DNA of 64,000 nucleotides, from NCBI GenBank assembly GCA_010093745.1, contig MU006013.1, positions 1 to 64,000 of the forward strand, given 5' to 3'. The DNA comes from Piedraia hortae CBS 480.64 (taxonomy: Eukaryota). Both the position numbers and the translations under genes were made by a program. Below are positions 1-64,000 of the stretch, one piece after another (position 1 is the stretch's first letter; the number at the start of each line of letters is the position of its first letter). The notes below the pieces were generated by a model that saw only the letters and a program-made list of their open reading frames with translations, was not told where the DNA came from and searched no databases.

Positions 1-332
1 AAGTCGAGAGCCGAGCGACGGTTACTAATAATGCGCGTAATATACCGCATATTCACAACAGGAGCTGCACGGGCCGGTCCGTGCGTTCCACCACGGAGAA
101 TACACCTATATGCATGCATTCATTCTGAGAGAAGAATAAACACCGGATAGTAACACGCAAAAAGCTTCACTAATGCTATGATTCGCTCGAAAATAAGGCA
201 GCGTATATAGACTGGGTTCCTATTTCCACACGTCATTGCCGTTTAGGGTTTAGTGCGTAGGTCTAAAAGAGTTTTCATCCCGTCCTTGGCTCAACATCTG
301 TTCCACCAAAAAATCTTTTAAACGTCGATGAC

Positions 333-869
333 ATGCAAAGCATGAATAAGTTGCAGAGCATTTTGCGCCAGCTCGGCGACACACCAGCCTATTTCCCCGA
401 TTGTTGCGCTGGCATCTCTTTGCCATTGATCGCGACGTTATGCGCTCAACTTCCCCCTAACCCGCAGCTGACTCTTTCGATTGGATCAGGAAGCGGCCTT
501 TTGGAGGCTTTGCTCCTTGCTATTGGGGACGGTAGAGCCAACATCTTCGGCGTAGAGGTGCCGTCTTGCGAAAATTTGTACATGCCTGTCGAGCGTATGT
601 TGATCGTTCCAACTTCGCATTCTGTGAATTCTGATGCTGTTATGGCTTCTGCGCTGCTGTTTGTCTACCCACGTCATGTGCAACTAGTGAAGGATTATTT
701 GGGAATTTGTAAATCGGGGGCGTTGGAACAGGTTGTTTGGCTTGGGCCTACGAGTGATTGGGTGGATTTCGAGAGAGTTTTGAGGATGTTCTTTCATGTG
801 GTTCGGATTGTGCAGGACTGTGTGGCGGAGGGTGATATATTGGGATTGGCTGCTTCGCCCAGGAGGTAG
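333..869 (+). CDS. Hypothetical protein with a SAM-binding/methyltransferase-like glycine motif
   Basis: 178-aa ATG ORF; LSIGSGSGLLEALL followed by a strand ending in an acidic residue (FGVE), the pattern of class I methyltransferase motifs I/II. Confidence 0.6.
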   Translation: MQSMNKLQSILRQLGDTPAYFPDCCAGISLPLIATLCAQLPPNPQLTLSIGSGSGLLEALLLAIGDGRANIFGVEVPSCENLYMPVERMLIVPTSHSVNSDAVMASALLFVYPRHVQLVKDYLGICKSGALEQVVWLGPTSDWVDFERVLRMFFHVVRIVQDCVAEGDILGLAASPRR

Positions 870-1241
870 TTTCTGTATTTGTAGTCAGCCTTGTGTGGTC
901 GGACTTGGACTGACTGATTCCCTGATTTTCGGAACAGTAATGGGCTAACGCCTTTGAATACCATTTGCTCTCGTAAGATCATGTGTCTGGGTAAAACGTC
1001 CACGACCACGACGATGATTGATTGATCCTTGCAGGGTTTCAGTGAACATGAGCATCTTGAGTGGAATTCTGCCGGGGCCAATGATAGATCTGGGAGCACG
1101 GCACGCAGTGAGGTGATCCGTGACGACGATTTAAAACCGTCACCAACATGTCTGGTTATATAGTCAGTATTTCATGTAGAGCTCTCAGACAACACCTTCC
1201 CTTCCACTCTTCTCTGCACACTCATACTCTTTGCTATTATT

Positions 1242-3557
1242 ATGGCAGACTCCACCCACATCGATCTCTGGGAGCATGCATCGCTTTTGTACCACAGCTA
1301 TGAGTGGAAAGACGCTGTCGGCATGTTCAAAAGCCTGTACAACGACATCAGCCATCCAGAGGGTCAAGCGCTTTGCGCCCTCAATGTGGCTATCATCTCT
1401 TCGCGTCTGGGAGACTACTCCATTGCACAGGAGTATATAGATAACGCTGCCAAGCGTTTGATGAGCTGGCCAATTGTCCCATACCTTGCGGCTGCCATTG
1501 ACTGGGCGTTGGGTCAATCGATCAAGGCACAGGCCGACATTCTTGTCTGCCTTCGCGGCTTGAAAAACCATGAAATTGACTACAACAACTGCGGACTGCA
1601 GTTTGTGCTTCGCTCAGAGGATGTGCGACATTTTAACGATATTTTTGATGCAATGGCAAACAATGTTGACGAAATCCCAACTCTTTGTGCTGTCCTTCCG
1701 GCCGAGAGTATATTTGAGGCCCCCCCGCGTACTCCATCCGGCTTCAAGGCAAGATCTTTCACACCTGATGAGCCTACTCAAACTAAAGGGAATAGATCGG
1801 AGCCCCTCAAAAATTTTCCGCCGCTGAGAATAAAAGCTGAAGCCTCATCTTCAGCAGAAGCTAACTGCAATGAATCGGACTTGAACTCCGCCGAATCGCT
1901 TTCTAGGTCAAGTGACGTTACCTCTGGGACGCGTTTTGGGCGTGACGTTAGCGACTCCGTCGTTAGTGCTCACTTCACCCGTGATCCCACCACTGCCCAC
2001 TCTCAAAATCCTGCACGCCTCTTGCAAACTTCATCTGCGACGACGAGTCAAGAGCAACCTATTACCACCGAGCAAACTCTAAACATGCCCCACAACCAGC
2101 GTACGTGCGGAACTCCCACATATACGCAGTTCCATAAGCCACTGCGAAAAAGCAATTCGGCGCCTTTGCTAAAAAAGGAGGCAACATCACCACAACCGGG
2201 CACTTGGGTGGATCCAACCACCCTATCCCAATATGCCCATATCCAAGCACCAAATCCCGTAAGGCTCGCACCTCTCCCATATGGGACTGCAGCTAGTCCC
2301 AGTTTTCAAAGCCAGCGGGACAAATATCCAAGGTCTCACTCATCGAAGGGCAAAGGGCGGAACTATAGGAAACATCCAAGACTCGCTCCAGGCACTGTCA
2401 CTGCACATCAATACATGCAGCGTGCCTCGTATAGGTCGTCCATAACACCACCAGGCGACATAGAATCTGAAAGTTTTCCATTATACGTGGACACGCCTTT
2501 GCCGGGTACCTCACAGGACCCGGTTCTCCATTCTTTTGACGACGACAGCCCGCCCCAATCGCCACGCATTCCCAAGGGGCCAGTACGGCGATTTGACGGG
2601 CAGACAGCCCGCGTACCCCTCGCTGTTCGCCGCAAGGCGTCAGCTCCCCAGCTAGCAGCAACGCCGAGGCTAACCGGTTTGGTTCACCCGGCGCTGAGAG
2701 AGTCGGAGGACGCTCAGCAAGACACACCCAGGACGCACCTTCGGTTTGAGACCGATCGTGTGTTCGCGGTGGAGTCGCCGCTGCCAAAGGAGGCAACCTC
2801 CACTGACCACAAGCGTTCGAAGAACTTTTTCCTCGCGCTGGGGAGAGCCAGGACGAAGAGCAGCGGGGGGGACACAGGTTCGTCTTCTGCGCTATCGCCG
2901 AAATTGTGGTCACCCAGGGCCACCGGCACCAAGAAAAATCTGGCCAATATTCGAAGCTTTTTGCGGCGCGGAGGCAGTCCAAAGAGACGAACGTCCTCAC
3001 CGGCATCATTTACCCGCACATGGCGACAGCGGCAAGTAATGCCAGTGGTGCCCCGAGACCCTCGGGGTGCGTCCCCCGACGGCACCCGGGAACTGGCCAA
3101 ATTCCTGCGCGGGGCCTCCCCCTCCAAGTTTGAAGCGCGGAGGACGTCGTTGTGTCGTCGTCGCTCGCACTCTTCCTCGTCTGTCGCCGCACCCGCTCGC
3201 ACTCCTCTTGGGGAGAGCGTGGAGGAGAGCACGCGCCCACAACGACCCAGAAATGTCTTGCCTGTTGTGCGCGGCCGCCCGGGTTTTCTTGACGCAAGCA
3301 CGGTGCCCTCTTCACAGTCTTCGAGCGGCTCGACCAATCCGGAGAGACGCTGCGAGATTGCCCGAGAGGCAGCACTCTGCGCTTTAGAGGGGCGCACACC
3401 GCCACAAAAGGGAAGGCACAGGGTCAAAGACAAGGCCCTTCCGCCAACTCCCCCCTTCCAAGACAACGGCCACGACCAAGATGATGGCAGCTCCAGGGTC
3501 AACAACACGGCCACCATGTCAAGCGAGGCGATCTTCAGGCTGGGCAGATCCTTGTGA
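1242..3557 (+). CDS. Protein with an N-terminal p67phox/NoxR-like TPR domain and a long Ser/Pro/Arg-rich disordered C-terminus
   Basis: 771-aa ORF. The first ~160 aa are helical TPR-like repeats ending IDYNNCGLQFVLRSEDV, resembling the p67phox/NoxR IDYxxLGLxFxL segment, followed by LPAESIFEAP. Confidence 0.6.
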   Translation: MADSTHIDLWEHASLLYHSYEWKDAVGMFKSLYNDISHPEGQALCALNVAIISSRLGDYSIAQEYIDNAAKRLMSWPIVPYLAAAIDWALGQSIKAQADILVCLRGLKNHEIDYNNCGLQFVLRSEDVRHFNDIFDAMANNVDEIPTLCAVLPAESIFEAPPRTPSGFKARSFTPDEPTQTKGNRSEPLKNFPPLRIKAEASSSAEANCNESDLNSAESLSRSSDVTSGTRFGRDVSDSVVSAHFTRDPTTAHSQNPARLLQTSSATTSQEQPITTEQTLNMPHNQRTCGTPTYTQFHKPLRKSNSAPLLKKEATSPQPGTWVDPTTLSQYAHIQAPNPVRLAPLPYGTAASPSFQSQRDKYPRSHSSKGKGRNYRKHPRLAPGTVTAHQYMQRASYRSSITPPGDIESESFPLYVDTPLPGTSQDPVLHSFDDDSPPQSPRIPKGPVRRFDGQTARVPLAVRRKASAPQLAATPRLTGLVHPALRESEDAQQDTPRTHLRFETDRVFAVESPLPKEATSTDHKRSKNFFLALGRARTKSSGGDTGSSSALSPKLWSPRATGTKKNLANIRSFLRRGGSPKRRTSSPASFTRTWRQRQVMPVVPRDPRGASPDGTRELAKFLRGASPSKFEARRTSLCRRRSHSSSSVAAPARTPLGESVEESTRPQRPRNVLPVVRGRPGFLDASTVPSSQSSSGSTNPERRCEIAREAALCALEGRTPPQKGRHRVKDKALPPTPPFQDNGHDQDDGSSRVNNTATMSSEAIFRLGRSL

Positions 3558-4863
3558 TTCAGACACGACATCAATAAAGATGGAAGCATAACTAGAGCAG
3601 TTTATAATCACTTAATTATTGTGCCGTGGCTGCGCGCCGTGGTGTCTTGAGCGCAATTCGATCACTCTCTGCTCGAGTTTACATGTGCTGTTTGTTTATG
3701 TGACTCTGCATGTTTTCTTGTTACCTCGTCGATGAGGAAGTGGAGTCGATAATATATGTTGTGTACGCGTAGACTGGGAAGAGAGTGGATTGAAGTTACA
3801 GAAATTGCGGCATATAGAGGCTTTGCAAAATTTGCTCTCTGCAAGTTGACAAAAGGGGTAAATACAATCTCGTCGCCTTCATCTTGGCCAAAAATAGAAG
3901 ATATCCCGGATCCACGGTTTTAGACCCTTGCTCTTGGCACATGACAATTTTCGTACCAAAGCCACCTGTCTCCGACTCAACTGTCTTGTTTGCACATCAT
4001 CGTAAGGGGTTTACTATGCCTCTGAGCACTTTGGAAGCTCGTATGAGCCACACCACTTCGCCGTTGTCTACGTATTGAATCTGAGTTGTGGTGGTCTATC
4101 GAGTTAGCGGCGGAGTATGATCTGTCAGGGGCAACGTGTAAGTGATGCGAAACGGCCCGCTTTGTATAAGAGGGCGCTGACTAGCTGCAGCGCGCAAATC
4201 ATGTCGGCGATGTTTGGATGCGCATTTGAAAAAGAGGTTCAGCAGGCGACAACGCGGCCTTTTGTTGTTCAACAGAGATGCTACACCGAAAGAAGGCTCA
4301 GACCATTGCCAATGACAATTTCGGGGTCCCTTGCAAGGAAGAGACAATGGGGCGACTATGCCGGCGCTCAACAAAAAAGGAAAAGCTTTCACTTCACGAA
4401 GCCATGTCGGCGGTAAAGGCTGGGTGTCTGCAAAGTTGTATCGATGCAGTCAAACATGTTGGAAGATAGTTGTTGCGTAGCGTAATCGTTCTGAAGATTG
4501 AGTTTTTACAAAATTTTATTTTCTTGTGTTCAGCAGCGAGCTTATATTCAAGTAGCTTCTTTGTTCAAACAGTTCCAAATATCACTTCATTGCCCCACTG
4601 TCCTCTTTATCATGATTTTTAACTATCTTGATATACAGGATTTTTCCTTGTATAGTTCCTGTTATCAGGCCGAGGTATGGCAACAATACTTATCAACAAC
4701 AATACAATCTTTTTGATCGGGCACTGCACCCTCAGGACCTTTGGACCTTTGGGCTTAAGATGAGCCCTGGTTTGCTTGCGGGTCTATGAGCAGCATGCCC
4801 ATGGAATCTGCTGTTAGGGAAATTCCGATGGCGGCTCAAGCGTTATGAACACTGACTCTATCA

Positions 4864-5012
4864 CTGGTGTGGACAGGAAACAGCGATGAAAGAAAGACAA
4901 CGCGACTGTCCGCCCGAGTCGACGGGCGGAACTATGTACAAGAAACAACTTATCTATCAGCGACAACAATGTCGATCATGCGATCGACATGCCGAGGCAC
5001 CAGCGAGGATCG
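4864..5012 (+). repeat. Dispersed ~150-bp repeat family A, copy 1
   Basis: ctggtgtggacagga-aacagcgatgaaagaaagac...gcccgag...gggcggaactatgtac...gccgaggcac...ggatcg recurs at ~33955-34100 (minus) and ~34735-34888 (plus). Confidence 0.85.
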
Positions 5013-5315
5013 TGTCGGAGGGGTGAACATCCAAGGACTAAAGGGGAGCGGATATCGACTACAAAAGTTTTCACTCAACTCTGACCCAAAGGTGAATGTA
5101 GGTGTCCATCTCTTTGTGAGGTGAAGTTCGAAACCTTCTCCACACTACCTCAGTCTAAGTGCATTCGCCAGGACAACGTCAGCGAACCATGCCCTTAAGC
5201 ATGAACGAGACAATGAACCGTCCCAGGAAAACTTCCTCTATAGAGGTAAAAACCCTGAGAAGTTTCAACTTCTATCTACAGTTGTGGTCATGGTAGGTGC
5301 CAAATCCTTCTGACA
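5013..5315. mobile_element. Internally deleted LTR-like element (copy of 35905-36578)
   Basis: Begins TGTCGGAGGGGTGAAC and ends TGACA like 35905-36578; 5035-5315 closely matches 36295-36578. Confidence 0.75.
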
Positions 5316-5462
5316 GGTAGTCTAACACTGTTATGCGTGATTTCATTTCGAAAAGCCACATGCCGAAGCTGAAAAGATAGGACATCAACTCCAGCCTCTC
5401 CAATCGTCCATGGAGATATCGTCAATGATGCCGTACAGTTCTCGGACGATCGAGGCGCGTCT

Positions 5463-5894
5463 CTAGAGCTTGTCCCACGTGGCTGCCATGTTCCCGAGGG
5501 CTTCTCCCTCATCGGCCCATGCTTCGTGATTTTCTTCTTCAATGTGCAGCACTCCTACGCTGCAGCCTTGCCCAGCTTTCCCACCACCTCTCGCGAGCGA
5601 CTCGGCAACAGTGTGGCCAGCCTTGCCACACCCCCCCTTGTAGCGGAAGTTGCACATGGCGACCCCCTCAAGTAGCAATTCGTGGCGCAATTCTCCTATG
5701 AGCCCGTTGCACTCATCGTGCGCCATTTGATGGTTGGCGAGGGGGGAAGCCTTCCTTGTTGCTGTCCGGACGACGGTAATGACGGCAGCGGCGAAGATGA
5801 TGGAGAAGGTGGAGACAGTGGAAAGATGATCACGGCGTCCAGTGGTGTAGCTCTCTGATCTGGCAAGGCGCCGTCGGCCCTGTGGGGGACTCAA
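5463..5894 (-). mobile_element. Possible decayed retroelement gag fragment
   Basis: CNFRYKGGCGKAGHTVAES resembles a broken CCHC zinc knuckle, and it lies next to the LTR-like copy. Confidence 0.3.
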
Positions 5895-6853
5895 GGGCGG
5901 TGGATGATTGCGGTGGCTTGCTCAGATGTTCACAAAGAAAGGTTATGAAGTGTTACTCACCTGCTCATGCTACCACATGGGCCTCGCAATTCTCTACTTC
6001 TGGCCTTCCTGCGCTGCTTCAAGGCTGTGAGTGCCTGAAGGCTGGATCAGCTAATTCCTTGCTTTTGATCCGACACCGTCACGGTCTGGGATGGATGTTT
6101 GGAGAAAACAGCGGCCGCTCACCAGAGACTACCTTCGTCCTGGTTATGAGCATTTTGGACCTTCGTGACCATGGAGTTGTCAGTCAATTGGATTGGCAAA
6201 GGCTGGCTTCTCAAGACAGACGAAATCGGGACGAAGTTGATGTTCTCGGTTGGAATCGGTTTTCTGTGGACTTGGGAAGGACAGCTGTGAAGATGTCATC
6301 AGGTTTTGTGGATCTGAGGGGGAGAGGATAGGACATAACGTGTAGATCTGGGAGGAATCATATAGCACTTTTGGTGAACTTGTTTGTATGTAGAGAGAAT
6401 GGGACGGATTAGTTGAATCTATGTATTTACGTTAGTTTTCTACATGTGAAAGATTTAGGGGATATGATCTTTTGATCAGAAAGTTGCGTTGTGATATTCT
6501 GTCAGCACGAGTGGCAGGGTGGGTATGTTATTCTGATTCCGTCTCAAGTTAATACGTGGATGTCGTGGATGTTAACTGTCATTCCATCGATGTCAAGTGC
6601 CAGTTTCACGTGGGTGTCGTGGGTGAAAGGTCTGACACCTGTCACTGTGAGCAATTTACTACCCGTGATCATCAACTTTGATGGAGTCTCCTCGTGAGAG
6701 AGAACCTACGAAGCACCTAAAGGGTATGCTCACAACCTAACACCCGCAGGCTTGACCTACGAGACCCACCTCCAAAGACGCACTTGCACTTCTTCGCCGT
6801 GACCAATTACAACGGCACATGCAGTTTTTTCCAAAAATTTACCCCTATCAACC

Positions 6854-8164
6854 CTACCTTCCCCTCCAAAAAGTCCCGAAATCCAAACTCTTTATGTCGT
6901 CAGGCACTTTGAATGGATAAATCCTCTTGATCGGAATCCCCCTGAAATGCCTCTTCAACCTAGCGGCGTGGATCCTTCCCTTCGACCTCCCCCTCACAAA
7001 AACCGCCAGGATCTGATCCTTCGACACCGGCCTAAGTTCATTATACTTCTTCTCCAGATCCAAGAACAAAACAAACTTCCTCTCCGGGAACGTCTCCAGA
7101 ATCAAATTGATATTCCCTTCATTCGCGTCCTCGACCCATTCCGCCCCGATATCGTAACTGCCAGGCGGGTAGAATCTCTTCAGAAAAGGGGTATACATCC
7201 CCGATAGCTGCAGCGGGGCGTTGGTGATGTAATGGAAATGAACGTCGCAGCGAGGTGCGAATTGGGCGAAGAGGTGCGGCATATTCAGCCACGGGACGAA
7301 GGGTTTAAACGCGGACTTTTTCGGGTTAAATTTCGCCGTGTCGGGGGTACGTGTGCCTCGTTTCTCGGCCTCGCGTAGCACGGCGTCAATGTCGGCTATG
7401 ATTGTGACGCCTTCGGGTGGGACGAGGTTGATTTCTCCCTGGCTGTTCAGCGCGCTTTCGAAGCGGGACTGAATTCGTTTGATGCAGAAGGCAGCGTTGG
7501 GAGAGGGAGGGGGGACGGGGTCGAGAGGGGCGAATTCGTTAAATGTGCCCGGGAGTTCTGTGTCGCGGAGGAGGGTTACCTTTTGGTGGCCCTCCGAGCC
7601 AAGGAGAAGAGGGGGGACGGGGTGATTGAAGATAGGGTGGGAGTAGATTTCGGTCGTGAGGTCCAGAGCCTGGCCTCGGTCTTCCTGCGGGATCGAGTTC
7701 AGCGTCGCTTCGGCGTGACCGGTTAGGGCCTTGCCCCCGATAACGACTGATCCCGGAGTTCGCTCGACCATCTTGAACATTCGGCCGTGGACTCGGGCTA
7801 TCCATCGCCCGGGGTAGTGAGCTTTATCGGGGCGTGGCTCAGGGCTCCAGAATGCGTACGTATTCAAGTTCCGGATCCTGAGCGGCAGCGTACGGTTGTC
7901 GATACTATGGTATATGAAGTCATCAATCGCGTTGCCCAGTGTTTCCATTGCGAAGAGGTTTTGGTCCTTAATCTGGTAGAAGTTATTGAGGATCCAAAAC
8001 GTGGCCGCTATGACTTTGATGTATGCTCGATCCATGTTCTTAAAACGCTTGGGCACTGGATCATCATGCGATGAGCGGATATATCCGTACGTTGTGTGTG
8101 GATCATCTGCTTTGCAGTGGGAAAGACTGGCAAGCAGCAGTACAAGCGGACGTAAAGTGCGCAT
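6854..8164 (-). CDS. Secreted App1-like (DUF2183/HAD) phosphatidate-phosphatase-like protein, paralog 1
   Basis: 436 aa with an N-terminal signal peptide; LVPPEGVTIIADIDAVLR (DxDxV), FKPFVPWLNMP, HFHYITNAP, FYPPGSYD, ETFPERKFVLFLD. Confidence 0.75.
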   Translation of the reverse strand: MRTLRPLVLLLASLSHCKADDPHTTYGYIRSSHDDPVPKRFKNMDRAYIKVIAATFWILNNFYQIKDQNLFAMETLGNAIDDFIYHSIDNRTLPLRIRNLNTYAFWSPEPRPDKAHYPGRWIARVHGRMFKMVERTPGSVVIGGKALTGHAEATLNSIPQEDRGQALDLTTEIYSHPIFNHPVPPLLLGSEGHQKVTLLRDTELPGTFNEFAPLDPVPPPSPNAAFCIKRIQSRFESALNSQGEINLVPPEGVTIIADIDAVLREAEKRGTRTPDTAKFNPKKSAFKPFVPWLNMPHLFAQFAPRCDVHFHYITNAPLQLSGMYTPFLKRFYPPGSYDIGAEWVEDANEGNINLILETFPERKFVLFLDLEKKYNELRPVSKDQILAVFVRGRSKGRIHAARLKRHFRGIPIKRIYPFKVPDDIKSLDFGTFWRGR

Positions 8165-9071
8165 ATTGTTCTATATGTTGAAATTTCTTTGTGTGCAAAG
8201 TTAAGATCTTTGAGATAAAGTTGGAGACGGTGCGGGGATATGATTTTCAAAGGTGAAAGGATTTATAGACAGGTCTTGGCAGCACCCCACCGTTACAATT
8301 CATAACGCCTTAAGTCTCCACATTTCAAAGAGTAAAAACTTGCGACAACAAGGGACAGGAATGCGAAAAATCGTCGTCGCTCTCTGGTAAGCGAATAAGC
8401 GCCGCGCATTTTTGCTGCATTCGTCTCATTAGTAACATTGGGACGAGGCTATTAAGAGTCTGTACACTTTATCGCAGGTTCTACTGCAGAACTTCCTTAT
8501 AAGATGCTGTATTCTGCATCAGATTCCATCTCTTTCCAACGCTTTACCCAAATAGAAATGCCATAGTGCCTTGTTACCCCAGCACATCAAGACATGGAGG
8601 TTATTAACATAAAGCTAACAAATGAGAAACACAAAACGAGGCTACAAGTCATAGATCTGAAGGTCATTGCTGGTGAGTATCGGTCACGTGCGGGATGTAA
8701 GAGATGTCATGTTTTACAGTTCCCAGTTTCGAGTGACAGCTTCGTGACAGCTTCGTGACACCTTTCACTGCCACGTCAGGACTATGATCACAAACCAAAG
8801 GTATAGTCCTTACAGCAGGCAACCTAGTACATTCTTGCAAGATATACTCACGTGTTCATAGCGACGTATCTTATGTCGCCGAAAGAGACTCTAATGACGC
8901 ATCCTTTGCGCGTCCTCGCCGTAGTCTTGGGGCTAGTGATCTATCGATGTATATGTGAAGGCGGCGAGGGCTCTTTCTCACGAACGCTTGTTCGATACCA
9001 TTCCTGCTACAACTTTTGCCTGTGTATATCAACCAGAGTCTCCGTCCAAGAATCCTCCCACGACCACCACT

Positions 9072-10436
9072 TTAATTATATTTCTGCAACTTCGGAATGC
9101 CACACCCACCCGCATCAAAATCTAAACCCATCAGATCGTCTGGTTTCGTGAAATAGCGAATCTTGGTTTTAGGTATAAATTTCCAATTCTCCTTGAGGTT
9201 CGCAATCTTGAATTTCTCCCTATAATTCAGCGGAGCGATATCCCTGATCAAGATACACTCCAAACGACTCGGGGCCATGGTCGTGAATCTGTACCGTTTG
9301 GTCATATCCAATAGCAAATAAAACTTCCTGTTCGGGAACTTTTCCAGGATGAGATTGAGGTTAACTTCGCTTGGGAACCTCACATTCGTGCGTGCGGCAT
9401 CGAAGCTGCCGGGTGGGTAGAAATGCACAAGGAAACGCATGTACATGTCTGTAAAGGGCGAAGGAGCGTTGGTGATGTAGTGGAAATGAATGTCGCAGCG
9501 TGTTTTGAATTTGGCGAAAATTTGCGGCATATTCAGCCATGGACGGTAGGGTTTGAAAGCTGATTCTTTGAGACGTGGCATGTATTGTGAGACGCGCAAA
9601 ACGGCGTCAATGTCTGATACGATGGTGATTCCTTTGGGTGGGACAAAGAAGATGTCTGCTTGGCTTTTGATGGCGTTTGAAACTCTTGAGCGGATTCGTT
9701 TTACGCAAGCAGTATCGCTGTCCGGGGGACCAGAGAGTGAATGGAGCTCGGCAAATTCATCAAATTCGCCATGAAAGGTCGTTTCACTCGAAAGTTTGAC
9801 CGTTGCCTCCTCATGTGGGCCCAGCTTGATGGGTGGAACATAATGCCTCTTTACTGAATCAGCGACAACCTCGGCTGCGATGTCGAAGGCTTGGCGTCTT
9901 TCATCCTCCGGCACCTTTAGTAAAGGTTTTCCACCGATTTCTACCAGCGTTTTGCCCTTGATCAGATCAAGGCCTGGTGCCCTTTCAAGCACCTTGATCA
10001 TGCGGCCATGGAAACGAACAGTCCATGCGCCAGGGTCATAGGTATACTCATACTTTTTTTCCGGGGTCCAGTATGCGTATGAATTGAGATTCCGTACCCC
10101 AAGCGGCAGCTGTTTGCTACCGACGCGGAATGCTTTAAGACGTGTGATTGCGTAACCTACATTCTCAATTGTGTTAATATTTTTTTCCAGCATATGGTAT
10201 TCGTATTTGAGATCTGACAGTATGTAGTCGGACGTGGTTGCTTTGGGGATACGGCGCTCTAAGTGGTTTCCAGAAATGCATTCGACAGGTTGGTTGTGGT
10301 TTGAATACACGGTGGGTTCGAGGGACGTTCCTTGGATCGCTGATTGGTGGCCTAGAGTAATGTTTCCCGTTGGCGCGGCTTCGCCAAGGCGGGGGGCGCT
10401 GACGAGCAGAGATAAGAGTGGAATAATGGGATGCAT
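9072..10436 (-). CDS. Secreted App1-like phosphatase-like protein, paralog 2
   Basis: 454 aa; signal peptide (GEA|APT), LERR dibasic site; ITIVSDIDAVLR, PWLNMP, HFHYITNAP, YPPGSFD, FPNRKFYLLLD. Confidence 0.78.
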   Translation of the reverse strand: MHPIIPLLSLLVSAPRLGEAAPTGNITLGHQSAIQGTSLEPTVYSNHNQPVECISGNHLERRIPKATTSDYILSDLKYEYHMLEKNINTIENVGYAITRLKAFRVGSKQLPLGVRNLNSYAYWTPEKKYEYTYDPGAWTVRFHGRMIKVLERAPGLDLIKGKTLVEIGGKPLLKVPEDERRQAFDIAAEVVADSVKRHYVPPIKLGPHEEATVKLSSETTFHGEFDEFAELHSLSGPPDSDTACVKRIRSRVSNAIKSQADIFFVPPKGITIVSDIDAVLRVSQYMPRLKESAFKPYRPWLNMPQIFAKFKTRCDIHFHYITNAPSPFTDMYMRFLVHFYPPGSFDAARTNVRFPSEVNLNLILEKFPNRKFYLLLDMTKRYRFTTMAPSRLECILIRDIAPLNYREKFKIANLKENWKFIPKTKIRYFTKPDDLMGLDFDAGGCGIPKLQKYN

Positions 10437-11202
10437 GGTGTGGGAGTAGCCGAGGTTGCAGTTTGTGCAATTTCGAGAGGTTGAAAACGATTGAGGGAAA
10501 GTTAAGGCTTTTCAGATGTCAGGGTTTAACAGAATACAACATGACACGGTACCAAGGCATGCCCTTTTTTTTTTTTTTAAAAAAAAAAAAAGCTCTTCTA
10601 TAAACACATTCTGCCTACACCTTGTCGCGTGTCAAAGTAGGGTGCGAGTAGTTCATATCATAGACACAAAGAGCAGGATTCCGTAATCATAGACTGCGAC
10701 TTATGGTCAAACCCGCAGAAGGTGACTCATCCGCAACTCTGGATTCGAGCAAACTCAATTGTTTTGAGAACTGGTTGTGTCATCCTCAGCAATGTAGTGT
10801 CAACGGATCTATTATCTTTGTTTCCTAACCCTCCTCCCACTTTGAAATGACAGCTGGCATGACAGCTCCATGACACCTATCACCGGGAGCATGTTCGACA
10901 TGTCATGAATGTGATCTTGAACCGCGAGGAGAGTTTTCTCGTGAAACAAAACCTAATATATGTCCGTGCGATATATGCGCATGGTCTCGTTACAACGAGG
11001 CAGCAGGACAACAAGATCAAGAGTTGAAGACACATCCCCGCCGTGACCTTTGTCCTGCTGATTTCTCGACACATGTATGGAAATGGATAGTAAAGCTGTT
11101 TTGTCAATACAAACTCTGTCAGCAGTGTCCTTCAATCGCCGAGATTACATAAGCACGTCCGGAGAATGCTCCCTTCGAGCGTGCTCCCCACATATCCCCT
11201 AT

Positions 11203-12564
11203 TCAATCCTCTTGCTCTTCAGCAGGATTCCCACAATCCATCTTTTCAAGATCCAAGCCCATCAACTCATCAGGCGTCTTGAATAGCTTGACCTTCCTCA
11301 TGGGTATAGGCCTAAAATTCTTTTTGAGGTTAATAGGCTTGACACGTCCCTTGAAATCCCGTTGAGCAATGTCCCTGACGAAGATACACAGCAATTGGTC
11401 GTCGAAAGATCTTGATATCCTGTAACGTTTGGTCGAGTCCAGGAAGAGGATAAACCTCCTGTTAGGGAATGTTTGCGTGGCAAGATTGATATTAAGCTCG
11501 TTTTGGTGGCTCTTCTGCACCTTGCCAGTGTCAAAACTGCCTGGTGGGTAGTAGCGACGGAGAAGTCGCATGTACATATCCGTCAGGGCCACGGGAGAAG
11601 CAGTAATGTAGTGATAATGGATGTCGCAGCGGGTTTTGAACTGGTGGAACAGGTCGGGCATGTTCATCCATGGGATGAAGGGCTTGAACGCTGAGGTTTT
11701 GAGTTGGCTCTTCTCGAACGCGTCGCGCAAAACGGCATCGACGTCTGCTATGATAGTAGTTCCCTGGGGTGGGACGAGAAAAAGCTCTCCTTGGCTCCCG
11801 ACGGAGTTTATGAACCTTGTGCGGATCCGTCTGATGCAATATGGAGGGTTGCCGGAGGGTCCTGGGATCGAGTCGAGCGCAGCGAATCCTTCAAATTCGC
11901 CATGTATCGTCGTTTTCTGCGAAAGAGTGGCCATCTGCCTCTCTGGTAGGTCAAGTTCAATTGATGGAACAAGATGCTTCTTTTGCGAACGCGAAAATAC
12001 CTCGGCTGCGATATCGAAAGCTTGCATTCGTTCATCCTTTGGTATCATATTTAATCGTGGACCGGTGATTTCTATCAGAGGTTTGCCATGGACGATAGTC
12101 GACCCTGGACGTCTCTCAAGCATCTGGAACATTCGGCCATGGAAACGTGCAGCCCACTTGCCATGTTCATTGGTATAGCTAAACATTGGATCGTGGTTCC
12201 AGTATGCGTATGCGTTCAGATTCCGCACCCTAAGCGGCAGCGCTTCGTAATCAATATGCTGCAACTCAAACGAGCTGATTGCCGCGCCCAAGTATTGAAT
12301 TTTCTGAAGATTGTGTGCCTGCATTTGATTTTCGGATTTGAGGCCTTGCAGCATGGCTTGGGAGGTGGTATCTATCAGATGGCGTTTTGAGATATAATCA
12401 GAAACGCATCCAATGGATTGATTCTGATTTAAACATTGGGCGGATCGAAGGGGTGTATTCTGCATGGGCGGCTGGCGGTCAAGCGAGGAATTCCCAGTCG
12501 GCGCTGCTTCGGTAAAAAGAGTGGCGTTCAATAGCAGCGATAAAAGTAGAATTAGTTTGTTCAT
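11203..12564 (-). CDS. Secreted App1-like phosphatase-like protein, paralog 3
   Basis: 453 aa; signal peptide (TEA|APT), SKR dibasic site; TTIIADVDAVLR, PWMNMP, HYHYITASP, YPPGSFD, FPNRRFILFLD. Confidence 0.78.
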   Translation of the reverse strand: MNKLILLLSLLLNATLFTEAAPTGNSSLDRQPPMQNTPLRSAQCLNQNQSIGCVSDYISKRHLIDTTSQAMLQGLKSENQMQAHNLQKIQYLGAAISSFELQHIDYEALPLRVRNLNAYAYWNHDPMFSYTNEHGKWAARFHGRMFQMLERRPGSTIVHGKPLIEITGPRLNMIPKDERMQAFDIAAEVFSRSQKKHLVPSIELDLPERQMATLSQKTTIHGEFEGFAALDSIPGPSGNPPYCIRRIRTRFINSVGSQGELFLVPPQGTTIIADVDAVLRDAFEKSQLKTSAFKPFIPWMNMPDLFHQFKTRCDIHYHYITASPVALTDMYMRLLRRYYPPGSFDTGKVQKSHQNELNINLATQTFPNRRFILFLDSTKRYRISRSFDDQLLCIFVRDIAQRDFKGRVKPINLKKNFRPIPMRKVKLFKTPDELMGLDLEKMDCGNPAEEQED

Positions 12565-12902
12565 GGTGCTGTAATTTCAGTGCCTGCGATGTCGAAATGT
12601 TGAAGACGATGTTGTGGTAGGCTAAGGCTTTGTGCCAAGTTGTAATTTTACAGGATATGACATGACATGGTTGCCAAGCCTGCAAAGTTCTCCGACGTTC
12701 TGAATGCCCTCTAGCTATGGTACCTTTTTCGCATGTGTACCGAGTGGTGAAAATGTGCATATACCCATAACGTAACGAGATGGCCAGTCTCAAGGCCCAT
12801 TTCGGTTTTACTGTGTCAAGTAGCTACATGCCTGCTGATGCTCCGTCCGCATCGGATCAGGATTGGAGATGGGATTATCCACATAGAATTCGAAGCGCTA
12901 AG

Positions 12903-14555
12903 TTAATCATCAACTTTATCCTTACGCTTCCTCTTCCTATTTTTCTTCTTCTTCTCCACTGCCGCGCCCTCGTCGGCATCAGGCATGATATGATCCTCAA
13001 AGCCACCCTTTGGCTCCTCTGCAGACCCGTAGACTTCCTTCCTCCACTGCCTCAGACGGGCTTTTTTGCCAAGACGTTTCTTATCTTTTCTCTTCTTCTC
13101 CTCTGGCCTAAACGTCGCGAGTTTCTTGAGCCCTGCATATTGGTTCAGCTGTGCATCACTCGCAAAGAGGATGTCCCTCGCCGTCATTCCAAACGAAGTC
13201 GGCGACGTCTCGCGGTAGCGGAAGCCCGAGGCCTTTTCCATGATCTCCGGCTCTGGGATAAGCGTCGAGTCGACGAGTTCCTCGACCTGCCGCCGCTGTT
13301 TCCGCGCCGCGCGTTTGGCTTCGCTGCGTTCCTGGATTAGCTCTTTCCTGGACTTTTTAGCTGGCTCTGCGTCTTCCTCTTCCTCCTCGTTTTCAAGGTA
13401 TGATATATCGATCTCGTCACCGAACTCAGGCTTCTCGCCTTCGACATCAGCATAGTACTTCTCGCCGAACCGACGCTCCATCTCCTTGTCCCAGTCTTTG
13501 TCTGAGAAATCTCCCTCGAGCAAATCCTTCCACTGGAAAATGTCGGCGACATCGTCGATTCCTGCCGTGGCTTTGATGCGGTTGACTTTGTCTTCAATCT
13601 CCTCAATCTTCAGCTTCCGCCACCGCGCCTTTTCTGCTTCTTTCTCCTTCTTTGCCGCCTCTTTCCGCTCCCGTTCGCGGTCACGCGCGTTCTGGCGAGC
13701 GTTTTTCTCCTTGCGCCGCACGCTGTGTTTGTCTACCGTTGCGCGGGAGAAGGTCTGGAGCTTCTCGTTTGCGTGCATCGGATCTTCGAAGCGCATGTTC
13801 CACGCCTGTTCGAATTCCTCGGCGCGATCCTCTTCTTCGGAATCGTCAGACTCCATGGGCTGGAAGCCATTGGTTTGGCCATCAGTCGATACCCAAGGAC
13901 GCGAATCGATGAAGTTGTTGAGGAACGCGTCCGGATCCTTCTCTGCGGCCAAGACATCTGCTTCGGTGAGTGCCTTGGCTGCTGCTTTTGACGTGACCGA
14001 AGGCTTGGCAACGAGGAAGCCGTCTGCCTCGCTCTCCTCGCCATCGTCTGATTCGGCAGCCGTCTTCAGAGCGTCACGCAGCTGATCCTGCCCCTGCCGA
14101 TACGTCAATGGAGCGTCGCCGTCGCCGTCTTCGCCTTCGACATGGCCGTTGAGGAGGTTTTCTCGATGGTAGTCGCGCAGGTGCATCGGTTTCTCCTTGG
14201 CCGGCCCTGCCGCGCCGGGCTCAAAGGAGGTATAGAACGACGTCTTCTTGTCATACACCCGCGGATCTTTTTCCCTCAGCGCCCTCAGCGTCGTGGCGAT
14301 TTCCTGATCTAAGGTGGCCGTGGCCAGTTCGCCATCGTCATCTTCGGTCTCGTCTGACGAACTCTCCGACTCTTTCCCATATTTTTCCTCCAGCCGCTGC
14401 TTCTCCTCGCGCTTCTTGTTGTGTTCGAATCGGCGCCCGTATTCTGCGTCGAATTGGAGTCCCGAGTTAGAGTCGGATTCGGATTCGGACTCAGTCTCGG
14501 AAGAGGACAGGAGCTTCGCGCGCTTGGCCGATCGTACTGCTGCACCTGCGGCCAT
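12903..14555 (-). CDS. KRI1: Kri1, 40S ribosome biogenesis factor
   Basis: RRFEHNKKREE, KDPRVYD, KEKPMHLRDYHRENLL, NMRFEDP and FRYRETSPTSFGMTARDILFASDAQLNQYAGLKKLATFR (Kri1 C-terminal domain). Confidence 0.93.
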   Translation of the reverse strand: MAAGAAVRSAKRAKLLSSSETESESESDSNSGLQFDAEYGRRFEHNKKREEKQRLEEKYGKESESSSDETEDDDGELATATLDQEIATTLRALREKDPRVYDKKTSFYTSFEPGAAGPAKEKPMHLRDYHRENLLNGHVEGEDGDGDAPLTYRQGQDQLRDALKTAAESDDGEESEADGFLVAKPSVTSKAAAKALTEADVLAAEKDPDAFLNNFIDSRPWVSTDGQTNGFQPMESDDSEEEDRAEEFEQAWNMRFEDPMHANEKLQTFSRATVDKHSVRRKEKNARQNARDRERERKEAAKKEKEAEKARWRKLKIEEIEDKVNRIKATAGIDDVADIFQWKDLLEGDFSDKDWDKEMERRFGEKYYADVEGEKPEFGDEIDISYLENEEEEEDAEPAKKSRKELIQERSEAKRAARKQRRQVEELVDSTLIPEPEIMEKASGFRYRETSPTSFGMTARDILFASDAQLNQYAGLKKLATFRPEEKKRKDKKRLGKKARLRQWRKEVYGSAEEPKGGFEDHIMPDADEGAAVEKKKKNRKRKRKDKVDD

Positions 14556-14719
14556 TTGCTCTCAAAAAATGCACAAAATTTTGAGGTCGAAGGTGGGGTT
14601 GCGGAACGGGGCGGTCCGCTGTCCGTCCCAAAGGCGTTAGACTGCACAAGCCCTCCAGCGGTCCGTTCCGAAGCACCAAGCCGCCTCCAAAGCTTCTAGG
14701 CACCGACATTCTCTCCAAA

Positions 14720-16148
14720 ATGGACCGTCCAGCCAAGCGCCAGCGGGTGTATACCTCCGAGTCCGAACCTGACAACGACTCCCAACACTCGTCATCACAT
14801 AACGAACCCTACCCCGTCTCAGACGACTCTCCCAGCGAAGACGACCAGCCCAAAGCAGTCGTAACACCCCCCTCACGCATCAAAACCAAGACCAAGAAAC
14901 CCGCCATCCCTCCTCTCCCAGTCAATCAAACATTCGCCTCCCTCGGCCTCTCCCCCTGGCTCGTCCAATCCCTCGCACGCCTATCCATCACGACCCCCAC
15001 CTCGATCCAAGTCCAAGCCATCCCCGTCCTCCTCGCCGGGAAAAACTGCATCGGGATAAGCCGCACTGGCTCCGGAAAAACAGTCTCCTTCCTCGCGCCC
15101 ATATTAGACCAATGGTCCCGCTCCCCCAGCGGACTCTACACCCTAATCCTAACCCCAACAAGAGAGCTCGCCCTCCAAATCCACGAACAAGTCCTCGCCA
15201 TTGGCGCCCCGGCCAATCTCAAATCATTATGCATAACCGGCGGAAGCGACTACGTAGCCCAAGCCACCGCCCTCTCGCGGAAACCACACATCCTCATCGC
15301 GACCCCCGGGCGGCTGGCAGAACACATCCAAAACTCACCCACCGAACACCAGTCGGCGTTCAGGCGACTAAAATACCTAATCCTCGACGAGGGTGACCGC
15401 CTGTTGAAAGGAAACATCCTCCCCTCCGTAACAACCTGTCTCGAAATACTCCCTCCAAAGGCCCAACTCCGCACGGGTCTCTTCACCGCAACCCCCTCCC
15501 CTGCCGAAATCCGCGCAGCGATTAACTCAAACCCTGCTGAAACCGTCGTCATCGACATCAACAGCAACAGCAGCAACCCGGAGGCTGGCTCCCTAACCCT
15601 CCCCCCAGGTTTGCAACAAAGGTACATCCTCGTCTCCGTGTCTTACAAAGAAACCTACCTGCACCTCTACCTCGTCACCCTCCCCACCCAATCCGTCATA
15701 GTATTCACGAACCGCGCGTTGACAGCTCAAATCATACACTCGACCCTCCGTAACCTGAAGTATGAGGTCACAGCGCTGCACTCGAACCTCACGCAGCGCG
15801 AGCGGGCCGCGAACCTCGCTTCTTTCCGCGCGCGGAAGGCGCGGGTGCTTGTAGCTACTGACCTCGCGGCACGGGGGCTGGACATTCCCGCCGTGGAGGT
15901 CGTGGTCAATTATGACCTACCGCGTGATTGCGAGGATTATGTTCACCGCGTGGGGAGGACGGCGAGGGCGGGGAGGGATGGGAAGGCGGTTTCGTTGGTG
16001 GGACAGAGAGATGTGGGGCTTCTCAGGGGGGTGGAGGGGAGGGTTGGGGTAAAGATGGAGGAGGAGGGGGAAGGGTGGACGGATAGGTTGGTCAAAGGGG
16101 ATACGTTACAGACGGTGGGAAGGGCGGTTAGGAGGGCGAGGCTGGGGG
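14720..16148 (+). CDS. DBP8: DEAD-box RNA helicase Dbp8, 3' end lost in the gap
   Basis: Q motif FASLGLSPWL..PTSIQ, SRTGSGKT, PTRELALQI, TPGRL, DEGD, TAT, ARGLDIP, YVHRVGRTARAG. Confidence 0.88.
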
Positions 16149-16953
16149 NNNNNNNNNNNNNNNNNNNNNNNNNNNNNNNNNNNNNNNNNNNNNNNNNNNN
16201 NNNNNNNNNNNNNNNNNNNNNNNNNNNNNNNNNNNNNNNNNNNNNNNNNNNNNNNNNNNNNNNNNNNNNNNNNNNNNNNNNNNNNNNNNNNNNNNNNNNN
16301 NNNNNNNNNNNNNNNNNNNNNNNNNNNNNNNNNNNNNNNNNNNNNNNNNNNNNNNNNNNNNNNNNNNNNNNNNNNNNNNNNNNNNNNNNNNNNNNNNNNN
16401 NNNNNNNNNNNNNNNNNNNNNNNNNNNNNNNNNNNNNNNNNNNNNNNNNNNNNNNNNNNNNNNNNNNNNNNNNNNNNNNNNNNNNNNNNNNNNNNNNNNN
16501 NNNNNNNNNNNNNNNNNNNNNNNNNNNNNNNNNNNNNNNNNNNNNNNNNNNNNNNNNNNNNNNNNNNNNNNNNNNNNNNNNNNNNNNNNNNNNNNNNNNN
16601 NNNNNNNNNNNNNNNNNNNNNNNNNNNNNNNNNNNNNNNNNNNNNNNNNNNNNNNNNNNNNNNNNNNNNNNNNNNNNNNNNNNNNNNNNNNNNNNNNNNN
16701 NNNNNNNNNNNNNNNNNNNNNNNNNNNNNNNNNNNNNNNNNNNNNNNNNNNNNNNNNNNNNNNNNNNNNNNNNNNNNNNNNNNNNNNNNNNNNNNNNNNN
16801 NNNNNNNNNNNNNNNNNNNNNNNNNNNNNNNNNNNNNNNNNNNNNNNNNNNNNNNNNNNNNNNNNNNNNNNNNNNNNNNNNNNNNNNNNNNNNNNNNNNN
16901 NNNNNNNNNNNNNNNNNNNNNNNNNNNNNNNNNNNNNNNNNNNNNNNNNNNNN
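16149..16953. other. Assembly gap (805 N)
   Basis: Run of N. It hides the 3' ends of DBP8 and of the GH3 gene. Confidence 1.
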
Positions 16954-19351
16954 GAACGACCTCGTCGCCGGCGCGGGAGCCCGTGTTTTGGATCGTGGCG
17001 GACACGGTGAACATGACATCATACAGTCTTTCGTTGCCACCGGGAGAGACGCTGCTGCCTGCGCGGAGATAGGGCTGCGGCGAGGAATCGTAGCTCCCGT
17101 CTGGGAAGGTGTAGTTGGTGCCGTACTCGGGGTCGCCCGACGACTTGGCTAGATCGGTCGAGTTGAGCCACGGGTAGATGTATGCCCATACACGGTTGAT
17201 GCCGGATGGATAGAGGTAGTCGCTCGTGCGGTTCGAAATGGTGCCATATGTCTTGGCCGCAGAGGTTTTGCCCCTTGGAGCAGTGTAGGGCCGCGTTGCA
17301 TGTGGCGTGACCTGCAGGTTGGAGTAGCTGAAGTTGGTGTACGACAAGCCATGGCCAAACTCGTAGATGGGATCGATACCCGCTTTGTCAAAGTGGCGGT
17401 AGTCGATGAAGATGCCCTCGGTGAAGCTCTGCTGCGGCTCGCGGTCGGGACCATAGTTGGCGTCGTAGAGCACATCCGTGCCGTAGTCTTCGCGAGAAGC
17501 GCCCCAGGTGAAGACGCTCTTTCCACCAGGATTCTGCTTGCCGTAGAGAATGTCGACAATGGCGTTGCCAGATTCCTGACCCGGAATGCCGGCCCATATG
17601 ATACCCGTCACGTTGGGGTTGTCGTAGAACGAATTAACCAGCACCGGCCCCACGCTGTGGATGACAACGATGGTGTTGTTGCATTGCGCAGTAACATTCT
17701 TGATTAACGTGTCGCCATCGTGCCATAGAGTCAGATTATTCCGGTCACCCTCGTTGCCGTCGACGGTAATGTATCCTTCGCCAGCATCGGAGTTGACAAA
17801 AGCAAGACACACGCCGTTGACAATGGGCACGCGTCGAGCAAGAGCATTGATCTGAGTATAGGCATAGTCGTCAGTAATGCCTTCGACGGTGCCTCCCTGG
17901 CTGACGACTTGGGCTTTGATGGCTTCCAACGGGGTAACGAGATATGGGAAATCTGCGGTTCCGGAACCCCAGCCCAAGGCCAGCGTGCCCTGATCGCAGC
18001 CGCGGTCGGCACAGCCATTGGCTCCCCACGGGTTTCCTCCAGCGTCGGAGCCGAAGACGGCGGTAAGCTTCTCCTTGCCAGACAGAGGCAACGAGCCAGA
18101 GTTCTTCAGCAACACGGTACCCATGGCAGCTTGTTGGCGAATTTGCTGACCATGGTTGCCGCGAACATCGACGTGGTGGTTCACAACGCCATAGTCTTGG
18201 GACGCGTAGAAGTGTTGGAATCCCTCGGTGTCCAAGGTCCATGACGAAAAGTTGGGCGCATCTGGCACCTGGTTCTGGTCCCTGCCGACATAGTAGTAGC
18301 CAGCCATGATGCGGACACACATGTCGTCCAACCGCCACTGCGGGACGGTGCCGTTCAACACGGCAACGGTCAGGTTGGTCCCGAAGAACGAATCGCCCGT
18401 GTCAAAGGCAGTGTCGCCAGGCATGCTCATGTCAAGTCCAGCCAGAGTGCTGCTGACTCCAGAGTGATGAGCGCCCCAGTCACTTACGACGAAGCCCTGG
18501 AAGCCGAGTTCGTTCTTCAGCAAATGGTTCAACGTATACGAGTTCTGACATCCCCAGCTGTTGTTGATGTACTGATAAGAGCACATGACACTGGCACTTC
18601 CCGCGCGGACGGCGTCTGCAAAGGGCCACAGATAGAGCTCGTGCATCGTGACATCGTCAACGTTGGCACTGACGGTCTGCAAGGTCGGGGCGGCGCCGTT
18701 GCGGAATCGTTCTTGCTCGTTGAAAATTAAATGCTTCAGACTGCACATTACGCCAGCAGACTGGGTTCCCTTGATGGTTTCGGCTGCAGCAACACCGGTA
18801 AGATAGGGATCGGGAGAGAAGCCTTCCCAGTTGCGGCCGCCTTCTGGAGCGCGACCCAAAGGTCCAACGACGGGACCAAGCTGGACGTCTACGCCTTTGC
18901 CCTTGTGCTCCTCGCCGATTCCACGGCCACGCTGACGAATGAGCTCGCGGTCCCAGGTCGAGGCAATGGTGACGCCAGCCGGGAAAGCCGAGTTGTAGTC
19001 GGTAAACCGGAGACCCAAGGGCGAGTCTTGCAGACACAATGCGTTGAAGCCGAGTCGGGGGATGGAGCCCGTGGTGCCCACGCACTTTTCACTCTGCCAT
19101 CCAGTGCCAGTGGTGAGGTTGACCTTTTCAGCAAGGGTCAGTTTGGAGACAAATGCCCGGGCTTTGGCGTAGGACGCGGCCCAGTCGCCCATGCCGGAGC
19201 CCCATGGCGAGGGATAGCTGGGCGGAGACGTCTGCCAGTCTCTTGCCCCGTCTACTCCGGATGAGTTGCTGCTGCCAGACGAGTTGGAGAAGGGGGCCTG
19301 GGCAGCTGTCAAGGGCAGCAGAGCCAGGAAAGATGCACGCAGGAAGCCCAT
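16954..19351 (-). CDS. Secreted GH3 beta-glucosidase (BglA/Bgl1 type), C-terminus lost in the gap
   Basis: Signal peptide; TLAEKVNLTTG, GGRNWEGFSPDP, KH, ELGFQGFVVSDW (nucleophile Asp), EGDR, YEFGHGLSY. A probable 5'-UTR intron lies at ~19367-19454 (gtatag..ctaac..tag on minus). Confidence 0.95.
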
Positions 19352-19577
19352 GCTGCGGTCAGCTGCCTATGGGGATATGTTAGATAGATAGCACTGGGTA
19401 GTTGCCAGCCTATTAGCTTGGATAGTCAACTGCCTATCGACTAGCTAGCTATACGTCGGGGTGGGGTTGGGGGGGGGGGGGGGGATCTATCCTTCCTCTC
19501 CCTCTCTTTCCCCCCCCTCCCCCATTATATGGTCAACCATCGGGTCACGGGAGGTCGTGCAGCTGCAATTAAAAAGG

Positions 19578-21866
19578 CTAATCTGCGGGGAGACGAGACT
19601 TCGCTTCCCACAAACATTGGCACTCGCACTGCGGCTGCGGACAAGTCGCATGTCGTTCAAACCAGGCGTTTGCATGATCGACGTGCGAGGCGTGGCCGCA
19701 GCCGGTACAGAAGCAAAGCAGCCGGCTTTCCATGCCCAGCCATTGCCTGCAAATTACGCAACGAGGCATGTGTTGGCCGCACAAGGGACACACTGTGCCT
19801 GATTGGGCGAGCGGGGGTTTAACGGGAGTGCCCTGGTTAGCTGGCCGCTTGAGCCCCGCGTGACAGCGGTGGCAACGAAGGCCGATTTGCTTTGCCGGGG
19901 TTGGTAACCCCGCCTTGTCTTTGATTTTGCTGAGCTCAATACGAAATCGCGCTCGTTCGGAAAAGCAGTGCCAGGTTTGCATCTGCTGCATATACGATTC
20001 CTTCCACATGACCCACCGTATATCCGAGCTGTAGTTTGCGTAGGCCGTGGCCAGCACTGCCGTCTGCACGTCATCGGTCCGTGCAATGTAGCTCTGGAAG
20101 AGGTCCATGGCAGCCTCGTTGACACCTGTCAGCAGCACGCCTTGGACGTCACCTTCCCTAATCGCCCTCGCCGTCTCATCCTCAATGAACTTGCTGAGGT
20201 CGGTGTCATTTAGATGCTTCAACGCCAAGCACAGCCTATTGGCTAACGGCAATTGCTTTGTTTTGATGGCTTCGACCCAGCTTCCAGTAGCTAAAAAGCC
20301 CAACAATGCTTTTAACGTTGCATTTTCCACATCGGCAGCCATCCAAAGACACATATCCCGCTGTGTCTCGTTTACTTCCCCGCAGGCCAACAACGGGCCG
20401 AGCGCAGAGTTGTCTACGACCCTTGTCCTCACCAACGTCCTCAGCAGGTTCAGCGCGATTTGCTTTTTATCGTGTAGCACAGCGCGGAAGATGGCCTCGT
20501 ACGGCTCGCCCCGATCAATCATCTGCTGGCACTCATCCTCCAACGTCTCTGCCGTAAACGCCCAGCCACAAACAGCAAGACACAGCTGACGATGTTCGGG
20601 GAACGAAGTCCTCTCACCCTCGAACGCGGGAACGTTCTTACCCCAAGCATGAATAGCACTATTCATCGTCGCCTTTTGATTCCTCACCCTCCTTTTCTCA
20701 TTCCCCAACCTCTCAGTCCATAGATAGGAAACCCCAAGATAACTCAAATCCACATCCCCCTTCCTCATTTCCGTCGTCTGTGCAGTAAACCTCCCCACCA
20801 CCTCCCAAAGGACCTTCAACTCCCCCTCCCCAACAATCTCAATGTTCCTCGCACAGTCCCAAAGATACCCCCTCCCACACCTCTCCCTCTGTCTGGTCGA
20901 AACATCCCCAACCCCCTCCTCCCTAACCGTCAATCTACCCGCACAAACTCCCAAATCCCCCCTCCCCGTAACCATCCCAATCACACTGTTCTTCCACCCA
21001 ACCCTCTCAACCGTCCCATCCCTCTTCACCCCCACAAACCCATCATCCGTCCAATCAAACCCCACAAACCCCCTCCCGCTAAACACCCTCCTCCGCACCA
21101 CAAACCTCATACCACCGCAACCCCCAAACTCCCAACTCCCCAACCCCCCATCCTCCACAACAGCCCCAAGCCGTCCCCTCTGCGAAAACCTCGTCGTCCC
21201 AAACCCCCGTCCTGGAACCGTACAAACACCCCCAGCGGCAAGAAACCTCCGATCCCAGAGCACCATCTCCTCTTGCCCTACCGACGCAAACACCGTCCCA
21301 TCCCCGGTGGAGGTCAAACCTCCCACCCCCCTCATCGCAAGATCCTGAACAATCTCCCCATGCCGTATATCAACAATCTTCACCCCCGTGCGGGGGACAC
21401 CCACGACGAGTTCCTCAGCGGTGAGGAACGCACAGCAGCTGGGTTTTTCGCGGGGGAGGAGGGTCATCACCGGGGAGGTAGGTCGGGTGAGGGTGTAAAT
21501 TTGGAGACTGCCTTTGGGCGATTTTTCGAGGCAGAGGGCGATGGAAGTGGGGGTGAGGGAGAGGGAGAGTGACTTTTTTTCTTGCATTGGGGTTGATGTT
21601 ACTGGGAGGGTGTTGGTGAGGGAGGCCTCGCATAGGGATGCTTGGGATGCTTCGCGCAGGGAATGCAGATTTACGCTCCCGTTTGCGAGGCCGAGTGCGA
21701 GGAAACCGTTTGAGTAGGCCGAGGTTGTGATGGGCGAGGGGACGGGGGGTGTTGTTAGGATGGGGGTGTATGTGTTTTGATGGAGATGGGCGAGGGTTGC
21801 AGTGTGGGTGGATGTGAGGATTATCCGGTCGTGGGGGAGGGAGTAGATTGCTGGGAGGGAGGACAT
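19578..21866 (-). CDS. SEA4: SEA4/MIOS-like GATOR2 (SEACAT) subunit with an eroded WD40 region, alpha-solenoid and C-terminal zinc/RING region
   Basis: RQLCLAVCGW, GVLLTG, FQSYIARTDDVQTAVL, WKESY..MQTW..RARF, CPLCGQHMPRCVIC, FCTGCGHASHVDHANAWFERHATCPQPQCECQC. Confidence 0.88.
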   Translation of the reverse strand: MSSLPAIYSLPHDRIILTSTHTATLAHLHQNTYTPILTTPPVPSPITTSAYSNGFLALGLANGSVNLHSLREASQASLCEASLTNTLPVTSTPMQEKKSLSLSLTPTSIALCLEKSPKGSLQIYTLTRPTSPVMTLLPREKPSCCAFLTAEELVVGVPRTGVKIVDIRHGEIVQDLAMRGVGGLTSTGDGTVFASVGQEEMVLWDRRFLAAGGVCTVPGRGFGTTRFSQRGRLGAVVEDGGLGSWEFGGCGGMRFVVRRRVFSGRGFVGFDWTDDGFVGVKRDGTVERVGWKNSVIGMVTGRGDLGVCAGRLTVREEGVGDVSTRQRERCGRGYLWDCARNIEIVGEGELKVLWEVVGRFTAQTTEMRKGDVDLSYLGVSYLWTERLGNEKRRVRNQKATMNSAIHAWGKNVPAFEGERTSFPEHRQLCLAVCGWAFTAETLEDECQQMIDRGEPYEAIFRAVLHDKKQIALNLLRTLVRTRVVDNSALGPLLACGEVNETQRDMCLWMAADVENATLKALLGFLATGSWVEAIKTKQLPLANRLCLALKHLNDTDLSKFIEDETARAIREGDVQGVLLTGVNEAAMDLFQSYIARTDDVQTAVLATAYANYSSDIRWVMWKESYMQQMQTWHCFSERARFRIELSKIKDKAGLPTPAKQIGLRCHRCHAGLKRPANQGTPVKPPLAQSGTVCPLCGQHMPRCVICRQWLGMESRLLCFCTGCGHASHVDHANAWFERHATCPQPQCECQCLWEAKSRLPAD

Positions 21867-21877
21867 TTTGTTTGTTT

Positions 21878-21945
21878 GGGTAAGTGGGTAAGTGGGTGGA
21901 TGGGTGGATGGGTGGATGGGTGGATGGGTGGATGGGTTGATGAGT
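21878..21945. repeat. GGGTGGAT tandem microsatellite in the divergent promoter between SEA4 and the hydrolase gene
   Basis: About five GGGTGGAT units plus GGGTAAGT variants. Confidence 0.85.
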
Positions 21946-22137
21946 AGATGGTTAGTTGGGTTGATAGGTAGATGGTTGGGTAGTTAGAAGGTTGGGTAGT
22001 TAGATGGTGGGGTAGTGTTAGCTAGCTAGGTGGACCTGCAACACGGTCGGACAGATGCATCGTGACGACATGACCACCAGACCCCAGTACCTACGTAGAC
22101 TAGACAGCCAACAAACAACCCTCCCAACTTCCCAAAA

Positions 22138-24084
22138 ATGCCCCCCAGAACCCTCCTACTAATCTACATCCACGGCTTCCACGGCGCACCGTCCACATTC
22201 AACACCTTCCCCCTCGACCTGCACAACTCCCTCTCTATACCAAACTACACCATCTACACAAAACTCTACCCCCGCTTCCCTTCACGACGAAGCATCCTCT
22301 TTGCGCGGGACGCATTCATGGCGTGGCTGACCCCGCATCTTACCGCCACCACAGATGTCATCCTCCTAGGCCACAGTATGGGTGGCTTACTCGCCGCTGA
22401 AGTGGCGTTGACACGGGAATGTAACGTCCTCGGAACGGTTAATCTTGATGTGCCGTTTTTGGGGATCCATCCGGGTGTTGTAAAGGCGGGGCTGGCGAGT
22501 GTGTTTGCTGGGAAGGGGGAGATGGAGGGGAATATTGTCAATGAAGCTGGGGAGCAGGAGGGGGGGGCAGCGGGGGATATAGCTCAAAGCGAAGACATGG
22601 AAAACTCTAAGCCGAACCTCAAAGACGATTCTAAAGAAGATGATGACCCCAAAGGATCCTCCAAAGCCGGCTCCAAAAAGGACGAACTTACGGTCACCAT
22701 GAAGTCTAACGAAAATGACAACACCCAAGACTCCAGCCCCAAAGACACCCACCCACAATCCCCCTCCAATGATGATAAATTCAACCCCCCCTGGCCAAAC
22801 GACCCCCTCGCCCCCTCCCGCGCGCCCTGGGAAAGCGTAATCCACTTCGTAAGCAAACACTCACGTGAACTACGCTCCGCGACGAAGAACCTAATCGCTT
22901 CGCATCTCGAGTTTGGCGGTGCAATGACGAAACATAACGAGTTGGGGGGCAGGTATATCTCTTTGAGGTTGCTTGAGGAGGGCGAGGGGAGGGTTGAGGG
23001 TAGAGATGGGAGTAGGGATGCTTCGCGCGTGAGGTTTGTGAATTATTATACTGCTTGTTGCTGCACTATTGGGGGTGGGGAAGTGGGAAGGGAGAAGAAG
23101 GGAAAGGGAAAGGAGGAGGTGGAAGTGGTGGAGGGGGAGGAGGGGAAGGAGAAGGAGAAGGAAGAGGGAAAGGAGGATGTAGATGTAGCTGAGAAAGCAG
23201 AGGCAAAGGGGTCTGACAAAAAGGTGGGGGAAAGAAGCAGGGAGCAGCCTGAAGAGATGGAGAACGAAGAGGGCACTGAGGAGAAGGACCAGACTGAGAC
23301 TCAGACTCCCAAACAAGAAGCTAAAACCCCCAAACCCAAGGACGAACAGGAGCAAGCTCTCCCTGGGACCGTAGAGGGCTCGAAAGATAAACTTAACCAA
23401 TCTGCAGAGGGAAATGAGATGCGAAAAGATCAAACCACCCCAAACGAAGAGTCCACCAGAGACGACAACCTACCCCCAACGCCGTCCGAAGAAGCTATCC
23501 TAACACCCGAAAAGCAAACAAAAGAAGCCGAAAAGGCCAGAAAGGCAGCAGAAAAACTCGAAAAGGAAAAAGCCAAACTTGAAGAGAAAAATCGCAAAGA
23601 GGCTGAGAAGCTGAAAGAGAAATCGCGCAAAGAGGCTGAAAAGGCACGTAGAGACAAGGAGAAGCAGGACGAAAAAGCTCAAAAGGAGAAACTAAGGCAG
23701 GAGAAGGAGAGGCTCAAGCAGGAGGAGAGAGCCCAAAAGGAGAGGCTGAAACAAATGGAAAAAGCAAGAAAAGACTCTGAAAAACAAGAAGAAAAATCCC
23801 GCAAAGAGTCCGAAAAAGCAGCACGCAAAGCCTCCCTTCCTGACGGCGAGCAAAGAGAAAAAACATTCTGTCTTCTCCCCCCAACCGACTCCCAGGGCAT
23901 CACAGACCCAACGTGGGTCAAAGTTCTGTTTAGGGATACAGATCAAGTGGGCGCGCACTGCGGGATGTTTCTCTTCAAAGAAGACAACGACCTCGAAAGG
24001 GATCGTTACGAGCGATTCGTGGAACGAGTCGCCGAGAGAATCACAATATGGATAGACGAGAAAGCACGGACAGACGATAAATGA
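22138..24084 (+). CDS. Alpha/beta-hydrolase (DUF676-like) with long Glu/Lys-rich inserts
   Basis: LLIYIHGFHG, GHSMGG nucleophile elbow, DVPFLG, RFVNYYT, and C-terminal TFCLLP..W..DQVGAHCGMF carrying the putative catalytic His. Confidence 0.75.
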   Translation: MPPRTLLLIYIHGFHGAPSTFNTFPLDLHNSLSIPNYTIYTKLYPRFPSRRSILFARDAFMAWLTPHLTATTDVILLGHSMGGLLAAEVALTRECNVLGTVNLDVPFLGIHPGVVKAGLASVFAGKGEMEGNIVNEAGEQEGGAAGDIAQSEDMENSKPNLKDDSKEDDDPKGSSKAGSKKDELTVTMKSNENDNTQDSSPKDTHPQSPSNDDKFNPPWPNDPLAPSRAPWESVIHFVSKHSRELRSATKNLIASHLEFGGAMTKHNELGGRYISLRLLEEGEGRVEGRDGSRDASRVRFVNYYTACCCTIGGGEVGREKKGKGKEEVEVVEGEEGKEKEKEEGKEDVDVAEKAEAKGSDKKVGERSREQPEEMENEEGTEEKDQTETQTPKQEAKTPKPKDEQEQALPGTVEGSKDKLNQSAEGNEMRKDQTTPNEESTRDDNLPPTPSEEAILTPEKQTKEAEKARKAAEKLEKEKAKLEEKNRKEAEKLKEKSRKEAEKARRDKEKQDEKAQKEKLRQEKERLKQEERAQKERLKQMEKARKDSEKQEEKSRKESEKAARKASLPDGEQREKTFCLLPPTDSQGITDPTWVKVLFRDTDQVGAHCGMFLFKEDNDLERDRYERFVERVAERITIWIDEKARTDDK

Positions 24085-24162
24085 TGAATGGTTTAAATCG
24101 TTAGAGGCTCTGCTGCTAATGCTTCAGGTGGACATATTACCCACTTGGTCTACTCGCAACTT

Positions 24163-26228
24163 CTAAACACCCATGTCCATGGGACCGCCGTTGCTGACTT
24201 CGGTCCAATTTTTAATCGCGGTTGTGGCGAAATAACGCACGTCCACGTCGTCGTCTTCCATCAGTTTCTTCAAGGGGGGTACAATGTCGTTTTGGATGCA
24301 CTGTTGTCCTTGTGGTGTGCCGTTTGATGCGCGGCCTTCCTTTTCCAGTTGAATCATCGTCATGGTCTCGTTGGGTAGTCGCTTGAAGATGTTGATGAGC
24401 ACTCCATACGATTTGGCTGCGTTGAAACGAATGTTGGGGATGGGATCTTCGACCAGTTGGTGAAGAATAGGCAGGACCGAGCGGTGGAGCACTGGCAAAG
24501 ACAAAGCCGGTGCGAGGGTCTAAAAGTCAGTTGAAAAATTAGCACACGGCAGATGTACTCTTACCGACACGGCAAAACACGTAGTCATGCGGTACAGATA
24601 GTTTTGGTGTTCGGCCATGGCGGCCACTTTGGGCACGATATGCTCGCCGGCCCATTCTACGCCGAACACCTCGGTCAGCTTGCGCAGGTTCTGGGTGCTC
24701 GCCTCGCGGATAGAGAAGACGGTATCGCCCAGCCAAGACATGCACAGTCCACTAAGCTGTTCGTTGAAGAACTTAACTCCGAGTTGACTGGCCAGAAGCG
24801 GTAGGTACTGGATTATAGCCAGCCTCACACGCCACTGTTTGTCTTCTGCCAGCTGCACAATCGCCGGCAGAAGGCTCTGACTGAGCAGCTCGATGCCAAT
24901 AACGTGATTGACCTGTTCCAGCTTGCTGATAATATTCAGCCGCACATCAGGGAAATCATCGCGGAGCATAGACAGGAACATGGGCAGGAGGTGCTCAGTC
25001 GTCTCTTGCCGGCCAAGAATAGGCGCGAGACCCGAGATTTGGTTGCCAAACGCCGCACGAACATGCTGCGAAGAGTCTGACACGAGTTCTTCTACCGCCG
25101 GCAAGATGTCCCGCAGCAAAGCCTGGCGGTCGACGAGTTGGCAGAACCCGGGGATCTGACCTGCTATGGCTGTGCGGACCTCTGCCTCGTTGTCTTTGAG
25201 CAACTTTACAAACGCCGGCACGAGATCCCTCTGCACCACTTCCTCTTCTACCGCCCGCGCGATCCTCTCGAACCGATCAGCCACCATGTACCGAACCCTC
25301 CAGCTTTTGTCCTCAAACAGGCTTCGCAGCGCTGTAACGAGAACGCCGTGGCCGTGTTGCTGCTCCTTGGGCACGGTCTCTGCGATTGCGATAAGGACGT
25401 CGACAGTCAGCAGACGAACACTATCCTGATCGTCAGCCGCAAGGTGTTGAAACAGCGGAATCATCTCCTCGATGACAACGTTGGGCGGCATGTTCTTCAA
25501 GAATTTGGCCAAGTTTGTGGCCGACTGGCGGCGGACCATTGGCGTCTCGTCGCGCACAAGCTGGGCAAACTGCTGGCGGAGCGCCACCTGGCTCGACGGC
25601 GTCGCATATTGATAGGGCACCGTATAGAGACCACAGGCCGATATCTTGGACGTGAACCAGTCGGCCTTGCTCAGGCGGATGGTGAGTGGAATGAAGCTGT
25701 GCTCTACCTGTTGCTGCGGCAGCTGGGTGCAGATTTTGTTGAGCGATTCTACGGCCTGGAGAGTCAGTATATGGAGGAGAGTAGATGGATTTGAGCCGAT
25801 TAGAGTAGAACATATTTTAAAAAACCACAAAAAAAAAAAAAAAGAGAGAGAGAACACACACACACCTTGTCTCTCACCAGCGGCTCCTCGATTTTAGCGA
25901 GATTCTCCAGAGAAGGGAGCAGCACATGGCCGTACTCTGGGCCGCCGACATAGTCCACGAACCGGCCGAGCTCCTCGCCCAGCGCCGTTAATACCTCGTC
26001 CTCGTCCTCTACGGAATCGTCTAGAAAGGGTATAAGCTCTTTCCGCGTCCGCTCTGCACCCAGGGCCAGTGCTATGGTGGGCAGGCGGCGGATGGCGTTG
26101 AGCCGGAGCAAGACGTCGTCGTGCTTCTGCGTGTCAGCCTGGGCCCGACCGTTGGCCACCAGTCCCACCTTGAGCTCATCGATGAGGATGGCGATGGGGT
26201 ACAGTTCGTCGTTTTGAGGATCGTCCAT
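24163..26228 (-). CDS. TPD3: PP2A scaffold subunit A (HEAT repeats); exons 26228-26169, 26123-25866, 25755-24565, 24519-24163
   Basis: [43 protein letters not shown]-like [41 protein letters not shown] introns with branch sites. Confidence 0.95.
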
Positions 26229-26325
26229 TGGGCCACGGCGGTGTTGTGTTGACGGCGGTGTATGGCGGGGGCGCGGTGAAGCAGCGGGAGCAGCCGGCGT
26301 GAGGGAGGGCGTCACATTTGTCACA

Positions 26326-26355
26326 ACACACACACGCACACACACACACACACAC
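26326..26355. repeat. (CA)n microsatellite in the 147-bp divergent TPD3/FRS1 intergenic region
   Basis: acacacacacgcacacacacacacacacac. Confidence 0.85.
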
Positions 26356-26375
26356 AAAACGCCCAGTACATAGAA

Positions 26376-28148
26376 ATGCCCACAATCGCCGTAGACAAAG
26401 ACAGCCTCTACAATGTCCTCGGTCGCGAGTATTCCACTGCCGAGTTCGACGAGCTCTGCTTCGACTTTGGTCTGGAGCTCGATGAGGACACCGGTGAGGC
26501 CGGAGAGGAGCCCGCACAGCTAAAAATTGAGATTCCTGCGAACCGGTATGATATGCTCTGTTTCGAAGGCATCGCCATGAATCTCAATATTTTCCTGGGC
26601 CGCCAGTCTATGCCTAAATTCAGCCTCACTGATCCCAAAGAGACGGTTACGGTCAGTCCAGATACTGCCCGCATACGTCCCTACTTTTCCTGTGCTATTC
26701 TGCGGAACATCCGCTTCACTCAAGCCAGATATGACTCCTTCATCGCTCTACAAGACAAATTACATCAAAATCTGGCCAGACAACGCTCGCTGGTGGCCAT
26801 TGGAACCCATGACCTGGACACTATCGAGGGCCCTTTTACCTACGAGGCTCTGCCTCCAGACGAAATTTCCTTTGCACCGTTGAACCAGACAAAGGTGATG
26901 ACGGCAACACAGATGATGGACTTTTATGCCAAGGACAAGCACCTCTCCAAGTACCTTCCCATCATTCGTGACTCTTCAGTGTATCCAATCATCTACGATA
27001 AGAACCGAACTGTTCTGTCTATGCCTCCCATCATCAACAGCAACCACTCCAAAATCACCCTCAACACCAGAAACGTCTTTATAGACATCACAGCCACAGA
27101 CAAGACGAAGCTGGAGATTGTAAACCACATCCTCGTGTCCATGTTCAGTCAGTATTGTGCAGAGCCTTTTGTGATTGAACCCGTCAAGGTCGTTTCAGAC
27201 CACAACAACGAGACTCGCATCACTCCAGACGTAAGCAGTCGGCAAATGGAGGCCTCTACACAATACCTGAACGCCATCAGCGGCCTGAAGCAGTCGCGAG
27301 AGGAAATCTGCCAACAGCTCGGCCGAATGGCCTATACCGCCGAGCCGAGCAAAATAGATGAGGACAGGCTCGTGATTTCCGTGCCCATTACCCGTGCAGA
27401 TGTGTTGCACGAGGCAGATGTCATCGAAGACTCTGTTGTAGCTTACGGCTTCAACAAGCTGAAGCGGGAGTTTCCCAAAAACTCGTCGTGCGTCGCTGCC
27501 GATTTGCCTCTGACCAGACTAAGCGATATCATCCGCGAGTCGTCTGCCATGTCGGGGTGGGTTGAGGTGATGCCTCTGACTCTGTGCAGCCATGACGAGA
27601 ACTACAAATACCTGAACCGAAAGTCGTCCGGGGAGCAGATTACCCTGCAGAACCCCAAGAGCGCAGAGTATCAAATTGTCCGCACATCACTGCTACCCGG
27701 TCTTCTTAAGACAATTCGTGAGAACCGCAAGCACGGTGTTCCGATGAAGATCTTCGAAGTCGCCGACGTGGTCTTCAAAGACGTAAAGGCCGAACGAAGA
27801 AGTCGCAATGAGCGACACTTTGCGGCGTGTTGGTATGGCAAGACCAGCGGATTCGAGCAGGTACATGGGCTCCTTGACCGGATTATGCGCATGCTGAATG
27901 TACCCTGTGGTAAGGAAGGGTACTGGATCGAGGAGGTTGAGGGTAAGTATAGCCTTGCTCTTGGGAACGAGACTGACAGAGCAGATGCAACGTTTCTTCC
28001 CGGACACTCAGCCAGCATTCACATTTCCATTCAGGGCAAATCCCAGCGGATCGGAGAGCTGGGCATCCTGCATCCGACGGTGCTCAAGAACTATGAGCTG
28101 CCCTTCCCCACCAGCACCGTGGAAATCAACATTGAACCGTTGTTGTAG
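26376..28148 (+). CDS. FRS1: Cytosolic phenylalanyl-tRNA synthetase beta subunit; in-frame 42-nt intron at 27943-27984
   Basis: [77 protein letters not shown]; intron gtaagt..ctgac..cag. Confidence 0.96.
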
Positions 28149-28155
28149 TCGTAAT

Positions 28156-29637
28156 CTACCTACCGCGGAGGGTCGCCTCCCTTTCCTGTTTTTCCAGCGC
28201 GCGCATCTGGTCGCCGTTGAGCGTCATTTCATACCTGAACTGATCCGTGAACAGCTTCGGCCAATCGTTGTGTCTGCCGCATTTCTTCTTGTCGCACACA
28301 GTGTCTTCGTCGCGATCAGCATGCAGATCCATCTTCTTCCCAGCCTCTCCCTCCCTCCACTTCGCAAACTGGTCGTCTCCCCACTGAAGGCGTGAGTCGT
28401 AGCCGCAATAATCCTTGGCTCTCAGTCCTTTCTCCTCGGCCTGCTTCTGTGCATCCTCCCTCGCGAGATTCAAGAACACAAGACGATCCTTAAGCAAAGC
28501 GTGCTTGGCGCGCGCTGCGTCCTTCTTCTTCTTGATCTCCGGATCTTCGTGGATCGGCTGGGTGTTCTCGTTCGTCTTCTTCAAACGCTTGCCGAGAGCG
28601 CGCCAATCATCAACGTTGTCAACGCTGTCAACAAGAGCCTTCAACTCCTGGGGCGTCAGACGCCCGCCGGGGATGGGAGTCGGATTGGTGCCATGCTTAA
28701 ATATCATCTCCTGCATAAACGTATAGCCGCACTTATCGGAGCAATATTTGCTGCCCTCGCGAGTAGCCTGGCGACACGACTGCAGACGACACATGCGCTT
28801 CCACGTCGTCTGGCCCTCGCAGTTGGGACAGATAAACCTGTCAATCAGATGACGGTCTCTTTCAGCAATACCCACACAGGATCCATGGAACCAATCGTCA
28901 CAGCTGCCGTCGCAGCCGATCATAAAGGAACCAGTGTCCGGACGGTGGCAGATGCAATACTTCTCTTGCTTGCCCGACGGGGTAGCCGCGGTGCTATCCG
29001 CAGAAGGGGCCGGGGAAGAGGCACCGGAGCGCGTAGAAGCAGCAGCAGACGCTGGAACCGACGGTCCGGCAGACGGAGCCGCCGAAGTCGCAGCAGCCTC
29101 AGCAGCAGCATTCTTCGCCTTCTTACGCGCCGCTCCCGATTGCTTGCGCTTCGCTTTGGCAAGCATGGTTGATGTTGGACTGGGAACCGATTGTTGTGCT
29201 GCAGGCTCAGAGGTCGGAACAGTCACAATCATTGGACGGTAAATCGGTGGGTCCGCGGGAGCTCGCACTGCGGCTTTTGCCGTGATCTTCTCAGGCTTGT
29301 TGACCGTGGCCTTCTGTTGTGATTCCGCCGACTGTGACGCGCTGGGAATTCCCGAATTGGGCTGCGCATTCGCTTCCATAATCGGTGGCGGTATATTCGT
29401 AGTCGTCTGCGGGAACGTCGCCTCCGCTCCTCCATGTATCTCTTCTGTCTCCGTCCCTGTCATTACAACATCTGGTGTTTGCGCCGGCGCATGCTGATTG
29501 CTTCCCCATGCGAAACTGGGCAAACTTGTCTCTGCGCCGCCTCGCTGCTGCACCGGAGTAGCAACATAACCCATCAACCCCGGCTCCGGCTCCGGCTCCG
29601 GCTCCGGGTTCAGGAGTGCGGATAAAGGAAACGCCAT
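28156..29637 (-). CDS. SPP1: Spp1/Cps40 COMPASS subunit with PHD finger
   Basis: [68 protein letters not shown]. Confidence 0.9.
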
Positions 29638-29809
29638 GATGGATCCGGTTTCGCAAAGGTGCAGTTGGAAGTGTCAACGACTAGCGCAATGCGGGGAATT
29701 CGAAAATCTGGGGATCGGCAGGGGTATTCCCCACACGCTACAACGTCATTGACAGATGGGAGGGACGGGCCGTCCTCCCACGTGGAATTTTCAACGTCCA
29801 GTTACCAGG

Positions 29810-30667
29810 ATGGACGCAATAATTCTCCTCCGAGCAGGATATCTATTCTCTGCGCTCGCCATCCTCGTTATATTTCTCATCCCAGCCCTCAACGCGCGCT
29901 TCCTAGCCTATGGTCTGCGCAACAGCCCAATCATCGGTACCAGCATCCTAGATCAACTCGCCTCACTCCGAGTCCCGCATGGCTGGTTCACGAGCTTCTA
30001 TGTCGTCTCAACCGCTAGCTCTGTCTTCTGGCTCGCTAAATATCTCACCCTTCCCCCTTCAACCTGGTCTATTGAACGTGAACCAATCCCTTTGTCCAGA
30101 CTTACCCTAGCGTGGACATGTCTCCTCATCCAAGGCTTCAGACGTCTCTACGAATCCCTCAACCTCCCACCCAGCAAGTCAACCATGTGGATCGGTCACT
30201 GGGTCCTCGGCATCCTCTTCTACCTCACCATCAACATCAGTATCTGGATCGAGGGGATCGATACCCTTAAGTCGCATAAAGTCGAAGTCGAAGACTTCAG
30301 GATCGGTGTCCCGAGCGTCAAAACTTTTGTTGCCCTTGTGCTTTTTACTCTCGCGAGTGGTGTGCAGAACGATTGTCACAGTTATTTGGCTTCGTTGAAG
30401 ATCAAGGGGGCCTATCAGTTACCCTTGCATCCGGCGTTTAGGAGGATGATTGCTCCGCATTTTACGGCCGAGTGTGTGATCTATTTTGCGCTTTCAATGC
30501 TTGCTGCGCCGAGAGGGAGGCTGTTTAATGGGACACTTGCGTGTGCGTGCGTTTTTGTGGGCGTTAATTTGGGAGTTACGGCGCATGGGACGAGGGAGTG
30601 GTATGTGAAGACGTTTGGGAAGGAGAGTGTGAGAGGAAGGTGGAGGCTGGTGCCGGGGATGTTTTGA
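29810..30667 (+). CDS. DFG10: Polyprenal/polyprenol reductase (steroid 5-alpha-reductase family)
   Basis: Multi-TM; RFLAYG, VPHGWFTSFY, QGFRRLYES, MWIGHW, QNDCHSYLA, APHFTAEC, NLGVTA, RWRLVPG. ATG at 29810 preferred over 29756. Confidence 0.88.
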   Translation: MDAIILLRAGYLFSALAILVIFLIPALNARFLAYGLRNSPIIGTSILDQLASLRVPHGWFTSFYVVSTASSVFWLAKYLTLPPSTWSIEREPIPLSRLTLAWTCLLIQGFRRLYESLNLPPSKSTMWIGHWVLGILFYLTINISIWIEGIDTLKSHKVEVEDFRIGVPSVKTFVALVLFTLASGVQNDCHSYLASLKIKGAYQLPLHPAFRRMIAPHFTAECVIYFALSMLAAPRGRLFNGTLACACVFVGVNLGVTAHGTREWYVKTFGKESVRGRWRLVPGMF

Positions 30668-30799
30668 TGATTTAATGCTCTTAAGGTATCCGACTCGCTC
30701 ATCTGTGATGGTAAGGCATTGCTTGGGAAGCAGAATCCATGCATGGGCCTTTGAATTCCCAATGATTTTCGGAGAAAATTTTAAGTTTAATGTGCAAAA

Positions 30800-33300
30800 G
30801 TCTAAATGCCGCAGCTTCGTGATATTCTGCCAGCTTTTCTTGCCTGGTCGATGAGCAGGTACTTAGTCATTACCGTTTTGCCCCATCTTTGGGGTGAATT
30901 GTTGGTAGAGCTGATTCGCATACCATGGCTGGTTGCTACCGACCGTTGTATGCACCCACTCAGTCGTATTCCCACATCGCCATCGCTTTCCAGTACTGAA
31001 GGATAGCGAGTGCCCTCACACGGTCGTGTCCCATGACTGAGATCTGTGTCTGTAAATCTTCTTCCACAATGCACAGAGTTCTCACATCCTTTCGTAAGGT
31101 ATTCTATACTATGACGCCCTTTCTTTCAACTGAATACCAACGTGTGGGAGATCTCAATTTATCTGGATACATAAAACTGTGAAATACTCTCTGTGCTTGT
31201 CCCAACAATGATCGTTCCGCTCCCTGCTACCCAACCTCTATACCACACAGTCATCCGTCAAGCTCACCATGGCCAAGCCCTAGAACACGGACCCTCGAAT
31301 GGGTGCTACGAGTGTGCATAGCCCAACCAAGAGACCCCGAGCGTAAAATCTTAATGTTTACCTGGCACACCGCCCCGAGCCCCTCACTGGCGAACGCAAC
31401 AGTCCAGCAACTAGACATGTGGTTGTCTGCAGCTTCGCTCCATAAAGCGAACCCAGGATATGGGTGTTGGCCTCCCACACCGCCGCCAAGCCCCCCACTG
31501 GAAAACGCAACGGCCCAGCAAGTGATGAGGCAGCAGCCCCAACCTGAAGCATCACGCAGTGATTTACTATTTGGGGTATCTCAACGCTCTGGCACATCTC
31601 GTGATTGTCCAGGCTGCACCATGTTTGCATCTCCCAACCTGCACCGGCCCAGTCCACTTGGATGTGCTCCTCCCACAAACCATCGAATCAACCAGGCAAG
31701 TTACCCTTCCCAAGCGTCGATTGGATGCAGCTTGTTTCTGGCCCCGGAAAAGTTGTGCGCCTAGCGGTGTCCTTCGATCAGCGGGATGGGATCTGGCAGT
31801 GGCTCAAGACAGCTAACGACATGGCTGCAGCCTCGCTTCGTTCAACGACCTCAAAATTTCCCACTAGGACCATCAACTCATCTATACCCTCCCCGCTGTG
31901 TGCTTCTTTGACCGGTTCCGTGCCGAGGGGAAGGAGGTTTGGCGACTGGCGTTGGCTTCATCCTCAGAGAAATTAGGCTCTGCCTGTGCTCACCGGGAAC
32001 CATTCCCTCAAAGTTGTCCTTATATAGTGGTCTCTGTGGACGCAATGACTCGTTTAATGGTGGAGTCGCAGAGCTTCGGCGCGTTTGGACCTCGGGGCCT
32101 GGGTGCCAAAGCCACTAGACGTTTCTCTTTAATGATTTTCTTGAAGCCATTCTACTTGTCTCGCCCACCCTGCGGTCGTTTGAAGATCGTGCATCCCAAA
32201 ATTATGACTTGAGTCGTGCCGAGGCCGCAAGGTGAACCTTCCTTCTTGAAAATCCCAAGGCCTTGGATGCTCCAGCAATTATGCTCGTTTGACCAGCGCT
32301 CCGGGACCGTAGCCTTGAATGACTGGCTGTTGGGAAGACCACAAGGAGGCCCTGGCCTTTTCCAAAGCCTTGTGTAAGCCCTCTTGCTTTTGATTCTCGT
32401 TGGAGGGCCAGCGCTGCTGCTTGACCACTGAACCTTCCCAGATGTCAAGGAGACTGACATCTTTACCGAAGATCATAGCGACAACTATCTCGCTTGGAAA
32501 GCTCTTGCGAGATATCTTGCCGTTCCTTTTGCGAGTCATTCCTTCGAATAGCCAAAAAAAGACTTAGGAGGGATTGCTTGGCGCGTTCTTTATCCACAAT
32601 ACACGTAGGTTTTGAAACAAGCGCCCGACGGGGGTTCGGGGCAACTGAGACCTTCATGGTGGTGATCCTGATTCCGCCCACATGTCTTGGACAGGCGGCT
32701 CCAGGCTGGTTGTCCAGCAACTGAATCTGTTCCCTGGAGGGAGAGGAGCACGCGACAGGCCACCAATCAATAGTGACACCCGCCCGCACAGGGCGACCGC
32801 GTCAACAACAAACTCTAGTCGTTTTGTTGCATTGCCAGAGTCCAAGTTGCGGTCCCGGACATCCATGGTGATGCCTAGGCTCATTTCCTTCCGGATTGGA
32901 GAAGAGGCTTTCCGCACGGAAAAGACAGATCAGCGATAACCACCACGAAGCCAGAGAATTTTTCGCAGATTAGTTGCCTTCGCTTTGCTGATGCCAGCGA
33001 TCAGCGCAACACAGCCAGCGAATTCTTTGCCGGCTGGCCGCACTCATTTCGCCAACTCCATGAGCATTCTCTTCTGCGCTTAACGTACGCAAAAGATATT
33101 ATCCTGTTGGCTCCGCCGAGAAGAGCAATCGGCGGACTCGTTGGAAGAAGAGGTGGCTGCCAGCAATCGATTGGCCGGCCTTTTCGTCTTCGTTCAGGTG
33201 ATTGGTTCATGCTTTCTGACTGGATTCCTGCGAACAGTGTAGCTGTTGGCTGTCCAAATGTCGAGGGGATCAGCTAGGCATGGGGCCAGAACGCGCGAGA
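30800..33300 (-). mobile_element. Highly decayed Ty3/Gypsy-like pol remnant
   Basis: Minus-strand fragments in Gypsy order: FKKIIKEKRLVALAP and KLCDST (~32150-32050), NFEVVERSEAAAMSLAVL (~31860-31800, RNase H-like), then YPSVLESDGD..RISSTNNSPQRWGKT (~31010-30870, integrase-like). Many stops; boundaries approximate. Confidence 0.4.
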
Positions 33301-33954
33301 TCACGGTTGCGGTCAGGATTCAGATCCCCTCCTGACATGGATGCTTCGCAGGCGGGTTGTCATCATGGGCAGCAGTCAAGTTTCGGGGCCGCGATGTTGT
33401 GCCCCGTGCGTCGTTGGGACCTTTCCACTAAGGTTGTAGAGGTACATTTTCCAGTACTTGTTCTTCCCAAATTCCTCGTCGCGTTTTGTTTTCGGGGAAC
33501 ATCAGTACGAGTAAGGGACAACTTCGTTGAATCACCTCGAGCGTCAACACTTTGGGAGATGATTCAATTAATCTGTCCCATACTCTTCATGTGATCTGCG
33601 GTTGTCTTTTTGTATCATTCTTGGAAGAAGAGCTCCGAAGCGCTTGTCCCTAACATGAGCACTTGTCCGAGGTCACTACCAGTATTCATCGTTTCAGTGA
33701 CGTAATGTGAGATCCCAACACAAGCTGGAAGAGGCTGCGTCCATGTGCTGATCCGATGTCATTCGGAAGGATCCGGTGTTAAGGTTGACAAAGGCTGGAG
33801 TCCATGCGATGACATAGGCATTGGATGAAACGTCGGTGGTAGGCTGCAAAATCTCCATGCTCAGAGCTGCGACCCGCGCATAAGGACGGCGCTAAGGTCG
33901 TGGAGGGATCGTCAATAATGCCTTTTGCGTAGCACACGAGGCGGCGGCTAACGT

Positions 33955-34100
33955 CGATCCTTGCCTGTGCCTCGGCATGTCGATCGTATGATCGACACTG
34001 TAGTCGCTGATAGATTAATTGTTTTTGTACATAGTTCCGCCCGCCGGCTCGGGCGGGCAGTCCTGTCTTTCTTTCATCGCTGTTTTCTGTCCACACCAGT
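33955..34100 (-). repeat. Repeat family A, copy 2
   Basis: The reverse complement matches 4864-5012. Confidence 0.85.
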
Positions 34101-34734
34101 TATATAGCATCATCGCGATTAACGAAGGCCAGGGATGTGAGCAATGATAGTCCGCTAGCGGGCAAACGGCGCACGCCGCTAAGCTTGATAGCAGGAAGCG
34201 GTGTCCATGCGTCGAGAGCCTGGCCCTTGTGCCGCGCGAGGAAAAACCTTACATAGTGCGCTGCAAGTCTTGGCGCGGTCGACGACGCATCGCAACAATT
34301 TGTATCGTCGAATGCGTTTGTGTGCGGGTGCAGAAGAAAAAGAGGTACCATGGAAAATAGAGGGGAAGAAGCGTGGGTCCACACCTAAAGGGATATCTTC
34401 GGCTGTGCGATGACGAGTCATGCTCAGCGTTACGACCAGGCTGTGAGTGCGCGCGGGAAGACCCGCGCAGTTTAAACGCACAGTGAATTTGACACCAACG
34501 CGCTCTACTGGTTATTCATAGCTACGCTCGCTACCGCACGCGTATGTATGGCGCTTCTGGATCAGTTGATAGCATCCTAGCTTCCCAGTAGATAGCAGTT
34601 CGGATTGACCTTGTAATTGGATCCTTTTTGAACCTTTTCCTCTGAGCATCGTGACACTCAGTGGTTCGTGCGCTTACCCCCAGATTTCGTTGTCAACCAG
34701 TATGTTAGAAGTATACTGCACCATATCATCTCGA

Positions 34735-34888
34735 GGTGTCTATGAAGAAAACAGCGATGAAGGAAGTAGAACAACGCGACTGCCCGCCCGAGCTGGCGGG
34801 CGGAACTATATACGAAAAACAACCGAACTATCTGCGACATCAATATCGATCATGTGCCTCTACAAGCCGAGGCACCGGCAAGGATCGC
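34735..34888 (+). repeat. Repeat family A, copy 3
   Basis: aaaacagcgatgaagg..acaacgcgactgcccgcccgagctggcgggcggaactata..gccgaggcaccggcaaggatcg. Confidence 0.85.
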
Positions 34889-35701
34889 CATCCGCTACTG
34901 CCTAGTAGGTGTCTCGCAGTTGGGATATGTGTTCAGCTTCATGTTGATGCTCTTTGCGCGATGGGTGGGTGGCTTTGCGCTGGGGCATTTGTCAAAAATA
35001 AGTCCACTTGAAACACCAAGGATTGCTATCGCCACATGTGTACTGGGGTGGGGCATTTCATTTACAGTAGAAAGCTAAGTTCACGAGGATCTCGCGACTA
35101 TGTGCCGAGACTTTTCATCTAACTTGTACTTTCATGGGTGAAGAAAGAGAGGTTAGTACATACTATTTTAGACCTGTTTTGCCGCACATGTCAGCTCACC
35201 TGGATTGTCACGATGACAAATTGAAACTAGTGCTACATGAGACAGACCAAGACAGTAGATCTCTCAAGCCACCGACATAATATCCTTCGCTTGACAATTC
35301 TATCGTAACGTATAGTTCGTTATCAGAGGTTGCTTCCTTCTAATGGATGCAAACTATAGAGCGAACGATGCTGGATGTTTTTGGGGTTCTTTCAGGTCTA
35401 AGGTCTTGCTTGGAGATTGTAAGGTGATGATGGAGCGGATGGAAGCTGAAAAGACAGATAGTATGTACGAGTGAGAACGATGGATGGAGAGTAGAGATGT
35501 GTTTTATGAGTGAATACAAGTATGTCTTTGAGGGAACATCAGAGAATATATTCTGGGCTGGAAGACCCGTGCGTAGCCTCGTATGAAGAGTCATCAATTG
35601 TATGACCGTAAGCAAGTGGTTATACATGCAGTAAGACTGTCAGCATGCAGTAAGACTGTCAGCATGCAGTCTTACTTCATGACTCACCTCAAACAGTAGC
35701 A

Positions 35702-35794
35702 GGGCGCATTCACCATGTCGCATGCGACATGACCCTGAGGGAAACCTCTGTGAGGACAAAACCTAAGGTGCAGCTGCTGGTGTAAGAGGTGTCG
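35702..35794. repeat. Older LTR-related fragment; direct repeat of 36144-36238
   Basis: gggcg(c/t)attca..catgtc..gacatgaccctgagggaaa..cctctgtgagg..aaaaccta.ggtgcagctg..gtgta.gaggt.tcgc is present in both places. Confidence 0.75.
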
Positions 35795-35904
35795 CGCAGT
35801 GGCATCGTACACTGATAGCAACGAGACTTCATGCCAACAGAAGCGAAGAGAGAAGGCCTAATTGGGCATAGAAGTCAGGAACTTCACGGGTAGTGATAGA
35901 TATC

Positions 35905-36578
35905 TGTCGGAGGGGTGAACCTCCGAGGACTGTAGAGATTTGGTTCTCGTGGGTGAGAGTGCACAGCGACCCGAAGAGGACGGAGCGATAGACAGAATCA
36001 GGGACTGGAAAGATGTAGATGTATGTGAGTCAAATACCAGTTGCAGTATGGTAGTGTGAATGACTATTGTTTTTTCAATGTGGGGACGTTCAGAATGAAA
36101 ATTCTGCACCGGTGGGCCGGTGACGTCACGTCGTACACTAGCGGGGCGTATTCAACATGTCACATATGACATGACCCTGAGGGAAAACCTCTGTGAGGGA
36201 AAAACCTAGGGTGCAGCTGGTAGTGTAGGAGGTATCGCTGACTTGCTATGCAAGTGCCCTGCATACGCGCTAGCGGCGATGCTTGAATCCAACAAGGACT
36301 AGAGCGGAGTGGATGTCAACGACAAAAGTTTTCACTCAAGTTTTACTGAAAAATGTGTAATGTAGATCTCTATCTCTATGAGGTGAGGTTCAAAATCTCC
36401 CCCACACTACCTCAGTCTAACCGCATTTGCCAGGACAACGTCAGCGAACCATGCCCTTAAGCATGAACGAGACAATGACCCGTCTCAGGGAAAACTTCCT
36501 CTATAGAGGTAAAAACCCTGAGAAGTTTCGACTTCTATCTATGGTTCTGGTCATGGTGGGTGCTACATCCTTTTGACA
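35905..36578. mobile_element. Solo LTR (674 bp)
   Basis: TGTC...GACA termini; flanks ATATC and ATGTC (5-bp TSD with one transition); the copy at 5013-5315 shares both termini. Confidence 0.75.
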
Positions 36579-38026
36579 ATGTCCAACCTTGAGAGTGTAC
36601 CATGTCACTGGCTCAGATGCTGTTTAACAGTCGCACATAATTTGTGTGGCCAAGCCCCAAAGGAGAGTTGCACCCGACACCGCCAGCTCCCAGTCACATC
36701 TGCAAAAGTTCCTCAGAGAGTTCGCAAAGCCTGCGCTCAAAGTGCAGTCTTCGGATTCTCCTATCGCTTTTGCGAACATCACCTCGTAATGGAAGACTAT
36801 GCAAAGGCTAAAGACATTTATTTCGCGATTAATGTCAAAAAATTGGCATTTGTGGTTCTGCTGAACATATTTTTGCCACTCGTAGCTTATTGTCCACTGC
36901 CAGAACTGATTCACGCTATCTGTTGCTTTCCAAACGGGGCTGGGTAACCAAAAAACTGACAAAGCCATCGCCATAGATGGGACTGTGTGGGCAAAAGCAA
37001 CAAGGGTGAGACTGCAAGACCGTATCCAGGATGGCCGGAGAGATTGGATGGTAATCAGAATGCCACGGAGGCGGACGGACCACCGTTCGAGTTCTGAATG
37101 GGTCATGTGCTTGCTGCCTGGGGCGTCATCGAAGGATCGAGGATACTTCAATGCGAAGTGCCCCACCACACTTGTGATTTTCTTGCTGCGACCTGATTTG
37201 CTTTAAATTTCTACACTACACACCCTTCATCGCTTGGAGTAGATCGCACAGGGTATACGCGCCGGGGCTAGGACGGTCTGTTCGATGCACGAATAATTTT
37301 TGGAACTGAATCAAGAACGGGATTCCACCGACGAACACCTCTTTCAGAAATCAAGTCATCAAAAATGCGCTTGTTCAACTGACGAATCAAGCCGCCGCTC
37401 GTGGGGCCACAATGGCTTCTGCACTTACCAATGTAACCCGCAGCAAACTTTCAGCTGATTTGCTTCGTCAAGAAACATCATATCACGCCTGCTAAAGTGC
37501 CATCTGACCGGCAGTTCTCTTTGTCGGACGAGGTACATACCACTTTGTTGAAGATGTCGTCGCATAGCCAAGCACAAGCATTACAGACGGTAATATGAAA
37601 CTTACACGTCAAAGCCCTCTGGAGCGATGAAGCACTCGAGAATTCATCGTTGTCCTGAATAGTGTAAACCAAAATTTTGGCACCAACTGGCGCACTCTGC
37701 TAGCAATGAGGCATCAGTATCTTCATAATGGATTCCATCGGAAATAGAGAGAGATTCGAGGCGTCTATATATTGCGCCGCACCTTTACCAAAGCAGTATA
37801 AGTCAACAGTGGCGAATGCTGATGTTTTTTACGTAAGCGGTAAACGTACAGGTTCGGCTGTGGCAGAAGCGTTGTGGATACCAAAGTGGTATCGAATCTT
37901 CTTTTTCTCTGGAGTGCACCACAAATCAGCTTCGCATTCTTGAACACCAAATTTTGCCACGAGAGACTCATTCAGTACGTATCAGCTCTGCACCACTCTT
38001 CGAGAAATACTAATGTTTGCCAAGCG

Positions 38027-38800
38027 ATGCCGACCCGCCATTCCACTGCTGGCCGCCTCGCGGATGAGGTCTTTGATCTCCTGGAGGATTCCGCGGCAGA
38101 AGCAATCAAATTCGGTGTAGAGGCCGCTACGGCGCATTTCGAGCGCGAGCTTCGCGAGCTGCTCGAGTGTTTGCTTGTAAACGCTTTACACCGTTACGTT
38201 GCTGCATATGTCGTGGATGATCTCAATCAGGCCTTCGACGGCCGCCAAGAAAATCGCACCGTTCGTCAAAGCCTGGAGGGCAAACCGTGGATTGTCGATA
38301 GTACCCCCCATAAGGCAGTCAAGAGTTGGGTAGCCCTCAGGGACGTAAAGCCTTTGCTGGGAAGTCCCGCAACTCGGCTGTCATGGCAGGGCCGTCCACG
38401 TATCGCCCCAAGCTATATTTTTCTCATACCACAGATTCGTCACTGGAGTTTTTTGGGGAGGAGGATGAGTTCCCGGTCCCCACTAGCGCGGAAAACATGT
38501 AGTGCTCTATGGAAGCGATTGCCAAACGTGGCTCAGAAGGCGGTAAGATGGAAGGACTGTCGTGTGTGGGTGTATAACGAGACCGAGGGACTGGCTTGGG
38601 GCCACGAACCTGCCATGCAAATCACGCGGTGGTATCTATTCAAAAGGAACGAGTCGCAGATCAAGCGCACCCTAAGTACACTGGCGGGGGAGCCCTGTGC
38701 GGACAATACCTTCTTCCTGCAGGCTGCAGCGATGAGTTCAAGCCATCGCATAAGTACCCGCAACTTGAAAACCCCCGTAGTACTGCTGCCTCGCGCATAG
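38027..38800 (+). CDS. Lineage-specific hypothetical protein with an acidic helical N-terminus; possibly decaying
   Basis: ATG at 38027 follows a canonical intron at 37975-38024 (gtacgt..ctaat..aag). A paralogous segment lies at ~52672-53200. Confidence 0.4.
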   Translation: MPTRHSTAGRLADEVFDLLEDSAAEAIKFGVEAATAHFERELRELLECLLVNALHRYVAAYVVDDLNQAFDGRQENRTVRQSLEGKPWIVDSTPHKAVKSWVALRDVKPLLGSPATRLSWQGRPRIAPSYIFLIPQIRHWSFLGRRMSSRSPLARKTCSALWKRLPNVAQKAVRWKDCRVWVYNETEGLAWGHEPAMQITRWYLFKRNESQIKRTLSTLAGEPCADNTFFLQAAAMSSSHRISTRNLKTPVVLLPRA

Positions 38801-41800
38801 TGATTGATTGGTGTATGTAAGTGCAGAGGTGAAAGCCAGTCAGGGTACGGTAAGAAAATCGCAAGTGTGATGGGACATTTCTACATGGAAAGATGCACAA
38901 TGCAACAAGCACATGTCAATACTTATACTCAATGTGTTGTCCGTGCACCATCTTGGCATTCAGATCATAATCCAATCGCTCCGACCATTCCACGTGCGCC
39001 CGTCAGCCTTGTTCTTATTTCGGGGCTGTCTTCAGGGCCGTCCTCCGCTCTCCATACCACATCATACTACTAGGTTAGTGTTAATGTTAGTCGGGAGCCA
39101 GTCCCAATAGGGCTAGGGTGACCAGTAACCTCATCTCCTCTAGAGTCTTAGAGAAAAGGGAGCAGCAACAACATTGTCTTTCATGTCACTTCCCATTCCT
39201 ATGTGCACTAGTTAGTAAGGAGATGAAAACTCTGTATGATTGGCCCCAGTGTAGAGCTAGACTCCATTAGGCACTCTAGCGATAAACCCTTCGTCTACAG
39301 TGACTACGGTATGCCGAGACTGGGATTGAGTTCGTGAATCTGGGTAGAATTGGTATTTTCACTGAGGAATAACTATTACGTGTTCGAAGATGGCGTACTT
39401 GACTTTGTGCATCGTGCAACGCGCGCAGATGGTCAGAATCGGTGATAACACGAAGATGAAATTGGGAAGATCACTTGGAAAATTCATCTCATCGGATGCC
39501 GATATACGGGGCCAGGCATTTCGACAAACTCGGACTTGTACTATGTAACCAATGATGAAAATCAGAAGATACACTTTATAAGCCACCGGTATATTGTCGT
39601 ACGCATAAAGATTTATGCACAACAAACAGTCCCGTCATCAGAACTTGGTGGCCGCAGGAGAGGTGTCGTGCGAAAGTTTCCAGAGATTCTGGGGCTTCGT
39701 TCGTGCCATGGGTGTGCTTGAGGAGTGAGCAATATGGATGTTGTTGAGTTGGAGGAGGGTGGCGCATGAAGGTCTACATGACATGTCTGTCAGAAACTGT
39801 CCAAACAGAAGTACAACACAAAGCCCGCAGACGTGCCTTGTTGGTGGTGTGGATCTTGTCTATAGGCCGCGCAGGATGCGTCCGGCCAACCCCGCAAGCT
39901 CCTTCAAACCCTCCCACAGGAGCTTTGCAAAGAGCTTGCGTAGCCTGCAAAGAAGTTTTCGAGTTTAATCACGACACATCAACTCTGAGATGTTGTATAA
40001 AGCACGGGCCGAGCAATTTGGTTGGCTCGGCAAGTAGATTGTCCAGTCCACTGCTCTGCGCACATCAGCACACTTTTACTAGTTCCCTATGCGACAAAAT
40101 ATAGTCATAATATAGTAGGTGCGAAGTGTTGCGTCCGCGCGATACCACAACAAGGAGAGATACCTCTTTTGGTATTATAACTTGGAAGCCACATTGTCCT
40201 CACGAAGGCGCTGAAATGCCATTGCTGCTATCTACCCTCCGTTATTGTATTCTCAACTGGCAAGGATTCATTGCACCTGTCCGACTGGAATTCAGCTTAG
40301 TTTTTGTATATCCGTGGATTGAAGAGGCTTAGCCGCGATTGCCGGTCCACATCACCAAGATCACAAAGGGATGGTAAGTTACAACCAAACGGGCTTCGTT
40401 TGATTGCAAATACGTGGTGGAAAGGTTATAAATCGAAATGAAGCACATGAAGGGAGTACGGAGTGCAATGGAGCGACTCGCAATGGGATGTATCTGGCCA
40501 ACAGATACCCTGAAGTATTTGGATCGTGTCAAACCTGTGCCTGTCACAACATGACAATGATTCGAAAGCCTTCACGTCAAGAATGATATGCGCGAGAATT
40601 CGTGAGCCCCATCACGCCTTGCCAAAACTCAAGGGCGTTGAAATCGATGGCGTAGCGAGGCGTTTGATCGACATGGGGAGACTGCGCCACCATTCGACTC
40701 CCTTGTCATCCTTATCAGTAGGCCATCCCACCGCTTCTTCTGTCATCTTGGAGGTCGAATTCACAACTCCATTGCTGAGTTGTTCCGTTATAGGGTTGGA
40801 GTCGGTAGGCGGAACGGCCCATGCCGCCGCTGATGCGTTACGTTTGCGGTAAATAGTCATTGGAGCTAGACATCATAGGAAGATATCTCAGTCTCGTTTC
40901 CTCCGAGTTGATCTGAGAGTCACCTCTATACTATGTTCTTATCCATGACTCTCTCGCTTCTCATCTTGTACAGGTCTCTGTCAAAGCCAAGAGTTGCTGT
41001 CACGTCGCGGACCATGCTATCCTTATGACTGTGTTGTGCCTTACGGAAAAACTAACTACGCTATGGGCTGGAGGTGAGGTGTCGGGTCACGTGGCTGCGA
41101 TATGGTTCCGTGACAGTTGCCACCTCACACAATTGCTTATATGATGCTTTAACCTACTGTAATAATGGTGGACACCGGAACGGAAAGCGAAAGAGAAGCT
41201 CCAATGTCTTACCTTTTGTGGCAGATACATCCATACATGGTCAAACTCGAGACGTCACAGAAGCCTTGTGTTGATTGTCATGAAGTGATAGACTGGCTTT
41301 CCAGAAGGGTATACTAATGTAATCAGATGTTTTGGACGATGAATGGACTCGTACCTAACTTTGACGATCCCAAAAATCATGTTCGTACATCAACAAGCAG
41401 CCCTTCTTTCTTCCAAACGTTGGCTAAGCGCACATCTTCAAGTATAGAAATTTTGCGACTACCGTAAACTGGAGCCCATGTATAGGTGCAGGCTTCGCCT
41501 GGGAAATGGCAGCCTAGTTAAAGTGAACAGCACCTTGAACGTTTCCATCTGCTTTCACGGAGTCGGAGTGCAAAGCATAAAAGCAGGACAAGCCTCAGGT
41601 CAGAAAGGCCTTCGCACAGTTCTATAGAGGATTCAATTGTCTGTGACTTAAGCGAGAAAACGATATCAGTGGATTCGTAGGCAAGGGAGTTTAGTCAGCT
41701 GCAGTTTGCCTGGGCATCATCAGTCCGCCCACGTATTCGCGCGATTGAATTGGGCTTCTTCGACACCGCCCAAGCCTACCGGCAATACGCTTCGAACACG

Positions 41801-42889
41801 CTCTTAAAAAACTTTCTCCCAGAATCAAGTCACATGGCCTCAAGTGCCGTGGAAAGTCGCTTCAACTAACAAGCACATCAATCTGCGACCTAAAGGCGGA
41901 TATGCAATCACCCAACGATTCAACTGCTCCCCTCGGGAATGAATCTAGGGAGCTGGATCAGTTGAGGACCCCTTCGCCAAATTGGTTTCTATGTGGGCAG
42001 CATGACATCTCTCTTTTGCGGAGTTGTTCATCATGCCGAACAAAAGAGACCGTGGCAAGACGATATATATTCTACAGAGACGATGTTGACTACATTGTTA
42101 GCGTTGGTGGCAAAAGCGATGTGAGTGAGCACGTCGATGACGTTGGATGACGATGTCGCGCGTAAATGTCGTGTAATATGCGATGCGTCGCGTATCTACG
42201 GCCCCGCCAAGTTACGTCAAGCTTGCTGAACTACGATACGGCGGAACGACAGATTGCGGGGACAAGTGACAATCAATCAAGCCCCACCAATTCTCGCCGA
42301 GGTAAGGTGGCCCAAAAAGCGGGAAGAATTCTAGATTTCCGGTGGCTTGGACTACCAACTTGGGGTGTCCCGCCGGGGGTGGGGAAGCATGTAAGGTATT
42401 AGCCAATATCGTGTGGGTCCCAAGCCACGTGGAGCGGAGGCAATGTGCATTGCATGCATTGTCGATCTTTCTGATGCGGAGGTGCAGTCAGAACGGGCGA
42501 CCAACGCCGCTCAGGTTGTGGACGCTGCCCGGTCCGATGAACAGCGAGCGGCAGTCTTGGCAAACGCTCTCGGGAAGTGATCGTTCCCCTAATTGTGTCA
42601 CATGACACGAAACGCGCGTGACTGGCGAATGTTGTGGCTCAAGGCCCCGTCAGAGGCGTCCAGCCAATAGGAGGCCTCGCTCTCGCCACGCGCGTGAACC
42701 CATCAACACATCCAAAGCACACATCGTTCTTAACAACGAATCGCTCTGTCCTGCTCGCTGCTTCCAACGTTCATACTCCTAGCACACTTCCACGCTCATC
42801 TGCTGTCCGAGATGTGAGTGGTTCCGTGTCCGATGAGGGTAGATGGTTGATGGATTGACACTGTCAGACACCGCTTCGACAAAGGAATA

Positions 42890-43849
42890 ATGGCTGCCGT
42901 CTCTGCTCTGACCATGGCCCTGGCTGCCGCCCCTGTCGCCTCCGTCACCACCGATGTGTCCATGACCGGCACCGCTTCCGCTGCTGCCCCCGACCGTGAC
43001 GCCGAAAACACGACCATGGCCAAGGAGGAGACTGCCCCTAGTGAAGGCCAGCCCCTTAGCAAGGGTGCCTTGAGCGGGCTCACCTCTGCCGCGGCCATCA
43101 CTCCCGCCATGCTGGCCCATTACTACCTGCCGGGCATTATGCTTGGGGCCGGGCCGCAGCCAATCCGCTTCCTCATGGGCGAGCTGACGCACTCGGTGCC
43201 GGGATTTTCGCGCATCCCGCCCGCTAAGGCTCGTCGCATTATTGTTGCCGCACTTGAAGGACGTGGTTGTGGAGGGCTGGACGGCAGCGTTGTTTTCTTC
43301 AAGACGGGCTGGGGCCGGTGGGACGCGCGCATCAAAGACTCGCCGCAGCGAGATTCGGCGCTCGGCTGTTCGTGCTCCTTCAATGATAGTCATCTGTCTC
43401 CGCCACGCCGCAGCAGCAACTGTAGCGACATGGCATTCTCCCACGCTGATTCGACCATGACTAAAAGCTGCCGCTGCCATGCGGAGCCCAGCAAGTCGCC
43501 AAGTGTGTACAACCACGATGACGAGGGCATGTGGGTGCCGGAGCACGAGGCCGACAAGATGTCTATGGACGACGGATCGTTTGTGATAGACAATGCCGCC
43601 GACACCGACGAAGACGCGACCGACGAGGAGTTAGCGGCTCGTTCTCTGTCCAAGAGACGATCGTCACCGCCACTCTCGACTAGGCGGTTAGACTACAACA
43701 AAATCAGCCGCGATCATGCCCGGCGCTGGGGCCCTCAACCTTGGACTTGTCGGACGTCGCACTCGGGGTCGTCGGCCAGGCGCACCATATTGCGGGCGAC
43801 GCCCGAGGAACATGCGGCGGCCACGGCACTTTTAAGCCTGTCAATGTGA
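42890..43849 (+). CDS. STB3: Stb3-like Sin3-binding (RRPE-binding) protein
   Basis: ITPAMLAHYYLPGIMLGAGPQPIRFLMGELTHSVPGFSRIPPAKARRIIVAALE..FFKTGWGRWDA; C-terminal EEHAAATALLSL. Confidence 0.85.
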   Translation: MAAVSALTMALAAAPVASVTTDVSMTGTASAAAPDRDAENTTMAKEETAPSEGQPLSKGALSGLTSAAAITPAMLAHYYLPGIMLGAGPQPIRFLMGELTHSVPGFSRIPPAKARRIIVAALEGRGCGGLDGSVVFFKTGWGRWDARIKDSPQRDSALGCSCSFNDSHLSPPRRSSNCSDMAFSHADSTMTKSCRCHAEPSKSPSVYNHDDEGMWVPEHEADKMSMDDGSFVIDNAADTDEDATDEELAARSLSKRRSSPPLSTRRLDYNKISRDHARRWGPQPWTCRTSHSGSSARRTILRATPEEHAAATALLSLSM

Positions 43850-44854
43850 GCTGAGCGGTATCGTCATCGTGCACGCTCAGCTATAAAGCACGATGCCCGC
43901 CCTCTTTTCTTCTCAACATGATACCCACACTTTTTCTCTCATCAGTTTCGTCACTGGGCACCAGCTTCTACTTCCGATTCAAGTGCTGAAAGGAAGCCAA
44001 CGAAGACCTGGACTGAAAAGGGTGGCGTTTATGTAGTTTGCACTTTTTTCCTCAGGGAGCGCTGGGTGGGGGGTGGGGCGGGTGGGGTGGTATGCAATAA
44101 GGATTATTACATGTATGATGCGATATTCTCACCGAGGCAAGTGTCAGGAACTCAATCTCAGTTTCAGTCACGTGGCTTCGGTACGGCCCGCTCGGCACGG
44201 CCCGTGAAATCTACATCACCGAGACAGCCACCCTTTTGCTCTTCACGTGTTGTTCTAATCTTTTAGGCAGTATAGCGTAACGCACACCTCAAAGCTCCGT
44301 CCCTTGTGCCCACCAGCCTTTTGGGTCTGACAGCAAGTCTGGTGGTTGAACCCTTGTCCAACTAAGCCTCAAAATAACAATTTTCCGGCTGGCCCCAACC
44401 AACACCAGGCCAACGACTCGCCTGCATGAATCTGATATGCTTGTGGAAGTCTTCTGTTGATTGGACCATGGCAATGTATTTGAAACGGGCATCTTAACGA
44501 GGAGAAGAGGCCGGGTTGGAAGTGGTCATTGGACCGTGGCTTCGCAACCTTTACGCCCTGGTGGACGCAGGGTTTGACAGTCCGATCTTTGGCAGTTTTT
44601 AAAAAAGACATTGATGACTTTTCGGTCTAGCTAACATACACATCAGCCTTTCAAGCGAATTGCTCCGCATGTATTAACAGACACAAAAGACAGCAACATC
44701 TAAACAATAAGAAAATCACTTGTCCCAGCGCCACGCCATTCCTTGCCCTTCGCAAGATCCACGCCGAAGCGGTAATGGAACGTCGAACAGAGAGGATTGT
44801 CATTGATGAAAAAAAAAATAGAGCGATCGCAAATGCAATTACAAGCAGACTGAC

Positions 44855-45101
44855 TTAACGACCGCGGTTGCCACCGTCACCGTTCCCGTTCCCGTTCCCA
44901 TTGCCGTTGCCGTTGCCGTTGCCGTTTCCATTGCCATTGCTGCCGCCGTTGTTGGGTGGGGGAGCAGGCTGCGGCTGTGGAGGAGGAACTCCTGTAGCAT
45001 ACAGGTTAGAATCCCCAGTGACTAGTCATGGACGGTCTCTTACCCGTCATATCGTAGCAGCCGCGCTGGACAGTGTCCATGGGGGATTGAGTGGAATGCA
45101 T
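44855..45101 (-). CDS. Spliced 64-aa microprotein; exons 45101-45044 and 44991-44855
   Basis: Intron gtaaga..ctaac..cag at 45043-44992 joins MHSTQSPMDTVQRGCYDMT to GVPPPQPQPAPPPNNGGS(NG)10DGGNRGR*. A 5'-UTR intron lies at 45172-45112 and TATATAA at 45278-45272. Confidence 0.75.
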
Positions 45102-46235
45102 TGTTTCTGAACTAAAACATCAGGCCTGGTATTTTGGTGATTGTGCTGTTGCACAAGGGAGGGGATGTCTACCTGTAAGGAGGTTGTAGTGGTATGTGTC
45201 GAGGGACAAGTGTGGATGAGAAAGAGGTTGTATGAAGGTTGCTGATGAGTGAATGAGAGTGGGAACCTCGATTATATACCAAAAGTTGACCAAACCCAGG
45301 GGCTCGAACCGGGACAGCACTTGACTCCCCGTTCCAGCGTGAGGCCGAACGGAAAGTGAAGGGTTTCAACTCTCATCGAGTCCCCATTTGGCGTACGGCG
45401 CGGGCCGGTGGAAACAGCTGCGGCGTCACCCGAAAAGGGAACATGAGGAACGCCAGAACGTCCGAGAGGGGCAACGGTGGCGCGTTTTGAGAAGCGGCCA
45501 TTGGCTCTCCAAAGCGGGTTCCTGCATTGACCTCTTGGCTGGTTCGGGAATCCTACCGACAGAGCGGCGCGTACCCCACTATCCGTAACGTTTGGCTTGG
45601 AATTGCCAACGATCGGGTCGTTTGGCGTGCGCCGCTGACGTCGGCCAACGGCAGGAAGGGCGGGTTGTTTGCTTGGAATGAGACTCTAACAGGTGTTGAA
45701 ACTCGGAAATTATTGCTTTGATTGGACCTGTGCGTTTCGCTGGCCGAATTCGAGAAGTCGATCATACCAGGCAGACTATTGTTCCGTCGTCCTGATCTCC
45801 CTTCTCGAATTTCCATCGAAAGCCCAAATCCTGTATCAGACGAACCACCACAGCAGTCAACCGGCTTCGAAACCTGCTGTGAACCCTTCAACTTCCTTTT
45901 GGCCCCACCTGCTGCCAGACATCCTGGTGGGTAGCTGATTGTGGCTGTTTGCACAGCAACCAAACTGCTGACACAATTTGGAGCCGGGTCTTGACAGGGA
46001 TCCCGCTGTGTGACCACAGTGCAAATTGTTGCGGTCATGGAAAGGGCAATGCCATCGGTTTTCACCACCGAGTGACTACGTTGGTGCCAGATCAGCTACA
46101 TGTACCCAAGCATTAGGCTATCTGGCATCTCAGGTTGGCGATTAAGCACTATGGAGCCCCACCTGTCGACCAGCCGAGGCCGTTGATAGCCGCCTGTAAG
46201 TCATGCTACCCCACACCCCTCACCTCGCCAAGAAC

Positions 46236-48032
46236 ATGGCTACGATACCTCTTGGTCAGTACATCTGGGCGCGGATTCACCAGTGTGGCATAAACCACGT
46301 ATTTGGTGTACCTGGTGATTTCAATCTGACACTGCTTGATCACATCGAACAGGTATCGGGGTTGCACTGGGTAGGCAACACCAACGAGTTGAATGCTGCC
46401 TACGCTGCGGATGGATACGCTCGGGCGCGTGACGGTGCGGGATGCATCATCACCACGTACGGTGTGGGCGAGCTGTCTGCCCTGAATGGCATCAGCGGCT
46501 CCATGGCCGAGCACGTAAAGGTAGTACACGTGGTCGGACAGACGGCAATGTCTCTGCAAAACGGCAACAAGATGATTCACCATTCAATTGGTTCCACGCC
46601 GGATCATAGCGTGTTTGCCAGAGCATCCAGGGAGTTTTGCTGTGCCGCAGCCGAGCTTCGAAGCAGCAAGGGTGCCACCGAGGAGGTTGATCGAGTTTTG
46701 CGGGAAATGTTCATTCATTCCAAGCCAGTGTATATCTTTGTACCCACTGATCTTGTCGATGCACCCGTACCAAAAGATGCCCTCTCACGCCCATTGGACC
46801 TCAGTTCACCGCAGGATGAAGGCCAGGTTGAAAAGGCCGCGGCTGCCATATTAGACAAGCTCTATGCTTCCAAGAACCCCGCAATTTTCATTGATTGCCT
46901 CACACGTCGCTATAACGCCGCTGAGGAGATGAAGCAGCTAGTCGATGTTCTGAGCCTTCCGTTCTACACCTCTCCGATGGCGAAAAGTGTCATTGATGAG
47001 ACCCATCCCCAGTATGTTGGAATCCACAATGGCTGGCCTTCAAGCCCAGGTATCCCAGCCGCTTTTGACTCCACCGATGCCGTCCTGCTTGTTGGAGATT
47101 TGCCTGCTGACACGAATACGGGACTTTTCACCCGTAGCATCCCTGCATCCAAGGCTCTCACCGTTGATCCTTGTTGTGTTCGTCTTCCGGATGGCCAAAG
47201 CTTTGAAAAAGTCCCGATGAAAGCTGTGCTAAAAAAGATGATCCAGACTGTCCTAAAAGCCAGACTTCCCACCGTCCCCAAGCCAGATGTGCCTCCTATC
47301 CCGGTCAGGGCAGATCAAAGCTCCAAGATCACCCAAGTGTACCTCTGGCCCGCCATGTCTGCCTTTCTCCGCGAGGGCGATACCGTCTTTGGCGAGACCG
47401 GCACGACATGCTTTGGGCTGGCAGACATATCGTTTCCTCCAAACACATCGTATTTTGCGCAGACCTACTACAGTTGCATCGGCTTTGCCACGCCGGCCGC
47501 GTTTGGGGCAGAAGTGGGTCTTAGTGATTCCGCAAGGCCGACTCGTCCGAAGGGGAGCAGGACCATCCTTATCACTGGAGACGGTAGCCTCATGCTGACG
47601 GTCCAGGAAGTTGGCAACATGATCAAGCAGTCTCAGCTGCAGCCTGGTATCCGTCCGGTCATATTCATCCTGAACAATGAAGGGTACACGATTGAGAGGA
47701 TCATCCACGGCGCACAGATGAAGTACAATGACATCGTGCCTTTCAACTACAAACATCTTCTTCCATTCTTCAACATGGATGAGTCTGCCGCAAAGCAAGC
47801 TTTTCACCGCGCAGAGACTAGGGACGAGCTGGACGCTATCTTGAAACTGGACAGCGTGTGTAACCCGTCTACCGTGCAGGTCGTGGAGATTATCCTCGAC
47901 AAACTGGACGTGCCATGGAGACTTGGCATGCAGATTGCTGCCAGGGGTGAGTGGGCTCTGAAGGAAATGGTTGACGAGGGGTTCAAGCTGCCAGACCACG
48001 TCAGAAACATTTTCAAAACTAACAAAAACTAA
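46236..48032 (+). CDS. Pyruvate/2-oxo-acid decarboxylase (ThDP-dependent)
   Basis: FGVPGDFNL, NELNAAYAADGYAR, TTYGVGELSA, IHH, ETG and the ThDP motif GDGS..LNNEGYTIER. Alternative upstream ATG at 46203. Confidence 0.92.
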   Translation: MATIPLGQYIWARIHQCGINHVFGVPGDFNLTLLDHIEQVSGLHWVGNTNELNAAYAADGYARARDGAGCIITTYGVGELSALNGISGSMAEHVKVVHVVGQTAMSLQNGNKMIHHSIGSTPDHSVFARASREFCCAAAELRSSKGATEEVDRVLREMFIHSKPVYIFVPTDLVDAPVPKDALSRPLDLSSPQDEGQVEKAAAAILDKLYASKNPAIFIDCLTRRYNAAEEMKQLVDVLSLPFYTSPMAKSVIDETHPQYVGIHNGWPSSPGIPAAFDSTDAVLLVGDLPADTNTGLFTRSIPASKALTVDPCCVRLPDGQSFEKVPMKAVLKKMIQTVLKARLPTVPKPDVPPIPVRADQSSKITQVYLWPAMSAFLREGDTVFGETGTTCFGLADISFPPNTSYFAQTYYSCIGFATPAAFGAEVGLSDSARPTRPKGSRTILITGDGSLMLTVQEVGNMIKQSQLQPGIRPVIFILNNEGYTIERIIHGAQMKYNDIVPFNYKHLLPFFNMDESAAKQAFHRAETRDELDAILKLDSVCNPSTVQVVEIILDKLDVPWRLGMQIAARGEWALKEMVDEGFKLPDHVRNIFKTNKN

Positions 48033-48167
48033 GTTCGTCGACCTAGGTACATCGGAGGTATATCGTGGTCTGCTTGTGACATCAGCCATTGGCCGTCTAG
48101 GAGGCACAGGTAAAAACGCATAAAAAGACATGATGGCTAGACTCCGGATTCAAAAAGAAAAACTACT

Positions 48168-48963
48168 CTAACAGGCGCACCCTTCCTTTGACGTTCCTCC
48201 AGACCTCGAATTCAAGTCAATTCTATCGCCAATATTGGTGTTCTGCGTGGCCGAAGACGCTGCCATTCTCGACTCCTTTGGCTTGGCCTCAGGGATCTTG
48301 TGCGCAATAGCCGTGAAAACCTCATTGACGTTGTGTCCTGACTTGGCGCTCGTTTCAAAGAACAGCAACCCTTCCTCTTTGGCATATTGCTCGGCCTCCT
48401 CCCTGCTGACTTTCCGCTTGACCGAGCTCGCATCACCGCCACTGCCTTCTTGGACTTGTGCGTCGCTCTCGTCGCCGCCTTGAGCTGCATCCTCGTCCTC
48501 CTCATCTGCTTCCTCGCAGAGGTCAATCTTGTTCCCTACCATGGCAATGATGATCCCCGGCGCCGCCTGTCTCTGTAGCTCCGCAACCCAGTGCTTTGCC
48601 TTCACCAACGAGGCGGGTTTCATGACATCGTAAACGACCAAGGCCGACTGCGCATTGCGGTAGTACATTGGCGCCAGAGAGGCAAAGCGCTCCTGGCCAG
48701 CCGTGTCCCAGATCTCGAATTTGATCGTCCGCTCCGGCAGCTGGCATTTTTGCGTGAGGAAGGCAGCGCCAATTGTCGGCTCTTTGTTCGCCTCAAATGT
48801 GTCCGACACGAACCGCAGCACTAGAGAGCTCTGTTGGAGGGAGTCAGCGGAAGCTGTCGGCGCCATAGGGAAGCAGGAGGCCGAGGCGTACCTTACCGAC
48901 AGCGGCCTCGCCCAGTAGGACCAGCTTCACGCTGCTGCTGGGCTTCGGAGCAGTTGTCGCCAT
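48168..48963 (-). CDS. VPS21: Rab5-family GTPase Vps21/Ypt51; exons 48963-48892 and 48830-48168
   Basis: [40 protein letters not shown]-terminal CAC prenylation motif. Confidence 0.95.
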
Positions 48964-49546
48964 GTCGATGGTCCTTGTGGTCGTCCGTCGCCGTCGCCAT
49001 TGAGGAATGTGGGGCTGCTGACGTAAGGTGTGGCGCATGCTAAGAACCGGCGTCACTCTGAGCTGCGCTTATTTTGGGGATACGTCAAAAGATACATCCA
49101 AATGTTTCTTAATGTAAGCATCTTTAACATATATCCAGAGTAGTCGGCCTGTACATTGTCTAGGCATCAGTGGGGTTACATGGGGCACATCGCGGCTGTG
49201 GAGATCTTATTGCTAAAGAAAACTCTGGTCAAGGGAATGGAGAGTCGTCACCGCTGGAAACCCTTTCTTTCTTCGAGTGTTGCCTCGGATGTAATAACTC
49301 TTCCTGATACCTCCTTCTCCTGCTGCGACTCGTAGTTAATGTAGTCAGCCTGTGGAATTCATGTTAACGGCTTGCAATACAGCCGAAACACTATCCGCAC
49401 TAATTACTATTCGAGAAGTGTCAACTCTCCATATGCATTCTCGGTCAAGTTGTTACCTCGAGCGGATCGCTCCTTCCAAGAAAGGATGCATCGCACTCCA
49501 AGGTCACGCCAAACACCATGCCAGGTACAGTGTCTTTTAGCTCAGG

Positions 49547-50827
49547 ATGCCTCAACCACGGCCACGATCTTCACGCTCGTTGTTCAAGCAACCACTCCCA
49601 ACAATTGTGGAACAACAATGGGCATCCTCCTCCTCATCCAGCCCACCAACCACAAAGGAGATATATACTCTACCAACATCCAGCCTCCCCAAACGCTCTT
49701 CATCCATCGGCCAGACCGCAAACCCGCCCCCTGAACATCCCGACCGATCTAAACATGAGGCAACCCTCCCAAAGATGATTTTGTCCATCCATCCCGAGAC
49801 TACAACCGTCACGCCGGGCTTCACCATTCGAGGACAGATAAATCTCTCTCTCGCAGCGCAATCCACAGTGACCCATTTCGAAGTCTCTCTCCATGGGACA
49901 GAACTAATTCCCTCGCACGAACCACATACCTTTTTCTCCACCCGGGCCGCGACCCTTCCAGTCCCACGCGGCATGATACAAGTTTTACAATTGCCTTTCA
50001 CCATCCTCGGCACCCTTCTCCCGCGAAACCTACCGCCAACTTTCTTTTCCGAAGTCGTGAACGTGCGGTATACCCTCCACTCCACCGCAATCGTCACTGT
50101 GGATGCCAAAAGCTTCAAACTCCTCGCATCGAGGGAAGTTACTCTCATTTCACCTCCCCCTCCACTGGGAGCTGGCAGCGATGTCTTGGGGAGTCCCACT
50201 CTTGCCTCGAACAAAGGACTTACGGCGCGTTTGGACCGCATCACCTTCCCCACGGGAGGTAATCTACGGGTCCATCTCTCCTTCTCCTCGAAGTGGACCG
50301 GGACCGGCGTGGTCACTCTCGAACTGATCCGTGAGATATTGTTAGGGACGCTTCGTGATGTTGTGGACCGCGGCGTGGAGTCTGTCGTTGCTACTGTCAA
50401 CTACAGCGTGGTAATGGACGAGAGGGATGTTTCGATTACACTGAACCTCCCAAGATCGGGGTCGGGGTTTGAGAGGTTTCCCTCGGGGACGCTCGAGGTG
50501 CGGTTCATTCTTCGGGTGCGTGTCAAGGGTCAGAGGGAAGCTGGAGTTACGCTGCCAGTGAGCTTAGTTGATGTCGAGTCGCTTCTGAGGGGAGAAGGGG
50601 GAGGAACGCTTCGCGGTTCGAGAACTATTGATGGGATCAATCTGGGTGGTGGGAGAGATGTAAGAGCTGTCAAGAGCCTGGATGTTATTGGTGGGAAACC
50701 CGATGGTAGGAAAGAGGCTGTGACTGACGTAAGAGGAAGCGGGAATGGTGGAGGAAGAGATCAACCAAGGGGTTTTTGGAGTTGGGAGAGGTGGAGGGGA
50801 TTGATAGGTAGAGAGCAGAGGCTCTGA
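49547..50827 (+). CDS. Divergent arrestin-like protein
   Basis: 426 aa; beta-sandwich pattern PGFTIRGQINL..FEVSLHGTE..LPFTI..LPPTF..VRYTL, then a second sandwich with FPTGGNLRVHL..LEVRFILRVRV..LPV. Confidence 0.55.
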   Translation: MPQPRPRSSRSLFKQPLPTIVEQQWASSSSSSPPTTKEIYTLPTSSLPKRSSSIGQTANPPPEHPDRSKHEATLPKMILSIHPETTTVTPGFTIRGQINLSLAAQSTVTHFEVSLHGTELIPSHEPHTFFSTRAATLPVPRGMIQVLQLPFTILGTLLPRNLPPTFFSEVVNVRYTLHSTAIVTVDAKSFKLLASREVTLISPPPPLGAGSDVLGSPTLASNKGLTARLDRITFPTGGNLRVHLSFSSKWTGTGVVTLELIREILLGTLRDVVDRGVESVVATVNYSVVMDERDVSITLNLPRSGSGFERFPSGTLEVRFILRVRVKGQREAGVTLPVSLVDVESLLRGEGGGTLRGSRTIDGINLGGGRDVRAVKSLDVIGGKPDGRKEAVTDVRGSGNGGGRDQPRGFWSWERWRGLIGREQRL

Positions 50828-51949
50828 GTAGTTGTAAATTTGAAAGGGAAGCGGAATTAGGTTTGTTTTGGATCAAACATATTTCAACCCTAGAGGAGGT
50901 TTGGCATCGCACAAGAGATCTGATCAAAAAGCAAGCAGATCATTCAAACCAGTGAAGATATCCTATGACTACAACGCCTTCAAGAGATATCTCGCTTCCC
51001 TTCTTCCATGGTGGCATTATGCATCAATTTTCACGCCAGAATGTAACTAGCGACTGTGATGTTGATTCTTGCAACTTGGCGGTGGAATCTCTGGCTCCTG
51101 TTTTCTGGTCAAAGATCTGTTACGAACAGTGTGGCACTCAAGGCCAGAATGGAATTACCACTGTGTAACAAGTCAGAAATCATAGAAACACGGTTTACTC
51201 GTGTTTTATCTGATTGATGTTTTGTCCATGTACATACCGTAAGAACGATTGTAGTCTCATCCATCGTTCAGAGAGATTTTGATACTTTTTATCCCACTTA
51301 GGATGCGACATGCCATCTCACGAGAAGTATTTGTCATCTCTGAGACACCTCGCCGTGCATTTAGAGTATACATGCACCGGAGAACCGCGGTGGCTGAAGA
51401 GCCTTCAAGGTCGTACACTGCATCTTCAAATGAATTGAAGAGATCACAAGGTCAACCAAACCTGACATTAGCCTGGGGAAGTGGGGTATATATACACCAC
51501 CAAGCAGGGCCGATGTTGTACCGAATTTCAGCCGCGATGCGTGCCTGCCTAATCTGGATGGACCCGCTTTCAACATGGATTCTCACCCTTTTTGAGTAGT
51601 TACAATTTCCCTACGCTTAGTGGAAGCTGTTATGAACATATATGAAGCCATTGGTCCCAAACTCTAATCTGCGATGGAGCGGGGGTTTGAGTAGTCATTT
51701 TACTCATATGTACACAGTGCTTCCTAGAACGATGCGCCATAGATCTTTTTGCATGCAGCTAGCATGAATTGCGACAGCATCTCACATCTCACGCGATTAA
51801 ACTGGACTGGTCGCTTTTAGAAGTAGACAGGATACAAAATTTGCAGACGGTATCGAAGGTGCGCTGAGGATGTGCGCATGATTTCTATAGGTATATTCGT
51901 GCCAAACCCTACACGGCGATGTGAATGAGCTCATTTGCAGCCAACATAT

Positions 51950-52570
51950 GCGTTACTGGCAAGTGGTCGACGTGCATGCATCTCCCACCGACCCATCGCT
52001 CATCTCGCAATGCAATTGAGGAACGGTGAACTTATCGACGTCATAAAACAGCCGAAGATACCCCAGTCGGCAATTCTCTGCTCCACGCGCCATTTTCTTC
52101 GGCGTTTCATTCTGTTCTTCTCCTTCATCGTCAATCTGACTAGCAAAATACATCGATTAAATTTGACTTGTGCCATTGCGATGTCCTCGGGGCTGGCATC
52201 CAGGTCTTCATCACCCGAAAGGTGATTGAACATCAACTCGCTTGCATTACGGCCACGACGATCGTTGAATCGATACAGCCATCGGAGCGGTTAGGCAATT
52301 GGGCGATAATCTGGATGCGAAGACGCCGCACGGACCACACTTGAGTCCAGGATATGACACGTGCTTGCGGCATGGTGCGTCATTGATGAACCGAGAATAC
52401 TCCATTGGGAAATGCCCACTGCACTCACCATTCTTCTTAGCGCGCCCTGACCTGCTTTTTCTTTTTACATCATGCCACCGCTGATGGAATCCATACGACA
52501 CCTTGGTCTCCCTGTCGTTGATTGCAAATATCGTTGCATAGTCAAGCATAGGTATCACGCACAATGACAT
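51950..52570 (-). mobile_element. Possible decayed Mutator-like (MULE) transposase fragment
   Basis: IFAINDRETKVSYGF (cf. MULE AFA..E..ES.W), PCRKH (CxxH) and WGIFGCFMTS, spread over broken frames. Confidence 0.3.
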
Positions 52571-52671
52571 GAGTCGAACATTTCAAGAGCCTCGCGGGAT
52601 GAATGCATCGAGCACTTATCGCGGCCCTTTACGGAGGTGCACCTAGACCGGTAGCTTTGATCAAGATGATG

Positions 52672-53310
52672 TCCCCAGTTGGTGCGGTCTGTCAGGAATG
52701 AGGCGTCAGTCTCTCCATGACGGTTTCTCTTGAGAACAAAGAGAGGTTCAACCGTTTATGTACCGCGCCACAACCTGACCAAAGCGATACGAGGCAAGTG
52801 CGGCAAATGCGGTCTTTTTTGTACGTAGGCGATAAACGTACAATTTCGGCTACGGCACAAGCGTTGTGGAGACCAAAGTGGTATCGGATCTTGTTTTCCT
52901 CCGGAGTGCACTATACCAGCTTCGCCTTCTTGAACACCAAATTTTGCCACGAGAGACTCATCCAGTACGTATCAGCTCTGCATCACTTTTCGACAGATAC
53001 TAGTGTTCGCGAGGCGATGCCGTTCCGCCATTCCACTGCTGGCCACCTCGCGGATGAGGTCCTTGACCTCCTGGAGGATTTCGCGGCAGAAGCAATGACG
53101 GTCGATGTAGAGGCCGCTACGGCACATGTTGAGCGCGAGCTTCGCGAGCTGCTCGAATGTTTGCTTGTAGACGCTCTACGTTCCTGCCTATGTCGCTGAT
53201 AATCTCTGGGACGATCTGGCCGACATCGCGAGGGAAGCCATGCAGACCGGGTGGCGCGGAGGAAGGGCCACTTCCGACGCAAGCTACGCAAGCTCTTGTG
53301 GGAGGGCATG
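52672..53310 (+). pseudogene. Frameshifted paralog of the 38027 gene
   Basis: High nucleotide similarity to ~37680-38220; ATG at 53017; a deletion near 53180 shifts the frame. Confidence 0.6.
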
Positions 53311-54387
53311 AAGGAGCTTGCGGATGTGGCTGCAGATCTCCTGAGGGAGATGTCGGGACACATCCGGCAAGGCTTCTAGATCACATTTGAGCCATCATCA
53401 TGGCTCGTCTACATCCTTCGTCCAGATTTCTGGTTGAAGAGTTTCTGACATGTATGCACGATCAGGCATTCTCCCGCCGCCTTCACCCGTCGCCCAAATT
53501 CACCCCACCACGATCAGTGCATATCATACGGCTCTGAAGCATAACCCTGGCTATGAACGAACTTCGAGGATAGCAATTTTGCTCACAAGACACATGAACC
53601 AGAGGCCCGCAAGTTCCGGTAACGACACTGTCTGGGGTGGTTATTATCGACATGCACATGGTACTAAAACATACTGAGGCCTTCTGACATGTATGTTCTG
53701 GACCTCCCTCGTCTTTTAGTACTAGTGTACGCTTGTCAAGGCACCGAGTCGAACGATCCGGCCCGGCACAGCAAAAAGCTTTTGCGAGAAATCTTCATTG
53801 TCTTTTTCACCTATGAAGATACGCCCAAATTGAGATGTTTTGGTAACGATTAACAAAATGCTCATCAAATGTGCTCCCTAATGCCCATGACGTGCTTCGT
53901 ATCGCTCTGAATGTGTAGATAATCATAGTCGGTTGTACAACTAGGCACCTGGGAGGAAGCCCAGGTATTGAAACATCGTAGAGACATAGTAGTACTACGG
54001 TGATTGAGAAAAGGTACGTGTCAGAAGTTTAGAGCATGTCACCATAATGTTGTCTTCGTACACCGTGGTTCCAGGGTGTCAAGCCATTGTTGCGTGGTCG
54101 GAGCGTGTCAAAGTCAATAGCGTAGTGCCAGAATCCAATATCATGATAACAGCATAGCGACGTAACGGTATAACAGTGTAACAGCGCTACAACGTTGAAA
54201 GCGCGTATGGCCGTGAGGCTGAGGTTACAATACTTAATCGATTGCATGATACGAATAGAGGTTGCTCCGGAGATAACGGAGTCGTTATAATTGTGCGCGT
54301 TGATGCTGTATAAGAATGGAGTGTTGGTTTCCCCGCTGTTACGCTGTTGTGCTGTTATGCTACCGGTAAAGTCAAGCATTTTGTATT

Positions 54388-55865
54388 TTGGACTGGGTTT
54401 CGTCATTCGAACACCTCACATCAAGAAAACACCCAAGGTACAACAAGATAATCCCTCTTCCCTTTGATATAATAGTTGATATAGCTACAAAGCTGAAAGA
54501 CGACAAGTTCTCATTGCTCAACGCAGTCACGGTGCGCAGGTCATGGAACGATGCATTTGCGCCTTGCCTTTGGCGCAAGGTTCCGCAACAAGCTATCACC
54601 AAGACGAACCCTGGCCTGCGGCAGCACCTAGCGAATAGTATCCACACAATTCGCTTGTGAGATGGTTCCAGCTGAAAATAAGTGATAGTGAACGGGAACT
54701 TCTCACAGCTATGAAGCTTGTCCATTACTTTTGAGGCAGATATCTGTTCGATTTGGCGAGATCTTAATCACACACTAGAGCGTCTTTTCAGCCTTTTCTC
54801 GCGCTTCCGGCCCCTCGGTGCCGAACACTATCTACAACTCTTCGTTGCTGCATGTCCACGATTGCAAACCATCAGAATGATTAAACTTCTGGGTCGGATG
54901 GAAAGCCTACAAACTTTGGAAGTCCATTCCACAAAAGAAAAACAAGTGGTACTAGATTTTATCATGTTGCATTTACCCCAACAATCAAATCTCGAGTGTC
55001 TTAGGATCCTTGGATGCAACCAGACTGATGACCTTGTAGCGATAGTCCCTCGGGCTTTCATGCCGGCTAAGCCAGTTCTGCCCACCATCCGAGTGCTTGA
55101 AATATCTAATGAGATCCTGAATTGGCCAACGGTTTCCGGGCTTGCACACAAACTGCAGACGTTCATGGTCACAGTCAAACACCCGCAAAGCCATTCCGGG
55201 GCTATAAGTACTATGGTCAATCTCCATGAGCTTAAGATTATCGTTGATTCAACTCTCATGATATGGCGCTCATACTGTTCTTCACAGCCAGTTCGCCACC
55301 TAAAATCATTGAAAAAGCTACGAAAACTTGGAATCTGTGAGATGCGCGGCGATCAGGGTCCATTTACTTGATACTGCTGCTCGCAAAATGACTTTACCCT
55401 GAGTGACATATTACCGTCGCTTATAAATCCTCGACAGCTCCATCTTTGGATTGGGTGCAGCCTCGGATTTGAGGTCAATTCGACGCTGGGACACCACTGT
55501 CCCAACCTCATGTCGCTGGCTGGAACGGCTAATGACTTGTTCCTTGTTTGTCAATCATGTTCTGGTCAGCGGATGTTCCCTAACCTCAACACGCTAGCAT
55601 TGTGGTTTAAGAGTCGGATTCGCACCACCTTTGTAAGCTTCTTCGGATACCTTGTGTCTCTACGGAGTAAGTGTTGTGCTGGTAGGACGTTATGGATATG
55701 GCTGGTTCATTCAACAGGGATGATAAGCAGAGATTAGCCTCCGTTGACAAGGCTCTTGAGTTTCACGCACCTGGGCTCAAGGCAATTGTTGTGAAGGATG
55801 AAAATGGGATGCACTCGAATGATTTGCTTAAACTCTTTGAGTATCGGATGAGAAAGGGAACTTAA
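54388..55865 (+). pseudogene. F-box/LRR protein pseudogene
   Basis: F-box pattern LPFDIIVDIATKL..SLLNAVTVRRSWN..LWRKV, followed by LxxLxL repeats (SLQTLEV, NLECLRI, TIRVLEI, NLHELKI, FPNLNTLAL) broken by stops and frameshifts. Confidence 0.65.
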
Positions 55866-58800
55866 AAGAAAGACGTGGCTGTTGGATCTTAAAGAACCTA
55901 ACTGAATGATTGCGAGACTTGGTTCAGAATTTTATAGTGTCGGATAGATGGCGCACGCGAAGGTGAAAACAGTTAGTTCAATCGCAGTCACCTAGGTAAA
56001 CAGAGCAAGACCCAGAATTCGAAATGCTGGGCTCTGTCATCAAATTGAGCTACAATGTGGGGTGTTGCATAAGTGAGATCAAGCGGCTCATAGGTATCAT
56101 GCTGTTATGCTGTTATGGTGCCGCGAATATGCGAATATACCCCCACCACGCTGTCATGCTATTATGCAATTATGCGTCAAGGTGGCTACATACTGATAGA
56201 TGCTGATACCGTGAGTCTTATGAACTTTATGACCGTTACGGAGATTGCTTCTAGTACCGTGACAACAACATTACGATGACTACACGCTGTTTTCAAAATC
56301 TGGAGTTCCTCACAGGCAGTGTTGATGATAACCGAGATGGCAACCCACGCACTGGCCGCTGCGAGGGAACCAGCCCTCATTGGATCAATGGCCCTCATGC
56401 GTATACTCTCGGAGATAGACCTAAATTTTACAGTCGAGACAGCGCATATCGGTCTCCAGAAAGAACACCGAGTGTGTGCCCCCAGATATTTGCGAGTACA
56501 CACCCACACAAAGACGCATATTCCAATAAAAATTCGCTGTGATGCATCATCGGCCGCAGGAAAACTTGGAACGCATCGTGTGAGAACTTCGCTTCTTTGA
56601 AATCTTCGTTGGTCTCTCAGCACGCAGGCTATGATCATGAAATCGCCAGTTAGTCTTGAAGGCTACCGTAGTCTGTCAACTCAGCTTACTGTGATGATCC
56701 TCATTACTCTCATTTTTACACCGCTGCTAACGCAGCTAGAACATGATACAAGGCTGGGGTATAGCAGTCTGAACGCTGGCTATATTTGGCTTTTACATAC
56801 GAAAAGTTTCCTTAAATCACGTAAACATTTTTAATAGATTTTGACTCACCTACGTTGCCATGATTAGTTAGAATTACTCGTTCAAACCGGCAGCTTCCTT
56901 GCTATTGATTTTGGCATTTGAATTGTAATGCCCCTTGATTAGGAATGACGATGAAAGGGATATCGACCTCTCTACAAATGAGCCTATAATCACCTTTTTA
57001 TCCTCCAACCACCAACGACATATTTTGCCTATTCATCAATTTGTTCTTAGTGGCTGCCGCATCTGGTTGCCACCTTCGCCAACATGTACATTGTTCCCAG
57101 ACCCAAAATTTATCAGTTAAAATTCTATCCGTATCCTCAGGACTTGAGTTGAAGTTCTATACCGCTATCGGCCGCCGAGATACAAGATTTTCGACGACTA
57201 GTGCGATTTAGCCGCAAGAGATATGAATCGTGTCTTGAGGTCTAATGTGATGCCATTTCAGTGCCAGAACCAAGAAATGGGTATCGTTGGGTCAGACGTA
57301 TTCCCAAGATAGACGTATATTTGCAAGAGACTAGCTGGTGGATTACCACCTTTGACGTCCTCAGACTGTGCGGGTTCATTTTGAAGATTGAAATCAAATC
57401 ATTCCACAGAAAGCGGTTTATTCCTTCCGCGTTTCAAGTTACAGATCTTTTCAAGATATTGGCAAAGGCACTCGATTTCACTGTATGATGTATGCTTTAC
57501 GTGGCGACTGCAATGCTAACGGCCTGTAGGCAGTTGCACCAATGGATCTGGATGGACAAAGACTTTCTGGGCGAAGATGGAGACGCTCCAGATGCCAAGG
57601 ATGAGAACTTTGCGCCACAGAAGTTGTATTGGACGACTGACATGCTCAAAAAAGGCGTCCAGCTCGCCATCGTGTCGGCAAAAAGAAGACTAGATTCGAG
57701 CCATTCCAGTGAAGTCTCACTTCAGAATATTCCTCATCGCAAGCGACAGGAGACTACAGCAAGTTTCAAAAATCGGCCTCTAAAAGGTTTCAATCATTCC
57801 AGGACGCTCATGGAGTCAGGTTTCCGGGTACTGCACCAGCTGGTTTAGGAATGTAATCTTCATCTTACCTAAATGGTAGATCGCCTCGATATGGCGAGTA
57901 TGCACAACAGAGTAGTGTACCAATTTAAATGAACAAACCTTCTGTCAAATGTTTCCAGTCCGGTTTACCCCTTCCAGAAGTCTGAGGTGATGTGGTTCCC
58001 TTTTAGCCTCAAAGGAAACAAATCGCACAGGTGGCATCAGAAATACTAGAAGGGCAGCCGCCAAAGGCACCCCCGGGTTCGAGGCAATGCCAGTCCAGGG
58101 TCACTTCAACGACACACAGTCTCATCATTCTCAAGGTCATGACCAGCACATCAAGGCGACTATGCCGAATGGACAGCCTTCGACTTTCCCTCCCAGCTCC
58201 GGTGTTTCAAACTGGCCAAGTTTTCATTGAACCAAGTCGCCCTTGCCAGGATTGAACACATCCCATACGTTGCCTGAGCATTACCAAGAAAAGAATCAAG
58301 CGGATCTGGCGATGCAAGAACGTGGGCCTTTAGCTGTTCCAAATGTTGCATCGTCCCAAGTCGAGCAACTGTTCGAACACCCACCCTGGAAAGTTGTTCA
58401 GAAAACCAATCTTCCACATCATCTCCTGCCTGGAAGACAGGAGCAGCTGAATGGTTCTGCTTTGCGAAGACAGCAGCCTTGGCACCACACACCGACTTTT
58501 TAGTATCCCAGAGACTGGGCATTTCCAAACCACCACAAGTGACTTCAGCAAGCAGGAAACGCTCCTACCAGTATCCGAAGTGAGTTTCCCCAAACTCACC
58601 CCGGAATGGTTGGGGAAGGAGGTGCGCAGTCGTAGTATAGCGCGGGCGAGCGATCTCTACATTTTCTCCAGTCCACAACACCTTTGCCACACGACCACAA
58701 GATGCGGACCACACCATCAAATCCAGGATGCCAGAAGCGTTCTTATTTCGCGAATTGAGAATCGGCAACCTCAACAATGATTGGGATGCTATTATGATAG

Positions 58801-60631
58801 GCAGTTAGGATAGAATGGCGACGACGGTAGCTTTTGCTGACCCATCACAGCTTGACCATAGAGCCGCAGGTATTAACGGGCGTGATATGAAGTCTAGAAT
58901 ACGGAAGATCTCTTTTGCAGGGGTCTCATTTCCAAATTCACGATCGCCGCCGCCTCCAACCACGAGTCTTTCAGAATGTCTTTCCTGCACCAATCCAATG
59001 GTAAGGTTGGCTGAGTCGACAGTTATTTCTTCACATCGAAGTAAAGCTAGGTCTACTCTCCTCCTGCACTACTTTGGATGTTTGAAATATTGCACAGCAT
59101 GCAGGGGAGAGCGCTGATTGATCATTTCGATGCTTTCAGGAAAACAGATATGTTCGACTTGAACCCATCTGTCGTAGAAAAACCGCCCCTTGATGCATTT
59201 GGGCAGTTATGCTCCGCACGGGACAGGCTTGGATCCATGTGCGTTGCGCCCAAGTGAAGCAGATATGGCGCATCAAGGGAAACGGTCAGACATGGCCAAA
59301 ATCTTCGATTGTCGAAGCAGTCTACAGCCGCATATCATCACGATCGCCGGCTGTTGGTTCAGGCACAGCAATTACAAGGCACGAGTCAGGTACAAAGTGA
59401 CGGCAGCGCACATTTGGTTCGTTAATGCCTGTCATGATCCAGGTGCAGCAAGGTGGCTGCGAGGTTCATGTACTTGCAACGTGTCAAAAGCCTGTACGAT
59501 GCCAAGGTGTTGGGTGTGGTTGCAGATTGGATGGCCCTGCATGGATAAAAGCCTGAGGCATTCAGGCAAGGAGCCCAAACCGTTGAGGCCAATAGAGTTG
59601 GTAGCTTGCATAAAGAAAAGAAGGCCCCTGCTATGGTCTTTTTTGTCATTCGTGTTGGTGATCTAGGCATATGCTTACCGAATTTGTGCTCATATCCTAG
59701 GAAGAGTCGGGCACCGTCAGCAGGAAGACGGTTACGCGGTAGTTCGTTACTAAACCGGAGAAATGTCTACAAGGGAGAAATTCTCCGGGCTCTCGCGAAA
59801 GTGCGATTCTGGCCCCCAAATGGAAGAAAACGGAAGGAAACAATAAACGGGCTGGCGATGACGAGCATGAATCGTGCTGCATGATACGTCTTTGCTTTTG
59901 TGCCTTACAGGAGGACCCTGTGAGTGAGCACGAGGCGCAGAGCCTTGTGATCTATTGGCTTTGCGTAACGGTGGAGAGCGCCAAACCCTTTGACCGGCAA
60001 ATGCAGCTCCTTTTCTAACTAGCCAGCTGACTAAATGATAGGTGGGCAGGCAGATGACCGGCTCTATGCAAGCTTTAGCTGATCAACGAACCAAAAGCTG
60101 TAACCGCTGGGGGCGGCAGGTCTGGACGTTCATTAAAATATAATTCTCCGGGGGGTGTGGGTGGCGTGGCTGACTTCCCTGTTTGTTGGTACCCGCGCAC
60201 TGTGACGAAACGGCGGGTTGGCTAGGGGGTTTGTCTGCTGGGCGCATACGCTCAATTTTTCTCCGCACACTCAGACAGCCAAACGGGAGACGGCAGGAAG
60301 ATAAACGGTAGCTATAGATAGAACGGGCAGGGAAAGGGTTGTCAGGATATTTCTGGCACGTCTTTCATCTCGGTGATTGCAGACACGGGATCGGGAGATT
60401 GGATCGGCTGCGCTTGCCGCGAGTCAGCGCTTGGCTGTCTTTCTTCGTGCCCCCTTTTTTCCGCCCGCTCACTTGGACGGCTTCTTGGACTGTTGGAAAG
60501 AGGAGGGAGAGGAGAGCGGGAAGAGAGCACAAAGGGGCGACGTCGCCATCTGTGTGTCTGTCGTCCGTCCGCTCGCTACCCCTATCGGTGCCCTTCGCAC
60601 GCGCCGGCCGTTGTCCCCCCCACACCCCCCA

Positions 60632-62487
60632 ATGACTTCATCCCTCGACGACGTCAACGAGCGAGAGATGGCGCCTCCGACCAAGCGGCGGAAGCTGCAG
60701 CACGACGACGTCGTTGGCGGCCACGGTTACTTGCATGGCGTCGAGCAGCTGTCGCAGGCGTCGCAGGCGTCGGAGCGGCCGCAGCGCGTCGACAAAGTGC
60801 ACGTCCAGCTTCGCTCCGACAGTCATGTTCGATTGCACCGCCGGGCCACGGGCTCTCCCGCGAACGGTCGTGTGGAGGCCGTGTCGGCGGCCGACTGCTC
60901 GGGCAGCTGCGAGGCCCCGGGGTCGTATGGCTCTGAAACGACACAGTCGTCCGCTGCAGGCTCCACGTCGTCAGCTGAGGTGTCAGAGTCGGCCTCATCG
61001 ACGGCCTCCGCCGCTTCCTCCGACCACTCCGACCACTCCGATCACCCCGACTCCTCCACCTCTTCTGACGCCGACACTACCACTCACTCGTCCCCCGTCG
61101 CGACGCCGCCTCCGCCCTCATCGTCTCTCTCGTCGGCGTGGAACAGCTCCTCCACCACATCCAGTGCGTCTGACACGGCGTTGACTACGGTGTCGACGAC
61201 GTCGTCGGGTCACTCTTCCACCAAGAGCGACTCCAGCTCCAGTCTGGCCAGTGAGTTGCGCTTTCTCATGTCTAATCGCAAAAACTGACTTCTCCAGCCT
61301 CTTCTTCGTCGTCCAACGCCGTGTCTACCACGACCAGCAGTTCGTCCAGCCGGGCCACGACCGATAGCGACTCTTCCACTGTGGATCTTTCTACAGCCCA
61401 GTCCAAGACCGACTCGTCCACAAGCGAATCGTCAACAGAATCGACCCGGTCGGCCGAACCAAGCTCTACCTCCAGCCCCCCTTCCACGACTACATCCAGC
61501 ACAAGCGAAGAGACTCGAACCTCGGACTCATCTGTTAATGTCATTCCTTTGATTTCTGCCACGCTCAGCGACGGCTCCGTCACTGTTATCACACGGTCTA
61601 GCGTTCCCTTCACTACTACACTGCCCGATGGTCAGACATCAACCATCGAAGCCGTCTCCTCCAGCCTAACTACGCTTGGGAATGGGGCAACGTCGGTTGT
61701 CTACATGACTGATGCGCCCCCGGCTGCCGGTGCCCCGAGTACACTCACCTCCACCACAGTTGTGGGCGCTCCGGCCAGCGCTACAAGCACCAGCAGTTCG
61801 TCTACACATAGTGCAAGCAACGGTGGTGGCTCCAACACCAACACACCACCAGCAGGGACGATTGCCGGCGGTGTAGTTGGTGGAGCAGCAGGACTGGCTG
61901 TTATTCTTGTATTTGTCATGTTGTTCCTGCGCTGGTACCGCCGTAAGGCCATACATCACCATGCGCTGCCGCCCAATTCGGGTGCATCGGTCGATGACCA
62001 AACAACACACACGTTACGCGGACCCGGCATGGCGGAGCGAGCCGGACTGGCGCCGGTGATTCCTTCATTGTTCCGTCACTCAGACCGCAGTCGCGAGACT
62101 ATCAGCGGCCAAGGTTCGGAGCGCGGCTTTACGCGCGTCTCCGGGCGCAAGCTACCGTCCAATTTCAGCCCAGGCATGAGCCGGGATGGAGCCCTGTCGA
62201 TACCCGAGCGAAACCTGTCCAGCGCGTCGTTCTACCGCGATAGCACGGGCTTCTATGGCGGAGATGGATCCCTGTCGCCCATAACGCCGACCATGGACGG
62301 GTCTATCGTTGGTGCAAGCGAGGGCATCGCGCTGTCTCCGGGCCCGCAGCGGCGGCCAACGGTGCACGCCGGTGGGCCTTATACCACCATGAACGTGGCA
62401 TCGCCACAGTCGTCCCATTTTGAGCGCAGCGAGACGCCGGTATCGCTGGAACCGAACCGGGGCAGTCGGTTTACCGAAGAGGTGTGA
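60632..62487 (+). CDS. Ser/Thr-rich (mucin-like) single-pass membrane protein; exons 60632-61250 and 61298-62487
   Basis: Long S/T-rich tract; TM segment IAGGVVGGAAGLAVILVFVMLFL followed by RWYRRK; cytoplasmic SERGFTRVSGRKLPS and SFYRDSTGFYGG; intron gtgagt..ctgac..cag restores the frame. Confidence 0.8.
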
Positions 62488-62759
62488 TAATGTAGATTGT
62501 ATATTCGCATGATGCCTTTGCCGCGTTTACACTGGCTATGAAAGTACTTAATACATAATGCGGTGGAACCGTATTCGTTGACACAGACGGCGGTGGAACT
62601 TATACATGGTGGAGGGAAGTTGAACCTGGGAAAGCAAATCAGTTTCACAAATTTTCTGCAGCAGTTGCAATTTTGTCAACTGAATCGATTATCCTCTCTC
62701 AAGCAGACACCTTGTCACACATTATCGTTATCAGCACTTGGTTATAGCAGGGTGGCCGT

Positions 62760-63166
62760 TCATGCTGACTCATCAGGAGGAGCGTAGAATTCCATGCCTT
62801 CATTCATCATCTTCTCCACTACGGTAGGATTGATGATGTCCTTCCGAAACTGCTCCTGTTGAAGCAGCTCCAGAATCCTGATGGTGGGACCCGGATACCT
62901 GCTGTTACTCAGCGTTGAAAGATGGTGGAAGTTTCATACATACGCTAGATAGCGAATATACTCTGGTCGCCGAAAGTAGCAAAGGTATTTCACGTATTCC
63001 ACAAATTCTGGCGCGTCAAGGATTTTCATGGTGGATAGCCATTGAATGTAAAGAGGGTTGGAGAGTGATTGAACGAACTGGTGATTTTCGTTGGTTTTGT
63101 AGGGCAGCAGTGATGGAGACATACCTCTAGTTCGACCTCAAAACGGCTAGGTTCATCGTTGGCCAT
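62760..63166 (-). CDS. MED31: Mediator subunit Med31/Soh1; exons 63166-63125, 63077-62944, 62898-62760
   Basis: RFEVELE|FVQSLSNPLYIQWL..YLCYFRRPEYIRYLA|YPGPTIRILELLQQEQFR. Confidence 0.93.
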
Positions 63167-63405
63167 GCCAGTGTTTGACGAGAGCTTGCTAGCCCAATGG
63201 ACTGGTGTAATGGCAACTGTGCGCGCGTGGCCCAGTGCAGACCCTAGGGTACGGCTTACTAAGCCATACCAGCTGGTCCCTGCGGGGTGGGGAGTGGAAA
63301 GGGAGATGCCGGTGCCCTTGCAAAACATCAACAACGCAGCTGAATTGACGTGCATTTGATAGTCTGAAACGCTTTACATAGTCGGCACCGCCGATTGCAA
63401 CCGCC

Positions 63406-64000
63406 ATGGCCAGCACCACGGTGAATGAAGGCCTTATGCTGGCAGCCAATGGCAAGTTTTCCCTTCCGGCGTCACACCCTCTGCCGTCTCTAACACGCCG
63501 GCCAGAACGCCAGTCGTCGCCGCGGCCCTTTGCCTCCAACAACCCCTTTCGTAACCGGGGCCCGTCGCCAGCCAATCTCTCACCCGCCTTTCTCCCACCC
63601 AAGCCCGCCAACACCAACCCGTTCCTCGACGATAGCGAGCTCGACAAGCCCCGGTCAGGCAGCGCCGTGTTGACTGAAGGCATGGTATGTGTTTACTTCG
63701 TGCGTGCGCCGTGCCTCTGACCGTCGCCCGCAGAGAGACATGTCGCTACTGGATGGTCCTGCTACCGACCAGCCGAGCCGCAAACCCGTCCCCAACCGAC
63801 CGCGTGGAGCTTCAGAGTCTTCTGTCTTCGATGAACGTGAGCGACGTGAGCGACGCGAGCGAGAGCATGACCGCGAGCGCCAACGCACTGGTCGCCCCCA
63901 TCGCAGCGAGTCGGAAGAGCGTCGGCGTCAGCGACGCAAAGAACGCGAGCGTGAGCGCGATCGTGACGGACGCGACAAGAAAGACTCGCGACGCAAGGAC
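63406..64000 (+). CDS. Pal1-like endocytosis/morphology protein, 5' part; intron 63685-63733; continues beyond the window
   Basis: Two NPF motifs (SNNPFRNR, TNPFLD), RPRGASESSV and an Arg/Glu-rich tract, resembling Pal1 N-termini of filamentous fungi. The Pal1 core domain is not in the window. Confidence 0.6.

Follow-up and report, generated by a model that had tools for sequence, protein, structure and literature searches.

Background

Yeast App1 of Saccharomyces cerevisiae is a Mg2+-dependent phosphatidate phosphatase, and it is a cytosolic, actin-patch-associated protein. In the fungus Piedraia hortae CBS 480.64, three adjacent genes (A, B and C) encode App1-like proteins that, unlike yeast App1, carry signal-peptide-like N-termini. 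The question raised by this locus is whether these proteins are exported lipid phosphatases, as a sequence-only reading had proposed, or whether their active site has been turned to some other use. Here, we address it for the window, the whole 64,000-nucleotide stretch of contig MU006013.1 that was analysed, by combining profile searches, a gene tree, substitution analysis and a structural model of the B protein (Table 1).

Table 1. Positions in the window of the App1-like genes and their proposed features
Feature	Positions	Strand	Remarks
Gene A	6854..8164	minus	ORF, 436 aa; App1-like paralog with signal-peptide-like N-terminus
Gene B	9072..10436	minus	ORF, 454 aa; as A; copy used for modelling
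Gene C	11203..12564	minus	ORF, 453 aa; as A
Signal-peptide-like N-terminus of A, residues 1-19	8108..8164	minus	heuristic; putative cleavage by the -3/-1 rule
Signal-peptide-like N-terminus of B, residues 1-20	10377..10436	minus	heuristic
Signal-peptide-like N-terminus of C, residues 1-20	12505..12564	minus	heuristic
Beta-sandwich domain of B, residues 110-265	9642..10109	minus	secondary structure of model and superposition
HAD-like App1 catalytic domain of B, residues 266-444	9105..9641	minus	Pfam match, structure matches
Motif I of A, DIDAV	7379..7393	minus	both Asp kept, position 4 is Ala
Motif I of B, DIDAV, residues 275-279	9600..9614	minus	alignment
Motif I of C, DVDAV, residues 274-278	11731..11745	minus	alignment
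Remodelled motif IV of A, LDLEKKY	7043..7063	minus	alignment
Remodelled motif IV of B, LDMTKRY, residues 376-382	9291..9311	minus	alignment
Remodelled motif IV of C, LDSTKRY	11422..11442	minus	alignment
Conserved upstream block of A	8721..8768		557-604 bp before the A ATG
Conserved upstream block of B	10835..10883		399-447 bp before the B ATG

Results and discussion

Three intact genes of a widespread fungal family

The three intact, co-oriented ORFs described earlier are present at the positions given in Table 1, and the App1/HAD profile match expected for them was obtained in each case: the PF09949 APP1_cat family, to which yeast App1 also belongs, scores 39.5, 44.4 and 44.1 bits for A, B and C against a gathering cut-off of 27.1 (residues 270-399 in B), and no other Pfam family matches any of the three at E<=1. 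The proteins are 40-47% identical in pairs, A being the most diverged copy (GC3 0.66) and lacking the C-terminal Cys pair. A tblastn search of the window found exactly three copies and no fragments. Against a family-only HMM of 431 positions, all three align in order from 54 to 401 (173.6 bits for A, 218.9 bits for B), with no break in colinearity that would point to a missed intron. A contig of run X2, whose label "RNA?" is a guess, is colinear with positions 11122-12900, covering gene C, and extends into Kri1.

With E<=1e-3 as threshold, the profile search returned 1803 relatives, and at E<=1e-30 there are 75 cluster representatives; many span profile positions 90-444 and thus include the N-domain. 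The named relatives that were looked up, from Tulasnella, Ceratobasidium, Cercophora, Geopyxis, Ascobolus, Schizophyllum, Punctularia, Cryomyces, Trypethelium, Bathelium and Patellaria, are all annotated as hypothetical or by the APP1 domain only. Most relatives have signal-peptide-like N-termini, which agrees with the earlier statement that uncharacterised proteins of this kind occur in filamentous fungi, and our literature searches found no experimental work on this signal-peptide-bearing fungal family. Examples that share the N-domain and HAD architecture (54-401 of 431) and the signal-peptide-like N-terminus with the trio are Schizophyllum commune SCHCODRAFT_02490216, Cercophora newfieldiana KAK0651523.1, and FRB99_003496 and FRB99_003497 of Tulasnella sp. 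403, the last two being sister genes with adjacent locus tags, a tandem duplication as well. The trio is a diverged offshoot of this widespread, unstudied family; as a derived branch of it, the trio does not stand as the separate undescribed system for which it had been taken.

A lipin-like two-domain fold

The AlphaFold2 model of B (pLDDT 79.9, pTM 0.81) shows the two-domain fold of lipin/Pah and Nir2 LNS2. Residues 110-444 superpose on lipin/Pah (Tetrahymena Pah2; PDB 6tzz, 7lhk and 9d15) and on Nir2 LNS2 (PDB 9jtz) with Z values of 14-17, at a sequence identity of just 10-12%. Both are intracellular proteins. In this whole-model superposition, the beta-sandwich aligns with the N-terminal part of their chains. 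The top match is the complex of phosphatidic acid and Nir2 LNS2 (Foldseek E 8.6e-10; VIA of model residues 110-444 against Nir2 915-1174, Z 17.0, 243 residues aligned, rmsd 3.7), compared with Z 14.8 for the active lipin/Pah enzyme of Tetrahymena (model residues 112-443, Tt Pah2 20-320) and Z 9-12 for HAD structures (model residues 266-447). Both Nir2 LNS2 (PMC12582312) and lipin/Pah (PMC12357310) are reported to bind phosphatidic acid.

A remodelled active site

The label of lipid phosphatase attached to the trio presupposes a normal App1 active site and, as it stands, is not supported. What the proteins share with yeast App1 is a HAD-type motif I with both Asp residues, the Thr of motif II and one Asp of motif IV. 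D275 and D277 (B numbering) do not vary across the 106 sequences aligned; in the family, 98% have Thr or Ser at T322 and 99% have Asp at D377. All four are kept by the trio and by a Piedraia hortae protein fragment. By alignment, the residues kept in this subclade are exactly the ones by which HAD enzymes hold the metal and the phosphoryl group.

The supporting residues, in contrast, are replaced or deleted: every copy differs at five positions where 87-100% of 97-103 relatives agree. Motif I position 4, Asp in 103 of 103 other relatives, is Ala. The expected motif III column was placed from its distance to motif IV (21 residues ahead of it) and from model helix 355-366. Of 98 relatives, 96% have a basic residue (Arg or Lys) there, against Ser, Asn and Asn in the trio; this loss lies inside a six-residue deletion, and two independent alignments agree on it. 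A second basic column (Arg348), Arg or Lys in 89% of the family, is likewise lost, A having no substitute and B and C having an Arg or Lys one position off, in loops whose alignment may itself be one residue off at ~25% identity. In motif IV, Leu stands in place of Gly and Tyr in place of the second Asp (+5), and there is a new Lys at +3, giving LDxxK(K/R)Y against the family consensus GD(T/S)(S/G)NxD (or GDSGEKD in alignment row P0064); typical fungal members keep DIDD(I/V), two basic residues and GDTSNxD. The motif II Arg of Pah1 also has no counterpart in the trio, where position 324 is Ala, Ser and Ala.

Our preferred reading, to which we give a probability of about 0.4, is that the trio are HAD proteins which are secreted and whose remodelled active site would still be directed at phosphate, the activity being altered or possibly lost. 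The changed positions weigh on any account of normal catalysis. In Pah1, K496A, N530A and D534A are reported to abolish activity and G529A to lower it sevenfold (PMC12357310); since these equivalents are essential there, normal catalysis by the trio is doubtful.

One possible alternative, with a chance well short of even, is that the proteins are non-catalytic pseudo-phosphatases: outside the cell, phosphatidic acid, other anionic lipids or anionic surfaces would be bound or sequestered by a pocket of the lipin/LNS2 type and a basic surface, but not hydrolysed, by analogy with the Nir2 LNS2 domain. It would account for the loss of the presumptive motif III base, the second Arg and the motif IV Gly and second Asp, given that the motif III and IV equivalents are described as needed for Pah1 activity (PMC12357310), and for the rise in core pI to 9.4-9.7 from a family median of 5.77. 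The first rank of the Nir2 complex among the structural matches points the same way, the Nir2 LNS2 fold being described as sensing phosphatidic acid rather than hydrolysing it (PMC12582312), but a Z gap of two units is small and the fold is common to both proteins, so that this match does not discriminate. Against pure binding, four clade members have retained, along long branches, the nucleophile Asp, the +2 Asp, the Thr of motif II and the Asp of motif IV, which would be unusual in a dead enzyme, and phosphate would be repelled by three carboxylates lacking a metal.

That the trio are ordinary Mg2+-dependent phosphatidate or lipid-phosphate phosphatases like yeast App1, merely exported, as first proposed, appears unlikely. 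The APP1_cat match and a formal DxDx(T/V) motif speak for it, as does a precedent in Toxoplasma gondii, where the secreted App1-like protein GRA38 is reported to be a phosphatidate phosphatase in vitro, dependent on its DxDxT/V motif (PMC12711892). This precedent also speaks for the preferred reading, as does the reported modelling of secreted, App1-like GRA39, which places Mg2+ or Mn2+ on the same three Asp positions that the trio has kept (PMC12711892). GRA38 and GRA39 are likewise App1-like HAD paralogs, but they are dense granule proteins exported by an apicomplexan, and the likeness is one of published description. GRA38 is active as reported, whereas the auxiliary residues of the trio are changed; the alteration of all five family-conserved positions in every copy and the Pah1 mutagenesis (PMC12357310) argue against an unmodified enzyme.

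Predicted secretion and charge

Signal peptides had been proposed for all three proteins, and signal-peptide-like N-termini were recovered with a strict rule (an uncharged 9-mer of mean KD>=2.5 starting by residue 10, small residues at -3/-1), which, like its looser version, is a heuristic of our own rather than a trained predictor. The strict rule picks 3 of the 39 ATG-initiated ORFs of at least 150 aa in the window, exactly A, B and C, and, in a negative control on 117 homologues of Kri1, not one; the looser rule is non-specific, flagging 11 of the 39. Among full-length family candidates, 36 of 46 pass the loose and 20 of 46 the strict rule. The sole 19-mer with KD >1.6 across the trio lies inside the signal peptide of C, and none of the three has a hydrophobic C-terminal tail. 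The trio proteins are thus probably secreted and, with neither a transmembrane segment nor such a tail, would be soluble outside the cell.

The early dibasic site noted in each chain is present (KR39-40 in A, RR61-62 in B, KR60-61 in C) and falls in the stretch that in the B model has pLDDT <50 (residues 13-62), but across the family dibasic sites are not enriched there: they occur in 11 of 36 members, with a density of 0.5 per 100 aa compared with 0.79 for the remainder of the protein. The basic character ascribed to the App1-like domain was borne out, the core pI being 9.37-9.71 in the trio (9.28-9.46 for whole proteins) against the family median of 5.77. Typical fungal members are acidic, with a median of 6 sequons and a hydrophobic tail in 6 of 36, whereas the trio is basic, with 1-3 sequons and no tail.

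A signal peptide indicates entry into the ER only, and the dibasic sites lack statistical support as processing sites, so that the proteins might instead act on internal lipid phosphates in the lumen of the ER, Golgi or vacuole. We consider this distinctly improbable: the C-termini (WRGR, QKYN and EQED) are not of a retention type, the trio has no membrane anchor, and the hydrophobic tails and numerous N-glycosylation sequons of the signal-peptide-like relatives fit cell-surface proteins.

Expansion and selection

In the gene tree, the trio is monophyletic (support 97/86) within a four-member, long-branched clade (100/99) whose fourth member is a single 199-aa fragment of a Piedraia hortae protein comprising the HAD domain only, in line with the lineage-specific expansion suggested previously. 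The stem of this clade measures ~0.9 changes per site (range 0.9-1.3). Despite 40-51% identity, the three paralogs and the fragment share derived residues, namely Ala/Gly at motif I position 4, Leu-Asp, Lys +3 and Tyr +5 in motif IV, and the six-residue deletion. Non-neutral evolution between the paralogs, also anticipated, is evident in all three pairs (pN 0.32-0.40, pS 0.57-0.77); dN/dS is 0.25-0.56 (0.39 for B and C), with dS saturated in both pairs involving A. At the level of coding sequences, this shows purifying selection on the trio. The best explanation is a lineage-specific tandem triplication of a single gene, every copy having been kept by selection.

That the genes are functionless duplicates drifting towards pseudogenes, with altered motifs as decay, is very improbable, since the long stem, the lost conserved residues and a dN/dS above usual housekeeping-gene values are set against three 1.3-kb frames open after >50% amino-acid divergence, pN below pS in every pair, derived residues identical among the paralogs and in the fragment, and no RIP signature.

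Decayed repeats had been placed beside the genes; dispersed fragments at 4885-5315 do match 34759-36578 at 81-91%, but no RIP signature was found and the regions between the trio genes hold no repeats besides a short upstream block shared by A and B. Nothing else in the two intergenic regions aligns clearly. Before A, the block contains three TGACA(G/C)CT units spaced 11 nt apart, and it is a candidate for a cis-regulatory element common to both genes.

Proposed function

On the preferred reading of a secreted HAD protein with a rebuilt site, each product would begin with a signal peptide, followed by a ~40-residue disordered stretch ending near the dibasic site, two helices, the beta-sandwich and the App1-type HAD domain. 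In the subclade, the auxiliary residues conserved elsewhere in the family have been replaced, and the core has turned strongly basic. We infer both retained catalysis and the substrate: the trio may be metal-dependent phosphoryl binders acting outside the cell on an anionic phosphomonoester, probably a phosphatidate-type lipid phosphate, through an aspartyl-phosphate site with rebuilt supporting residues. The new invariant Tyr of motif IV may, and the Lys might conceivably, stand in for the second Asp and the motif III base that were lost. With supporting residues rebuilt in this way, the activity and substrate range of the trio should differ from those of yeast App1.

Results

Gene models, genomic neighbourhood and a shared upstream block

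Three tandem App1-like paralogs, here genes A, B and C (together the trio), are encoded in the window as co-oriented ORFs, whose coordinates and lengths agree exactly with those reported in the sequence-only reading (see the table). The encoded proteins share 40-47% pairwise identity. A tblastn search of the whole window with the three trio proteins and two relatives as queries recovered these three copies and no further fragments of them. All three ORFs align without interruption to a family-only profile (positions 54-401 of 431, or 54-392 in the case of A) and so appear to lack no exon. The database gene calls for B (309 aa) and C (383 aa) start at internal Met residues and were rejected in favour of the full ORFs with their putative signal peptides.

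Coordinates of the trio genes, the conserved upstream blocks and the predicted layout of protein B
Feature	Position	Strand	Description
Gene A	6854-8164	-	ORF, 436 aa
Conserved upstream block	8721-8768		557-604 bp upstream of A; three TGACA(G/C)CT units, 11-12-nt spacing
Gene B	9072-10436	-	ORF, 454 aa
Conserved upstream block	10835-10883		399-447 bp upstream of B; three TGACA(G/C)CT units, 11-12-nt spacing
Gene C	11203-12564	-	ORF, 453 aa
Protein B, AlphaFold2 model	residues 13-62		disordered
Protein B, AlphaFold2 model	residues 68-105		two helices
Protein B, AlphaFold2 model	residues ~110-265		beta-rich domain
Protein B, AlphaFold2 model	residues 266-444		alpha/beta domain

The trio is surrounded by housekeeping genes for Kri1, a DEAD-box helicase, a GH3 glycosidase and a MIOS-like protein; the closest Kri1 homologues are Dothideomycete and Leotiomycete proteins with just 44-50% identity in full-length alignments, which places the source among sparsely sampled Pezizomycotina. 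The DEAD-box helicase ORF region includes 805 N (16149-16953), and the ORFs that run across them, e.g. 16106-19351 and 14720-17152, are artefacts. Among the other ORFs, a 771-aa one at 1242-3557 (+) matches zero Pfam families at E<=1e-3, and the ORF at 22138-24084, within which lies a purine-rich (GA) low-complexity stretch (23078-23281), has a weak, sub-threshold match to alpha/beta-hydrolases (23.9 bits vs the Pfam cut-off of 26.3).

The earlier description of the trio as lying beside decayed repeats holds for the dispersed fragments at 4885-5315 and for nothing else near the cluster. These fragments are 81-91% identical to 33955-34024, 34759-34854 and 36373-36578; a second dispersed repeat pair consists of 37825-38189 and 52817-53179, and one of the repeat fragments of the window is inverted. 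The dispersed fragments are probably remnants of mobile elements. No RIP signature was detected in the trio genes or their spacers, and RIP was rejected as the source of their divergence, since TpA/ApT (0.50-0.88) and (CpA+TpG)/(ApC+GpT) (1.07-1.52) lie outside the RIP ranges in every segment, genic or spacer.

Between the spacers that precede A and B, nothing is alignable apart from the block of TGACA(G/C)CT units, a block that the 338-bp spacer preceding C lacks. This 8-mer occurs 7 times in the window vs 2.35 expected, a count that was reached in 1 of 100 shuffles. The block may be a shared regulatory element, a candidate transcription-factor site of A and B.

Membership in a broad fungal App1-like family

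The App1/HAD character proposed for the trio was borne out by the profile search: all three proteins match PF09949 (APP1_cat) above the curated gathering cut-off of 27.1 bits (39.5 for A, 44.4 for B and 44.1 for C) and no other Pfam family at E<=1, and the Protein Atlas assignment is again APP1_cat (scores 0.87-0.91). An exhaustive profile search yielded 1803 cluster representatives with E<=1e-3, of which 75 had E<=1e-30, and many could be aligned across both the N-terminal and the HAD domains; the search profile and the first alignment included a Tulasnella protein, so the ranks of Tulasnella hits are inflated and partly circular. With the family-only HMM the trio scores 218.9, 215.7 and 173.6 bits (the last for A), the N-terminal beta-domain and the HAD domain both being homologous. 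A word-based homologue search at near lengths returned a single Tulasnella protein besides the three gene calls of the window itself; at shorter lengths it returned nothing among 732 candidates and missed a Piedraia fragment recovered by the exhaustive search. A metagenome scan with trio-specific peptide patterns gave 82 pattern-matching stretches and no confirmed relative.

The named family members that were looked up belong to the Basidiomycota (Tulasnella, Ceratobasidium, Schizophyllum, Punctularia) and the Ascomycota (Cercophora, Geopyxis, Ascobolus, Cryomyces, Trypethelium, Bathelium, Patellaria, Aulographum, Piedraia), and all are annotated as "hypothetical" or "APP1 catalytic domain-containing". 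Signal-peptide-like N-termini were found in 36 of 46 full-length family candidates by a loose rule, a hydrophobicity heuristic of our own which is unspecific (11/39 window ORFs flagged). The earlier statement that uncharacterised App1-like proteins with putative signal peptides are present in filamentous fungi therefore holds, and the trio belongs to this family and is not the separate system that had been suggested. Full-text searches of the main texts of open-access articles returned no studies of such fungal proteins. A basidiomycete, Tulasnella sp. 403, has a tandem pair that arose independently: P0004 and P0005 (adjacent locus tags FRB99_003497/FRB99_003496) are located on the same 92,952-bp contig and are sisters in both trees described below.

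Phylogeny, selection and sequencing traces

A quick tree of 70 sequences united A, B and C in a single clade (SH-aLRT 100), the stem of which measures 1.31 changes per site. The exhaustive search added KAF2860502.1, a partial protein (199 aa) of Piedraia hortae CBS 480.64 that is 42% identical to B across the HAD domain. A careful tree, restricted to the HAD domain (39 rows, 199 columns), resolved the topology (Piedraia,(B,(A,C))), with support of 100/99 for the four-member clade, 97/86 for the trio and 100/84 for A+C, and with a stem of 0.9; its bootstrap had not fully settled (correlation 0.964). In the trees, the nearest neighbours of the trio are Dothideomycete sequences, not Tulasnella. 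The gene tree thus agrees with a tandem triplication of a monophyletic trio, and from its topology the triplication appears to be younger than the split from the lineage of KAF2860502.1, the clade itself apparently predating it. The physical order A-B-C is not mirrored in the branching, A and C being sisters yet not neighbours. A also has a higher GC3 (0.66 vs 0.54-0.55 in the other two copies). The grouping may reflect the order of duplication or gene conversion.

By the Nei-Gojobori method, pN (0.32-0.40) is lower than pS (0.57-0.77), and dN/dS is 0.39 for B vs C and 0.25 for A vs B, with dS saturated for the pairs that include A. Divergence between the paralogs is non-neutral, and the trio is under purifying selection. 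The derived active-site residues described below are identical in the three copies and common to the Piedraia protein, which argues that the rebuilt site itself is constrained.

None of the listed sequencing runs is recorded as RNA. One 3382-nt contig from run X2, which is RNA by guess only, is colinear with 11122-12900 without gaps or differences; it spans gene C and 81 nt past its stop, then the spacer, and extends into Kri1. Cover on A and B in this run is zero. Neither expression nor silence of any copy follows from this pattern. The DNA run that probably derives from the source covers A, B and C.

Predicted fold

The AlphaFold2 model of protein B, built from a 106-sequence alignment, has a mean pLDDT of 79.9 and a pTM of 0.81. 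Its top Foldseek match in the PDB is the C-terminal (LNS2) domain of Nir2 with phosphatidic acid (E 8.6e-10), followed by the lipin/Pah phosphatidate phosphatases of Tetrahymena (E about 1e-5). On VIA re-alignment, Nir2 covers model residues 110-444 (Z 17.0, 243 residues, rmsd 3.7) and Tt Pah2 residues 112-443 (Z 14.8), whereas ordinary HAD enzymes match residues 266-447 only (Z 9-12). On the basis of this coverage, protein B past residue 110 is predicted to have the two-domain lipin/LNS2 architecture, a beta-sandwich on a HAD-like Rossmann domain. According to PMC12582312, the LNS2 fold is essentially identical to that of lipin/Pah, and LNS2 recognises the phosphate of phosphatidic acid.

At the sequence level, no lipin or LNS2 Pfam family is matched at E<=1, identity to the structures is 10-12%, and the PDB search by sequence gave no relative; its sole match, to a streptococcal surface protein (E 0.019), lies in the disordered N-terminus and was discarded as chance. 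In a search for a lipin-like amphipathic membrane helix, the top N-terminal hydrophobic moments were 0.36-0.59, and in A and B they fall on a strand or loop, not on predicted helices.

Remodelling of the active site

In the numbering of B, the Asp residues D275 and D277 are invariant in 106/106 aligned sequences, and motif I, DxDx(T/V), is formally present as DIDAV in A and B and DVDAV in C. Its fourth position (278) is Asp in 103/103 other relatives, Ala in all three trio proteins and Gly in the Piedraia protein. The motif II residue T322 (HFHYIT context), at the end of model strand 316-325, is kept (Thr/Ser in 98% of the family), as is D377, the first Asp of motif IV (Asp in 99%). Metal and phosphoryl group are held by precisely these four retained residues; in the secreted App1-like protein GRA39, Mg2+ or Mn2+ has been modelled on the three corresponding Asp residues (PMC12711892).

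The auxiliary residues, in contrast, differ from the family. Position 348 (Arg 75%, Lys 14%) is Ala, Gly and Gly in the trio, position 356 (Arg 62%, Lys 34%, n=98) is Ser, Asn and Asn, and position 376 (Gly 87%) is Leu. From its spacing of 21 residues ahead of motif IV and its location at the start of helix 355-366, before strand 371-377, we infer that position 356 is the HAD motif III site. A six-residue deletion in the trio, on which the MAFFT and family-only HMM alignments agree, takes out a conserved Arg/Lys. None of the three copies keeps the second acidic residue of motif IV, its place being taken by Tyr in B, C and the Piedraia protein and by a gap or Tyr in A. In the family-only HMM alignment, the family GDtsnkD corresponds to LDMTKRY in B, LDSTKRY in C and LDLEKKY in A. 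The register is fixed by the Piedraia protein, which shares the six-residue deletion and whose LDTSKLY aligns residue for residue with GDTSNSD, so that Leu replaces Gly, Tyr replaces the Asp at +5, and a Lys has appeared at +3. In Pah1, an enzyme that shares the fold of the trio, activity is abolished by the substitutions K496A (motif III), N530A and D534A (motif IV) and reduced sevenfold by G529A (PMC12357310).

Thus, the trio proteins are members of the APP1_cat profile, yet they depart from three residue-level features conserved in the sampled family. The second motif IV Asp is likewise absent from Tulasnella P0004 (GDTSNTSGYY). All three trio proteins carry a Cys244/Cys314 pair; the Piedraia fragment, too, has Cys314, a position at which most of the family has Leu, Ile or Asp. 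The pair may form a clade-specific interdomain disulfide.

N-termini, dibasic sites and charge

A strict signal-peptide rule required an uncharged 9-mer whose hydropathy averages 2.5 or more and which begins no later than residue 10, with small residues at -3/-1 after it. This heuristic is passed by the trio alone in the window (3/39 ORFs), by 20/46 full-length family candidates and by none of 117 Kri1 homologues, used as the negative control. The only further hydrophobic 19-mer signal in the trio lies within the putative signal peptide of C.

The dibasic sites noticed earlier near the N-termini are present as KR39-40 in A, RR61-62 in B and KR60-61 in C, and the corresponding stretch of the B model (pLDDT <50) directly precedes the first confident helix. 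Across the family, a dibasic site occurs in 11 of the 36 members with signal-peptide-like N-termini, at a density of 0.5 per 100 aa vs 0.79 in the remaining protein, and is not supported as a family-wide pro-peptide signal. Kex2-type processing of the trio is plausible but unsupported, because this density is no higher than elsewhere in the proteins.

The general make-up of the family is glycoprotein-like, with many N-X-S/T sequons, an acidic core and sometimes a hydrophobic C-terminal tail, and the trio departs from it on all three counts. The trio proteins have 1, 1 and 3 sequons vs a family median of 6; their core-domain pI is 9.37-9.71 vs a median of 5.77 (29 family members, 25 of them below 8.5), with whole-protein pI values of 9.28-9.46; and the tail, found in 6/36 signal-peptide-like members, is carried by none of them.

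Discussion

The analysis establishes a tandem triplication of App1-family genes, their membership in a broad family, a lipin/LNS2-type fold, and a derived clade, comprising the trio and KAF2860502.1, with site replacements, charge reversal and purifying selection. The best reading of these features, to which we assign a probability of about 0.4, is that of a secreted protein in which metal and phosphate would still be bound at the aspartyl site, action on an anionic phosphomonoester, probably a lipid phosphate, would be retained, and the rebuilt auxiliary residues would alter the activity; its export, ligand and catalysis are what we infer. The mode of working would be closest to that of App1 and the lipin-type phosphatidate phosphatases or of the LNS2 sensor, and the nearest functional precedent for export is provided by GRA38/GRA39 of Toxoplasma.

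Ranked second is a non-catalytic binder, in which the retained metal- and phosphoryl-holding residues would serve binding; it is favoured by the changes at motif III and motif IV positions where substitution inactivates Pah1, and is somewhat less likely than the first reading. Rather unlikely, and put forward as a tentative proposal, is that the clade is the first case of a Nir2 LNS2-type protein outside the cell: a secreted, strongly basic App1/lipin fold in which a clamp of three Asp and one Thr would hold metal and phosphate without turnover, and which would recognise, sequester or mask anionic phospholipids such as phosphatidic acid on membranes, foreign or its own. As a variant of this proposal, the Lys newly fixed in the motif IV loop might replace the lost base of motif III. 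An ordinary App1-like phosphatase, ranked third, agrees with the profile match and the conserved Asp residues and is set against the replaced site residues; we regard it as unlikely. A luminal rather than extracellular location, which would share the signal-peptide-like N-termini, is less likely still, no hydrophobic tail being carried by the trio. Decay, for all the residues lost from the site, is highly improbable under purifying selection.

In the preferred reading, which retains phosphomonoester-directed action in altered form, extracellular hydrolysis of lipid phosphates would, if true, be a fungal parallel to secreted Toxoplasma GRA38 and a new handle on extracellular turnover of phosphatidate and lysophosphatidate. 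If the proteins only bind, they would represent a natural HAD phosphatase converted to a secreted lipid sensor, and if the LNS2-like proposal is true, the triplication and the TGACA(G/C)CT block would suggest that a surface-interaction factor has been raised in dosage or diversified. Under either hydrolysis or binding, the residue swaps offer clear and cheap hypotheses for mutagenesis. The finding is of moderate weight, as the family is recognisable by Pfam and its activity, secretion and biological role are predictions. App1-type phosphatases are known as intracellular lipid enzymes; as predicted from their N-termini, fungi carry a large, unstudied App1 branch routed into the secretory pathway and, within it, a small clade that combines a site rebuilt under selection with a reversed charge. 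The main weight lies with an unstudied, predicted extracellular App1-like family and a cleanly defined remodelling of its site.
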